Origin: Clostridiales bacterium UBA1777
GTDB taxonomy: Bacteria; Bacillota; Clostridia; Oscillospirales; Oscillospiraceae
NCBI GenBank assembly: GCA_002315275.1
Contig: DCGN01000105.1
Coordinates: 1-43,638, forward strand
DNA: 43,638 nucleotides
Direction of reading: 5' to 3'
A program made the position numbers and the translations under genes. The notes beneath the pieces are model-generated. The model ran no database searches. It was given only the letters and a program-made list of their open reading frames with translations, and had not been told where the DNA came from. This document shows, one piece after another, positions 1-43,638 of this stretch; position 1 is the stretch's first letter, and each line of letters begins with the position of its first letter.

Positions 1-456
1 GATATCAAGACGTGGACGAACGTTGTCACGACGAATGTTATCGGTTATTTTGCACCGGCAAGAGCGGCGGCGCTGCGCTTGATAGAGGCAAAAAAGCCGG
101 GAACGGTCGTGTTTATCGGCTCCATAAACTGCAGAGACGCTATTCCGCACAGAAGCGCGTACGTTGCATCAAAGGGTGCTATCCGCTCTATGACAAAGGG
201 CCTTGCGCTTGATTTTGCGCCGTATGGCATCCGCGTCAACTGCATCATGCCCGGCCCCATCTGGACGACACGCTATGATGCCGACCCCGAAAAGGCCGCA
301 AGAAAGGCAAGCGTTGTGCCTCTCGGCCGTGTTTCTCAGGCAAGCGAGATAGCGAATGCGATATACTTCTTCTCGACCGATGCGTCCGGCAATGCGACCG
401 GCTCCGGCCTCGTGATCGACGGCGGACTTGACAGCGTTGTTGCCGGCGGATACTGA
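1..456 (+). CDS. SDR-family oxidoreductase, 5'-truncated by the window edge (C-terminal ~151 aa)
   Basis: Frame 1 is open from base 1 (DIKTWTNVVTTNVIGYFAPARAA...) to the TGA at 454-456. Carries the SDR catalytic YxxxK (YVASK) and the PG motif (IMPGPIWT). By eye roughly 70-75% identical to the C-terminal half of the 18066-18839 protein. Confidence 0.85.
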   Translation, partial: DIKTWTNVVTTNVIGYFAPARAAALRLIEAKKPGTVVFIGSINCRDAIPHRSAYVASKGAIRSMTKGLALDFAPYGIRVNCIMPGPIWTTRYDADPEKAARKASVVPLGRVSQASEIANAIYFFSTDASGNATGSGLVIDGGLDSVVAGGY

Positions 457-482
457 TCTTTTAATATAAAGGAGCTTCCTTA

Positions 483-1484
483 ATGGAGACCATTTCTTAC
501 GCCTTTCACGCGGTAATGCCTATATTGCTGACGATTTCTCTGGGCTTCGTGCTCATCAGAGTCGGCAAATGGGATCTGAAGTTTTTCAACAGAATGAGCG
601 GCTTCTGCTACCGCATCCTGCTGCCCGTGCAGCTTTTCTATAACGTATATCAGATAGAGGCGCTCAGCGCCGTCAACTGGCGCGTGGTGATCTATGCGAT
701 AATATGGGTGCCGATCGCCATAGCTGTCGGTATGCTTCTCGCGAAGGTGTTTATCCGCGACCCTAGGCAGAAGGGCGTGCTCGTGCTCGCTTCCTTCCGC
801 TCGAATCAGGCGATTCTCGGCCTGCCGCTCGCGGTCGCTCTCGGCGGTGAGGCCGCCGCGCCGATCATGTCGCTCGTTATGAGTATTGGCATCCCGCTTT
901 TCAATATAAGCGCGGTCATCATTCTTGAGGCCTATAATCATGTTGAGGGTAAGAAGACCACGTTCGGCTCGGTGATGAAGGCGGTGTTCACGAACCCTCT
1001 AACGGTCGGCGTCCTTGCGGGTCTCGCCGCTGTCGGTATAAGGCAGCTTATCCCCGTGGTGGACGGTGCTGCCGTGTTCTCGCTGAAAAATCAGCTCCCG
1101 TCTGTCTATAAGGTGATATCCTCGCTATCCGCCGTTGCATCGCCGGTAATGCTCATCTGCCTCGGCGCACAGTTTGACTTCCGCCTCACGGGCAAGCTCC
1201 TGCTGCAGATAGGCCTCGGCGTATTTCTCAGACTCGTGCTTATCCCCGGCCTCGCGATCGTTATCGGATTGCTGATAAAGGACTTCCTCGGCCTCACTGT
1301 CGTCGAAATGCCGATGCTGCTTGCGTTCCTCGCTTCGCCTATAGCCGTTTCGAGCGTGCTTCTCGTGCAGGAGCTAGGAAGCGACGATCAGTATGCAAGC
1401 CAACTCGTCATCTGGTCGAGCGCGCTTTCAATGCTGACGCTGTTTGTCTTCGCGGTCATCCTGCGCTCGATCGGGATGCTCTGA
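483..1484 (+). CDS. AEC (auxin-efflux-carrier / Mem_trans) family permease
   Basis: 333-aa polytopic hydrophobic protein with about 10 predicted helices. N-terminus MPILLTISLGFVLIRVGKWDLKFF is typical of the family. RBS AAGGAG lies 8 nt upstream and an intrinsic terminator follows. Confidence 0.8.
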   Translation: METISYAFHAVMPILLTISLGFVLIRVGKWDLKFFNRMSGFCYRILLPVQLFYNVYQIEALSAVNWRVVIYAIIWVPIAIAVGMLLAKVFIRDPRQKGVLVLASFRSNQAILGLPLAVALGGEAAAPIMSLVMSIGIPLFNISAVIILEAYNHVEGKKTTFGSVMKAVFTNPLTVGVLAGLAAVGIRQLIPVVDGAAVFSLKNQLPSVYKVISSLSAVASPVMLICLGAQFDFRLTGKLLLQIGLGVFLRLVLIPGLAIVIGLLIKDFLGLTVVEMPMLLAFLASPIAVSSVLLVQELGSDDQYASQLVIWSSALSMLTLFVFAVILRSIGML

Positions 1485-1504
1485 TACCAACAAAGAAAAA
1501 ATCG

Positions 1505-1544
1505 CCCGCTTCATTTCGGAGTTCGGAATGAAGCGGGTGTTTTT
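1505..1544. terminator. Bidirectional intrinsic terminator between convergent genes
   Basis: 11-bp perfect stem cccgcttcatt (1505-1515) / aatgaagcggg (1527-1537). An A-tract precedes it (aaagaaaaaa) and tgttttt follows. Confidence 0.8.
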
Positions 1545-2356
1545 CATGTCATATCCCACATGTCGGCCTTCGTTATGCCGACACGCTCTGCGGCGCGGTG
1601 AAGAAGCGCGTGCTTTCCGATGAAGGAGGACGTGCGGTGCGCATCCGAGCCGAAGTAGAATTTGCAGCCGCAGGCCTTCGCGGCGGAGAGAACACGCAGA
1701 TATGTGGGCGAGAGGCCCTCGCTGTCAAGTGTGGTTGTCTCTCTGTAGAGGCAGGCGTGAATCTCTATGGCCTTGCCGCATTTGACCGCTGTCGTGAAGC
1801 AGTCGGCAAGCACGCTGTCGGATATGCCGTTCACGACGGCCTCCTCGCAACCGCTGATTATCGGGTAGAGCGGATGGCATATCGCGGTGGGCACACCGTA
1901 ATCGAGCGAGCAGGCGAAAAGAAAGCGCTCGAGGATGATGTCGCGCAGGCTGTCGGGGGAGGTTATATCGTACTTTGCATAAAATGCGGGGAAATTGTTG
2001 ATGTGGCTCGGAGCAAGGAGAACATAGTCAAAGTATCTGCCGTCCTCAAGGGGGAGAGAGATACCCTGATCGCGGAAGGTCTCGCCCTCGCAGCCGAACA
2101 GGAGCTTCACATCGGACATCTTGCGAAGCTCCTTGATCTCGGGGAGAAGCTTCAGCGCGCGTTCCGTGCCGTTTGCTTCCGGCTGACCGTTTGATCTGAG
2201 CAGCTCCGGAAGATATATGTGGTTCGAGATGCCGATAGTATCGAGCCCCTCGCCCTTGCAGTTATCGAGAAAGGTGTGGACAGTTGTATCTCTCGGCGCG
2301 CAGAGGGAGAGATTAGTGTGCAGATGCAGGTCTGCATTCCAAAGCTCGATCGCCAT
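1544..2356 (-). CDS. PHP-domain metal-dependent phosphoesterase
   Basis: 270 aa. The N-terminal DLHLHTNLS...GISNH pattern is the PHP His motif. Its start overlaps the upstream stop by 1 nt (TAATG), suggesting translational coupling. Confidence 0.7.
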   Translation of the reverse strand: MAIELWNADLHLHTNLSLCAPRDTTVHTFLDNCKGEGLDTIGISNHIYLPELLRSNGQPEANGTERALKLLPEIKELRKMSDVKLLFGCEGETFRDQGISLPLEDGRYFDYVLLAPSHINNFPAFYAKYDITSPDSLRDIILERFLFACSLDYGVPTAICHPLYPIISGCEEAVVNGISDSVLADCFTTAVKCGKAIEIHACLYRETTTLDSEGLSPTYLRVLSAAKACGCKFYFGSDAHRTSSFIGKHALLHRAAERVGITKADMWDMT

Positions 2357-3342
2357 TATCTGCTCGCCTCCAGAACCGCCTTCTGAACGGCGTATTCATA
2401 TTCCTTTGACCACGGATTTTTGATCTCTCCGCGGACTGTTGCGGCGAACTCGGCCATCATGTCATCGTAGCGGCTCCTGAGATAGCCGGGGAACGCGCTT
2501 TGGCTGTATTCCTTATACGGATTTGCGAGGCCGTCCTTATAAAATGTTTCGCGCACGATGGTGGGCTGCTCGAGCGGCTGGACCTTAATTGCACCGAGCG
2601 TGCCGACCACCTTGAGCTGTCTCTCGCCGTAGCCGTTCGGCTCTACGCCGCTCGCTCTTACGGTGCAGGCGCACCCGGGGTATTTGAAAAGCGCAAAGCA
2701 GTTGTCGAGCGAGCCGTCATCCTCAAAGCCGGTTGAGCAGTTGAAGCTCTCGATGCCGTCGGGTGTGCCGAGCAGCTGCATTATCATATCAATGCTGTGG
2801 CAGCCGAGGAAGAACATCATGCCGCCGTCAAACTGCTTGAGCCACTTTTTCTTCTTCGCGTCATACTGAACGCTGAAGGAGGTGTCTATGGAGGTTACCG
2901 TGCCGAGCTTGCCGCTCTGCACGGCATTACGGACGTACACCATTGCGGGGTTATATCTGTACATATAGCCCATCTGCACGGTGAGACCCTTTTCATCGGC
3001 GCTGTCGAGGAGACGGCCGAACGCCGCAAGGTCTGTTCCGCCGGGCTTGTCGAGATGGACGAACTTACCTGCATCGATGCACTTCTGCGCATCGGATACG
3101 CTGCGAAGCTCGTGCCCCTCGCACACAACGGCCTCGATGTCGTCTCTCGAGAGAAGCTCGTCCTCGCTCATCCAGCGAAGACCGTTATAAACGGGGAAAT
3201 GGTCAAATTCTCTGCGCATCTGTTCATCAGGCTCGCAAATGCCGACTACCTCGAAGAGATCGGGGCGGTCAAGCAGCGCGGCCATCGTGTTCGAGCTGTG
3301 ATCGTGGGCTATGCCGAAATGCGCTATCTTAATTCTTCTCAT
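2356..3342 (-). CDS. Gfo/Idh/MocA-family NAD(P)-dependent oxidoreductase
   Basis: 328 aa. N-terminal Rossmann segment IKIAHFGIAHDH plus the EKP-like HLDKPG motif characteristic of the family. RBS AGGAGA. Confidence 0.8.
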   Translation of the reverse strand: MRRIKIAHFGIAHDHSSNTMAALLDRPDLFEVVGICEPDEQMRREFDHFPVYNGLRWMSEDELLSRDDIEAVVCEGHELRSVSDAQKCIDAGKFVHLDKPGGTDLAAFGRLLDSADEKGLTVQMGYMYRYNPAMVYVRNAVQSGKLGTVTSIDTSFSVQYDAKKKKWLKQFDGGMMFFLGCHSIDMIMQLLGTPDGIESFNCSTGFEDDGSLDNCFALFKYPGCACTVRASGVEPNGYGERQLKVVGTLGAIKVQPLEQPTIVRETFYKDGLANPYKEYSQSAFPGYLRSRYDDMMAEFAATVRGEIKNPWSKEYEYAVQKAVLEASR

Positions 3343-3384
3343 TACTTATCTCCTGATCGTTCATTATCCGCGGGACAGCGCTAT

Positions 3385-4020
3385 TCAATCTTCTTTGGGC
3401 TCATCGGAAATATACTTCCTGAATACCCTGCGGAAGAGCGTCGTGTTCAGCCTTGCGATGGCACCGAAGCCGAAGAAGGGCCATATCAGCGCGGAGAACC
3501 AGAAAAGATCGGGCAGGAGGACGAGTATCAGCACGGGGATGAGGTCGATAAACAGCACGAGGACAGACGTAAGCGGATGCGTCATTGAAAAAGCGAAGGC
3601 GTTTTTCAGCGTGTTCTTAACGGAGTTATCAAACTGGGCATTGAGGGGGAAGATGTATGCTCCGATGAAGCCGAGCACGAGCGCGGACATGACGCAGGCA
3701 AAGGCCATAATGCCTGTGGCCTTCGCGGCGGAGAGCATCCATATATCAAAGGCGATTATCAGATATATGGGGAACGAAGCGAGAAAAAGGAGCGTGCCGG
3801 ATTTGAAATTGCTCTTGAACGCCGCCCAGAACTGGCCGACCGTCGGGCCGCCTTTGTCATCAGCTAAGTTGAGCGCAACTCTGTACATAGCGGTAGTCGA
3901 TGCGCCGATGGTGAATACGGGCAGGCAGAACAGGATCCACATGAAGCTGATTATTGCGAGGTCAGCTACCAGCGTGAGCGTGGTAATTATAGGTGATTCA
4001 AACGAAAACAGCTTGTTCAT
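3385..4020 (-). CDS. YesL-family (DUF624) integral membrane protein
   Basis: 211 aa. N-terminus FESPIITTLTLVADLAIISFMWILFCLPVFTIGASTTAMY is typical of DUF624 proteins found in Firmicute sugar loci. RBS AGGAGGG. Confidence 0.75.
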   Translation of the reverse strand: MNKLFSFESPIITTLTLVADLAIISFMWILFCLPVFTIGASTTAMYRVALNLADDKGGPTVGQFWAAFKSNFKSGTLLFLASFPIYLIIAFDIWMLSAAKATGIMAFACVMSALVLGFIGAYIFPLNAQFDNSVKNTLKNAFAFSMTHPLTSVLVLFIDLIPVLILVLLPDLFWFSALIWPFFGFGAIARLNTTLFRRVFRKYISDEPKED

Positions 4021-4038
4021 GGAGCCCTCCTGAATGAT

Positions 4039-4971
4039 TTATATCGTGCCTACGCTCGAAACGAGAGCGCGGACGGAGCCGGTTACCTCGTATTTGCCGG
4101 AGAATGCGGGAAGAAATATACTGTCGCCCTTTTTGCAAACGAGCTCTTCACTGCCGCACTTGACTGTTCCCTCTCCCTCAAGAACGAGAATAGAGACGAA
4201 GGACTCGTCTCCGCAGAGGTCTGACCACGGGGCAGTTTTGGAGTCAGCCGTGAAGTACGCGCATCTTACGAGATGCCCGCCGAAGTTATAGTCTGTCTTG
4301 GGAGGCGTGAGCAGCGTTACGCGGATAGCCTGCGGAATGTGAAGCTGTCTGGGCTTGCCGTCAGCGCCGACACGGTTATAGTCAAATACACGGTAGGTGA
4401 CGTTGGAGCTCTGCTGTACCTCGGCTATGAGGATGCCCTTGCATATTGCGTGGATCGTCCCTGCGGGGATAAAAAACATATCGCCCTTCTTAACAGGGAC
4501 CTTGTTGAGCACATCGGTGAGAGTGCCGTTTTCGATGCGGGCGCGGAACTCATCTTCGGATATTTCGTGGTCAAAGCCGTAGTAGAGATATGCGTCGGGC
4601 TCGGCATCGATAACGTACCACATCTCGGTCTTGCCGTACTGATGCTCGTGCTCGAGCGCGTCGATGTTGTTCGGATGCACCTGAACGGAGAGATTGCCCT
4701 GCGCGTCGATAAGCTTGATAAGGATCGGAAAATCGGAGAATATCTGGCAGTTGCTGCCGAGAACGCGGCGGCCGTTTTTTTCAATGTAGTCGACGAGCGT
4801 CATTCCGTCAAACTCTCCGCCGTCAATGACGGAAAGGCCGTCGGGATGGCAGGAAAGCTCCCAGCTCTCGGCCATGCGGTCCTTATCGGTCTGCTTGCCG
4901 AACTCATCTATAAGCCTGCGGCCGCCCCAAAGGTAATCCTTGCAGGCGGGCTTTAATTTCAGAATGGGCAT
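4039..4971 (-). CDS. manA: Mannose-6-phosphate isomerase, class I
   Basis: 310 aa. Has the KDYLWGG N-terminal motif and a cupin core with QVHP...HEH...E metal ligands (LSVQVHPNN, TEMWYV, IPAGTIHA). RBS AAGGAG. Confidence 0.85.
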   Translation of the reverse strand: MPILKLKPACKDYLWGGRRLIDEFGKQTDKDRMAESWELSCHPDGLSVIDGGEFDGMTLVDYIEKNGRRVLGSNCQIFSDFPILIKLIDAQGNLSVQVHPNNIDALEHEHQYGKTEMWYVIDAEPDAYLYYGFDHEISEDEFRARIENGTLTDVLNKVPVKKGDMFFIPAGTIHAICKGILIAEVQQSSNVTYRVFDYNRVGADGKPRQLHIPQAIRVTLLTPPKTDYNFGGHLVRCAYFTADSKTAPWSDLCGDESFVSILVLEGEGTVKCGSEELVCKKGDSIFLPAFSGKYEVTGSVRALVSSVGTI

Positions 4972-4985
4972 TTTGTGAAGCTCCT

Positions 4986-6668
4986 TTATATTTTCGTCAG
5001 CTCTCCGCAGGCGGACATAAGTGCCTTGAGTATGCCGTCGGCATCGCTTTCGGTTCCGCCGCGGACGGAGAGATACATTTTCAGCTTGGGCTCTGTGCCG
5101 GACGGGCGCACCATGACCTTTGCCTTGCCCTCGAGCGCAAACTCGAGCACGTCGGCAGAGGGAAGGCCGGTGCTGCCGCCTTTATAATCGGCAACGGAGA
5201 TAACGGCTTTTCCCGCGACGGACTTCGGCGGCTCGGTGCGGAGCTTGTCCATCAGCGCCTTCATCGTGCGCATGCCGGCCTCTCCTGGGAAGGAGAACAC
5301 GGCAAGACCGTTTTTGTAAAAGCCGTACTCGGCGTACAGCGCATTGAGCACGTTCAGAAGAGACTTGCCCCGCTTCTTGTAATAGCTTGCCGCCTGGCAG
5401 ACGAGCATAACGGCGTTGACGGCGTCCTTGTCGCGCACATGGCTGCCGGATAGATAGCCGTAGCTCTCCTCAAAGCCGAAGATGAATCTCCCGGCCTCGC
5501 CGCCTTTTTCAAGAAGACCGATCTGATCGCCGATGTACTTGAAGCCGGTAAGCGTGCGGCGAAGCTCAACGCCGTAATGCTCTGCGACGGCATCAGCCAT
5601 GTCGGTGGAAACTATAGTTGTAACCGCAACGGGAGAAGCGGGCATGGTGCCGCTTGCGATGCGCTCCCTGCAGATGAAATCAAGCATAATGAGGCCGAGC
5701 TCGTTGCCGGTGATAAGCTTGTACGAGCCGTCATCCGCGCGAACGGCGATGCCGCATCGGTCGCAGTCGGGGTCGGTGCCGATGAGGAGGTCGGGCTGAA
5801 CCTTATCACACAGCTTGAGACCCTCCATCATGGCCTCTTGTATTTCGGGATTGGGGTACGGACAGGTCGGGAAGCTCCCGTCGGGCTTTTCCTGCGCGGG
5901 AACAACGGTGACATCGGAAACACCGATGCGCTCCAGAAGCATGCGGACGGGCTCAAGGCCGCTTCCGCAAAGAGGGGTGTAGACGAGCTTGAGGTTATCG
6001 CACTTGCCGGTAATAACGCTGTTTTTCAGCACCGCGTCAATAAACTCGCTTAAAACGCTGTCGCTGTTATACTTGACGAGTCCTTTGCCGACAGCCTCAT
6101 CGAGAGCAAGAGTGTGTACGCCGTCAAAGCAGTCGACAGCGCCGATAAAGCGGGTGATGGCATCGGCGGCCTCGTTGGTTATCTGGCAGCCGTCAGGCCC
6201 GTAGACCTTGTAGCCGTTATATGCGGCGGGGTTGTGGCTTGCCGTGATGCATATGCCTGCGCCGCAGCTGAAATATCTCACAGCCCAGGAGAGAGCGGGA
6301 GTCGGCTCAAGGCGGGGATAGATATGAACGCTTATGCCGTTTGCCGCGAGAACGGATGCGGCTTCCGCGGCGAAAACATCGCTCTTGATGCGGCTGTCAT
6401 AAGCTATTGCCGCAGACTTGGGAAGATCGGACGAATTGAGATAGTCTGCAAGGCCCTGAGTTGCCTTGCGTACCATATAGATGTTCATGCGGTTTGTGCC
6501 GACGCCGATAGTGCCGCGAAGGCCGCCCGTACCGAAGGCAAGCTCGCTTGTGAAAGCGTCCTCTATCTCGGTGTCGGAAAGCGTATCGAGCAAAGAGAAA
6601 AGCTCCCTATCGGACACGCGGCTTTTCCATATTTCATATCTGCTTCGAGCGATGTCGTTCATTTTCAT
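4986..6668 (-). CDS. Phospho-sugar mutase (phosphomannomutase / phosphoglucomutase, PgcA-like)
   Basis: 560 aa. Active-site phosphoserine loop TASHNPAAYNGYKVY, Mg loop GTDPDCDR and sugar loop GFEESYG. Confidence 0.88.
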   Translation of the reverse strand: MKMNDIARSRYEIWKSRVSDRELFSLLDTLSDTEIEDAFTSELAFGTGGLRGTIGVGTNRMNIYMVRKATQGLADYLNSSDLPKSAAIAYDSRIKSDVFAAEAASVLAANGISVHIYPRLEPTPALSWAVRYFSCGAGICITASHNPAAYNGYKVYGPDGCQITNEAADAITRFIGAVDCFDGVHTLALDEAVGKGLVKYNSDSVLSEFIDAVLKNSVITGKCDNLKLVYTPLCGSGLEPVRMLLERIGVSDVTVVPAQEKPDGSFPTCPYPNPEIQEAMMEGLKLCDKVQPDLLIGTDPDCDRCGIAVRADDGSYKLITGNELGLIMLDFICRERIASGTMPASPVAVTTIVSTDMADAVAEHYGVELRRTLTGFKYIGDQIGLLEKGGEAGRFIFGFEESYGYLSGSHVRDKDAVNAVMLVCQAASYYKKRGKSLLNVLNALYAEYGFYKNGLAVFSFPGEAGMRTMKALMDKLRTEPPKSVAGKAVISVADYKGGSTGLPSADVLEFALEGKAKVMVRPSGTEPKLKMYLSVRGGTESDADGILKALMSACGELTKI

Positions 6669-6692
6669 AGTACCTCGTTTAAATAAAAGGTA

Positions 6693-6717
6693 GGGCGGCA
6701 GAGCAGCTCTGCCGCCC
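6693..6717 (-). terminator. Intrinsic terminator after the GH130 gene (internal to the minus-strand gene string)
   Basis: GC-rich stem gggcggcaga / tctgccgccc with a 5-nt loop. On the minus strand it is followed by ccttttattt, and the next RBS and ATG lie immediately after. Confidence 0.7.
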
Positions 6718-6743
6718 TTTCAGGCTATATTTTATAATTTTAA

Positions 6744-7664
6744 TTACTGATTTGCAAGGCAAAGCTCAATGAGCTCGTTGATATTGCCGGTTGCGAGGCC
6801 GATATTGGTGTCAGCAGCGCCGTAGTAGATCCGGAGAGTGCCGTCATCCTCGGGGATGGCGTTGCAGGTGAAGACAACGTTGTTGACGCGGCCGCGGTTT
6901 TCGTACTCGTGCTCGGGCCAAAGAATGAAGTCCTTCGTGTAGCCGATGATAACGGAGGGGTCATTGATATCGAGAAGCATTGCCTTGAGGCGGTAGATGA
7001 AGCCGTTGCAGGTGGTGGAAACGGTGTGGTAGATCTCGAGCCAGCCCTTTTCGGTGCGGATGGGAACTGCGCCTGCGCCCATTTTGAAGCCATCCATGAA
7101 TGGCTTGCCGTGGTAGGTGACAGGTCTGCTCTTGCCCCAGAAAATGAGGTCGGGGGAGTAGCTCATCCACATGGAGCAGGGCTCGAGCTCATTGCCGAAG
7201 GGACGGTCGAAGCGGGCGTAAAGACCGTCGATCTTTTCGGGGAACAGAGCGCCGTTGCGGTTGCCGAGCTCGGAAGCGGTGCAGACTCTCTCAAAGCTCT
7301 CAAAATCGCGGGTCTTCATCAGGCCGATGCGGACGTTGTTCTGGGAGAGGTCGCTTGCGTACATGAGGTAATAATCGTCGCCAATCTTGGTGATGCGGGG
7401 ATCGTAGGTGCAGGTCTCGGGATGGTAGGGGTCTACGGGAGGCATCGGCAGGGGCTCGGGATCGGGAACGAAGTGAATGCCGTCATCGCTGCGGGCGATC
7501 CAAAGTCTGTGAATATCATCAAGAGTGGTGGTGTCCATGACGAGGATGTACTTGCCGTTGAACTTGATGGCGCCGGGATTGAAGGTGTAGAGCACCTCCC
7601 GGGGCATCATTGCAGGGGTGACGACGGGGTTGTTTTCATACTTTTCGAGAACGCGCTTTTTCAT
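6744..7664 (-). CDS. GH130 beta-mannoside phosphorylase
   Basis: NPVVTP...FNPGAIKFNGKYIL...YDPRITKIGDDYYLMY...GWLEIYH...NVVF...RIYYGAADT matches the GH130 five-bladed propeller pattern. I place the start at ATG 7664 (MKKRVLEKY) because AGGAGGAA sits 7 nt upstream. The track start at 7712 would overlap the upstream gene. Confidence 0.88.
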   Translation of the reverse strand: MKKRVLEKYENNPVVTPAMMPREVLYTFNPGAIKFNGKYILVMDTTTLDDIHRLWIARSDDGIHFVPDPEPLPMPPVDPYHPETCTYDPRITKIGDDYYLMYASDLSQNNVRIGLMKTRDFESFERVCTASELGNRNGALFPEKIDGLYARFDRPFGNELEPCSMWMSYSPDLIFWGKSRPVTYHGKPFMDGFKMGAGAVPIRTEKGWLEIYHTVSTTCNGFIYRLKAMLLDINDPSVIIGYTKDFILWPEHEYENRGRVNNVVFTCNAIPEDDGTLRIYYGAADTNIGLATGNINELIELCLANQ

Positions 7665-7708
7665 TATTGGTTCCTCCTGAATCTTGCCGAGCATTTCGGC
7701 CGTTTTTA

Positions 7709-8812
7709 TCATAATTTTTCAATTATTTTCTGAGTGATGGGCAGCAGGTCGAGCTTTTTATAAACGGTCTTTGCCTGCAGAACATGCTGAACATAGAAAA
7801 GGGTCATCTCGTGCGCGGGGTCAACTGCCGGGAATGCCCCCGCAGCGCCCTCCCAGCCGAAATCGGTAAGGCCCGTGCCTTCGCGCGGACAGCGGATTCC
7901 GAGACCGTAACCGTAGCCGTATTTGGCCAAGAACGGTGTTGTGGCATAGCAGCTTTCAAGCTGACGGTCGTTGAGCTGATTCGTTGCCATAAGGTCTACA
8001 GTCTCTTTTTTCAGTATGACATCGCCTATGCGGATCGCCTCAAGAAACTTGATGTAATCCTCAACTGTCGTGACACAGCCCGCCCCGCCGCTCTCGTATG
8101 CGTAACCGTGCCGGTGCGGCGCAGTCTTGGGAACGGCAATGAGCCTGTTTTCGGCCTCGTCCCATCTGTAGTGCGCCACTACAGAGTCAAGCTCCTGATC
8201 GGGGAGAGAATATGTGGAGTGAGCCATGCCGAGAGGGTAAAAGATGTTTTTCTTTACATATTCGCCGAGCGTCATGCCAGAGATGACCTCGATGACTGCG
8301 CCTATTATATCATGGCTTAAACCGTAATTAAAGCGATCACCCGGCTCAAATAAAAGCGGCATCTGCGCAAGGTAAGGCATAAGCTCGCGCGTCTGACAGC
8401 GGCCGCCGGTTTCCCTGCGGCATTGATCGATAAGCGGAGAGCGCGTATCGTAGGAATAGCCGGAGGTCATCGTGAGCAGATGGCGGATGGTTATCTGCTT
8501 TTTTGCAGGGATGATCCCATTGTCGGTCTGAACGCTCATGTGCTCGAACTCGGGCAGATAGAGATAGAGCGGATCGTCAAGCTTGAATTCGCCCTTCTCA
8601 TAGAGCTGCATCATCGCGGTGGCGGTGATGTGCTTGGTGCTGGAATATATGTTGTATCGCTCGTTCCCGGTGAGAGGAACGGAGTTTTCGTAATCGGAAC
8701 AGCCTGAGAAATGGCGGTAGACACATTCACCGCGATGATAGACTATACAGTCAAGCGCGGGAATATCGAGCGCACGGAAGCTCTCAAGCTCATTTGTGAG
8801 GCTTTTAAACAT
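7709..8812 (-). CDS. Beta-lactamase-fold serine hydrolase (class C / esterase EstB-like), copy 1
   Basis: 367 aa. SxxK nucleophile motif in YSSTKHITA and a Tyr motif region (YGLSHD). No signal peptide. RBS AAGGAGA. Paralogue of 24865-25968. Confidence 0.8.
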   Translation of the reverse strand: MFKSLTNELESFRALDIPALDCIVYHRGECVYRHFSGCSDYENSVPLTGNERYNIYSSTKHITATAMMQLYEKGEFKLDDPLYLYLPEFEHMSVQTDNGIIPAKKQITIRHLLTMTSGYSYDTRSPLIDQCRRETGGRCQTRELMPYLAQMPLLFEPGDRFNYGLSHDIIGAVIEVISGMTLGEYVKKNIFYPLGMAHSTYSLPDQELDSVVAHYRWDEAENRLIAVPKTAPHRHGYAYESGGAGCVTTVEDYIKFLEAIRIGDVILKKETVDLMATNQLNDRQLESCYATTPFLAKYGYGYGLGIRCPREGTGLTDFGWEGAAGAFPAVDPAHEMTLFYVQHVLQAKTVYKKLDLLPITQKIIEKL

Positions 8813-8824
8813 TGCGGTGTCTCC

Positions 8825-9529
8825 TTATTCAAGCTCCTCTGCGGACGAGCCCTCCACGAAGTAGCTCACGCGGCAGGTCTCATCCGAGACGGATACGGAG
8901 ATATCATATCTGAGCATGCCGGAATCTTCTATTTCAATTATATCGGAAAGCGAAAGCTCGCTTCCCTGCATATTGAATTCGGTACGCAGACGCTCGGCCT
9001 CCTGCTCATACTCTGCTTCCGGGAGCGTGTACGAAAGCTCAACGGAGAAGGTGTTGCGGAAAATATAATGATATTCGATATCCTGCGCGTTCTCGGGTAT
9101 CTCGGCAGGAAAAACAGCGGATATCGGCTCGATCCAGCACTTGGAGACCGTTTCGTCAAACTCCATATAATAATCTTTGCTCTGCGTTTCGGAACGGATG
9201 GGGATGGAAATGCTTTCAATATAGTTTGCAAATGCGCCCACTATCATGCCCACTGTGACGATTAGGCCGAAAACCGTTGCGATAAGCTTTGCACCCTCGG
9301 GAGTCTTGGCGTTATCCGAAAGCACCGTGCCGAGGAGGCATGCCACTACGGGGACGAGCATAATGAGCAGCAGCACCACATGGAAGAGCGGTCTGTCGAT
9401 AAAAATCTTGGGATAATTCAAAACAGAAAGAGATCTGAACGTTCTCATCACGGCGAAGCAGACTATAGCACCGAGATTGAACCAGAAGAGGAGCATAAAC
9501 CTAAAATGGTTCTGAAAAAACTTCTTCAT
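8825..9529 (-). CDS. Hypothetical membrane protein (3 TM helices plus an acidic C-terminal soluble domain)
   Basis: 234-aa ORF on the same strand as, and tightly packed between, the AraC and hydrolase genes. Hydrophobic segments at about aa 10-30, 50-70 and 85-105. I recognise no family. Confidence 0.6.
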   Translation of the reverse strand: MKKFFQNHFRFMLLFWFNLGAIVCFAVMRTFRSLSVLNYPKIFIDRPLFHVVLLLIMLVPVVACLLGTVLSDNAKTPEGAKLIATVFGLIVTVGMIVGAFANYIESISIPIRSETQSKDYYMEFDETVSKCWIEPISAVFPAEIPENAQDIEYHYIFRNTFSVELSYTLPEAEYEQEAERLRTEFNMQGSELSLSDIIEIEDSGMLRYDISVSVSDETCRVSYFVEGSSAEELE

Positions 9530-9553
9530 GTTATGTGTGTTTCTCCTTGCATA

Positions 9554-10357
9554 TCATAGCTTGCGGAACTGCGACGGGGTAAGGCCGGTCTGGCGCTTGA
9601 ACACCCTGCAGAAATAGTAAAATGAGGTGAAGCCGCATTCCTCGGCTATCTCGGAGATCGGCTTTCTGCTGTACAGCAGAAGGTCCTTCGCGTGAGAGAT
9701 GCGCACGCTGAGAAGATATTCGAGCGGAGACTGGTGCACTACCTTGCGGAACAGCCTGCGCAGCTGAGATTCGCTTATGCACATCTGCTCGGCGATCTCG
9801 CCGATGTAAAGCTCGGGGTGCATATAGTTTTCGCGGATGTAGGACACAACGCCGTTGACGAACGCTATATCGGAGCGGTATGCGCCGCTGTCGCTTACGC
9901 GAAGGAGCATTCCGAAGAGCTTATATATCTGCGCTCTGCATTCAAGCAGACTGTCAAGCTCAAGGCCGTCCCACAGCGCGATGATATGCTCAAAGGTGCG
10001 GCGTATCTCGGAGCCCTCCGGATGCATTACGAGCGGGAGAGGAAAACCTTCAAGCCCGTTTTCATCCACGGTTTCAAAGTCGATAACGTAAAAGCTGTTC
10101 TTCGCGGAAAGGCTCACGCCTGCATAGCGCAGATCCTTCGGGAACAGAAGCACGTCACCCGCTTTTGTGAGGATAGAACCGGCCTCAAAATCGTAGCGGA
10201 TGCTGCCCTCGACAATGTAGATAAGACCGTTTGCATAGCGCGGCATTATCTCGGGGCGTGACCAGTCCGTCTGCGTGCCGAAGTAGATAGTATGGATGCG
10301 TGAAATTTGTACATCGATGTTCGGATGGCGACCCGAACCGGGAGCGTTTTTGACCAT
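9554..10357 (-). CDS. AraC-family transcriptional regulator (cupin sensor plus HTH)
   Basis: The C-terminal double HTH (ISEIAEECGFTSFYYFCRVFKRQTGLTPSQFR) is classic AraC. The N-terminal half is cupin-like. I prefer the start at ATG 10357 (MVKNAPG) because GGAGGA lies 8 nt upstream. The upstream candidates (TTG 10426, ATG 10411 and 10408) have no RBS and fall inside a promoter-like element. Confidence 0.85.
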   Translation of the reverse strand: MVKNAPGSGRHPNIDVQISRIHTIYFGTQTDWSRPEIMPRYANGLIYIVEGSIRYDFEAGSILTKAGDVLLFPKDLRYAGVSLSAKNSFYVIDFETVDENGLEGFPLPLVMHPEGSEIRRTFEHIIALWDGLELDSLLECRAQIYKLFGMLLRVSDSGAYRSDIAFVNGVVSYIRENYMHPELYIGEIAEQMCISESQLRRLFRKVVHQSPLEYLLSVRISHAKDLLLYSRKPISEIAEECGFTSFYYFCRVFKRQTGLTPSQFRKL

Positions 10358-10406
10358 TACGGCTATCCTCCGCGCATCAGACAATTCTATCGCTGAACTT
10401 TTTTCC

Positions 10407-10435
10407 ATCATAATAAGTTGAAACAATCAAGTCAA
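10407..10435 (-). promoter_or_regulatory. Candidate sigma-A promoter for the AraC gene string
   Basis: On the minus strand: TTGACT (10435-10430), a 17-nt spacer, then TATGAT (10412-10407). Confidence 0.4.
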
Positions 10436-10510
10436 GGAGGAAACGTGATGCTACAAGAAATCACGGCATAAGACAAATTAAAAAATCGCGCAAAAAACGG
10501 CGATATCTAA

Positions 10511-10540
10511 AATGATGCGCGAAAAATACAAATAATGCGC
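10511..10540 (+). promoter_or_regulatory. Direct repeat AATGATGCGC / AATAATGCGC, candidate AraC-type operator
   Basis: Two 10-nt copies (9 of 10 identical) start 20 nt apart at 10511 and 10531, immediately upstream of a weak -35/-10 pair. A related AAAAATCGCGC lies at 10481. Confidence 0.35.
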
Positions 10541-10551
10541 ACAATGTCTAT

Positions 10552-10579
10552 TTACGCAGAGAGCTTTGTTATGTATGCT
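10552..10579 (+). promoter_or_regulatory. Candidate activator-dependent promoter of the GRE operon
   Basis: TTACGC (10552-10557), a 16-nt spacer, then TATGCT (10574-10579). The RBS GAGGTG and ATG 10615 follow. Confidence 0.3.
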
Positions 10580-10614
10580 GATAACATGAGATCTTTGTTT
10601 TGAGGTGACCGCCC

Positions 10615-12822
10615 ATGAAAGGAACCTTTAACGAAAACCGTCCCTTTGTGGAATATGAATATCAGCGCCCGCATTACATCCCCGAAAGCGGCCTTCCCGC
10701 CGATGAGCTGCAGCTCGCGCTGAGAGACTATATAAACGCAAATCCGGATCTGCCGATGCCTATCCTCCGCGCAAAGGCGTTCGATTTTCTGCTTCGGAAC
10801 GTGCAGATCGAGATTAATGAGCATTCGATGTTCTGCGATAAGCTCAACCTCGGCATAGACTATTCAGACTATGCGGGGCAGGACATCTTTGCCAAGGAGA
10901 TGTATCACCGCTTCCACCGCGAGGTTTTGAGCCGTGTGATGCCCGAGGACTTCGCGAGAAGAAATCTCGCCGAGGAGACGGGCGTGTGCACCGCCGATGC
11001 GGACTTCTGGCACACGCTGCCCGAATGGCCGAACCTTCTCAAGCTGGGTATGCCGGGGCTTCTTCAGCGCGCAAAGGATGAAAAGGCAAAGAAGAGCGCC
11101 GCGGGAGAGCTTTCCGAGGAGCAGAAGCTTTTCTACGACTCCGTTATCCTCTCCTATGAGGCCATAATCAGATACATGAACCGGCTCCTCGAAGAGTCAA
11201 AAAAGCACGATGTGCCGGAGTTCACAAGGTGCCTCGGCAATATTATTTCCGCTCCCCCCGCGAACTTCTACGAAGCCATCGAGCTCACGCTCATTTTCAT
11301 GAACGTTGAGGAGATAGGCGTTGAGCGCGCGAGAAGCCTCGGCAGATTTGACGTAAACTACATTGACTTTTATAAAAACGATCTTGCAAACGGCACGTAC
11401 ACTCTCGACGAGATAAAGGATATGCTGCGCTACTTCTATATGCGCCTGCAGGCTGCGAGAAGATATGCCGACCAGCCCTTTGCCATCTGCGGCCTTGACG
11501 AAAACGGCGAGGATGCAACGAACGAGCTTTCGTGGCTCGTGCTCGACGTGTATGACGGCATGGGCATCCACAACCCGAAGATACACGTATGCGTCAGCGA
11601 AAAGACACCGAAGACCATCATAATGCGCATTCTTGACCTTATCCGCCGCGGAAACAGCAGCTTCTGCCTTATCAACGTTGAGACGGCGATAAGGGGCTAT
11701 GAAAAGATAGGCATTTCCCGCGAAGAGGCGCAGGTGTTTGTCCCGTTCGGCTGCTATGAGCCCATTCTCATGGGCAAGGAGGAGCCGATGATAGGCGCGT
11801 CCTGGCTCAACATGGCCAAGGCCGCAGAGCTCGTCATGAACGGCGGCACCGATATGGTCACGGGGGATACTATGTTCTCCTCAACTCCGCTCGACTTTGA
11901 AAGCTATGAGGAATTCGAAAAAGCTTTTTATACGCTCCTCGGCGATATAATCGAGTTTACGAAGGACAACATCCTCAAGCAGGATGAGTACCATATGCTC
12001 ATCAACCCCTCGCCCGTCTATTCCGGCACGCTTACCTCCTGCATGGAAAAGGGCAGGGATATTTTCGACAGAGGCACAAAGTATCACAACACGTCTATCA
12101 AATGCTGCGGCATTGCGACCGTTGTTGACTCGCTCCTTGCTGTGAAGGAGTTCGTTTTCGAGAGAAAGCTCGTCAGCTTTGCCGAGCTGCGCGGGATACT
12201 TCTCAACAACTGGGAGGGAAATGAAAAGCTCCGCCGCATGATACGCCTCAGCAGGAGAAAGTTCGGCAACCATTTCGCCGAGGCCGACAGGCTCGCAAGC
12301 GATGTTTACAAGTTCTGCGCAGAGCTGATAGTGGGCAAGAAGAACACCTCCGGCGGCGTTTTCCGTCTCGGTACGGACACGATCACGAACTGCGTCGTTT
12401 TCGGAAGACGCATGGGACCCACGCCCGACGGCAGATTGACCGCCGAGGCAACGAGCAAGAATTTCTGCGCCTCCAACGGCATGGACAGAAACGGCGTTAC
12501 CGCGCTTGTCGAGTCTGCGACTGCGATGGATGCCACCGACTTTGTCGACGGAGCTGTGCTTGACTTTATCCTGCACCCCTCGGCCGTTCAGGGAGAACGC
12601 GGGCTTGACGCGATGTACAGCATGATAAAGACGTATTTTGATAACGGCGGCTACTCGATCCAGGGCAACGTTATGAACGTTGAGGAGCTTATCGACGCGA
12701 AGGCGCATCCCGAGAAGTATCCGACGCTGCAGGTTCGTGTGTGCGGCTGGAACGAATACTTCGTTGAGCTGTCTCCCGATATGCAGGACGAATTCATCCG
12801 CCAGCTTCAGAGGGTGGAATAA
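10615..12822 (+). CDS. Glycyl-radical enzyme, PFL2 / dehydratase-lyase type, function unknown
   Basis: 735 aa. C-terminal glycyl-radical motif QVRVCGWNEY (Gly711, nt 12745-12747). Thiyl loop FGCYEP (Cys380, nt 11752-11754; Glu382). The Cys-to-Gly spacing is 331 aa. Confidence 0.9.
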   Translation: MKGTFNENRPFVEYEYQRPHYIPESGLPADELQLALRDYINANPDLPMPILRAKAFDFLLRNVQIEINEHSMFCDKLNLGIDYSDYAGQDIFAKEMYHRFHREVLSRVMPEDFARRNLAEETGVCTADADFWHTLPEWPNLLKLGMPGLLQRAKDEKAKKSAAGELSEEQKLFYDSVILSYEAIIRYMNRLLEESKKHDVPEFTRCLGNIISAPPANFYEAIELTLIFMNVEEIGVERARSLGRFDVNYIDFYKNDLANGTYTLDEIKDMLRYFYMRLQAARRYADQPFAICGLDENGEDATNELSWLVLDVYDGMGIHNPKIHVCVSEKTPKTIIMRILDLIRRGNSSFCLINVETAIRGYEKIGISREEAQVFVPFGCYEPILMGKEEPMIGASWLNMAKAAELVMNGGTDMVTGDTMFSSTPLDFESYEEFEKAFYTLLGDIIEFTKDNILKQDEYHMLINPSPVYSGTLTSCMEKGRDIFDRGTKYHNTSIKCCGIATVVDSLLAVKEFVFERKLVSFAELRGILLNNWEGNEKLRRMIRLSRRKFGNHFAEADRLASDVYKFCAELIVGKKNTSGGVFRLGTDTITNCVVFGRRMGPTPDGRLTAEATSKNFCASNGMDRNGVTALVESATAMDATDFVDGAVLDFILHPSAVQGERGLDAMYSMIKTYFDNGGYSIQGNVMNVEELIDAKAHPEKYPTLQVRVCGWNEYFVELSPDMQDEFIRQLQRVE

Positions 12823-13706
12823 TGGGCAGGATCGTCGGAATAAAGCGCTTCGAGATACACGACGGCGACGGGATACGCACTACCGTCTTTCTCAAGGGCT
12901 GCCCCCTTGAGTGCCGCTGGTGCCACAATCCCGAATGCATCAGCCCCAAGCCGCAGCTCGCATTTTTGGAAAAGAAGTGCCTCGACTGCGGAGAATGCAC
13001 AAAGATATGCCCTGCGCACACGATGAAGGACGGGAAGCATGTATATAATCCCGGCCTCTGCACGGCCTGCGGAAAATGCTCACCGATCTGCCTCGGAGAG
13101 GCGCTTCGCTTCTACGGCGAGGAGATATCAGTTGATGACCTTATGCCGAAGCTTTTGGAGGACAGGCCGTTTTTCGAAAGCTCGGGCGGCGGGGTTACCG
13201 TTTCGGGAGGAGAGCCGCTCATGCAGAGCGAATTTGTAAAGGAGATACTCACGAGACTGAAGCGGGAGGGCATCAATACCGCGCTCGACACCTGCGGCTT
13301 CGTACCCAAGGAGACGATGGCATCTGTCATCGGCCTCGCGGACACGTTTCTCCTTGATATAAAGGGCTTCGACGAGAGAAAGCACATTCTCGCCACGGGA
13401 AGACCGAACGGTATTATTCTTGAAAATCTGCGCATGCTGAACGAGCGCGGCGCATCGGTCGAGATACGTATCCCCTTCGTGCCGAAGTATAACGGGGACC
13501 AGATAGACAGCATAGGCAAGATGCTCGGCGAACTAACGTGTATAAAGCGCGTAAAGCTTCTTCCGTACCACGATTTCGGCAACAGCAAGTATTCTCCCAT
13601 CGGCAGAACGCCCGAGGTCATGGAGATCCCCACGGAGGACGAGATACAGACGGCTCTTGCGGAACTGAGAAAATACGGCCTCAATGTCGAGGACGGCAGA
13701 GAATAA
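12822..13706 (+). CDS. Glycyl-radical enzyme activating protein (radical SAM)
   Basis: 294 aa. CX3CX2C motif CPLECRWC (nt 12900-12923). Two ferredoxin-like clusters, CLDCGECTKICP and CTACGKCSPIC. SAM-binding GGEPL. The start overlaps the GRE stop by 1 nt (TAATG). Confidence 0.9.
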   Translation: MGRIVGIKRFEIHDGDGIRTTVFLKGCPLECRWCHNPECISPKPQLAFLEKKCLDCGECTKICPAHTMKDGKHVYNPGLCTACGKCSPICLGEALRFYGEEISVDDLMPKLLEDRPFFESSGGGVTVSGGEPLMQSEFVKEILTRLKREGINTALDTCGFVPKETMASVIGLADTFLLDIKGFDERKHILATGRPNGIILENLRMLNERGASVEIRIPFVPKYNGDQIDSIGKMLGELTCIKRVKLLPYHDFGNSKYSPIGRTPEVMEIPTEDEIQTALAELRKYGLNVEDGRE

Positions 13707-13768
13707 TGGCAATAATCGCTTGATGCCTATATTGAAAAACACAGAGTCGATACAGTCAACTATAATAT

Positions 13769-13798
13769 AACCCGAGGCAGCTTGGTCTGCTTCGGGTT
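13769..13798. terminator. Hairpin terminator between the convergent activase and FAD-oxidoreductase genes
   Basis: Stem aacccgaggcag / ctgcttcgggtt (one G:U pair) with a 6-nt loop and AT-rich flanks on both sides. Confidence 0.6.
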
Positions 13799-13802
13799 AT
13801 AT

Positions 13803-15050
13803 TTATTGCTTTATTGACGCCTTGTAATCTCTGAAATCGTCTATTCCCGGCACTATGGCGCCGGTTTTTGAGAGCTCTTTTCTCAGCTTGTCCGTAGGCA
13901 CATCAGCCATGCTGCCGATACCGTCCCTGACGGCGATGGCGGCGGCGAGGCCGGCGGCCTGACCGAGAGCCATGCAGGTGGCCTTAACGCGAAGCGCGGA
14001 ATTCGTGTCTCTGTCGGTCGAAACGCATCTGCCCGCGGCGAGCACATTGTCAAGCTTCTCCGGAACCATCGCGCTGTAGCGAAGAGCGGGCGTTGCGCCG
14101 CTCGTCAGATATTCTATGCGCGACCCACCCGTATCGAGATGCACGTCCACAAACCAGAACGAATAGCACACCGTGTCATCAAATAAGCGACCTGACTTAT
14201 AGTCCTCTATGGCCATGCAGCTTCTGCCGACTATCCTGCGGCTTTCCCGCGCTCCCGCGGAGGGGGCAATGCCGATTATCTGCGCGGGTGCGTTTGCCCT
14301 GCGAAGCTCCTCCATGCGGTCAAACACCGTGTGCAGAGCCTGAATATCGCCCTTCGTCTTTGCAAAGCTATCGGCGCAGTTATAGCCCGTGATATGGTTG
14401 CGGTTATCGCCGCGGAATTCAACGAGCTCGGATACCTCGGGTGAGGATGGGTCGGAGACGAACGGATAATAACGCATCGTACCGGGCTGAATGCTGCCGT
14501 TTCCGTCACCAACGATAGTTTCCGCGCCTGCGAGGGAGCAGAGAACGGCGTCGGCAGTGCAGTCGATATAAATCTCTGCCGTAAGCTCTGTGAGACCCTG
14601 CGCGGTGGAGATGATTGCGCCTGCCACGCGTCTGCCGTCCGTCTCGACCGATACAAGGCTCTGGTCGAGATAGATGTCAGCGCCCGCTTCGGCAAGCATG
14701 TCCGTCATGCATACGGCGGCCGCAACGGGGTTTACCTTCACGTCATACTGCCAGTGGCAGGTGTACGGCGCGTCCATATCGGGGATCTCGGCGTAACCCA
14801 TCTTCTCAAGGCGGCGGCAGAACTCCCAGCCTATGCCCGCGATTATCATTTTCTTTTCCGTGCGGAACGGATTGTTGAACTGGCTGACGCAGTTGTTGCC
14901 GAGCACCGTCATCACTCCGCCGGGAACGGCGTATTTCTCTATAACGGCAGTGCGCGCGCCGCTTCTTGCCGCCTGAACGGCGGCGCAAAAGCCTGCGCTT
15001 CCGCAGCCGAATACTATTACATCGTAGTGAGCGCCTTTTAGAATGTTCAT
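13803..15050 (-). CDS. FAD-dependent oxidoreductase (FAD_oxidored / pfam12831-like)
   Basis: 415 aa. N-terminal dinucleotide fold YDVIVFGCGSAGFCAAVQAARSGARTAVIEK. No signal peptide. RBS GGGAGG. Confidence 0.8.
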   Translation of the reverse strand: MNILKGAHYDVIVFGCGSAGFCAAVQAARSGARTAVIEKYAVPGGVMTVLGNNCVSQFNNPFRTEKKMIIAGIGWEFCRRLEKMGYAEIPDMDAPYTCHWQYDVKVNPVAAAVCMTDMLAEAGADIYLDQSLVSVETDGRRVAGAIISTAQGLTELTAEIYIDCTADAVLCSLAGAETIVGDGNGSIQPGTMRYYPFVSDPSSPEVSELVEFRGDNRNHITGYNCADSFAKTKGDIQALHTVFDRMEELRRANAPAQIIGIAPSAGARESRRIVGRSCMAIEDYKSGRLFDDTVCYSFWFVDVHLDTGGSRIEYLTSGATPALRYSAMVPEKLDNVLAAGRCVSTDRDTNSALRVKATCMALGQAAGLAAAIAVRDGIGSMADVPTDKLRKELSKTGAIVPGIDDFRDYKASIKQ

Positions 15051-15121
15051 GTCAGCCTCCCTGTGTGAAGCGTTGTCAACTTGCGTGGAATGTACATTGA
15101 CTTTTCAAGGCGGTTTCTTTA

Positions 15122-15151
15122 TTGTTATCCTGCAATTAAGGCGAGTATAAT
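15122..15151 (+). promoter_or_regulatory. Candidate sigma-A promoter of the eda-kdgK operon
   Basis: TTGTTA (15122-15127), an 18-nt spacer, then a perfect TATAAT (15146-15151), 33 nt upstream of ATG 15185. Confidence 0.45.
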
Positions 15152-15184
15152 AGATGAAAGTCAAATTGTAAAGGAGAAATACAG

Positions 15185-16141
15185 ATGGACGCATATAAGA
15201 GAATTGAAGAGATCGGCGTAGTTCCGGTCATTAAGATACCGAGACCCGACATGGCAGAGAAGCTTGCAAAGGCTCTTCTTGAAGGCGGCATTTCCACTAT
15301 CGAGGTCCTTTTCAGAGTTGAATCGGCGGTTGAAAGCCTTAAGAGAATAAAGAAAACATATCCCGATATGCTCGTCGGCGCGGGCACCGTTATGACTGTC
15401 AAACAGATCGACGATGCCATGGCCGCAGGTGCGGATTTCATTGTCAGCCCCGGCTACGATCAGAGGCTCGTTGATTACTGCAACGAAAAGGGCATGCCCA
15501 TCATCCCCGGCTGCTCCAACGCATCGGAGATTCAGGCAGCCTATGTGAGCGGCCTTCGCATAGTGAAGTTCTTCCCCGCGGACGTGCTCGGCGGAGAGAC
15601 AGCTGTCAAGGCATATGCGGGCCCGTTCATCGGCATGCGCTTCATGCTCACCGGCGGCATCACGCTCGACAACCTCGGCAACCTTCTCAAGAATGAAAAG
15701 ATCGTTGCCTGCGGCGGAAGCTTCGTCGCTCCCGCGGCAGAGCTTGCAGCAGAGGATTATGACGCAATAACCGCAAGATGCCGCAAGGCTATCCGTGCCG
15801 GACTCAACTTCGAGCTTGCACATGTCGGCATCAATCTCGGCAGCGCGGAAGAGGCGGAGAAGACTGCGACGCTCATTGCAAGGCTTTTCGATATGCCCGT
15901 TGACAAGCGCACAAAGTGCACCTTCGCAGGCAAGGCCGTCGAGTGCATGAATTATAAGGGCTACGGCGAGAAGGGCCACATCGGCTTCCGCACGAGCAGC
16001 ATGCCGCGCGCTATGGCATGGCTCAGGGGCATGGGCGTTGAGCTCAACGAGGAGAGCTTCCAGTACGATGCAAACGGCAATGTCACCTGTGCATACCTTA
16101 AGGACGAGATCGCAGGCTTTGCGATCCATATAGTAAAGTGA
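15185..16141 (+). CDS. eda: KDPG/KHG aldolase (Eda) fused to a ~110-aa C-terminal VOC/glyoxalase-like domain
   Basis: Residues 1-205 match Eda: IEVLFR with Glu40, Schiff-base Lys128 in RIVKFFPAD, and GGSFVAP. Residues ~208-318 (FELAHVGINLG...GHIGFRT...FAIHIV) are extra relative to the usual ~210-aa enzymes. Confidence 0.85.
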   Translation: MDAYKRIEEIGVVPVIKIPRPDMAEKLAKALLEGGISTIEVLFRVESAVESLKRIKKTYPDMLVGAGTVMTVKQIDDAMAAGADFIVSPGYDQRLVDYCNEKGMPIIPGCSNASEIQAAYVSGLRIVKFFPADVLGGETAVKAYAGPFIGMRFMLTGGITLDNLGNLLKNEKIVACGGSFVAPAAELAAEDYDAITARCRKAIRAGLNFELAHVGINLGSAEEAEKTATLIARLFDMPVDKRTKCTFAGKAVECMNYKGYGEKGHIGFRTSSMPRAMAWLRGMGVELNEESFQYDANGNVTCAYLKDEIAGFAIHIVK

Positions 16142-16151
16142 GGATCATCAA

Positions 16152-17174
16152 ATGAAAAATGTTGTTACATTCGGCGAGCTGATGCTCTCCCTCGAGCCCG
16201 TGGGCTATAAGCGCTTCATTCAGGCAGAGACCTTCGAGGCATTCTATACCGGCGCGGAGGCAAACGTTGCCGCATCGCTTGCACAGTTCGGCATGAAGAC
16301 CCAGTTCATCACCAGACTTCCCGAGAATGCTATCGGCGACGCCGCTATCGCAAACATGCGCAAGTATGGCCTCGGTACAGACTTTATCGTCCGCGGAGGC
16401 GACCGCATCGGCGTCATCTACACCGAGCGCGGCGCATCTCAGCGCGCTTCCACCGTTATATATGACCGCAGGGACAGCGCCATCGCCACTGCCGACGAGG
16501 ATTGCTTCGACTGGGATGCGATCTTTGCCGACGCGGACTGGTTCCACTTCACCGGCATCACTCCCGCACTCAGCCCCAAGGCTGCAAAGCTCTGTCTTGT
16601 CGCGTGCAAGGCCGCAAAGGCTCACGGCGTTAAGATCAGCTGCGACCTCAACTTCAGAAAGAAGCTCTGGACTCCCGAGCAGGCAAAGAAGACCATGAGC
16701 GAGATCCTCGAGTATGTTGACGTTCTCATCGCAAATGAGGAGGACGCGGAGAAGGTGCTCGGCATCAAGGCTGAGAACTCCGACGTTACCAAGGGCGCTC
16801 TCGACCATGCAGGATATACCGAGGTGGCAAAGATTATCAGCGAGAGGTTCAACATCCCCTATGTTGCCACCACGCTCCGCAAGAGCATTTCTGCTTCCGA
16901 TAATGACTGGTCCGCAATGCTCTATCACAGCGGCGAGGTTTTCTTCTCCAAGACATACAGCATCCATATCGTCAACCGCGTCGGCGGCGGCGACTCCTTC
17001 GGCGGCGGCCTTATCTACGCTATGCGCAGCGGCTTTGACGATCAGAAGGCTCTTGAGTTCGCAACCGCGGCATCCTGCCTCAAGCACAGCATCGAGCAGG
17101 ACTTCAACCTCGTATCCGTTTCCGAGGTCACCGCGCTCATGAACGGCGACGGCTCCGGCAGAGTTCAGAGATGA
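16152..17174 (+). CDS. kdgK: 2-dehydro-3-deoxygluconokinase (PfkB family)
   Basis: 340 aa. N-terminus VVTFGELMLSL...YTGAEANVAASLAQFG and the C-terminal GGGDSFGGGLIY anion-hole motif are typical of KdgK. Confidence 0.85.
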   Translation: MKNVVTFGELMLSLEPVGYKRFIQAETFEAFYTGAEANVAASLAQFGMKTQFITRLPENAIGDAAIANMRKYGLGTDFIVRGGDRIGVIYTERGASQRASTVIYDRRDSAIATADEDCFDWDAIFADADWFHFTGITPALSPKAAKLCLVACKAAKAHGVKISCDLNFRKKLWTPEQAKKTMSEILEYVDVLIANEEDAEKVLGIKAENSDVTKGALDHAGYTEVAKIISERFNIPYVATTLRKSISASDNDWSAMLYHSGEVFFSKTYSIHIVNRVGGGDSFGGGLIYAMRSGFDDQKALEFATAASCLKHSIEQDFNLVSVSEVTALMNGDGSGRVQR

Positions 17175-17186
17175 GGAGATAAGCAT

Positions 17187-18044
17187 ATGGACAGCAGATT
17201 GAGAGTTCTCTCAAATGCGCTCTGCGTAGTCGGCGAAGGTCCTATCTGGCTCGCCGAAACGCAGGAGGTAGCCCATACCGATATCCGCGGCAAGCGCATC
17301 AGAAGGATCCATCTGCCGACGGGCAGAGTCCGCGATATAATAGTGCCGCAGATGATCCCCTTTATTTTCGAAGGAGAGGACGGGGCGATCCTCGGCGGCG
17401 GTGAGGACGGCATCTACCGGATAAACGATGACGGAAGCCTCACCCCGATAAACAACACCTATCCCATCAAGGGCGACAGATATAACGACGGCAAGGTCGG
17501 AGTTGACGGCAAGCTCTACATGGGCACGTTCTCGCTCGATGGCACGGCTGCATTTTACCGCATGGAGCATGACGGGTCGATAGTTGAGCTTTTTGACCGC
17601 GTAGGCAACTCAAACGGTCTTGCATGGGATGAAAAAAGGGGTATACTGTATTATAACGATACGCCTACCGGCAGAACGGATGCTTTTGATTTTGACCCTG
17701 TTACGGGTACCGTGTCAAACCGCCGCCCGGTGTTCGCTTACCCCGAAGGCCACCATCCCGACGGAATGACCATCGACTCCGACGGCAACCTTTGGACTGC
17801 ACTTTGGGGCGGCTGGTCCGTCATGTGCATCGACCCCGCTCAGGGCAAAATGATTGAGAAGATCGAGATGCCCACGGCTCAGCCGAGCTGCTGCATCTTC
17901 GCCGGAGACGACCTCGGAGAGCTCATTATCACGAGTGCCGCAACGGGTCTGCCGATCAGACAGCAGCCTCTCGCCGGCGCAACGTTTGCCATTCGCACGG
18001 GAGCAAAGGGCGTTCCCGGCCATAAAATGCGTTTATCGAAGTAA
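17187..18044 (+). CDS. SMP-30 / gluconolactonase / LRE-family lactonase
   Basis: 285 aa. Six-bladed propeller signature GEGPIW...NDGKVGVDGKLYMGT...SNGLAWD...PDGMTIDSDGNLW. Confidence 0.85.
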   Translation: MDSRLRVLSNALCVVGEGPIWLAETQEVAHTDIRGKRIRRIHLPTGRVRDIIVPQMIPFIFEGEDGAILGGGEDGIYRINDDGSLTPINNTYPIKGDRYNDGKVGVDGKLYMGTFSLDGTAAFYRMEHDGSIVELFDRVGNSNGLAWDEKRGILYYNDTPTGRTDAFDFDPVTGTVSNRRPVFAYPEGHHPDGMTIDSDGNLWTALWGGWSVMCIDPAQGKMIEKIEMPTAQPSCCIFAGDDLGELIITSAATGLPIRQQPLAGATFAIRTGAKGVPGHKMRLSK

Positions 18045-18065
18045 TATTCGGAGGAAATAAGAAAA

Positions 18066-18839
18066 ATGAAAACTCAGAGAAGTGTTCTTGTCACGGGCGC
18101 TGTCCGCAATACCGGTCTCGGCATTGCCGAGAAGTTCCTGCAGGAGGGCTGGGCAGTATTTATAACGAGCCGCAGGGAAGAGGATGCGGTCGCAAAGGCA
18201 AAGGAGCTTTCCGAAAAGTACGGTCAGCCCTGCTACGGCATCGGCTTTAACCCGCTCAACGCAAAGGTCGAGGCGGAAGAAGTGTTTGCCAAAATCGCCG
18301 AAAAGGATTATGTTATAGATACCCTCGTGTGTGCCGCGGCAGACCTCGGCATCGGTCAGGATCCTCTCACCATCGACCTTCAGGATTGGGAGAACACCCT
18401 CCTCACCAATATCATGGGCTACTTTGCCCCCGCACGCATCGCCGCGCGCGAGATGGTCAAGGCCGGCAAGGCCAAGACCGGCACGATCGTTTTCATCGGC
18501 TCCATCAACTGCCGCGATTCTCTGCCCCGCCGCAGCGCATACTGCACCTCCAAGGGCGGCATCCGCACGATGACCAAGGCTCTCGCTCTTGACTTCGCAC
18601 CCTACGGCATCCGAGTCAACTGCGTCCTGCCCGGACCCATCTGGACTACCCGCTACGACGCAATGGACCCCGCTGAGGCGGCAAAGCGCGCAAGCCTCGT
18701 TCCCCTCGGAACCGTATCCACTCCCGCACAGATCGCAGGCGGAGTATACTTCTTCGCTACCGACGCATCCGGAAACGCGACCGGGTCCAGCCTCGTTATG
18801 GACGGCGGCATGGACAGCATAGTCGCAGGCGGATATTAA
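18066..18839 (+). CDS. SDR-family oxidoreductase (paralogue of 1-456)
   Basis: 257 aa. Catalytic S...YCTSK and PGPIWT. The cofactor loop reads VTGAVRNTGLG, which is two residues longer than the canonical TGxxxGxG. Confidence 0.85.
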   Translation: MKTQRSVLVTGAVRNTGLGIAEKFLQEGWAVFITSRREEDAVAKAKELSEKYGQPCYGIGFNPLNAKVEAEEVFAKIAEKDYVIDTLVCAAADLGIGQDPLTIDLQDWENTLLTNIMGYFAPARIAAREMVKAGKAKTGTIVFIGSINCRDSLPRRSAYCTSKGGIRTMTKALALDFAPYGIRVNCVLPGPIWTTRYDAMDPAEAAKRASLVPLGTVSTPAQIAGGVYFFATDASGNATGSSLVMDGGMDSIVAGGY

Positions 18840-18857
18840 TTATTAAGGAGATAATCA

Positions 18858-19874
18858 ATGAAGATAGTATTCGGTGCAATAAAGGAATTCAACGACGGCG
18901 TTATGATGATGGCCCGCCAGCTCGGCGCAGAGGGCTTCCACTTCAATACTCCCCCCATCGCGACCGACGATGAGCAGTTCTGGACAGTCGAGGCGCTGAC
19001 ATGGCTCAAGGAGTACACAAAGCGTTTCGATCTCAACCTCGAGATGATCGAGAACGTGCCTATCCGCTTCTACAACAAGATCCTTCTCAACCTGCCCGGC
19101 CGTGACGAGCAGATCGATAACTATATCAAGACCGTTCAGAACATGGGCAAGGTCGGTATTCCCGTTCTCGGCCATCACTTCTGCCCCACATGGGCATGGC
19201 GCACAACGCTCCAGCAGCCCTCCCGCGGAGGCGCAAAGGTCATGGCGTGGGATCACTCAATAGCAGATAAGGTTCCCAATGCCACCCGAGGAAGCTCAAA
19301 CTTCATGGTCAAGTTCGGCGAGGACGTCCCCGTGCCGACGAGACAGGACCTCTGGGATAACTTCACGTACTTCATGAACGCTGTTCTTCCCGAGGCCGAG
19401 AAGGCAGGTGTCCGCCTCGTAACTCATCCATCCGATCCCCCCGTAGACAAGGTCGGCGGTGTAGAGCGCATCTTTATCAGCAAGGAAGACTATCTCAAGG
19501 CCGACGAGATAACCCACAGCGACGCGTGGGGTCTCAACCTCTGCCTCGGCTGCTTCTCACAGCTCGGCGGCGAGGAGTACGTTATGGATATGATCGACGA
19601 GTTCGTTCCCCGCGGAAAGGTCTCCATTGTCCATCTGCGTGACGTTCAGGGCGATATCGAGTGCTTCCAGGAGTGCTTCCTCGGTGACGGCCGCTACAAT
19701 CCCGCAAAGGTGCTCATGAAGCTCAAGCGCTGCGGCTACGAGGGTCTCGTGCTTGATGACCATGTTCCGTTCCTCACGGATGACACCCGCTGGGGCAAGA
19801 CCGCCAGAGCATATCAGACCGGCTATATTCAGGGCATGAAGATGATGCTCGATTATATCGACAGCATAGAGTAA
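18858..19874 (+). CDS. uxuA: Mannonate dehydratase family protein (UxuA-like, xylose-isomerase-like TIM barrel)
   Basis: 338 aa. By eye it is collinear with E. coli UxuA: IENVPI...NYIKTVQNMGKVGIPVLGHHFCP..WAWRTT; VRLVTHPSDPP; IVHLRD; LDDHVP. It is shorter than E. coli UxuA (394 aa). Confidence 0.75.
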   Translation: MKIVFGAIKEFNDGVMMMARQLGAEGFHFNTPPIATDDEQFWTVEALTWLKEYTKRFDLNLEMIENVPIRFYNKILLNLPGRDEQIDNYIKTVQNMGKVGIPVLGHHFCPTWAWRTTLQQPSRGGAKVMAWDHSIADKVPNATRGSSNFMVKFGEDVPVPTRQDLWDNFTYFMNAVLPEAEKAGVRLVTHPSDPPVDKVGGVERIFISKEDYLKADEITHSDAWGLNLCLGCFSQLGGEEYVMDMIDEFVPRGKVSIVHLRDVQGDIECFQECFLGDGRYNPAKVLMKLKRCGYEGLVLDDHVPFLTDDTRWGKTARAYQTGYIQGMKMMLDYIDSIE

Positions 19875-19893
19875 AATAAATATTCCGAGGAGG

Positions 19894-21702
19894 ATGAACA
19901 TGGCAGTATTATGGCAGAGAGTGAAAACGTGGGCTCTTGATCTGAAGCTTGCGCAGAAGCTCAGTATTATGCTGACTGCGGTCATCCTCCTTTTGCTTAC
20001 GATCATTTTCCGCATAGAATGGAATCTCTATTCGCAGGATATGGAGAACACCACCGGCGCTCTGTTCATGCAGGTGTCATACTCGTTTGAAACGATAATG
20101 GACAACTCCATATCGAACCTGAACGCTCTCTCGAAGGCTCCGCTCTACTCCTCGGAAATGCAGGAGGACATGAAAAACGACCGAGTCCTTTCAAACGAAA
20201 GCGTTGAAAAGATGCAGTACTCGCGAGACGTTGTCGGCACTACCGACAGCCTCCACCATGTAATCGCGCTGTACAGCAAGTCCGGAAGGCCGCTCTTTTC
20301 GAGCGCCTTGACGAATCTGTCATATGTAGTTAAGGATTATTATGACGAGTGGTACGCGGCGGCAAAGGAGAAAAACGGCGCCGTCTGCATAACGGGCTTT
20401 CCCGAAACGGAGGAGAACTTCGTCTGCACACTGTCGAGGATATTGAAGAACATTTCGACCTTTCAGGAGGTTGGCCTTATCAGCATAAGCGTTCCGAGAA
20501 GTGTCTTTATCGAGGCCTGCGAGCAGCTTGAGGATATCGCGGGAAGCGTGGCGACCGTGTTTGGGTCGCAGGGAGAGATAATTTTCTCGTCCGAATCCGA
20601 GGCGGACGGCGAGATCGCGCTCTCGCTCAAGACAGAGGCCGAGGCTGACGCCGGCATCGGCAAAAACTTCTCAAACGGCGACTATATCGGCTACTATTCC
20701 CGCGAGAGCAACGGGAAATACGCCGTGCTTATTTACACAACGCGCACGGAGATAATGCAGAACCAGCAAAGAACGAGAGAGCTCATGATAATCATGCTCG
20801 TGCTCGTCAGCGTCTGCATGATCCTTATTATTACTCTCCTCACGAGGAGCGTGACAAAGCCGCTCACAAAGATAGCGGAGCTGATGGTAAAGGTCCAAAA
20901 CGGCGACTGGAAGGTCAGATTCCGCCCTGCTTACCGCGATGAGATAGGCGTGCTCGGAGAAAACTTTGACCGCATGCTTGACCGCATGAACGATATGACC
21001 GAGCAGCTTGTCGATGTGAGCACAAGAAAGAAGCAGACGGAGATCGATGCCCTGCAGGGGCAGATCAATCCCCACTTCATGTACAACACGCTCGAGGCCT
21101 TCCGCATGATGGCAGTGGAAAAGGATGATTTTGAGCTCGCGGATCTGATAGCCTCCTTCGGCAAGATGCTCCGCTATAACATCACGACAATGAACGAGAT
21201 GACTACCATCCGCCAGGAGATAGAATATCTCGACCACTATATAAGGATCCAGAACAAGCGCTATCCGAGGCAGATCACGCTTGTGAACAATGTTCCGGAT
21301 GAGCTGATGGAGCTGCATGTTATCAAGCTTCTTATCCAGCCCATCGTGGAAAACGCCATATTCCACGGCCTTGAGATGAAGCTCGCGCAGACGAGAAAGA
21401 TCAGCATAACAGTTACCCGCCGCGGCGAGCTTTGCAACATAGACATCCGCGACAACGGCCTCGGCATGAACCGCGAAACGCTTGAGCAGCTGCGCAGCAA
21501 TATAAAAACGCGATACAGCGAGGCAAAGGACAATCGCCACGTCGGCATGAGGAATGTGAACGAGAGGATACACCTCTATTACGGCGAGGACTACGGCCTG
21601 ACAGTTCTCAGCGAAGAGAACAAGGGAACGCTTGTAAGAATATCGCTCCCATACGATAAAATGAAAGGAGAGGGCGAAAATGTGGAAGATAGTGATAGTT
21701 GA
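19894..21702 (+). CDS. Sensor histidine kinase, YesM-like (2 TM, extracellular sensor, HAMP, His_kinase, HATPase)
   Basis: 602 aa. TM helices at about aa 20-40 and 295-315. HAMP region KPLTKIAELM. Phospho-acceptor region QINPHFMYNTLE. ATPase region DNGLGM. Confidence 0.88.
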   Translation: MNMAVLWQRVKTWALDLKLAQKLSIMLTAVILLLLTIIFRIEWNLYSQDMENTTGALFMQVSYSFETIMDNSISNLNALSKAPLYSSEMQEDMKNDRVLSNESVEKMQYSRDVVGTTDSLHHVIALYSKSGRPLFSSALTNLSYVVKDYYDEWYAAAKEKNGAVCITGFPETEENFVCTLSRILKNISTFQEVGLISISVPRSVFIEACEQLEDIAGSVATVFGSQGEIIFSSESEADGEIALSLKTEAEADAGIGKNFSNGDYIGYYSRESNGKYAVLIYTTRTEIMQNQQRTRELMIIMLVLVSVCMILIITLLTRSVTKPLTKIAELMVKVQNGDWKVRFRPAYRDEIGVLGENFDRMLDRMNDMTEQLVDVSTRKKQTEIDALQGQINPHFMYNTLEAFRMMAVEKDDFELADLIASFGKMLRYNITTMNEMTTIRQEIEYLDHYIRIQNKRYPRQITLVNNVPDELMELHVIKLLIQPIVENAIFHGLEMKLAQTRKISITVTRRGELCNIDIRDNGLGMNRETLEQLRSNIKTRYSEAKDNRHVGMRNVNERIHLYYGEDYGLTVLSEENKGTLVRISLPYDKMKGEGENVEDSDS

Positions 21703-22414
21703 CGATGAGCAGCTCATCTCTGACGGTCTCGCAAAGATCATCCGTCACATTGGCGAGGCCAGATACGAAACTAAGACCTTTACCGATGCGAACGAGGCAT
21801 ACACATATATACGCGATAACGCAAAGAATATCGATCTCCTTATAACCGATATCCGTATGCCGCAGATGACGGGCCTTGAGCTTATAGAAAAGGTCAAAAA
21901 GCTCAACTCCTCTATGCTATGCTCCGTGCTTACGGGCTTCAGCGAGTTCGCGTACGCAAAAAAGGCGATTGATCTCGGCGTTGTGAGCTTTCTCGTAAAG
22001 CCTGTGGAGACGCAGGAGCTGAAAAAGCTGCTTGACAGGCTTATGGTTTCGGATAAGTCCGGCGGCGAGGCGAGAATAGCGAGCGCTTCGCTTTCCCGCG
22101 AGACGCTCTACATGAAGCGCGAGGTGGAGGATAATTACGCCGCGTTCGATATGGATGCCGTCACGAATCATCTTCAGCTCAGCCGCGACTATCTCTTCCG
22201 CCTCTACAAGAAGGAGACGGGGCACAACCTCATGGACTATCTGCTCGATATCCGCATCCAGAAGGCGAAGGAATTTCTGATGCAGCCGGGCAAATACAAG
22301 GTGTATGAGGTGAGCGAGCTCGTCGGCTACAGCGATTATGCCTATTTTTCAAAGGTTTTCAAGAAGCAGACGGGCATGACTCCGAAGCACTTCCAGAAGT
22401 TCGCCGAGGAATAA
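21680..22414 (+). CDS. Response regulator with AraC-type HTH output (YesN-like)
   Basis: 244 aa. REC domain (KIVIVDDE...LLITDIRMPQMTG) plus a C-terminal AraC HTH (YEVSELVGYSDYAYFSKVFKKQTGMTP). RBS AAAGGAGAG. Overlaps the kinase gene by 23 nt. Confidence 0.88.
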   Translation: MWKIVIVDDEQLISDGLAKIIRHIGEARYETKTFTDANEAYTYIRDNAKNIDLLITDIRMPQMTGLELIEKVKKLNSSMLCSVLTGFSEFAYAKKAIDLGVVSFLVKPVETQELKKLLDRLMVSDKSGGEARIASASLSRETLYMKREVEDNYAAFDMDAVTNHLQLSRDYLFRLYKKETGHNLMDYLLDIRIQKAKEFLMQPGKYKVYEVSELVGYSDYAYFSKVFKKQTGMTPKHFQKFAEE

Positions 22415-22424
22415 TCACGGCAGC

Positions 22425-22458
22425 AAAACCGCGGAATACGGATTTTCGCGGTTTTTTC
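22425..22458 (+). terminator. Intrinsic terminator after the two-component genes
   Basis: Stem aaaaccgcg (22425-22433) / cgcggtttt (22447-22455) running into a T6 tract. Confidence 0.7.
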
Positions 22459-22460
22459 CA

Positions 22461-22490
22461 TTGTTTTGTGCGGAAAACCGCCTATATAAT
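22461..22490 (+). promoter_or_regulatory. Candidate promoter of the SDR-SDR-AroD-like operon
   Basis: TTGTTT (22461-22466), an 18-nt spacer, then a perfect TATAAT (22485-22490). Confidence 0.4.
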
Positions 22491-22541
22491 TATGATGGTT
22501 TACAGCAGATTATAAAATCAGAACAGAGGAGATATATAATC

Positions 22542-23267
22542 ATGATCGAACTCACAGGAAAAACCGCAATAATCACCGGCGCGAGCGTCGGCATCGGTGA
22601 AGCTACGGCTGAGAAATTCGCAGAGCTCGGCTGCAATCTCGTTCTCGTGGCAAGAAGCTTCGATAAGCTTGAGGCGCTGAAGGAGAAGCTCGGCAAAAAG
22701 GTAGACGTGCTCATCTTCAAATGCGACGTAAGCGATGAAGAGGCCGTAAAAGATATAGTCAAAAAGTCAGTTGAGCATTTCGGCAAGATTGATATTCTCG
22801 TGAACAACGCTGCCATCTGGAGGCGCTGGATTCCGTTTGCCGAGACGGAGAGCTCCATGTGGAAGGATTATATCGACTGCAACATTCTCGGCACGATGTA
22901 CTTCACGCATGAAGTGCTGCAGAATATGCTGGAAAATCACTACGGCAGGATCATCAACATCGGCTCCGTCGCCGGAGTTTACGGCAACGCCCTGCAGGTG
23001 GACTATTCCATGACCAAGGGAGCTATCATTTCCTTCACCAAGGCACTTGCAAAGGAAGTTACCGACAAGGGCATCCTCGTCAACTGCGTCTCTCCCGGCA
23101 GCGTGAGCAACAAGCAGGATGTTCCCGAAGCAAGCGACCTTTCCTTCACCGGCAGAACAGGCACTCATACAGAGAACGCAAATCTCATTGCCTTCCTCGC
23201 AAGCGATGAGGCAAGCTATATTTCCGGCCAGAACTATCAGGTCGACGGCTGCAGAAAAAAGATGTGA
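22542..23267 (+). CDS. SDR-family oxidoreductase (FabG-like)
   Basis: Start moved to ATG 22542 (MIELTGKTAIITGASVGIG), which has the RBS AGAGGAGA. The N-terminal 27 codons of the track ORF span the promoter region. Motifs TGxxxGIG, NNAA and YSMTK. Confidence 0.85.
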   Translation: MIELTGKTAIITGASVGIGEATAEKFAELGCNLVLVARSFDKLEALKEKLGKKVDVLIFKCDVSDEEAVKDIVKKSVEHFGKIDILVNNAAIWRRWIPFAETESSMWKDYIDCNILGTMYFTHEVLQNMLENHYGRIINIGSVAGVYGNALQVDYSMTKGAIISFTKALAKEVTDKGILVNCVSPGSVSNKQDVPEASDLSFTGRTGTHTENANLIAFLASDEASYISGQNYQVDGCRKKM

Positions 23268-23312
23268 TATAAGCGCAAACGCGCTCAACAATATTTTTAC
23301 AGGAGGATTATC

Positions 23313-24065
23313 ATGGAATTTGCGGGTAAAACAGTAGTGATCACCGGAGGCTCCTCCGGCATGGGTTTCGTTGCGGGCAAGAGCTACGCCAAGGAGGGCG
23401 CAAACGTTGTCCTTCTCGGAAGAGATCAGGAAAGACTTGACAAGTGCGTTGAAGAGATAAAGGCAGAGGGCGGCTCTGTCATCGGCGTGAACACGGACGT
23501 CATCGATTACGAGTCCTGCGTTGCGGCAAGAGATGCGGCAGTCGAGGCCTTCGGCTCCATCGATATCCTCATTAACTTCGCTGGCGGTGCAACGACCCGT
23601 ATGTTCAACAAGCCCGGCGTGTTCTACGATATACCCATCGAGGTTTACGATTACAGCGTTGACCTCAACCTCAAGGGCGTTATGCACATGGACCACACCG
23701 TCCTTCAGCAGATGGCAAAGCAGAAGTCCGGCGTTATCATCCATCTCGGCTCCATCACGGGCGAAGAGGGAAGCGACGGCGCCGTTGCTTACTCCGCAAC
23801 CAAGTCCGCTCTTATGAACGGTCTCACCAAGTCCATCGCCATGGTCGGCGGCCCGATCGGCGTTCGCTGCCTGTGCGTTGCACCCGGCCCCGTTCTCACC
23901 CGCGCAAACATGGCCAACATGAAGACACTCATGGGCCGCGCCGCAGAGCCTCAGGAGATAGTTGACGCCATCATGTTCATGACGAGCGACAAGGCAAGCT
24001 TCGCCACCGGCACGACCTTCCTTATGGATGGCGGCCGCAACGTCCTCTGGAACAGGAGCTATTGA
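23313..24065 (+). CDS. SDR-family oxidoreductase
   Basis: 250 aa. TGGSSGMG, catalytic YSATK, PGPV. RBS AGGAGGA. Confidence 0.85.
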   Translation: MEFAGKTVVITGGSSGMGFVAGKSYAKEGANVVLLGRDQERLDKCVEEIKAEGGSVIGVNTDVIDYESCVAARDAAVEAFGSIDILINFAGGATTRMFNKPGVFYDIPIEVYDYSVDLNLKGVMHMDHTVLQQMAKQKSGVIIHLGSITGEEGSDGAVAYSATKSALMNGLTKSIAMVGGPIGVRCLCVAPGPVLTRANMANMKTLMGRAAEPQEIVDAIMFMTSDKASFATGTTFLMDGGRNVLWNRSY

Positions 24066-24847
24066 TGGAGATAAAAAAAGCATCCTTTCTCGGCCATGAC
24101 AGGCCCCTCAACACGAGCATAGTCGTCTGCCGCACGCCGGAGGACGCTATGAATACCGGCCGCGACAGCGTTTGGGACGGCGCGGACGCGCTCGGCGTTC
24201 AGATAGAGCACATGCCTCCCGAGCTGAGAACAGAGGAAAATCTCCGCAGGATATTCTCCTCCTTCGGCAATAGGCCGATATATGTCACGAACTATAAGCG
24301 CCTCTACAATGAGAATACAAGCTATGACGAGCTGCTTGAGGGCCTTTTGAAGATGCTGCGCTGCGGCGCAACGCTGCTTGACGTGATGGGTGATTTCTAT
24401 TGCCCCGACCCGATACAGATAACGATGGACAGGGAAGCTATAGCCAAGCAGAAGGCTGCCATCGAGCGCATCCATGACGAGGGCGGCGAGGTGCTGATGA
24501 GCTCCCATGTGCAGAAGTTCCTGCCCGGCGAAGAGGTGCTTAAGATAGCGCTTGAGCATCAGTCCCGCGGCGCGGACATTTCCAAGATAGTCACCGCGGC
24601 GAATTCCCCCGAGGAGGAAGCCGAGAACCTCAAGACGGTCGCTCTTTTAAAGCGCGAGCTTGATATTCCGTTCCTCTTCCTCGCAAACGGAACGCACTTC
24701 AGAATTCTGCGCACGGTCGGCCCGTTCATGGGCGTGTGCATGTGGCTCACGGTGCAGCGCCATGTCGAGGATGACACGCTCAATCAGCCGATGACCCGCG
24801 CAATACGCGATATCGCGGCAAATTTTGACTATATTCCTCAGCTTTGA
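24065..24847 (+). CDS. Type I 3-dehydroquinate dehydratase-like protein (AroD fold)
   Basis: The C-terminal half is collinear by eye with Salmonella AroD: VLMSSHVQKF (His143 equivalent), GADISKIVTAA (Schiff-base Lys170 equivalent) and the FLANGTHFRILRTVGPFMG closing loop. ATG 24065 overlaps the upstream TGA by 1 nt. Confidence 0.6.
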   Translation: MEIKKASFLGHDRPLNTSIVVCRTPEDAMNTGRDSVWDGADALGVQIEHMPPELRTEENLRRIFSSFGNRPIYVTNYKRLYNENTSYDELLEGLLKMLRCGATLLDVMGDFYCPDPIQITMDREAIAKQKAAIERIHDEGGEVLMSSHVQKFLPGEEVLKIALEHQSRGADISKIVTAANSPEEEAENLKTVALLKRELDIPFLFLANGTHFRILRTVGPFMGVCMWLTVQRHVEDDTLNQPMTRAIRDIAANFDYIPQL

Positions 24848-24864
24848 AAACAGGGAGAAGCAAA

Positions 24865-25968
24865 ATGTTTGAAAAACTGACTGAAGAACTTAACAGCTAT
24901 ATTAAGGCCGGCGTTCCGGGAGTGGATTGCATAGTTTACAAGGATGGCAAGTGCATATACCGCTATTTCACCGGCGTGAGCGATATAGAAACCCAAACCC
25001 CGATGTGTGGCAATGAGCGGTACAACATATATTCATGTTCAAAAATTATAACCGCGACTGCGGCACTTCAGCTTTATGAAGAGTGTAGGCTGGATCTTGA
25101 TGACCTTCTGTCAAAATATCTGCCGGAATATGAACACATGACAGTTCGCACCGAAAACGGGATAGTTCCCGCAGAGAGACAGATTACCATACGTGACCTT
25201 CTCTGTATGCGTGCCGGATTCAGCTATGATTTTGAGCTTCCCATGGTCAAAAAATGCTTAGCCGATACGGACGGCCTTTGCGACAACAGAGAATTTGCAC
25301 GTTATATGGCAAATGAACCGCTGCTTTTTCAACCCGGCGAAAGATTCATGTACAGCATATGCCATGATATTTTGGCCGCGGCTCTTGAAATTGCAAGCGG
25401 GGAGAGCTTTGCGGAATATGTAAAGAAGCATATTTTTGAACCTATCGGAATGAATGATTCCACCTTCCTTCTACCGGAGAGTGAGCTTGACAGCATCTGC
25501 TCGCAGTATGAGTACTTTCCCGAAAGCGGAGAGCTCAGAAATGCGACAAAGAGAATATGGGCGCAGAACGGGAAAAACCGTGCAAGCGGCGGAGGCGGAT
25601 GCGTCTCGACGGTGGACGATTACATCAAATTCCTTGAAGCCCTTCGAATTGGCAATGTAATTCTGAAAAAAGAGACTACAGAGCTCATGACGACAAATCA
25701 GCTTAATGACCGCCAACTCAAGAGCGCTCATGAGAATCTGTACTCTCTCGGACATTACGGCTACGGCTACGGCCTCGGCGTGAGATGCCCTATGGGTGAC
25801 GGAAGACAGACTGACTTCGGATGGAACGGAACGGCGGGTACATACGCAGCTGTTGACATGAAAAGAAATATGACGCTTTTTTATGCTCAGCATGTGCTGA
25901 ATAATCCTGTTCAGAAGAGAAGATTGGAAATTCTCCCCATCGCACAGGACGCGATTGACAAAATGTAA
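24865..25968 (+). CDS. Beta-lactamase-fold serine hydrolase, copy 2
   Basis: Start at ATG 24865 (MFEKLTEEL) with the RBS GGGAGAAG. This gives 367 aa, exactly the length of copy 1 (7709-8812), and roughly 55% identity by eye. SxxK in YSCSKIITA. Confidence 0.8.
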   Translation: MFEKLTEELNSYIKAGVPGVDCIVYKDGKCIYRYFTGVSDIETQTPMCGNERYNIYSCSKIITATAALQLYEECRLDLDDLLSKYLPEYEHMTVRTENGIVPAERQITIRDLLCMRAGFSYDFELPMVKKCLADTDGLCDNREFARYMANEPLLFQPGERFMYSICHDILAAALEIASGESFAEYVKKHIFEPIGMNDSTFLLPESELDSICSQYEYFPESGELRNATKRIWAQNGKNRASGGGGCVSTVDDYIKFLEALRIGNVILKKETTELMTTNQLNDRQLKSAHENLYSLGHYGYGYGLGVRCPMGDGRQTDFGWNGTAGTYAAVDMKRNMTLFYAQHVLNNPVQKRRLEILPIAQDAIDKM

Positions 25969-26073
25969 GCGATTTTAACGTCTTATTGCACAAAAAACAG
26001 GTACAAAAACTATCGATAATGCCAATTGTTTTTGACAAAACGCAATATTACAAGAAAAAACGGCATAGACTAA

Positions 26074-26102
26074 TTCAAAAAACGTTCAAAATTCGGTACA
26101 AT
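26074..26102 (+). promoter_or_regulatory. Candidate promoter of the ABC-transporter operon
   Basis: TTCAAA (26074-26079), a 17-nt spacer, then TACAAT (26097-26102), within a 182-bp AT-rich intergenic region. Confidence 0.35.
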
Positions 26103-26112
26103 TTGAACACAA

Positions 26113-26126
26113 GGCATAACTATGCC
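26113..26126. promoter_or_regulatory. Perfect dyad GGCATA-AC-TATGCC just downstream of the candidate promoter
   Basis: 6-bp perfect inverted arms with a 2-nt spacer, too tight for an RNA hairpin. An extra GGCATA half-site lies at 26062-26067, 51 bp upstream. Confidence 0.3.
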
Positions 26127-26150
26127 ACAAATTATTATGGAGGAAACAAA

Positions 26151-27470
26151 ATGAAAAAACTGCTTGCACTCGTTCTTGCACTTGCAATGGTTTTCGCTCT
26201 CTGCGCATGCGGCGCAAAGACCGAAGAGCCCGCTGCAAAGGAAGAGCCCGCAGCTGAGACTCCCGCAGAAGCTCCTGCAGCCGAGCCCGCAGCTGACGGC
26301 ACCCATCCCGAAGTAACCGGAAAGATCACGGTTGCTCAGCACCGCACCGACCTCGAGGCCGAGTTCGATGCTCTTATCGCCGCTTTCAACGAGATCTACC
26401 CCAATGTTGAGGTTACCGTTGAGACCGTTGCTGACTACGCAAAGACCATGGCCGTCCGTATCGCCGGCGGCGAGACCCCCGATGTTGTTGAGGTTCGTGA
26501 CACCATGATCCCCGCAGCAAGCTGGGCTGACTACTTTGGATCCCTCGAGGATTGCGATCTCCCCGAGATGCTCTTCACCGATTACTACACTGTTGACGGC
26601 GTACAGTACGGCGCTTGCATGGCAGCCGGCTACCGCTGCATGGTTTACAACAAGGCTCTCTACGCTGAGGCAGGCATCGAGTCCGTTCCTACCACTTGGG
26701 ACGAGTTCATGGCCGCAATGGAGAAGCTCTCCAAGCTCGACGGCGTTATTCCTCTTACCTCCCAGTACAACACCGGCTGGACCCAGCGCGAGTGGTTTGA
26801 CTACTACGCAGCTTCCCAGCACGAGGCCGGCTGGAAGGACAGCTTTGTTGACACCGATACTCCTTTCTCCGATGAGATAGCTATCCGCTGCGCTGACCAG
26901 TACAAGCAGGTCATCGAGGCAGGTTATGTTGAAGAGGACCTCATGTCCTCCGACTGGGACCTTCAGTCTGCTGACTTCGCTGCCGGCACCATCGGCACCT
27001 ACATGGGCGGCAACTACATCTACGCTACCATGCTCGGACTGGGCATGAGCGCTGATGACATCGGCTTCTACGCATTCCCCGACTCCGAGTTCAACGGCGG
27101 CAAGTGCACCCTTTCCGCAGCTGTTGACTGGGCATGGGGCATGAGCAAGGAAGTCGTCGGCACTGAGAACTACGAGGCAGCCTGCGCTCTCGTTAAGTTC
27201 CTTGCTGAGAACTATGCTAATTACACCAACCAGATCACCTGCGTCAAGGGCGTTGAGTGCTCCATCCCTGCAATCAACGAGATGCTCGCAACTGATCCTA
27301 TCATCATCACCGAGTCCAGAGTCAGCGAAGACTTTGCTGCTATCAACAGCGTCGCCGCTATCAACTTCGGTACCTACATCCAGCAGTACGTTATCGCTGA
27401 CGATTCCTCCAAGGTCGTTGACGAGTACAACGCAACTTGGGCAGCTGCACGCGCAGAGGTCAAGGGCTAA
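26151..27470 (+). CDS. ABC transporter extracellular solute-binding lipoprotein (CUT1 sugar family)
   Basis: Start at ATG 26151 (MKKLLALVLALAMVFALCACG), giving a signal peptide plus lipobox Cys followed by a low-complexity linker (EEPAAKEEPAAETPAEAPAAEPAA). RBS GGAGGAA. The track's upstream extension is non-coding. Confidence 0.88.
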   Translation: MKKLLALVLALAMVFALCACGAKTEEPAAKEEPAAETPAEAPAAEPAADGTHPEVTGKITVAQHRTDLEAEFDALIAAFNEIYPNVEVTVETVADYAKTMAVRIAGGETPDVVEVRDTMIPAASWADYFGSLEDCDLPEMLFTDYYTVDGVQYGACMAAGYRCMVYNKALYAEAGIESVPTTWDEFMAAMEKLSKLDGVIPLTSQYNTGWTQREWFDYYAASQHEAGWKDSFVDTDTPFSDEIAIRCADQYKQVIEAGYVEEDLMSSDWDLQSADFAAGTIGTYMGGNYIYATMLGLGMSADDIGFYAFPDSEFNGGKCTLSAAVDWAWGMSKEVVGTENYEAACALVKFLAENYANYTNQITCVKGVECSIPAINEMLATDPIIITESRVSEDFAAINSVAAINFGTYIQQYVIADDSSKVVDEYNATWAAARAEVKG

Positions 27471-27508
27471 TCTCTGAGTCCTGAAAGATTTTATCTTTTA
27501 GATCCGGA

Positions 27509-27540
27509 GGGGGAAATGGTTCCATTTCCCCCTTTTCTTT
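27509..27540 (+). terminator. Intra-operon hairpin / partial terminator between the binding-protein and permease genes
   Basis: 11-bp perfect stem gggggaaatgg / ccatttccccc with a 2-nt loop, followed by ttttctttt. Confidence 0.7.
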
Positions 27541-27594
27541 TGAAAGCACGCATCTATTCATCCTGTGCTTAGGCGCATAAGAGAGGGAATACCT

Positions 27595-28491
27595 ATGCAT
27601 GAAACCATAACGACAAAGCAGAAGGAGAAAATCAAGACGAGACTGTTTATCACGGCTTTCGTTCTTGTTCCCGTAACGCTTCTTCTGGTATTTACATACT
27701 ACCCCGCCGTCAAGCTCGTATATTACAGCTTCTCAAATTATGACGGACTTGCCAAGACCCCAGAAATGGTCGGTCTTTATAACTGGAAAAAGCTCATTTC
27801 TTCCAAAGAGCTTTGGTCCACCCTGTTCAACAGCTTCTATTACATCGTAGGCGGCTGCGTTCAGAACGCACTCGCTCTCATGCTTGCCATCTTCCTTAAC
27901 GACAAGATGGTCAAGGGCCGCAAGTTCTTCCGCGGCGTTATCTTCCTCCCGTTCATTCTTAACGGCACATCCGTATCCTTCATGTTCCGTTATTTCTATA
28001 ATTTTACCAAGGGCCCCATCAATATCGCTCTCAAGGCTATCGGCCTGCAGGCGATTTCATGGCTCGGTACGGAGTCCCTCGTCAACTGGTCTCTCGCATT
28101 TGTCTGCCTGTGGAGATACACCGGCTACATCATGGTCATCTACCTTGCTGCTCTGCAGTCCGTCCCGGGCGAGTACTATGAGGCGGCAACGATTGACGGT
28201 GCAAACGGCTGGCAGAAGCTCTGCCACGTCACGCTTCCCCAGATCAAGACCATTATCGGCCTTCAGATGTTCCTCAATATCTCCGGCGCTGTCAACGTGT
28301 TCGACGTTCCGTTCGTCATCACTCACGGCGGCCCGAACAACTCCTCTATGACTCTTGCAATCCAGGCTATAGATTACGCGTTCACATACTTCAACTACGG
28401 CCTTGCTTCGGCTTACAGTATATTCTGCACAGTAGTCATTGTCGTCCTGTATGTCCTGCAAAACAAAGTGTTCTTTAGGGAGGATAAATGA
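27595..28491 (+). CDS. ABC sugar permease (MalF/UgpA-like)
   Basis: Six TM segments and the EAA loop YEAATIDGANGWQKLCHVTLP. Start ATG 27595 with the RBS GAGGGAA. Confidence 0.85.
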   Translation: MHETITTKQKEKIKTRLFITAFVLVPVTLLLVFTYYPAVKLVYYSFSNYDGLAKTPEMVGLYNWKKLISSKELWSTLFNSFYYIVGGCVQNALALMLAIFLNDKMVKGRKFFRGVIFLPFILNGTSVSFMFRYFYNFTKGPINIALKAIGLQAISWLGTESLVNWSLAFVCLWRYTGYIMVIYLAALQSVPGEYYEAATIDGANGWQKLCHVTLPQIKTIIGLQMFLNISGAVNVFDVPFVITHGGPNNSSMTLAIQAIDYAFTYFNYGLASAYSIFCTVVIVVLYVLQNKVFFREDK

Positions 28492-29333
28492 TTATGAGCT
28501 ATAAACTGAAAAAAGCCTTAGAGCTTGTCGTCAAGTACATCGTTATCCTTCTCATGTGCGCAATTATCATTCTCCCGATAGTCATATTCATCATAGCATC
28601 CTTCAAGACGAACATGGAATTCGCGAAGACAAGCCTCTTCACGCTTCCGGAATCGTTCAACCTTGACAACTATGTGCAGGTGTTTATAAGAGGCCACATG
28701 CTTATCGCCTACAAGAACACCCTGATCCTGCTCGTTGCCGGTATCACGCTGAACGTTATCTTCGGCACGATGCTCGCTTACGCGCTCGGCCGCTTCAAGT
28801 TCAAGTTCCGCGGCATCATCATTGCCATGATCATGGGCGCCCGCGTTATCCCCACGATAACCACGCAGGTCGCAACATTCACGGTCATGAAGTCCCTGCA
28901 TCTGTATGACACGCTCCTTGCGCCTATCGTTCTCTATGCCGGCACCGACGTTGTCCAGACGTTTCTTTACCTGCAGTTCGTCCAGAGCATTTCCTACGAG
29001 CTTGATGAGAGCGCAAGAATAGCCGGCGCAGGCAACTTCCGCATTTACTGGAGCATTATCCTCCCGCTGCTGAAGCCCGCTACCGTTACGGCTGTCATCC
29101 TTAAGGCTGTCAATATCTACAACGATATGACCATCCCTTACCTCTATCTTTCGAGCGACAAGAACCTCGTTATTTCGACGGCGCTGCTTCGATTTAACGG
29201 CTCAAACTACGGATCGATCATACCGGTTCTGGCCGCATCCTTCATACTCGTTATGATCCCGATGCTGCTGATGTATGTTCTCGCGCAGAATATGATATTC
29301 GACGGCATAACCGCTGGCTCCGTCAAGGGCTGA
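28488..29333 (+). CDS. ABC sugar permease (MalG/UgpE-like)
   Basis: 281 aa with the EAA loop DESARIAGAGNFRIYWSIILP. ATGA start/stop overlap with the upstream permease. Confidence 0.85.
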   Translation: MIMSYKLKKALELVVKYIVILLMCAIIILPIVIFIIASFKTNMEFAKTSLFTLPESFNLDNYVQVFIRGHMLIAYKNTLILLVAGITLNVIFGTMLAYALGRFKFKFRGIIIAMIMGARVIPTITTQVATFTVMKSLHLYDTLLAPIVLYAGTDVVQTFLYLQFVQSISYELDESARIAGAGNFRIYWSIILPLLKPATVTAVILKAVNIYNDMTIPYLYLSSDKNLVISTALLRFNGSNYGSIIPVLAASFILVMIPMLLMYVLAQNMIFDGITAGSVKG

Positions 29334-29347
29334 TAAAAACTGAATTA

Positions 29348-29378
29348 GGTGTGGAGCGCTTATGCTCCACACCTTTTT
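29348..29378 (+). terminator. Intrinsic terminator after the permease genes
   Basis: Stem ggtgtggagc / gctccacacc with a 6-nt loop, followed by ttttt. Confidence 0.75.
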
Positions 29379-29392
29379 AATAGGAGGAAAAC

Positions 29393-30997
29393 ATGGCACA
29401 TATCAAGGTCAGCAAGCCGGAGCTGCAGTGGCTCTTCGGCGGTATGGGATTTCACAACAGTGAGGCGACCATGTCCGGCATGATGTCGGACGAGTTTAAA
29501 AATGAGCGCGTTTTGAAGTCTCATTATGAGATTGCGCCTACCTTTACCCGCGTTTACGGCGCGTTCCCCGATTGGACGCAGGAGGCCATGGATCGCTTTG
29601 CCGATTACTATGACCTTACCTTCAGAAGGACAGACACATCTATGTACGTCGTTCCCGGCCGCATGCCCTTCCATGAGACCCATGAGGAAATGGAGGAGTT
29701 TGCGAAGAACGTTGTCGACAAGCTCGAGTATCTCTATAAGCAGCGCGACATGAAGCATATCCGCTACTTCTGCGCAACGAACGAGCTTTCCGTCGGCAAT
29801 ACCTACGCTCTCTTATCCGAGGACATGGAGAAGTTCAAGGAGTATCAGCGCCTCCTGTGGAAGGAGCTTCGCAGACGCGATATGCCCATCGGCCTCGTCG
29901 CGAGTGACGGTTCGGGCTTCCAAAACTTCTGGCAGATCGATTGGTGCAGCGAGCATATGGACGAGATAACCGATACTTACTGCGCGCATAACTACGAGAT
30001 CTGCGGCCTCAGGTATGACGACAGAAGATTTTACGATAAGGTTTATTCCGAGGTCGGCCGTGCGGTGCAGGTAGCTCTGCAGCAGCAGAAGCGGTTTCTG
30101 CTCGGCGAGTTCGGCATCCATGACGGCGGCCATTTTACCTCCAAGGTCATGAGAAACGATGTTTTTGCGGGTTACGGTGACAGACGCGGCGAGGCCGAGG
30201 CGGCGCTCATGTGCGTAGAGCAGGCTATGGCGCTTATCAACGCCGGCTCTATCGGCGGCGTTTACTGGTCGTTCTGCGACTATCCCGACCCGATGCTCCG
30301 CGACTGGAGCACCTCCCGCGAGGGACAGCTCAGATGCGAAACCGCACGCTTCTCCGGCCACGGGATTGACATCCGCTATAACAAAAACGGCTGCTTCCGC
30401 TGGGATGACGATGATAAGGATTACTCAAGCCGCCCGTTCATGTACTCCATCGGCCTGATGATCAAATACTTCAAGCGCGGCAGCCGCGTGCTCGAGTGCG
30501 AGTGCGACGACGAAAGCATCCTCTGCTGCGCCGTCAGAAATCCCGACAAAACCCACTCCCTCATACTGCTCAATCTTTCCGGCAGCGATAAGGACGCCGA
30601 GGTCGAGCTTGCGATTGATGCGGGCAAGGCCTACAGAAAATACTCCTTCAGCGTTGAAAATGTGCCCTACAGCGATTTCAACGACCTGCAGAGCTATGAC
30701 GAAAAGCTTGACACAGCCTCCGGAAGTGTTAAACTGACCATGCCTATGCACAGCATGACGCTGCTCACTACCGATTATGAGGACACCCTGCCCTCTGCCG
30801 TGACCGGCATCAAGCAGACGAAGAACGGCCTTTCATGGAAGGCCTGCACGGACGCGGAGCATATCTACTACCGCGTATTCGAAAACGGCAGGCAGATCGC
30901 ATCCACCGTTGCAGCCTCCCTCTCCGGCGAGAGGATACACGACGGGGCAAAGTATGAAGTGGTGTCCGTTAATAAATGGGGGAACTGCAGAAAATGA
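29393..30997 (+). CDS. Putative cytoplasmic glycoside hydrolase, clan GH-A-like TIM barrel plus C-terminal beta-sandwich domains, family unassigned
   Basis: 534 aa with no signal peptide. Candidate acid/base pair in CATNELSV (Asn130-Glu131, nt 29780-29785). Candidate nucleophile in FLLGEFG (Glu239, nt 30107-30109). The 108-aa spacing fits clan GH-A. RBS AGGAGGAA. Confidence 0.6.
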   Translation: MAHIKVSKPELQWLFGGMGFHNSEATMSGMMSDEFKNERVLKSHYEIAPTFTRVYGAFPDWTQEAMDRFADYYDLTFRRTDTSMYVVPGRMPFHETHEEMEEFAKNVVDKLEYLYKQRDMKHIRYFCATNELSVGNTYALLSEDMEKFKEYQRLLWKELRRRDMPIGLVASDGSGFQNFWQIDWCSEHMDEITDTYCAHNYEICGLRYDDRRFYDKVYSEVGRAVQVALQQQKRFLLGEFGIHDGGHFTSKVMRNDVFAGYGDRRGEAEAALMCVEQAMALINAGSIGGVYWSFCDYPDPMLRDWSTSREGQLRCETARFSGHGIDIRYNKNGCFRWDDDDKDYSSRPFMYSIGLMIKYFKRGSRVLECECDDESILCCAVRNPDKTHSLILLNLSGSDKDAEVELAIDAGKAYRKYSFSVENVPYSDFNDLQSYDEKLDTASGSVKLTMPMHSMTLLTTDYEDTLPSAVTGIKQTKNGLSWKACTDAEHIYYRVFENGRQIASTVAASLSGERIHDGAKYEVVSVNKWGNCRK

Positions 30998-32094
30998 AAA
31001 AGGATCTCAGCAAATATTACCGCTTAAGAAATATGAGCGCGTTCCGACGCGCCATGCTCGAGAAGAAGCACGTTACCGTCGGCTTCATCGGCGGCTCGAT
31101 AACCGATCCGCGCGGAAGAGAGCGTTGGAGCGAGTTTCTGATAAGCCGGATAGTGGCCGATTATCCCGACGTCACGGTTGACGTTGAAAATACCGCTATA
31201 GGCGCAACGGGCTCGGACTATGCCGTTTTGCGTGCCGAGCAGGATATAATCTGCCGCGGCTGCGACATCGTGTTCGTCGAGTACGCTGTCAACGACAACA
31301 AGATCGAAACACCCATCAGAAACGCAAGCCGCGAGGGTCTTATCCGTAAGCTCCTCAAGGGAACAGATGCGGACATCGTTATAACCTACACCTACTGCGC
31401 AGAGATGCTCGAGCCTATGCTCCGCGGCGAGATGGCGCAGTCTGTCGCTGAGTTTGAGGCCATTGCCGAGCATTACGGCATAAGCTCCGTTTTCATGGCG
31501 AACAACGCGCTTGACGAGTGCCTGCGCGGAACTCTCCGCTGGGAGGAGTGGCTTCCGGACGGGCTGCATCCCGCAAATACCGGCAGCAGATTCTATGCCG
31601 ACCCCGTATATGCGCTGCTCGAAAAGACGCTCGAGGATGAAAACGGCAAAGCCGCTGCGAGAGACACGGCGCCCATGTTCGCAGACAACTGGGAGCGCGA
31701 GGAGACGGTTGACCTGTCCGAGATTGAGCGCATCGGCTACTGGAGACTGTACCGCAATCTGGACAGACCGCTCGTACAGCGCGTGCTGTCCACCACCTGC
31801 GTCGGCTCACGCGCAAAGCTTGCCTTTGAGGGCACCGGACTTGTCCTCACGATAAGCTACGGCTGGATGGCCGCGGACTACCGCTGGAGACTTGACGGCG
31901 GCGAGTGGCAGATTGAAGAATACGACCGTCCGTGGTGGATGGATGACCATACTTGGCTCAAGACGAAGACGCTTGCAGCGGGGCTTGAAAGCTCAAGTCA
32001 CACGGTCGAATTCGAGGTGCTTCCGCCGAAGGCGGACGATAAGCACAAGGGCACGGCATTTGAAATTATCGCCGTCGGCATACTGAAAGATTGA
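30994..32094 (+). CDS. SGNH/GDSL-type esterase with a C-terminal ~150-aa beta-sandwich domain (carbohydrate acetylesterase-like)
   Basis: Block I FIGGSITD, block III EYAVNDN, block V PDGLHP. I place the start at ATG 30994, which forms an ATGA overlap with the upstream stop, with GGGGGAA upstream. Confidence 0.8.
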   Translation: MKKDLSKYYRLRNMSAFRRAMLEKKHVTVGFIGGSITDPRGRERWSEFLISRIVADYPDVTVDVENTAIGATGSDYAVLRAEQDIICRGCDIVFVEYAVNDNKIETPIRNASREGLIRKLLKGTDADIVITYTYCAEMLEPMLRGEMAQSVAEFEAIAEHYGISSVFMANNALDECLRGTLRWEEWLPDGLHPANTGSRFYADPVYALLEKTLEDENGKAAARDTAPMFADNWEREETVDLSEIERIGYWRLYRNLDRPLVQRVLSTTCVGSRAKLAFEGTGLVLTISYGWMAADYRWRLDGGEWQIEEYDRPWWMDDHTWLKTKTLAAGLESSSHTVEFEVLPPKADDKHKGTAFEIIAVGILKD

Positions 32095-32110
32095 TTTTTG
32101 AGAGGCAGAT

Positions 32111-35089
32111 ATGAAACTTCATCACGAAAACGAATTGATAGCACGCTCCCTTCAGTACCATGAGAAGACAGTCGTTCTTCTCACGGACGAGAGACCCGGC
32201 TTTGACAGAGACAGCGCGATAGAGCTCGGCCGTTTCCTACAGGAAAACGACTACTATGTATATGAATGCACGGCAAAGGAATTTGAGAGCAAGAACCTTG
32301 CCCTTCTCGGCAGTATGCTCGTTATTCCTCACGCACAGTCGGTTCCCGCGGAGTTTGCGCAGGCCATGAAGCATTTTTGGCTGCAGGGCGGGCAGGTACT
32401 CGTGCTCGGCGGCCCGCTGTTCAACGACCTTATCGAGGAAGAAAACGGCGTATACGTCAAGAAGGAGCTTCCCCACGGTGTGCTTGATGCACAGCACAGC
32501 GGCAAGACCGGCGATATCGTTATCGAAGGCCTCATCCCTACTCACAAGGTCTACATCGAGCAGAACGTCACCGATCTTATGACCGAAAAGCAGCCCGTTT
32601 CCGATGCAAGCATAAAGCTCAGCGCACCCACGTCCGTCGTATGCCCCGTCGCAAGACCGTACGGTATCGGCTACGGCATGGAGCACAAGAGCCGCTTCCT
32701 GCCCATCGTTGAGGTCATGGCGGAGAGCATGAGAGCACAGGGCAGACGCGGCGCGGCGGCCTTCATTATGCTCAACGATACGCGCGGCCATCTGCGCTTT
32801 ACGAACGGCTCGCGCCCGGGCTCCGTCAGCTCCACCACTATGGGCTCGGCCATCGGCTGCATCGGCATCCGCGAGCAGAAGCTTATGGCTGTTGAAGGCA
32901 TGCCCAAGCTCATCCTTGACATGGTCAACACAATGATGCGCGGCCTCTATCTCTATGAGGCAGGCGCGACGAAGTATGTCTGTTCTCCGAATGAGAGGGC
33001 TGCCCTCGGCGCGAAGATACTCAACACCACGCAGGACTTCCTCAACGTCACAGTAAGATTCTCCGTGAAAAAGGGCGGGGAGACGCTCGTGACGGAGGAA
33101 AAGCAGGTCTTCGTCATGCCGCGCACCTACACAGAGTGCACTTCGGAAGCGGTTCTCGGCGGCGAGGGCGACTATACCGTTGAGACGGAGCTTATTTGCG
33201 GCGGCAAGGTCATTGATGAGATCAGGCAGGAGCTTTTTGCTCATATTTACAGACCCGGCAAGCCGGACGAGTACGTCCGCGTGAACGGCAGAGACTTCAC
33301 TCTTGCGGGCAAGCAATGGAATATGTTCGGCATAAGCTATTGGCCGCTGTTCTTCCCGAGCTATGACCGCGAGGATTACTGGATGGGCTGGCTCGACAAG
33401 GGCAGCTACGATCCCGTTGAGGTGGAGCGCGACCTCGGCCTCCTTGAGGCCATGGGCATCAACTGCCTCTTCACAAGACTTGACGGCAATATCTTCGGCC
33501 GCTCGATAGAGCAGCTCAAGGACTTCATGCTACGCATGGAGCGCCACAATATGAAGCTCTCCCTCAGCTATGCCAACGCCACGAACCCCCTGCACTATTA
33601 CCCCGAGGCATTCCGCAAGCTGATGGACGAGGCCTGCCTCCACGAAAACCCCACGCTCTTCGGCCATGACATCTCCTGGGAGACCGGCCATCAGTTTTTC
33701 ATGGAAAACTATCTCCCGCAGTGGCGTGACGGTTGGGTGAAGTGGATAGAGGAGCGCTACGGCTCTGTCGAAAACGCGGAGAAGGATTGGGGCGTTTCCG
33801 TCGACCGCAGCGATGACGGCAGGATTATTACGCCTCCCAAGCCTCAGCTTGAGTTTGACGGCGAGTGGAGGATCAAGATCTGCGCCTTCCGCCGTTATAT
33901 GGACGATTATCTCAGCCGCATATGGAACGATGCCGTCAGCGACATCAGAAGCGTTGACCCGAACCATATCGTCGGCTTCCGCATGGGATGCTTCTACAAG
34001 GACGCGGGCCCGATACTCACGGCGACCAATAAGCACATCGACTACAGCAGCCTTGAGGGCTATTCCTTCATGGAGGATGAGGACGGCAGATTTGCCTCTC
34101 AGTGCGTCACGAAGGTGTCTCAGATGCTCACGCGCGGAAAGCCCGTCGTGTGGGTCGAATACGGCAACAACCTTATCGGCTCCTCCGGCAACTCCGCATG
34201 GTCGGCGCTCATGTGGGAGCGCGAAACGCTCACGCCGCCCGCATACAGATATGACGATCAAACCAAGTACTATGAGCAGTTTTTCAGAATGTTCAAGGCC
34301 TGCGATATAGCCGGCAGCGTTCCCTGGTGGTTCGCAGGCGGGTTCAGGCGTGTCGAATGCTCTGACTGCGGCTTGATCAACCCCGACGGGACGCTCCGCC
34401 CGGTTGCAAAGTCCTATGTGAAGCTCGGCAGGGAGTGGCTTCTCCCTGAGAGAACTCACAAACAGCCCGATGAGATCGTCAGCTATGATCCCGATATACA
34501 CAGCGGCGGCTGGGGCAAGTTCTATCTCGGCTCCGGCCCGATAGACCGCAACGAGAACAGCTGGGCAGCCGCGGAGGGCCGCGTTATCCCCGGCGTTCCA
34601 GAGTACGGCATCGGCGTTCACGCCTGCCGCAAGGCCGAGGAGGAGGGCAAGGAGCTTGCCTTCACAACGCCCGGCTTCGGCACCACCTCTGCAGATACTC
34701 CGCTCATAGCTGTCGGCAATGTGCCCTATAACGGCACGAACCCGATAAAGTATCTGGACGGCGAGTTCAACTTTGTCGAGATAAACGGCGTAACCGTTAA
34801 AAACGGCGGAGAGGTTGCGCTCAACGGCAAGGCCGACATCCGCGCCAGCATGGGCAACCTCCGCGAGGCGACATGGCTCGCGGGAGACGGCATGGGCGCG
34901 GTCGTGCTCGAAATGCGCCGTAACGGAAAGGTAATTGCAGAGCTTGCGCTTGAAAAGGACACCGAATACCTCAAGGACGGTATATTCTCCGCAAACGGAA
35001 TAGACCTTCCCGCGGGCATTACCGAGCTTCAGCTTGCAGCAAAAGGCCGCTGCGTGTTCGGCGAGCGCCGGACGATAGTAACCAGATAA
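32111..35089 (+). CDS. Large (992 aa) cytoplasmic multidomain protein with a central clan GH-A-like TIM barrel, family unassigned
   Basis: No signal peptide. The central region (about aa 385-775) shows GH-A hallmarks: NGRDFTLAGKQWNMFGISYW, a possible acid/base Glu524 (ISWETG), a possible nucleophile Glu683 (VVWVEYG), PWWFAGGF and LINPDGTLRPV. The N-terminal ~110 aa resemble the GATase-like middle domain of GH42 enzymes. Confidence 0.6.
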   Translation: MKLHHENELIARSLQYHEKTVVLLTDERPGFDRDSAIELGRFLQENDYYVYECTAKEFESKNLALLGSMLVIPHAQSVPAEFAQAMKHFWLQGGQVLVLGGPLFNDLIEEENGVYVKKELPHGVLDAQHSGKTGDIVIEGLIPTHKVYIEQNVTDLMTEKQPVSDASIKLSAPTSVVCPVARPYGIGYGMEHKSRFLPIVEVMAESMRAQGRRGAAAFIMLNDTRGHLRFTNGSRPGSVSSTTMGSAIGCIGIREQKLMAVEGMPKLILDMVNTMMRGLYLYEAGATKYVCSPNERAALGAKILNTTQDFLNVTVRFSVKKGGETLVTEEKQVFVMPRTYTECTSEAVLGGEGDYTVETELICGGKVIDEIRQELFAHIYRPGKPDEYVRVNGRDFTLAGKQWNMFGISYWPLFFPSYDREDYWMGWLDKGSYDPVEVERDLGLLEAMGINCLFTRLDGNIFGRSIEQLKDFMLRMERHNMKLSLSYANATNPLHYYPEAFRKLMDEACLHENPTLFGHDISWETGHQFFMENYLPQWRDGWVKWIEERYGSVENAEKDWGVSVDRSDDGRIITPPKPQLEFDGEWRIKICAFRRYMDDYLSRIWNDAVSDIRSVDPNHIVGFRMGCFYKDAGPILTATNKHIDYSSLEGYSFMEDEDGRFASQCVTKVSQMLTRGKPVVWVEYGNNLIGSSGNSAWSALMWERETLTPPAYRYDDQTKYYEQFFRMFKACDIAGSVPWWFAGGFRRVECSDCGLINPDGTLRPVAKSYVKLGREWLLPERTHKQPDEIVSYDPDIHSGGWGKFYLGSGPIDRNENSWAAAEGRVIPGVPEYGIGVHACRKAEEEGKELAFTTPGFGTTSADTPLIAVGNVPYNGTNPIKYLDGEFNFVEINGVTVKNGGEVALNGKADIRASMGNLREATWLAGDGMGAVVLEMRRNGKVIAELALEKDTEYLKDGIFSANGIDLPAGITELQLAAKGRCVFGERRTIVTR

Positions 35090-35165
35090 TTTATCATTAT
35101 TGTGGAGCACAATTGGGCAGATGTCAAAGACAGTCTGCCCTATAGTGCCGTAAGAAGGCGAAATA

Positions 35166-36578
35166 ATGAACTTACGCGACCGGGCATCATGCAAAGCTTT
35201 CAAACCGTTCGGTTTTAATTTTTCGGATTTTTCGGTCACTACCTCAATAGGCACGGTGACACTTCTCTCGCTGGCGATACCCATTTTCCTTGAAGTTCTG
35301 ATGAACAATCTGCTCGGCACGGTAAATACGGCGGTGCTGAGCAACTACAGCGAACAGGCAGCCGCAGCTGTCGGCACGGCGAATACCGTTCTGAGCGTCA
35401 TAACCGTGCTCGTAGGCGCGATAGCGGGAGGAAGCTCCGCCGTTATCAGCAATTATATCGGCGCCGAAAATCTCAGAGCCGCGAGAAAAGCCACGTTTAC
35501 AATATTCGCGCTCGCAATAACGATGACGGCCGTTTTCTCCGCCGTGCTCCTTGCCGCGGAGGACGGGATACTCACCTTCATGAATCTGGAGGGGGGACTT
35601 CTTGAGGATGCGAGGATATATTTCCGCTTCCGCGTGATCGTACTTCCGTTGACGGGGCTTATATCAGTCAGCAACGGTGTTATGCGCTGCTACGGCTATC
35701 CCAAGTATACTATTATCACCGGCGTCGTCATGAACATAATGAACCTGCTTTTGAATCTGTTCGTCACGCGTCTGCCGCAGTATTCTCCAGTCATCGGTGT
35801 AGAGGGCGTCTCCTGCTCTTACGTTATCAGCCAGGTGATCGGCTTCGCGTGCGCGCTGAGCTTTATCCGCCTTGTGAAGATCAAAACCGAGCGTCCCGAA
35901 AGCATGAAGGAGTTCTTCAGAATATCGGGCAAGATTCTCGGTATAGGCATTCCGACAGGCTGCTCCGCGCTGTCATATAACCTCTCGCTCACGATAACAA
36001 CGTCGTTCGTCGCCCTGCTCGGTGACTATGCGCTCTCGGCAAAGATATATTTCACAAATATTCTCAACTATGTCTTCCTCGTCAGCATGACGTTCGGGCA
36101 GGCAAACCAGCTCCTCGTCGGCAGACTGTGCGGCATGGAGGAATACGACCGTGCAAACGAGTTTAATAGGAATCTCGTCAAGTTCACCGTTGTAGTAAAC
36201 ATGGTGCTGTCGCTCACGGTGCTGCTGCTTCGAGTACCGCTGCTGCATGTCTTCACGCATGACGGGCAGATAATCTCACTCGCGCTCGGCGTTATGCTCG
36301 TGGACATTATCACGGAGCAGAGCCGTGCTGTCAGCCAGGTATACGAATACGCGCTCAAGGGAGCGGGGGACGTTTTGTTTACGCTCATCGTCGTCATCAT
36401 TTCCGGATGGGTGTGCGGCGTCGGCCTTTCGTACGTGTTCACGATAGTGTGCGGCTTCGGCATAAAGGGCATATGGATGGGCATTGCGGCCGATGAGACC
36501 GTTCGCGCCATTTCGACTTACTGCCGCTGGCGCACGGGAAAATGGAGAATTACAAGCAAAAATATAAGGAGGAACTGA
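35166..36578 (+). CDS. MATE-family efflux transporter
   Basis: 470 aa with about 12 TM helices. The N-terminal LLSLAIPIFLEVLMNNLLGTVNTAVLS is the usual MATE opening. Confidence 0.8.
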   Translation: MNLRDRASCKAFKPFGFNFSDFSVTTSIGTVTLLSLAIPIFLEVLMNNLLGTVNTAVLSNYSEQAAAAVGTANTVLSVITVLVGAIAGGSSAVISNYIGAENLRAARKATFTIFALAITMTAVFSAVLLAAEDGILTFMNLEGGLLEDARIYFRFRVIVLPLTGLISVSNGVMRCYGYPKYTIITGVVMNIMNLLLNLFVTRLPQYSPVIGVEGVSCSYVISQVIGFACALSFIRLVKIKTERPESMKEFFRISGKILGIGIPTGCSALSYNLSLTITTSFVALLGDYALSAKIYFTNILNYVFLVSMTFGQANQLLVGRLCGMEEYDRANEFNRNLVKFTVVVNMVLSLTVLLLRVPLLHVFTHDGQIISLALGVMLVDIITEQSRAVSQVYEYALKGAGDVLFTLIVVIISGWVCGVGLSYVFTIVCGFGIKGIWMGIAADETVRAISTYCRWRTGKWRITSKNIRRN

Positions 36579-36579
36579 T

Positions 36580-37605
36580 ATGAAAGCAAAACAGATAGTT
36601 TTCACCGAGATCAACAAGGCGGAGCTGCTGGAGGTCGAGTGCAAAGACCCCGGCCCGCATGACGTTATTGTCAAGATGGCATATACAACTATCAGTCAGG
36701 GCACCGAGAGAGCAAATATCTCCGGAGACCTCGATGTTGCGGCTTTTTCTCCCCGCCCGAGCGAAACGCCTATCTTCCCGCGCTACGGCGGGTACAGCGA
36801 CGCAGGAACCGTAGTTGCTGTCGGCAGCGAGGTTACGGAGTTCAAGATCGGTGACCGCGTTGCAGGCTGGTGGGGCTTCCACAAGAACTACTGTGAGTTC
36901 CCCGACACAAACCTCGTTCATGTTGACGATGCAGTTCCGCTTAACGCCGCGTCCGTTGCGCATATTGCGTGCTTTCCGATGGCGGCCATCCGCAAGACAA
37001 GGATAGAGATAGGCGAGAGCGCTATAGTCATGGGACTCGGCATCCTCGGCATCCTTGCCATCAAGGAGCTCAAGGCGGCGGGAGCAGTGCCCATCATTGC
37101 CGCGGCCCGCACGAAGGAGCACAGAGATTTCGCGCTTGCTCAGGGCGCTGACTACGCCTTCAACCCGAACGATGATGATTTCGTTGAAAACGTAAAGTCC
37201 GTTACAAACGGCGGAGCACATGTTGCCATAGAGGTAACGGGCTCGGGTCAGGCGCTTGACAGAGTACTTGATGTTATCCGCCCGAAGGGCAGAGTTGCCC
37301 TCCTCGGCTGCACGAGAAATAAAGACTTCACTATTGACTATTACAGAAAGGTCCACGGCCCCGGCGTAGCTCTCATCGGTGCGCATACCGCCGCAAGACC
37401 GGCTGTTGATTCTTACCCCGGCTTCTGGACTGTCCGCGATGAGATGAACGCCATCCTCAACCTGCAAAAGGGAGGCAGGCTCGATCTTCAGAGCCTCGTC
37501 ACGGAGGTTCACTCCCCGAATGAAGCGCCAGAGGTGTATCACCGCATGCTCACGGAGAAGCTCTTCCCGGTGGGAGTGCAGTTCGACTGGTCAAAGCTTG
37601 AGTAA
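36580..37605 (+). CDS. MDR-superfamily (zinc-type alcohol dehydrogenase-like) oxidoreductase
   Basis: 341 aa. GroES-like N-domain (GDRVAG) and Rossmann loop VMGLGILG. The usual catalytic-Zn Cys region reads TTISQGTE. RBS AGGAGGAA. It starts 1 nt after the MATE stop. Confidence 0.8.
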   Translation: MKAKQIVFTEINKAELLEVECKDPGPHDVIVKMAYTTISQGTERANISGDLDVAAFSPRPSETPIFPRYGGYSDAGTVVAVGSEVTEFKIGDRVAGWWGFHKNYCEFPDTNLVHVDDAVPLNAASVAHIACFPMAAIRKTRIEIGESAIVMGLGILGILAIKELKAAGAVPIIAAARTKEHRDFALAQGADYAFNPNDDDFVENVKSVTNGGAHVAIEVTGSGQALDRVLDVIRPKGRVALLGCTRNKDFTIDYYRKVHGPGVALIGAHTAARPAVDSYPGFWTVRDEMNAILNLQKGGRLDLQSLVTEVHSPNEAPEVYHRMLTEKLFPVGVQFDWSKLE

Positions 37606-37609
37606 GACA

Positions 37610-37640
37610 AAACACGCGGAAAAAGCTTTTCCGCGTGTTT
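37610..37640. terminator. Bidirectional intrinsic terminator
   Basis: Near-perfect 15-bp palindrome aaacacgcggaaaa(a)g / cttttccgcgtgttt between convergent genes. Confidence 0.8.
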
Positions 37641-37642
37641 CT

Positions 37643-38488
37643 TTATCTTATTTCAGAGAGGAACTGTGACGAAGCATCGACCTTTTCCCGGCAAAGCTCG
37701 TAATTTGTCGAATAGTATGCCATAAAAAGCGCATCGAGCATTGCAAGCTGACTTACGCGGGAGGTGAGGGCGATCTTGTGAAGCGGACTTTCCCTTGTCT
37801 GCGTGCAGAGCACGGCATCTGCGTTCCTCCCGACAGCGCTGTCGGGGAAGGTCGTTACTGCGAGGGAGGCAAACCCGAGACGCTTTGCAAGCTTAAGAAT
37901 GTTTACCGCGGCTGAAGTTTCGCCCGAGTGAGAAACCGCGATGACCGCGTCTCCCTTTTCGAAGCCTGACAGTATCGCGGCGGCGCTGTCCGCGCTGTCT
38001 GCCGCAAACGTTGTCTTGCCGACTTTTCGGAGCTTTATCGCCGTGTCGGTGCAGGCAACATACGAGGTGCTGCAGCCGAAGAGCAAAAGGCGCTTTGCGT
38101 TCGCTATCATATTCGCTCCCGCCTCAAGCGCGGAATAATCAAGCTGCTCTATCGTGGCGAGGATGGAATCCATCTCTGCGCGGAGGACCTTTTCAACTGC
38201 GTTTTTCACATTGCCGGGCTCGCCGTTTTCAAGGTCGAGAAAGAGATCGTTACGGATCGGGCGGCTTTGCGCAAGCTGCAGCCGGAGCTCCTTATATCCT
38301 GCGAAGCCCAACTTCTTCGCCAGCCTCACCGGAACAGCGGGACTCACCCCGCAGGCATCGGAAAGCTCATATACGCTCAGGCCGATAGACGCGTCAAAAT
38401 GGCTGAGCAGATGATCGGCCACGGTTTTTTCGTTTTTCGACAATTTTGCGTAGTTTGATGTTATGATCTGAACAGAATCAGGACTCAT
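37643..38488 (-). CDS. MurR/RpiR-family transcriptional regulator (HTH_6 plus SIS)
   Basis: 281 aa. N-terminal HTH (LSKNEKTVADHLL...VYELSDACGVSPAVPVRLAKKLGFAGYKELR) and a SIS domain (LLFGCSTSY...AVSHSGET). Confidence 0.88.
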   Translation of the reverse strand: MSPDSVQIITSNYAKLSKNEKTVADHLLSHFDASIGLSVYELSDACGVSPAVPVRLAKKLGFAGYKELRLQLAQSRPIRNDLFLDLENGEPGNVKNAVEKVLRAEMDSILATIEQLDYSALEAGANMIANAKRLLLFGCSTSYVACTDTAIKLRKVGKTTFAADSADSAAAILSGFEKGDAVIAVSHSGETSAAVNILKLAKRLGFASLAVTTFPDSAVGRNADAVLCTQTRESPLHKIALTSRVSQLAMLDALFMAYYSTNYELCREKVDASSQFLSEIR

Positions 38489-38517
38489 GGTGCTGCCCTC
38501 GCTTGCCGTTTTTTATT

Positions 38518-38546
38518 ATAATACCATTCACAAACGGCGATTTCAA
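38518..38546 (-). promoter_or_regulatory. Candidate promoter of the RpiR gene
   Basis: On the minus strand: TTGAAA (38546-38541), a 17-nt spacer, then TATTAT (38523-38518). Confidence 0.4.
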
Positions 38547-38558
38547 TAGCACCGGGGC

Positions 38559-38587
38559 TTGACTTTGAAATTTTGCTGCGATAAAAT
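38559..38587 (+). promoter_or_regulatory. Candidate promoter of the kinase-nanE-murQ-GH42-like operon
   Basis: TTGACT (38559-38564), a 17-nt spacer, then TAAAAT (38582-38587), back to back with the RpiR promoter. Confidence 0.45.
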
Positions 38588-38620
38588 AATTATCATGAAA
38601 TAATGCTACAGGAGGGCAAC

Positions 38621-39538
38621 ATGCCATACTGTCTTGCAATTGACTCCGGAGGGAGCAAAACCGATATAATATGCTTTGATAAGCACGGCTTTTCCGAAAC
38701 TGTCAGTATAAAGGGGCTGGGGATATCCTTTGAGTCGGACGAGGATCTGCCGGAGCTGAGGGAGGCTGTCTCCGCGCTTGCGGCGAAGTACGATATCCGC
38801 TCTGCGGTAGTAAATCTCGGCGGCAAAAACAAGCGGCAGTTTTATAACTGCATCAAGAGCTGCCTCGGCGATGCTCCCGTATCCGTGTACAGAGAGTCCG
38901 AGGGTGAGGCCGCGCTCGCGTTCGGCGAGGAGAGCGGCGCGTCTATAGTTCTCATGGCCGGAACGGGAACCATAACCGCAGGTCAGGCACCCGACGGAAG
39001 GCGCATCATCGGCGGCGGATGGGGCATGAACATAGGCGACGGCGGCAGCGGATACGATATCGGCTTGAATGCCGTCAGGGCGGCGCTCATTGCACTTGAC
39101 AGGAACGAACCGCTGACTCCGCTTCAGAAAGAGATAACCGGGCTTAATGCGCCTATATGTGCCGACGGTGACGTAACTGCCATATGCAAGACGAGGGACG
39201 ATGTCCGCTCGCGCCTTTTCCCGATAGAGCGAAAGAAAATCGCCGCGATTTCAAAGTCGGTCGCACGCCACTGTGAGAGCGGCGAGGAAGATGCTCTTCG
39301 CATAATGGCCGAGGCGGGTGAAAAAATGGCCGAGTTAGTGGCGGACGGTCTAAAGAAGCTGCCGGGAGCAAAGCCGGTCGTAGGAGTAGTCGGCGGGCTG
39401 GTAGGCTGCGCGGAATACTGGAAGAGCGCGTTTGAAAAGAAAATAAAAGCGAGCTTTTCCGATGCGGAGACCGTGTATATGAGGGACGGCCTTATCCGCG
39501 GCGTAAAGCTTCTGGCAGAAAAGCAGATTGGAGAATAA
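38621..39538 (+). CDS. BadF/BadG/BcrA/BcrD-type sugar kinase (N-acetylglucosamine / MurK-like kinase)
   Basis: Start ATG 38621 (MPYCLAIDSGGSKTD), the ASKHA phosphate-1 loop, with the RBS AGGAGGG. The second motif is MAGTGT. Confidence 0.75.
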   Translation: MPYCLAIDSGGSKTDIICFDKHGFSETVSIKGLGISFESDEDLPELREAVSALAAKYDIRSAVVNLGGKNKRQFYNCIKSCLGDAPVSVYRESEGEAALAFGEESGASIVLMAGTGTITAGQAPDGRRIIGGGWGMNIGDGGSGYDIGLNAVRAALIALDRNEPLTPLQKEITGLNAPICADGDVTAICKTRDDVRSRLFPIERKKIAAISKSVARHCESGEEDALRIMAEAGEKMAELVADGLKKLPGAKPVVGVVGGLVGCAEYWKSAFEKKIKASFSDAETVYMRDGLIRGVKLLAEKQIGE

Positions 39539-39539
39539 G

Positions 39540-40235
39540 ATGGAATTTCCGAGAGGTTTGATAGTTTCAAGTCAAGCGCTGGCGGGCAACCCGATGCTCG
39601 ATCCGGAAAAGCTTGCGTCTATGGCACACGCCGCCGCGATCGGAGGAGCATCCGCTCTTCGCGTTAACGGCGCAGAGGTGGTGTCGCTCCTTTCAAAGCG
39701 CGTGGACGTGCCGATAATCGGCATAAACAAGGTCAAGGATGACACGGGAAGAACTGTTATCACGCCGACCTTTGAGCTTGCAAAGGAGGTCGTTGACGCG
39801 GGCGCGTCCATCGTTGCGCTTGACGCGACGTTCTATCCGTCCAATGCGAAAAAAAGCTCCCTCAAGGAGCTTATAGCAAGGCTTCACGGTGAGCTCGGCG
39901 TGCTCGTCATGGGCGATATCAGCACTCCGGACGAGGCTGAAGCCGCCGCCGAGGCGGGCGCGGATGCCGTTTCCACAACGCTTGCGGGCTACGTTCCCGG
40001 TGCACTCCATACTCAGGAGGAGCTTTACACGCCAAACTATGCGATGATAGAGGAGATAGCCTCGCGCAAGCTGTCGACCGCGCTTGTTGCGGAAGGGCGC
40101 TTCTGGAGTCCCGAGGATGTTGTAAAGGGACTCAGGCTCGGTGCACAGGCCGTCGTTATCGGCAAGGCCATTACAAACCCGATGGCTATCACAAAATATT
40201 TCGTTCAGAAGATTGCGGAGGGCATGGCATTATGA
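39540..40235 (+). CDS. nanE: N-acetylmannosamine-6-phosphate 2-epimerase
   Basis: LIVSSQAL...GGASALRVNG...PIIGINK...ALDAT...LVMGDIST..EA...GADAVSTTLAGY...VAEGRFWSPE...AVVIGKAITNP is collinear with the NanE family pattern. Confidence 0.85.
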   Translation: MEFPRGLIVSSQALAGNPMLDPEKLASMAHAAAIGGASALRVNGAEVVSLLSKRVDVPIIGINKVKDDTGRTVITPTFELAKEVVDAGASIVALDATFYPSNAKKSSLKELIARLHGELGVLVMGDISTPDEAEAAAEAGADAVSTTLAGYVPGALHTQEELYTPNYAMIEEIASRKLSTALVAEGRFWSPEDVVKGLRLGAQAVVIGKAITNPMAITKYFVQKIAEGMAL

Positions 40236-41047
40236 GCACAGAGATGATAAATCCCGATACCGTCCGCATTTCGGAGGTGGGAACGGAGGAGATACTCCGC
40301 CTTATCAATAATGAGGACAAAAAGGTGCCGGACATAGTCGCAGCCTGCATCCCCGACATAGCGAAGCTCGTCGAGGAGGGCGTAAAAGCGCTTTCGTCGG
40401 GTCACAGAATAATCTACTGCGGAGCAGGCACGAGCGGAAGGCTCGGCGTTGTCGACTCTGCGGAATGCCCTCCGACCTACGGGCTTGACCCCTCGAGCTT
40501 TACGGCGATAATCGCAGGCGGACCGGGCGCTGTTTTCCGCGCGGCAGAGGGCTGCGAGGACAGCCGCGAGAAGGGTGTTGAGGCGTTTGAAAACGCAAAA
40601 TGCACCGCAGGGGATCTTGTTATAGGCATCTCCGTTTCCGGGCAGGCTCCGTTTGTGTGCGCGTTCATGGAGGAGGCTGCAAAAGCCGGCTGCACGGTCG
40701 GCGCGATAGTGAACAATGCCGACTGCCCGATGAGCAAGCTCACTGAGCTGCTCGTTTTTGCGGATACAGGCGCAGAGGTCGTCATGGGCTCGACACGCAT
40801 GAAGGGCGGCTCGTCCCAGAAGATGATCCTGAATATGTTCTCCACGGCGGTCTGCATCCGCATGGGATATGTTTATAAAAACTTTATGGTCAATATGCAG
40901 GTATCGAACTCCAAGCTCCGCCGCCGTGCGATATTCATCATGAAAAACGCCGTCGGAGTTGACGAAGGAAATGCCGTAAGACTGCTTGAGAATAACGCAT
41001 GGTATGTCCGCGGCGCTGTCGAGCAGGCCATAAGAGAAGGACTTTGA
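40232..41047 (+). CDS. murQ: N-acetylmuramic acid 6-phosphate etherase-like SIS protein
   Basis: 271 aa. GAGTSGRLGVVDSAECPPTYG, GISVSGQAPF, GSTRMKGGSSQKMILNMFST are the MurQ signature blocks. ATGA overlap with nanE. About 25 aa shorter at the C-terminus than E. coli MurQ. Confidence 0.85.
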   Translation: MSTEMINPDTVRISEVGTEEILRLINNEDKKVPDIVAACIPDIAKLVEEGVKALSSGHRIIYCGAGTSGRLGVVDSAECPPTYGLDPSSFTAIIAGGPGAVFRAAEGCEDSREKGVEAFENAKCTAGDLVIGISVSGQAPFVCAFMEEAAKAGCTVGAIVNNADCPMSKLTELLVFADTGAEVVMGSTRMKGGSSQKMILNMFSTAVCIRMGYVYKNFMVNMQVSNSKLRRRAIFIMKNAVGVDEGNAVRLLENNAWYVRGAVEQAIREGL

Positions 41048-41060
41048 CGGGAGGCCGGAT

Positions 41061-43184
41061 ATGATAACAGTAAGCGAGAAATTTCTCACCGGCGCAATGT
41101 ATGCTCCCTTCTGCCGTACTAAGCACGCCCCCATGGAAGAGTGGGACTCCGACATGGCAAGGATGGCGGAGCTTGGCTACAGCTGTCTGCACGGCTTTGC
41201 CGAGTGGCACGATATCGAGTACGAAAAGGGCGTATACGATTTCACGAAGATAGACCGTTTTGTCGCGACTGCGGTGAAAAACGGCCTTGTGCCCATAGTA
41301 AATGTTGCCACGCAGAACAGCGTCGGCTTCTATTCTCCGCGCTGGCTCATGGAGGAGCTGCGCGAAAAATCCGAGGGCGTAGTGGACTCTCAGGGCAACA
41401 CGCCGTATCCCGGAGAATATATCATCCCCTGCATGGATGACCCCCTCTACCACGGCTATGCAGTCAAGTATCTTGAGGCTGTCGCAAAGCACTTCGCGGG
41501 AGACGAAAGAGTCGGCGCGTTTGTGCTTTGGGGTGAGCCCACGCTCAAGAGCGTCTCTGCCGACATCGGCGCGGTCATATGCTACTGCAGGCACACAAAG
41601 GCGAAGTTCCGCCGCTGGCTTGCAGAGAGATATGACAGCATAGACGTGCTTAACGAAAGCTGGGGCAACGAGGGTCCGTCCTTCTATGTAAGCTTTGACG
41701 ATGTAAACCCGCCCACGGGCTACAGACGCCAAAAGGGCGGCTTCCAATCGTGGGACGATTGGTGCGACTTTATGGAGAGCAACCTCGCGGGGCATATCGC
41801 TGACGCCGACAGAATATTCAAGGCAAACGGTGCGACTCAGCCGACTATTACCGAGATGCTCCCCGGAATTGACAACGGCATTGACTCATGGAAGCTCGCC
41901 GAGAATACGGATATCGTGGGCGTAAGCCTCTTCGGAAAGCCGACGAAGCACTCCGCGCTCAACCTTACCATGTCCTCAAGCATCGCAAAGGCTAACAACA
42001 AGTCCGTTTTTATCGTAGAGGCGGGCGGCGGCTCGGTCAAGTTTGATAACCCCGGCGGATTTGCCGTGTCGGCATTTACGCCGTCTGCCGATGAGTTGAA
42101 GACGGCGCTGATGATGCGCGCGGGCTTTGGCGCGAAGGGGCTCATGTACTGGTGCTGGAGACCGAGGCTCAGCGATATAGAGGGCAACGATTTCGGAATG
42201 TGCCGCCCGGACGGAAAGCCGCTCAAGCGCACGGTCGAGGTAGGCGCTTTCGCAAGGCGTATGATGGAGCTTTCGCCTGTGTACGCAAAGGCGGAGCGTC
42301 GCTCGGACGTGGCCGTTTTTATGTCGCAGAGGATCAACCACCTGATGGACGGCGACAATATGACAGCTAATTACCTCGGCAGTCTCGAGGGCGCGAATTA
42401 TATGCTGAACGATCTCCATATAAACTCTGATTTTATCCGCGAGAACGAGATCATCGAGGGCGCGCTCTCAAAATACAAGGTGCTTATATTGCCGTGCTCG
42501 TATATCATCTCCGAAGAGTGCGGCCGCGCGATAAAGGAGTTCGTCGGAAACGGCGGCCACCTCATAGCAGACTACATCCTTGCGGAAAAGCGCCCCGGCG
42601 GCCTGTGCTACAGAGAGCTTCCCGGAGCGGGACTGAGAGAGGTGTTCGGCATAGAGCGCGAGGATGTGCTCTATACGGCGCACCCGACGCTTGTAAGGGA
42701 AAACAGCTTCGGCATCTGTGCGGGCACATTCGTCGAGGAGGTCATTCCCACAACGGCGAAGTCCGTGGCAGGCGAATATATGCCCGGGTATCCGCTGATG
42801 CTGAGCAATGACTTCGGCAGCGGCTCGGCAGTGTACATCGCAACGCAGTACTTCCTGCACTATCATGATGAACCCTCCGCCGTGCTGCGCACAAGGATAA
42901 AAGAAACGCTTTCGGTATGGGGCGTCATTCCGTATGCGGAATTTGCCGCAGAGGATAAGAAAAATGACCATCCCCTCATTACGACCTGCCTTACCGGAGG
43001 CGCGACCGTAATATCAGTCACGAACTCCGACTATACCGTCCTTAGTGATACTGTCGAGCTGCCGGACGGAAACTGGCAGAGCGTTGACCCTGCGTCAAGG
43101 CTTAACATCCGCTGCGAAAACGGCCGAACGTATATTGACTTTACACTCGGTGCGCTTGAGACCTTCGCGGTCTATTCGGAATAA
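41061..43184 (+). CDS. GH42-like glycoside hydrolase (TIM barrel, GATase-like trimerisation domain, beta-sandwich)
   Basis: 707 aa. GH42 hallmarks: WDSDMARMAELGY, YEKGVYDF, Cys cluster ICYCRHTKAKFRRWLAERY...LNESWG, nucleophile block VFIVEAGGG (Glu320, nt 42018-42020) and middle domain YKVLILPCSYII...FVGNGGHLIADY. The acid/base block reads LWGEP (Glu159, nt 41535-41537). Confidence 0.75.
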   Translation: MITVSEKFLTGAMYAPFCRTKHAPMEEWDSDMARMAELGYSCLHGFAEWHDIEYEKGVYDFTKIDRFVATAVKNGLVPIVNVATQNSVGFYSPRWLMEELREKSEGVVDSQGNTPYPGEYIIPCMDDPLYHGYAVKYLEAVAKHFAGDERVGAFVLWGEPTLKSVSADIGAVICYCRHTKAKFRRWLAERYDSIDVLNESWGNEGPSFYVSFDDVNPPTGYRRQKGGFQSWDDWCDFMESNLAGHIADADRIFKANGATQPTITEMLPGIDNGIDSWKLAENTDIVGVSLFGKPTKHSALNLTMSSSIAKANNKSVFIVEAGGGSVKFDNPGGFAVSAFTPSADELKTALMMRAGFGAKGLMYWCWRPRLSDIEGNDFGMCRPDGKPLKRTVEVGAFARRMMELSPVYAKAERRSDVAVFMSQRINHLMDGDNMTANYLGSLEGANYMLNDLHINSDFIRENEIIEGALSKYKVLILPCSYIISEECGRAIKEFVGNGGHLIADYILAEKRPGGLCYRELPGAGLREVFGIEREDVLYTAHPTLVRENSFGICAGTFVEEVIPTTAKSVAGEYMPGYPLMLSNDFGSGSAVYIATQYFLHYHDEPSAVLRTRIKETLSVWGVIPYAEFAAEDKKNDHPLITTCLTGGATVISVTNSDYTVLSDTVELPDGNWQSVDPASRLNIRCENGRTYIDFTLGALETFAVYSE

Positions 43185-43345
43185 TAGGCAGCGGCTGGCT
43201 TCTCTGATTCGTGTTATCCGTCCCCGCCTGCGCGTGCAGCCCTTTTTCGCCGCTCCTTGCAAAATGAAGCGTAATGGTATAGTATATTACCGAGAAACGG
43301 CGGTACGCATGCTTCCGCGGGCTGAAAAAAGGATCGGAGCAAACC

Positions 43346-43638
43346 ATGGAAACTGTCAGGAAACTATTTTACAAGTATAAAGATATAATTTTATATCTGT
43401 TTTTCGGCGGCTGCACGACGCTGGTAAACGTCATATCCTATTGGATATGCGCGCATATGCTGTCGATCGGCGTGATGCCGAGCACGGTCATTGCATGGAT
43501 ACTGGCGGTGCTGTTCGCGTATGTCACCAACCGCAAGTGGGTGTTTCACAGCGAGGCAAAGAGCACGAATGAGATAGTCGGGGAGATGGCGAAATTCTTC
43601 GGCGCGAGGATCGCGACCGGAATTGTCGACTGGGCGTG
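43346..43638 (+). CDS. GtrA-family membrane protein, 3'-truncated by the window edge
   Basis: Not in the supplied track. ATG 43346 opens METVRKLFYKYKDIILYLFFGGCTTLVNVISYWI...AYVTNRKWVFHS..., the GtrA N-terminal pattern (NRxWVF). It stays open to the window end, with GGAGC upstream. Confidence 0.75.
   Translation, partial: METVRKLFYKYKDIILYLFFGGCTTLVNVISYWICAHMLSIGVMPSTVIAWILAVLFAYVTNRKWVFHSEAKSTNEIVGEMAKFFGARIATGIVDWA

Follow-up and report, generated by a model that had tools for sequence, protein, structure and literature searches.

A short glycyl-radical enzyme cassette of Clostridiales bacterium UBA1777: a putative eliminase/isomerase for a glycan-derived substrate

Only two glycyl-radical enzymes (GREs) are known to act on sugar substrates: YbiW, the 1,5-anhydroglucitol-6-phosphate C–O lyase, and PflD, the 1,5-anhydromannitol-6-phosphate C–O lyase. 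Both are isomerases of “anhydroglycolysis”, and the substrate of PflD is mannose-configured. PFL2 of Archaeoglobus fulgidus (2F3O), a compact eliminase-like GRE of 776 aa, has a solved structure, a debated function and no assigned substrate. In the window analysed here, i.e. positions 1–43,638 of contig DCGN01000105.1 of Clostridiales bacterium UBA1777, we have identified a GRE that, judged by its sequence, lies outside every characterised GRE group. NCBIfam equivalog models score 105–303 bits on it against cut-offs of 994–1150, solved GRE structures in the PDB share 21–25% identity with it, and a 2026 review of all known GREs has no entry resembling it. All three agree with the original prediction that this enzyme matches no characterised GRE.

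The GRE and its activase

The ORF at 10615–12822 (+) is intact and encodes an oxygen-sensitive radical enzyme of 735 aa that belongs to an uncharacterised “RVCGWN” short-GRE clade. Both of its domains score far above the Pfam cut-offs, PFL-like at 7.8e-97 (PF02901, 326 bits) and Gly_radical at 9.8e-23 (PF01228, 81 bits). Clade-type proteins of this kind are labelled formate C-acetyltransferase by generic pipelines. Direct reading places Cys380 (tgc at 11752–11754) in the loop G379-C380-Y381-E382-P383 (11749–11763, +) and, 331 residues further on, Gly711 (ggc at 12745–12747) in Q-V-R-V-C-G-W-N. The glycyl-radical loop R708-V-C-G711-W-N713 (12736–12753, +), also detected by Pfam Gly_radical, contains the superfamily fingerprint RVxG[FWY] as RVCGW at 12736–12750. 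The dedicated radical-SAM activase that marks the superfamily is encoded by the adjacent ORF at 12822–13706 (+, 294 aa), with Radical_SAM, Fer4_12 and Fer4 matches and a score of 318 bits with the GRE-activase model TIGR02494 (cut-off 174). It carries the motif C27x3C31x2C34 at nt 12900–12923 and two ferredoxin-type CxxCxxCxxxC clusters. The GRE stop and the activase ATG have one base in common, nt 12822 (gaa-TAATG-ggc, direct reading), and a GAGGTG ribosome-binding site lies 7 nt ahead of the GRE ATG. Direct reading, together with Pfam and NCBIfam, thus bears out the earlier description of a 735-aa GRE with GCYEP, RVCGW and an overlapping activase.

A single Cys with Glu two positions further on (C380-Y-E382) is the pattern of GRE eliminases and isomerases, so the earlier placement in the Cys-x-Glu dehydratase/lyase branch, rather than with pyruvate formate-lyase, stands. 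Cys380 is predicted to be the thiyl-radical Cys and Glu382 the catalytic base; in the HMM alignment, Cys380 aligns with Cys433 of glycerol dehydratase (GD), Cys434 of HypD and the Cys loop of PFL2. The general acid/base expected of an eliminase or isomerase at the position of GD His164 is present as well, as His133 in D130-F-W-H133 (11002–11013, +), placed by counting residues in the HMM alignment to 1r8w; YbiW and PflD, too, have a His that aligns with it. Over the 45 clade sequences in which invariance was judged, His133 and the G, C and E of the Cys loop are invariant (45/45), Y is found in 44/45, and the R, C, G, W and N of the glycyl-radical loop do not vary.

Other invariant residues belong to the clade itself. 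Asp130 (45/45) stands where other GREs have G-x-G-H, and P321-K322 (11575–11580, +), with a clade-specific invariant Lys, where other GREs have Q-P-N/S. In R238-A-R240 (11326–11334, +), Arg240 is invariant and Arg238 occurs in 39 of the 45 sequences. The polar residues D130, R240, K322, N616 and D650 are all absent in YbiW, PflD and generic GREs, and the alignment suggests that R238, R240, K322, N616 and D650 line the active-site pocket. In the alignment, position 238 corresponds to GD His281 and HypD Asp278, both described in the literature as substrate contacts. The AlphaFold (AF2) model is a confident one of the full GRE fold (pLDDT 94.4, pTM 0.92), and its Foldseek matches to all eliminases and isomerases are of similar quality (TM 0.82–0.88 at 21–25% identity).

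Known enzymes were considered one after another and rejected. For the trans-4-hydroxy-L-proline dehydratase HypD, NF043068 gives 303 bits (cut-off 1100) and Arg238 occupies the substrate-binding position of Asp278. For B12-independent glycerol/propanediol dehydratase (GD, PD), the PFL2-3 subfamily model TIGR01774 gives 326 bits (cut-off 678) and no BMC-H gene accompanies the enzyme. The choline TMA-lyase CutC scores 226 bits (TIGR04394, cut-off 1050), has Asp where this GRE has His, and here the shell genes are absent. For the sulfonate GREs IslA/IseG, HpsG and HpfG, NF048009 gives 280 and NF048011 249 bits (cut-offs 1000). Asp588 falls, by GD numbering, at the position of IslA Arg678, which is part of the sulfonate-binding Arg/Gln/Arg triad, and the window has neither a sulfite reductase nor a sulfonate transporter. 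PflB/TdcE was rejected too, since the protein has a single Cys and no Cys-Cys pair and reaches 105 bits with TIGR01255 against a cut-off of 994. The pipeline name favours an ordinary pyruvate/2-ketobutyrate formate-lyase that is merely mis-sized, but such an enzyme would also have to account for the Glu after that Cys, and PFL structures align by sequence over the C-terminal 180 residues only; we give this explanation practically no weight.

A large clade with a conserved AraC–GRE–activase unit

The GRE belongs to a sharply separated clade, large and so far unstudied. Its members are 708–760 aa long (median 734 aa), 34–100% identical and score 423–1707 bits, whereas the next match scores 265 bits at 788 aa. 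The clade is defined by a length of ~708–760 aa, the motifs D-x-x-H, R-x-R, P-K, GCYEP, S-K/R-N, L-D and RVCGWN, and a divergent AraC gene. In window numbering, the signature reads D130-x-x-H133, R238-x-R240, P-K322, GCYEP, S-K-N616, D650 and RVCGWN. The window GRE (P0001), 34–72% identical to the other full-length members (P0002–P0078), carries every motif and the divergent upstream AraC gene. The pattern LQ[VI]R[VL]CGWN matched at least 594 loci in GTDB species genomes, and the best 80 of these matches come nearly all from MAGs of uncultured gut Clostridia. The label “orphan” given in the original prediction is therefore misleading, as the gene is part of a large family in which some copies are tandemly duplicated. 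The remark on its unusual shortness holds in so far as 735 aa is below all characterised members; the lower bound of 790 aa does not, as those members go down to ~765 aa (E. coli PflD) and 776 aa (PFL2). Short length is a trait of the entire clade. Subclades differ at positions 132, 238/239, 386, 392, 394 and 588, as would be expected if substrate specificity has diversified.

Across about 87 clade loci, GRE and activase form a conserved unit with a divergently encoded AraC regulator, at times in tandem duplicate. Of the 84 clade GREs whose upstream sequence is long enough, 57 have a divergent AraC gene within the 500 bp before them; an activase lies downstream in 53/96, and 8 loci hold at least two clade GREs. 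In the window, the regulator (9554–10426, −; Pfam) has a C-terminal HTH_18/HTH_AraC domain (HTH_18 3.2e-25) and, N-terminally, a weak match to an AraC-type ligand-binding cupin (AraC_binding 1.2e-3, residues 1–185). The 188 nt between both genes (10427–10614) presumably serve as a divergent control region, with promoter-like hexamers at 10435–10407 on the AraC side. Downstream of the activase, a 17-bp hairpin stem and the T-run behind it (13764–13803) probably act as a bidirectional terminator, closing both the GRE–activase operon and the convergent FAD-oxidoreductase gene; the latter is no conserved partner of clade GREs.

Co-directional neighbours of the clade GREs are mostly SGNH/GDSL and SASA esterases, GH2, GH43 and GH106 enzymes, EamA and ABC sugar transporters and SGL lactonases. 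In several operons, the GRE and activase are flanked by ABC sugar permeases and glycosidases, or are followed directly by genes for GH2, GH43, an esterase or a lactonase. These mixed operons, together with the sugar-sensor-like cupin weakly matched in the regulator, speak against a non-carbohydrate substrate such as an amino-acid derivative, an osmolyte or a xenobiotic alcohol, handled by an independent module that lands in accessory CAZyme-rich regions. The cassette does have its own regulator and terminator, and many loci consist of AraC, GRE and activase only, beside unrelated housekeeping genes (SpoIVB, ABC exporters, MarR). Nonetheless, we regard such a substrate as improbable. As the neighbours in these many loci are uninformative, the carbohydrate link is based on a subset of loci.

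No BMC shell gene (BMC-H) occurs in the 1.6 Mb flanking clade GREs, and no link to choline, propanediol or isethionate pathways was seen among the orthologue loci, the kind of association that would have spoken against the original prediction. Domain searches of the window likewise found no microcompartment shell, aldehyde dehydrogenase, or sulfite- or amine-handling genes, in line with the earlier claim that the usual GRE companions are missing. This bears on a further alternative, namely a very divergent analogue of glycerol/1,2-diol dehydratases, acting on a small diol, for instance glycerol that the co-encoded esterases and glycosidases set free from glycosylglycerols or lipids, or propanediol derived from rhamnose or fucose. 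With glycerol and propanediol dehydratases, the window GRE has the CxE motif and the general-acid His in common, and GDSL/SGNH esterases, rhamnosidases and Zn-alcohol dehydrogenases recur close to clade GREs. Yet partners such as a microcompartment, an aldehyde dehydrogenase or a 1,3-propanediol dehydrogenase are absent from the clade loci. Moreover, the GD pocket residues described in the literature are not retained: Ser282 is replaced by Ala, Asp447 by Gly and Tyr640 by Asp, and the loop that carries Tyr339 is missing. The Arg/Lys/Asp-rich polar pocket suggested by the alignment is also unlike that of small-diol enzymes, so this alternative seems very doubtful.

Sugar-acid and mannoside genes around the cassette

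The neighbours named in the original prediction were all found by Pfam or NCBIfam: the AraC regulator, a PF12831 FAD oxidoreductase, KDPG aldolase (Eda), a PfkB-type KDG kinase (KdgK), an SMP-30 lactonase, a UxuA-like dehydratase and GH130. The block at 15185–19874 (+) encodes Eda, PfkB, the lactonase, an SDR and the UxuA-like dehydratase, the lactonase belonging to the SMP-30/gluconolactonase family (17187–18044, +; SGL 1.6e-62). Together, these make up a complete oxidative module from aldohexose via KDG to pyruvate and GAP that requires no GRE. It adjoins the GRE cassette but appears to be transcribed separately, as a strong predicted terminator and a convergent gene lie between them and the block has promoter-like sites of its own at 15097–15151. 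Among the clade loci, the Eda/KdgK/UxuA block occurs only in the window and in one 59% relative (L001/L002), where it also lies behind the cassette. For these reasons, the inference on the substrate drawn earlier from these neighbours is not supported in that form.

One alternative, in essence the sugar-acid idea of the original prediction, is that the adjacent oxidative pathway provides the GRE with an aldonate or aldonolactone as substrate, the GRE e.g. dehydrating a hexonate or lactone to a keto-deoxy acid for KDG kinase and KDPG aldolase. Besides the block behind the cassette in the window and L001, it is favoured by the SMP-30 lactonase, a recurrent neighbour in four subclades in addition to AraC and activase. 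In L008, L052 and L065 this lactonase is encoded immediately after the GRE, in L094 immediately after the activase, and in L001, L016 and the window close by. Its identities run parallel to those of the GREs, as if both had diverged together, and the invariant basic residues would suit a carboxylate. Against it, the SDR/lactonase/UxuA-like/KDG kinase/KDPG aldolase route is complete as it stands, a radical enzyme is unnecessary for α-proton chemistry on aldonates, the whole block is missing from the orthologue loci L091 and L093, and in the window the terminator separates both operons. We consider this idea unlikely.

On the other side of the cassette, at 4039–7712 (−), domain matches identify a phosphomannose isomerase (PMI), a phosphomanno/glucomutase and a GH130 mannoside phosphorylase. 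The closest orthologues share this setting of mannoside catabolism with the window, as they lie in operons or loci with GH130 and PMI (L091), GH38 and GH130 (L093) and a GH2 with a mannosidase Ig domain (L094). The carbohydrate setting proposed originally is supported, and for the closest orthologues it is specifically mannoside-related. Synteny among these 59–80% identical orthologues could in part reflect common descent rather than function.

Proposed reaction and comparison with known systems

We consider it fairly probable that the protein is a new eliminase/isomerase-type GRE for a glycan-derived substrate, and that 9554–13706 is a self-contained, sugar-inducible AraC/GRE/activase cassette. 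Its chemistry and substrate class are proposed by homology with GRE 1,2-eliminases and isomerases, a class that cleaves C–O, C–N or C–S bonds adjacent to a carbon bearing a hydroxyl. The activase would generate a radical on Gly711, to be handed to Cys380, whose thiyl radical would abstract H from a hydroxyl-bearing substrate carbon. Glu382 may then take the proton from that hydroxyl to give a ketyl radical, while His133 would protonate the adjacent oxygen leaving group (hydroxyl, ring or ether oxygen) and allow its departure, after which the product radical would regain H from Cys380. The net reaction would be a redox-neutral C–O cleavage, by dehydration or ring/ether opening, to a deoxy-carbonyl compound. 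Imported oligosaccharides, presumably mannosides in the orthologue group of the window, most likely supply the substrate, a small carbohydrate-derived molecule released from them. Perhaps, in part of the clade, the pathway includes a sugar lactone or aldonate handled by the co-inherited SMP-30 lactonase. As this unstudied family is widespread in sugar-polymer-degrading clusters of uncultured gut bacteria, the enzyme probably catalyses a sugar-related reaction not yet described.

Among the known systems, PFL2 has a profile score to the clade of 434 bits, comparable to the best matches. However, it is archaeal, lies in another context and does not share the clade signature, with Q-A-I at the R-x-R position and RVAGW instead of RVCGW.

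YbiW and PflD share with the clade the CxE motif, the aligned His and a gene context of sugar transport and aldolase. This likeness underlies the last alternative, a non-PTS ring-opening C–O lyase of the YbiW/PflD kind that would convert 1,5-anhydro-D-mannitol or -glucitol, or their 6-phosphates, to 1-deoxyfructose (6-phosphate), followed by a nearby kinase and aldolase. That these two are the sole known sugar-acting GREs, the mannose-related context, and a PfkB kinase and aldolase encoded close to the GRE in the window, L001, L007, L008 and L010 are all consistent with it, and the invariant Arg and Lys could bind a phosphate. Yet at 21–23% identity (Foldseek; phmmer 164–206 bits) YbiW and PflD are no nearer than other eliminases. 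They have GxxH, S-x-S, QPN, E/D-G-x-SP and RVAGY where the clade has DFWH, R-x-R, NPK, SKN and RVCGWN. Their E. coli loci encode PTS and FSA aldolases, whereas PTS and fsaA/fsaB are absent here and clade loci have ABC/EamA transporters, glycosidases, esterases and lactonase. In addition, the window PfkB is a KDG kinase paired with KDPG aldolase, a combination known from a fusion protein, and not with an FSA-type aldolase. Most clade loci have no kinase, and this rarity means that the context speaks neither for nor against a phosphorylated substrate. YbiW and PflD themselves were rejected as identities for the window GRE, and we find their reaction a rather unlikely one for it.

The preferred reading, a new eliminase/isomerase-type GRE, draws on the likeness to GD (1R8W), PD (5I2A), the hydroxyproline dehydratases HypD/HpyG/HpzG (6VXC, 8ID1, 8IOF) and CutC. 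The window GRE shares with them the ten-stranded barrel (TM 0.84–0.88), the Gly loop, the Cys-x-Glu loop, the Cys-to-Gly spacing, the general-acid His and a translationally coupled activase with two auxiliary ferredoxin clusters. It differs in being 50–110 residues shorter, lacking ~31 N-terminal residues and several loops, and in its replaced substrate-contact positions (R238/A239/R240, G394, D588). Unlike these eliminases, the clade has invariant residues of its own (D130, K322, N616, D650, C710, W712 and N713) and, with neither a microcompartment nor an aldehyde-handling partner, is found in AraC-regulated glycan-utilisation loci.

The glycyl-radical enzyme operon and its neighbours

The glycyl-radical enzyme (GRE) is encoded by an ORF of 735 aa at 10615-12822 (+), with a GAGGTG ribosome-binding site 7 nt 5′ of its ATG. 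By direct reading of the sequence, the tgc codon at 11752-11754 is Cys380, inside Gly-Cys-Tyr-Glu-Pro, and the ggc codon at 12745-12747 is Gly711, inside Gln-Val-Arg-Val-Cys-Gly-Trp-Asn; Pfam matches to PFL-like (7.8e-97) and Gly_radical (9.8e-23) were obtained. The adjoining activase ORF (12822-13706, +; 294 aa) shares base 12822 with the GRE, this base being common to the GRE stop codon and the activase start codon in the junction gaa-TAATG-ggc. It carries C27x3C31x2C34 together with two CxxCxxCxxxC clusters, and exceeds the cut-off of the GRE-activase model TIGR02494 (318 bits against 174). The original prediction of a GRE followed by its activase is thus borne out by direct reading, Pfam and TIGR02494. 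Its lower size limit of 790 aa for characterised members of the branch was too high, as PflD and PFL2 are 765-776 aa long.

The activase and FAD-oxidoreductase genes are convergent, and between them lies a hairpin (13764-13803) with an unusually long, perfect-looking stem of 17 bp and T-runs on both sides, which is probably a bidirectional terminator. This terminator hairpin and the convergent oxidoreductase gene stand between the GRE-activase operon and that of Eda, which is preceded by promoter-like sites of its own.

The neighbours named in the original prediction are all present as stated, with Pfam or NCBIfam families. An AraC regulator (9554-10426, -) is divergent from the GRE, and a PF12831 FAD-dependent oxidoreductase of 415 aa (13803-15050, -) stands between the GRE and Eda operons. 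The latter comprises a KDPG aldolase (15185-16141, +), a PfkB kinase (16152-17174, +), an SMP-30 lactonase (17187-18044, +), an SDR (18066-18839, +) and a UxuA-like dehydratase (18858-19874, +). The PfkB protein is a KDG-type kinase, judging by its score of 556 bits against the kinase half of the “KHG/KDPG aldolase/sugar kinase fusion” model. A GH130 gene (6744-7712, -) lies on the other side, with a phosphomutase and a phosphomannose isomerase upstream, beyond it. SDR, lactonase, UxuA-like dehydratase, KDG kinase and KDPG aldolase make up a complete oxidative hexose pathway that has no need of the GRE. Hence the specific sugar-acid part of the substrate reading drawn from these neighbours was weakened, although its broad carbohydrate part was strengthened. 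The same genes bear on a rival reading of the GRE as an aldonate or lactone dehydratase: they place sugar-acid enzymes next to it, and they form a route that is already complete.

Several other features of the window were recorded. Both the KDPG aldolase of the window and that of its syntenic relative locus L001 (13268-14230) are 318-320 aa long; the aldolase domain (residues 1-204) is normal, and the ~115 aa that extend it at the C-terminus show only a faint Glyoxalase/VOC-type match (E 0.009). At 22461-25968, dehydrogenases accompany a divergent type-I-dehydroquinase-like gene (24062-24847), which has no NCBIfam match and is followed by a beta-lactamase-fold gene; such combinations with SDR, Zn-ADH or GFO dehydrogenases were also found in L028, L034, L044, L086 and L089, all loci of GRE relatives, and may represent an unrecognised pathway of keto-sugar or cyclitol dehydration. 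Two beta-lactamase-fold (PF00144) proteins of the window, at 7709-8812 (-) and 24844-25968 (+), may be esterases rather than penicillin-binding proteins in these carbohydrate loci. A separate amino-sugar module (37643-43184) holds an RpiR regulator, a BadF-type (GlcNAc-kinase-like) ATPase, a NanE ManNAc-6-P epimerase, a MurQ/GKRP-SIS-like protein and a GH42 beta-galactosidase, while a 992-aa protein at 32111-35089 gave only a weak GH42 match.

Gene context of the clade

The comparison of GRE relatives covered 14 loci in which genes had been called and 79 from GTDB, whose annotation came from seed searches and Pfam. A recurrent cassette was observed, in which the GRE is preceded by a divergent AraC regulator (57 of 84 GREs whose upstream sequence is long enough) and followed by its activase (53/96); the regulator of the window is of the cupin type, with a weak AraC_binding match. 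The clade is repeatedly embedded in glycan-utilisation loci. Among 146 genes co-directional with clade GREs, SGNH/GDSL and SASA carbohydrate esterases account for ~16, and GH2, GH43, GH106, apiosidase-like and large GH43-like surface proteins, EamA and ABC sugar transporters, Zn-ADH and SDR dehydrogenases and the SMP-30 lactonase are also prominent. A non-carbohydrate substrate is a further rival reading, to be weighed against this company of glycosidases, esterases and sugar transporters; we infer that the substrate is a small molecule derived from carbohydrate.

The loci of the closest orthologues are more specific. At 80% identity to the window GRE, L094 presents permeases, GRE, activase, lactonase, a histidine kinase (HK), a response regulator (RR) and a solute-binding protein (SBP), with a GH2 beta-mannosidase further along. 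The 66% relative in L091 lies in the order AraC, GRE, activase, HK, RR, SBP, permeases, GDSL esterase, GH130 and PMI, and the 61% relative in L093 in a single directon of SBP, permeases, GRE, activase, GH38, GH130 and GH172. In L001 (59%), the order is AraC, GRE, activase, Eda, PfkB, lactonase, SDR, UxuA-like, HK, RR and SBP. Together with the GH130, phosphomannomutase (PMM) and PMI genes of the window, these loci place the orthologue group in mannoside-utilisation loci. In L008, which holds a 34% relative, the GRE adjoins GH2-like, lyxose/mannose-isomerase-like, PfkB and class II aldolase genes.

The SMP-30 lactonase is a recurrent partner of clade GREs. It lies directly 3′ of the GRE in L008, L052 and L065, and 3′ of the activase in L094; in L001, L016 and the window it is a near neighbour. 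Moreover, lactonase and GRE diverge in parallel, their respective identities being 67 and 80%, 56 and 58%, 38 and 48%, and 31 and 33%.

Other candidate partners were rejected or downgraded. PF12831-like genes occur near GREs in three other loci, at ~22% identity to each other and to that of the window, and the oxidoreductase gene is missing from the syntenic L001, so that it is no conserved partner. Eda, KdgK, SDR and UxuA accompany the GRE only in the window and in L001/L002 (the same relative) and are missing from the 61-66% orthologues; they form an adjacent module. An analogy with 5-deoxyglucuronate and IolB-C-J, drawn from the cupin, PfkB and class II aldolase genes of L008, was rejected on chemistry, because terminal-diol dehydration of gluconate gives a 2-deoxy-uronate and not a 5-deoxy-uronate; the cupin is lyxose/mannose-isomerase-like. 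No BMC-H shell gene was found by tblastn in 1.6 Mb of loci with a PduA query, and association of the clade with microcompartments was rejected on this absence of PduA-type matches.

As a separate observation, in one GRE subclade with the signature DVWH / RCR / R392 / C394 (L019, L021, L023, L029, L030, L033, L036 and L044) the GRE is often followed directly, in the same orientation, by the gene of a secreted protein of ~1370 aa (e.g. L023:12226-16350), which combines a GH43-like region with Cu_amine_oxidN1 cell-surface domains at its C-terminus. A radical enzyme of the cell interior thus shares its orientation with an extracellular glycosidase-like protein.

Conserved residues and candidate reaction

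Over an alignment of 45 clade sequences, G379, C380 and E382 of the Cys loop and R708, C710, G711, W712 and N713 of the Gly loop are invariant, as are D130, H133, R240, P321, K322, N616 and D650. Tyr381 and S614 are each found in 44/45 and R238 in 39/45, and position 615 is K or R. When residues are counted along the HMM alignment to 1R8W, His133 matches the general acid of glycerol dehydratase (GD), His164; the other GD and HypD positions compared are ones with roles in catalysis or substrate binding in those enzymes. R238 falls at the position of GD His281 and HypD Asp278, GD Asp447 is replaced by Gly394 and GD Tyr640 by Asp588, and the GD Tyr339 loop is deleted. Catalytic residues of the eliminase/isomerase type are invariant in the clade. 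A divergent small-diol dehydratase, another rival reading, would share this catalytic set; the replaced GD positions and the deleted loop count against it. Together with the aromatic residues F/Y131, W132 and Y381, those Asp, Arg, Lys and Asn residues that are invariant would make up a sugar-type binding site, all pocket placements being predicted from alignments. Positions 132, 238/239, 386, 392, 394 and 588 are subclade-specific (e.g. Asp588 versus Phe, Tyr or His, and Trp132 versus Gly, Ser or Asp), as would be expected of a conserved reaction on diversified substrates.

The overall reaction would be a redox-neutral radical C-O cleavage: Gly711 would hand its radical to Cys380, Cys380 would take a hydrogen from a carbinol carbon, Glu382 would deprotonate the hydroxyl, His133 would protonate the beta-oxygen leaving group, and Cys380 would then quench the product radical. 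That the clade performs an undescribed GRE reaction, cleaving C-O directly on a glycan-derived monosaccharide, is a long shot. Perhaps the thiyl radical takes the anomeric C1-H of an aldopyranose, which could be D-mannose or D-glucose in the orthologue group of the window and other sugars in paralogues. Glu382 would deprotonate O1 and His133 would protonate the departing 2-OH, giving a 2-deoxy-aldono-1,5-lactone that the co-inherited SMP-30 lactonase would open. Such a reaction would account for GRE-lactonase pairs without a dehydrogenase (L008, L052, L065 and L094), for an invariant polar core beside variable specificity positions, and for different glycosidase families with different subclades. 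If this is true, it would be diol-dehydratase chemistry on a hemiacetal and a redox-neutral radical entry into sugar catabolism, encoded beside glycosidases and esterases in uncultured gut Clostridia.

Extent of the clade and comparison with characterised GREs

The clade is new, large and sharply bounded. In a protein search, 78 clusters with lengths of 708-760 aa matched the window GRE at 34-100% identity (423-1707 bits), after which the next match drops abruptly to 265 bits (29% identity, 788 aa). Scanning for the peptide LQ[VI]R[VL]CGWN gave at least 594 relatives in GTDB species-representative genomes, the top match among those listed being just 50% identical to the window GRE. The best 80 of these are nearly all from uncultured Clostridia MAGs (Oscillospiraceae, Ruminococcaceae, Acutalibacteraceae, Christensenellaceae), with gut sources including sheep, goat, deer, buffalo, chicken, rabbit and human; Prolixibacteraceae, Armatimonadota, Lentisphaerae, Planctomycetota and Bacilli contribute a few, and no cultured carrier was found among the 80. 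Two or more clade GREs occur in 8/87 loci, and several MAGs supply more than one locus.

In one locus, on a 365-kb contig (L003:10001-21398), three paralogous clade GREs of ~725-745 aa lie within 11 kb, each with its own divergent AraC regulator, beside two EamA transporters. Only one activase was present within the 22-kb stretch examined, which suggests that one activase may serve several GREs. Other short GRE-like ORFs of 706-767 aa share loci with clade members. Those at L013:309-2492, L015:5855-8038, L054:547-2733, L039:16718-18838(-) and L041:5955-8204 have the radical loop RV[GST]GF, that at L047:882-3071(-) has RLWGV, and that at L069:5970-8273 has RVTGW. Most are 22-25% identical to the window GRE (33% for the L069 ORF), and three of the seven lack the Glu of CxE (GCWD, LCQD, GCFS). 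Considered as possible aminoacyl-radical enzymes, all seven were found to keep the radical Gly; they may be further GRE clades, likewise without an assigned function, with different chemistry.

GREs perform reactions otherwise closed to anaerobes, and each newly assigned clade has revealed a new gut-microbial pathway, such as choline to TMA, hydroxyproline, sulfonates to H2S and “anhydroglycolysis”. It is already known that GRE clades without an assigned function exist and that sugar-acting GREs have precedent. Nonetheless, the clade is a good and directly testable target: it is large, has tandem and multi-locus copies and an active-site signature of its own, and lies in polysaccharide-utilisation loci and CAZyme operons of uncultured fibre degraders. 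For tests in a heterologous host, the window offers a complete set, from the regulator, enzyme and activase to candidate partners in the pathway. If the substrate were identified, models of fibre or mannan fermentation would probably gain a new radical step, and hundreds of genes annotated “formate C-acetyltransferase” or “hypothetical” would receive a functional label.

The window GRE remains far under the cut-off of all NCBIfam equivalog models: HypD (303 bits, cut-off 1100), HpfG (280, 1000), HpsG (249, 1000), CutC (226, 1050), indoleacetate decarboxylase (193, 1100), HPAD (189, 1150) and PFL (105, 994). Plain PFL, the name given by generic annotation, is a very unlikely rival reading, and its score speaks against it. 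The generic PFL2-3 subfamily model gave 326 bits against 678, and the top solved structure by sequence is HypD (253 bits). A confident AlphaFold2 model built from 45 clade sequences (pLDDT 94.4, pTM 0.92) was found by Foldseek to be equally near HpzG, propanediol dehydratase, GD, HypD, PFL2, CutC, PflD, HplG, YbiW, IseG, HpsG and IslA (TM 0.82-0.88, 20-25% identity), with no single nearest relative. Being equidistant from every eliminase/isomerase by NCBIfam equivalogs, PDB sequence and profile search and Foldseek, it belongs to no known isofunctional group.

A June 2026 review of the GRE superfamily counts the sugar-acting isomerases YbiW and PflD among the characterised PFL-like GREs, leaves whole clades without assigned function, and describes nothing resembling the RVCGWN clade. 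A full-text literature search on GREs with sugar/sugar-acid, lactonase, mannan and AraC contexts and on the clade motifs found no relevant enzyme described, and GH130 papers mention GREs solely when citing SSN methodology. The family placement of the window GRE is new, within a known kind of enzyme, and the substrate and reaction of the clade are probably new as well. An anhydroalditol(-phosphate) lyase like YbiW and PflD, two C-O lyases of E. coli, is the remaining rival, with the precedent of a sugar substrate in its favour; the active-site motifs differ. The clade is shorter by ~31 N-terminal residues and several short loop deletions. Where YbiW, PflD and generic long GREs have G-x-G-H, S-x-S, Q-P-N, E/D-G-x-S-P, L-L-N and RVAGY, the clade has D-F-W-H, R-x-R, N-P-K, S-K-N, L-D-F and RVCGWN.
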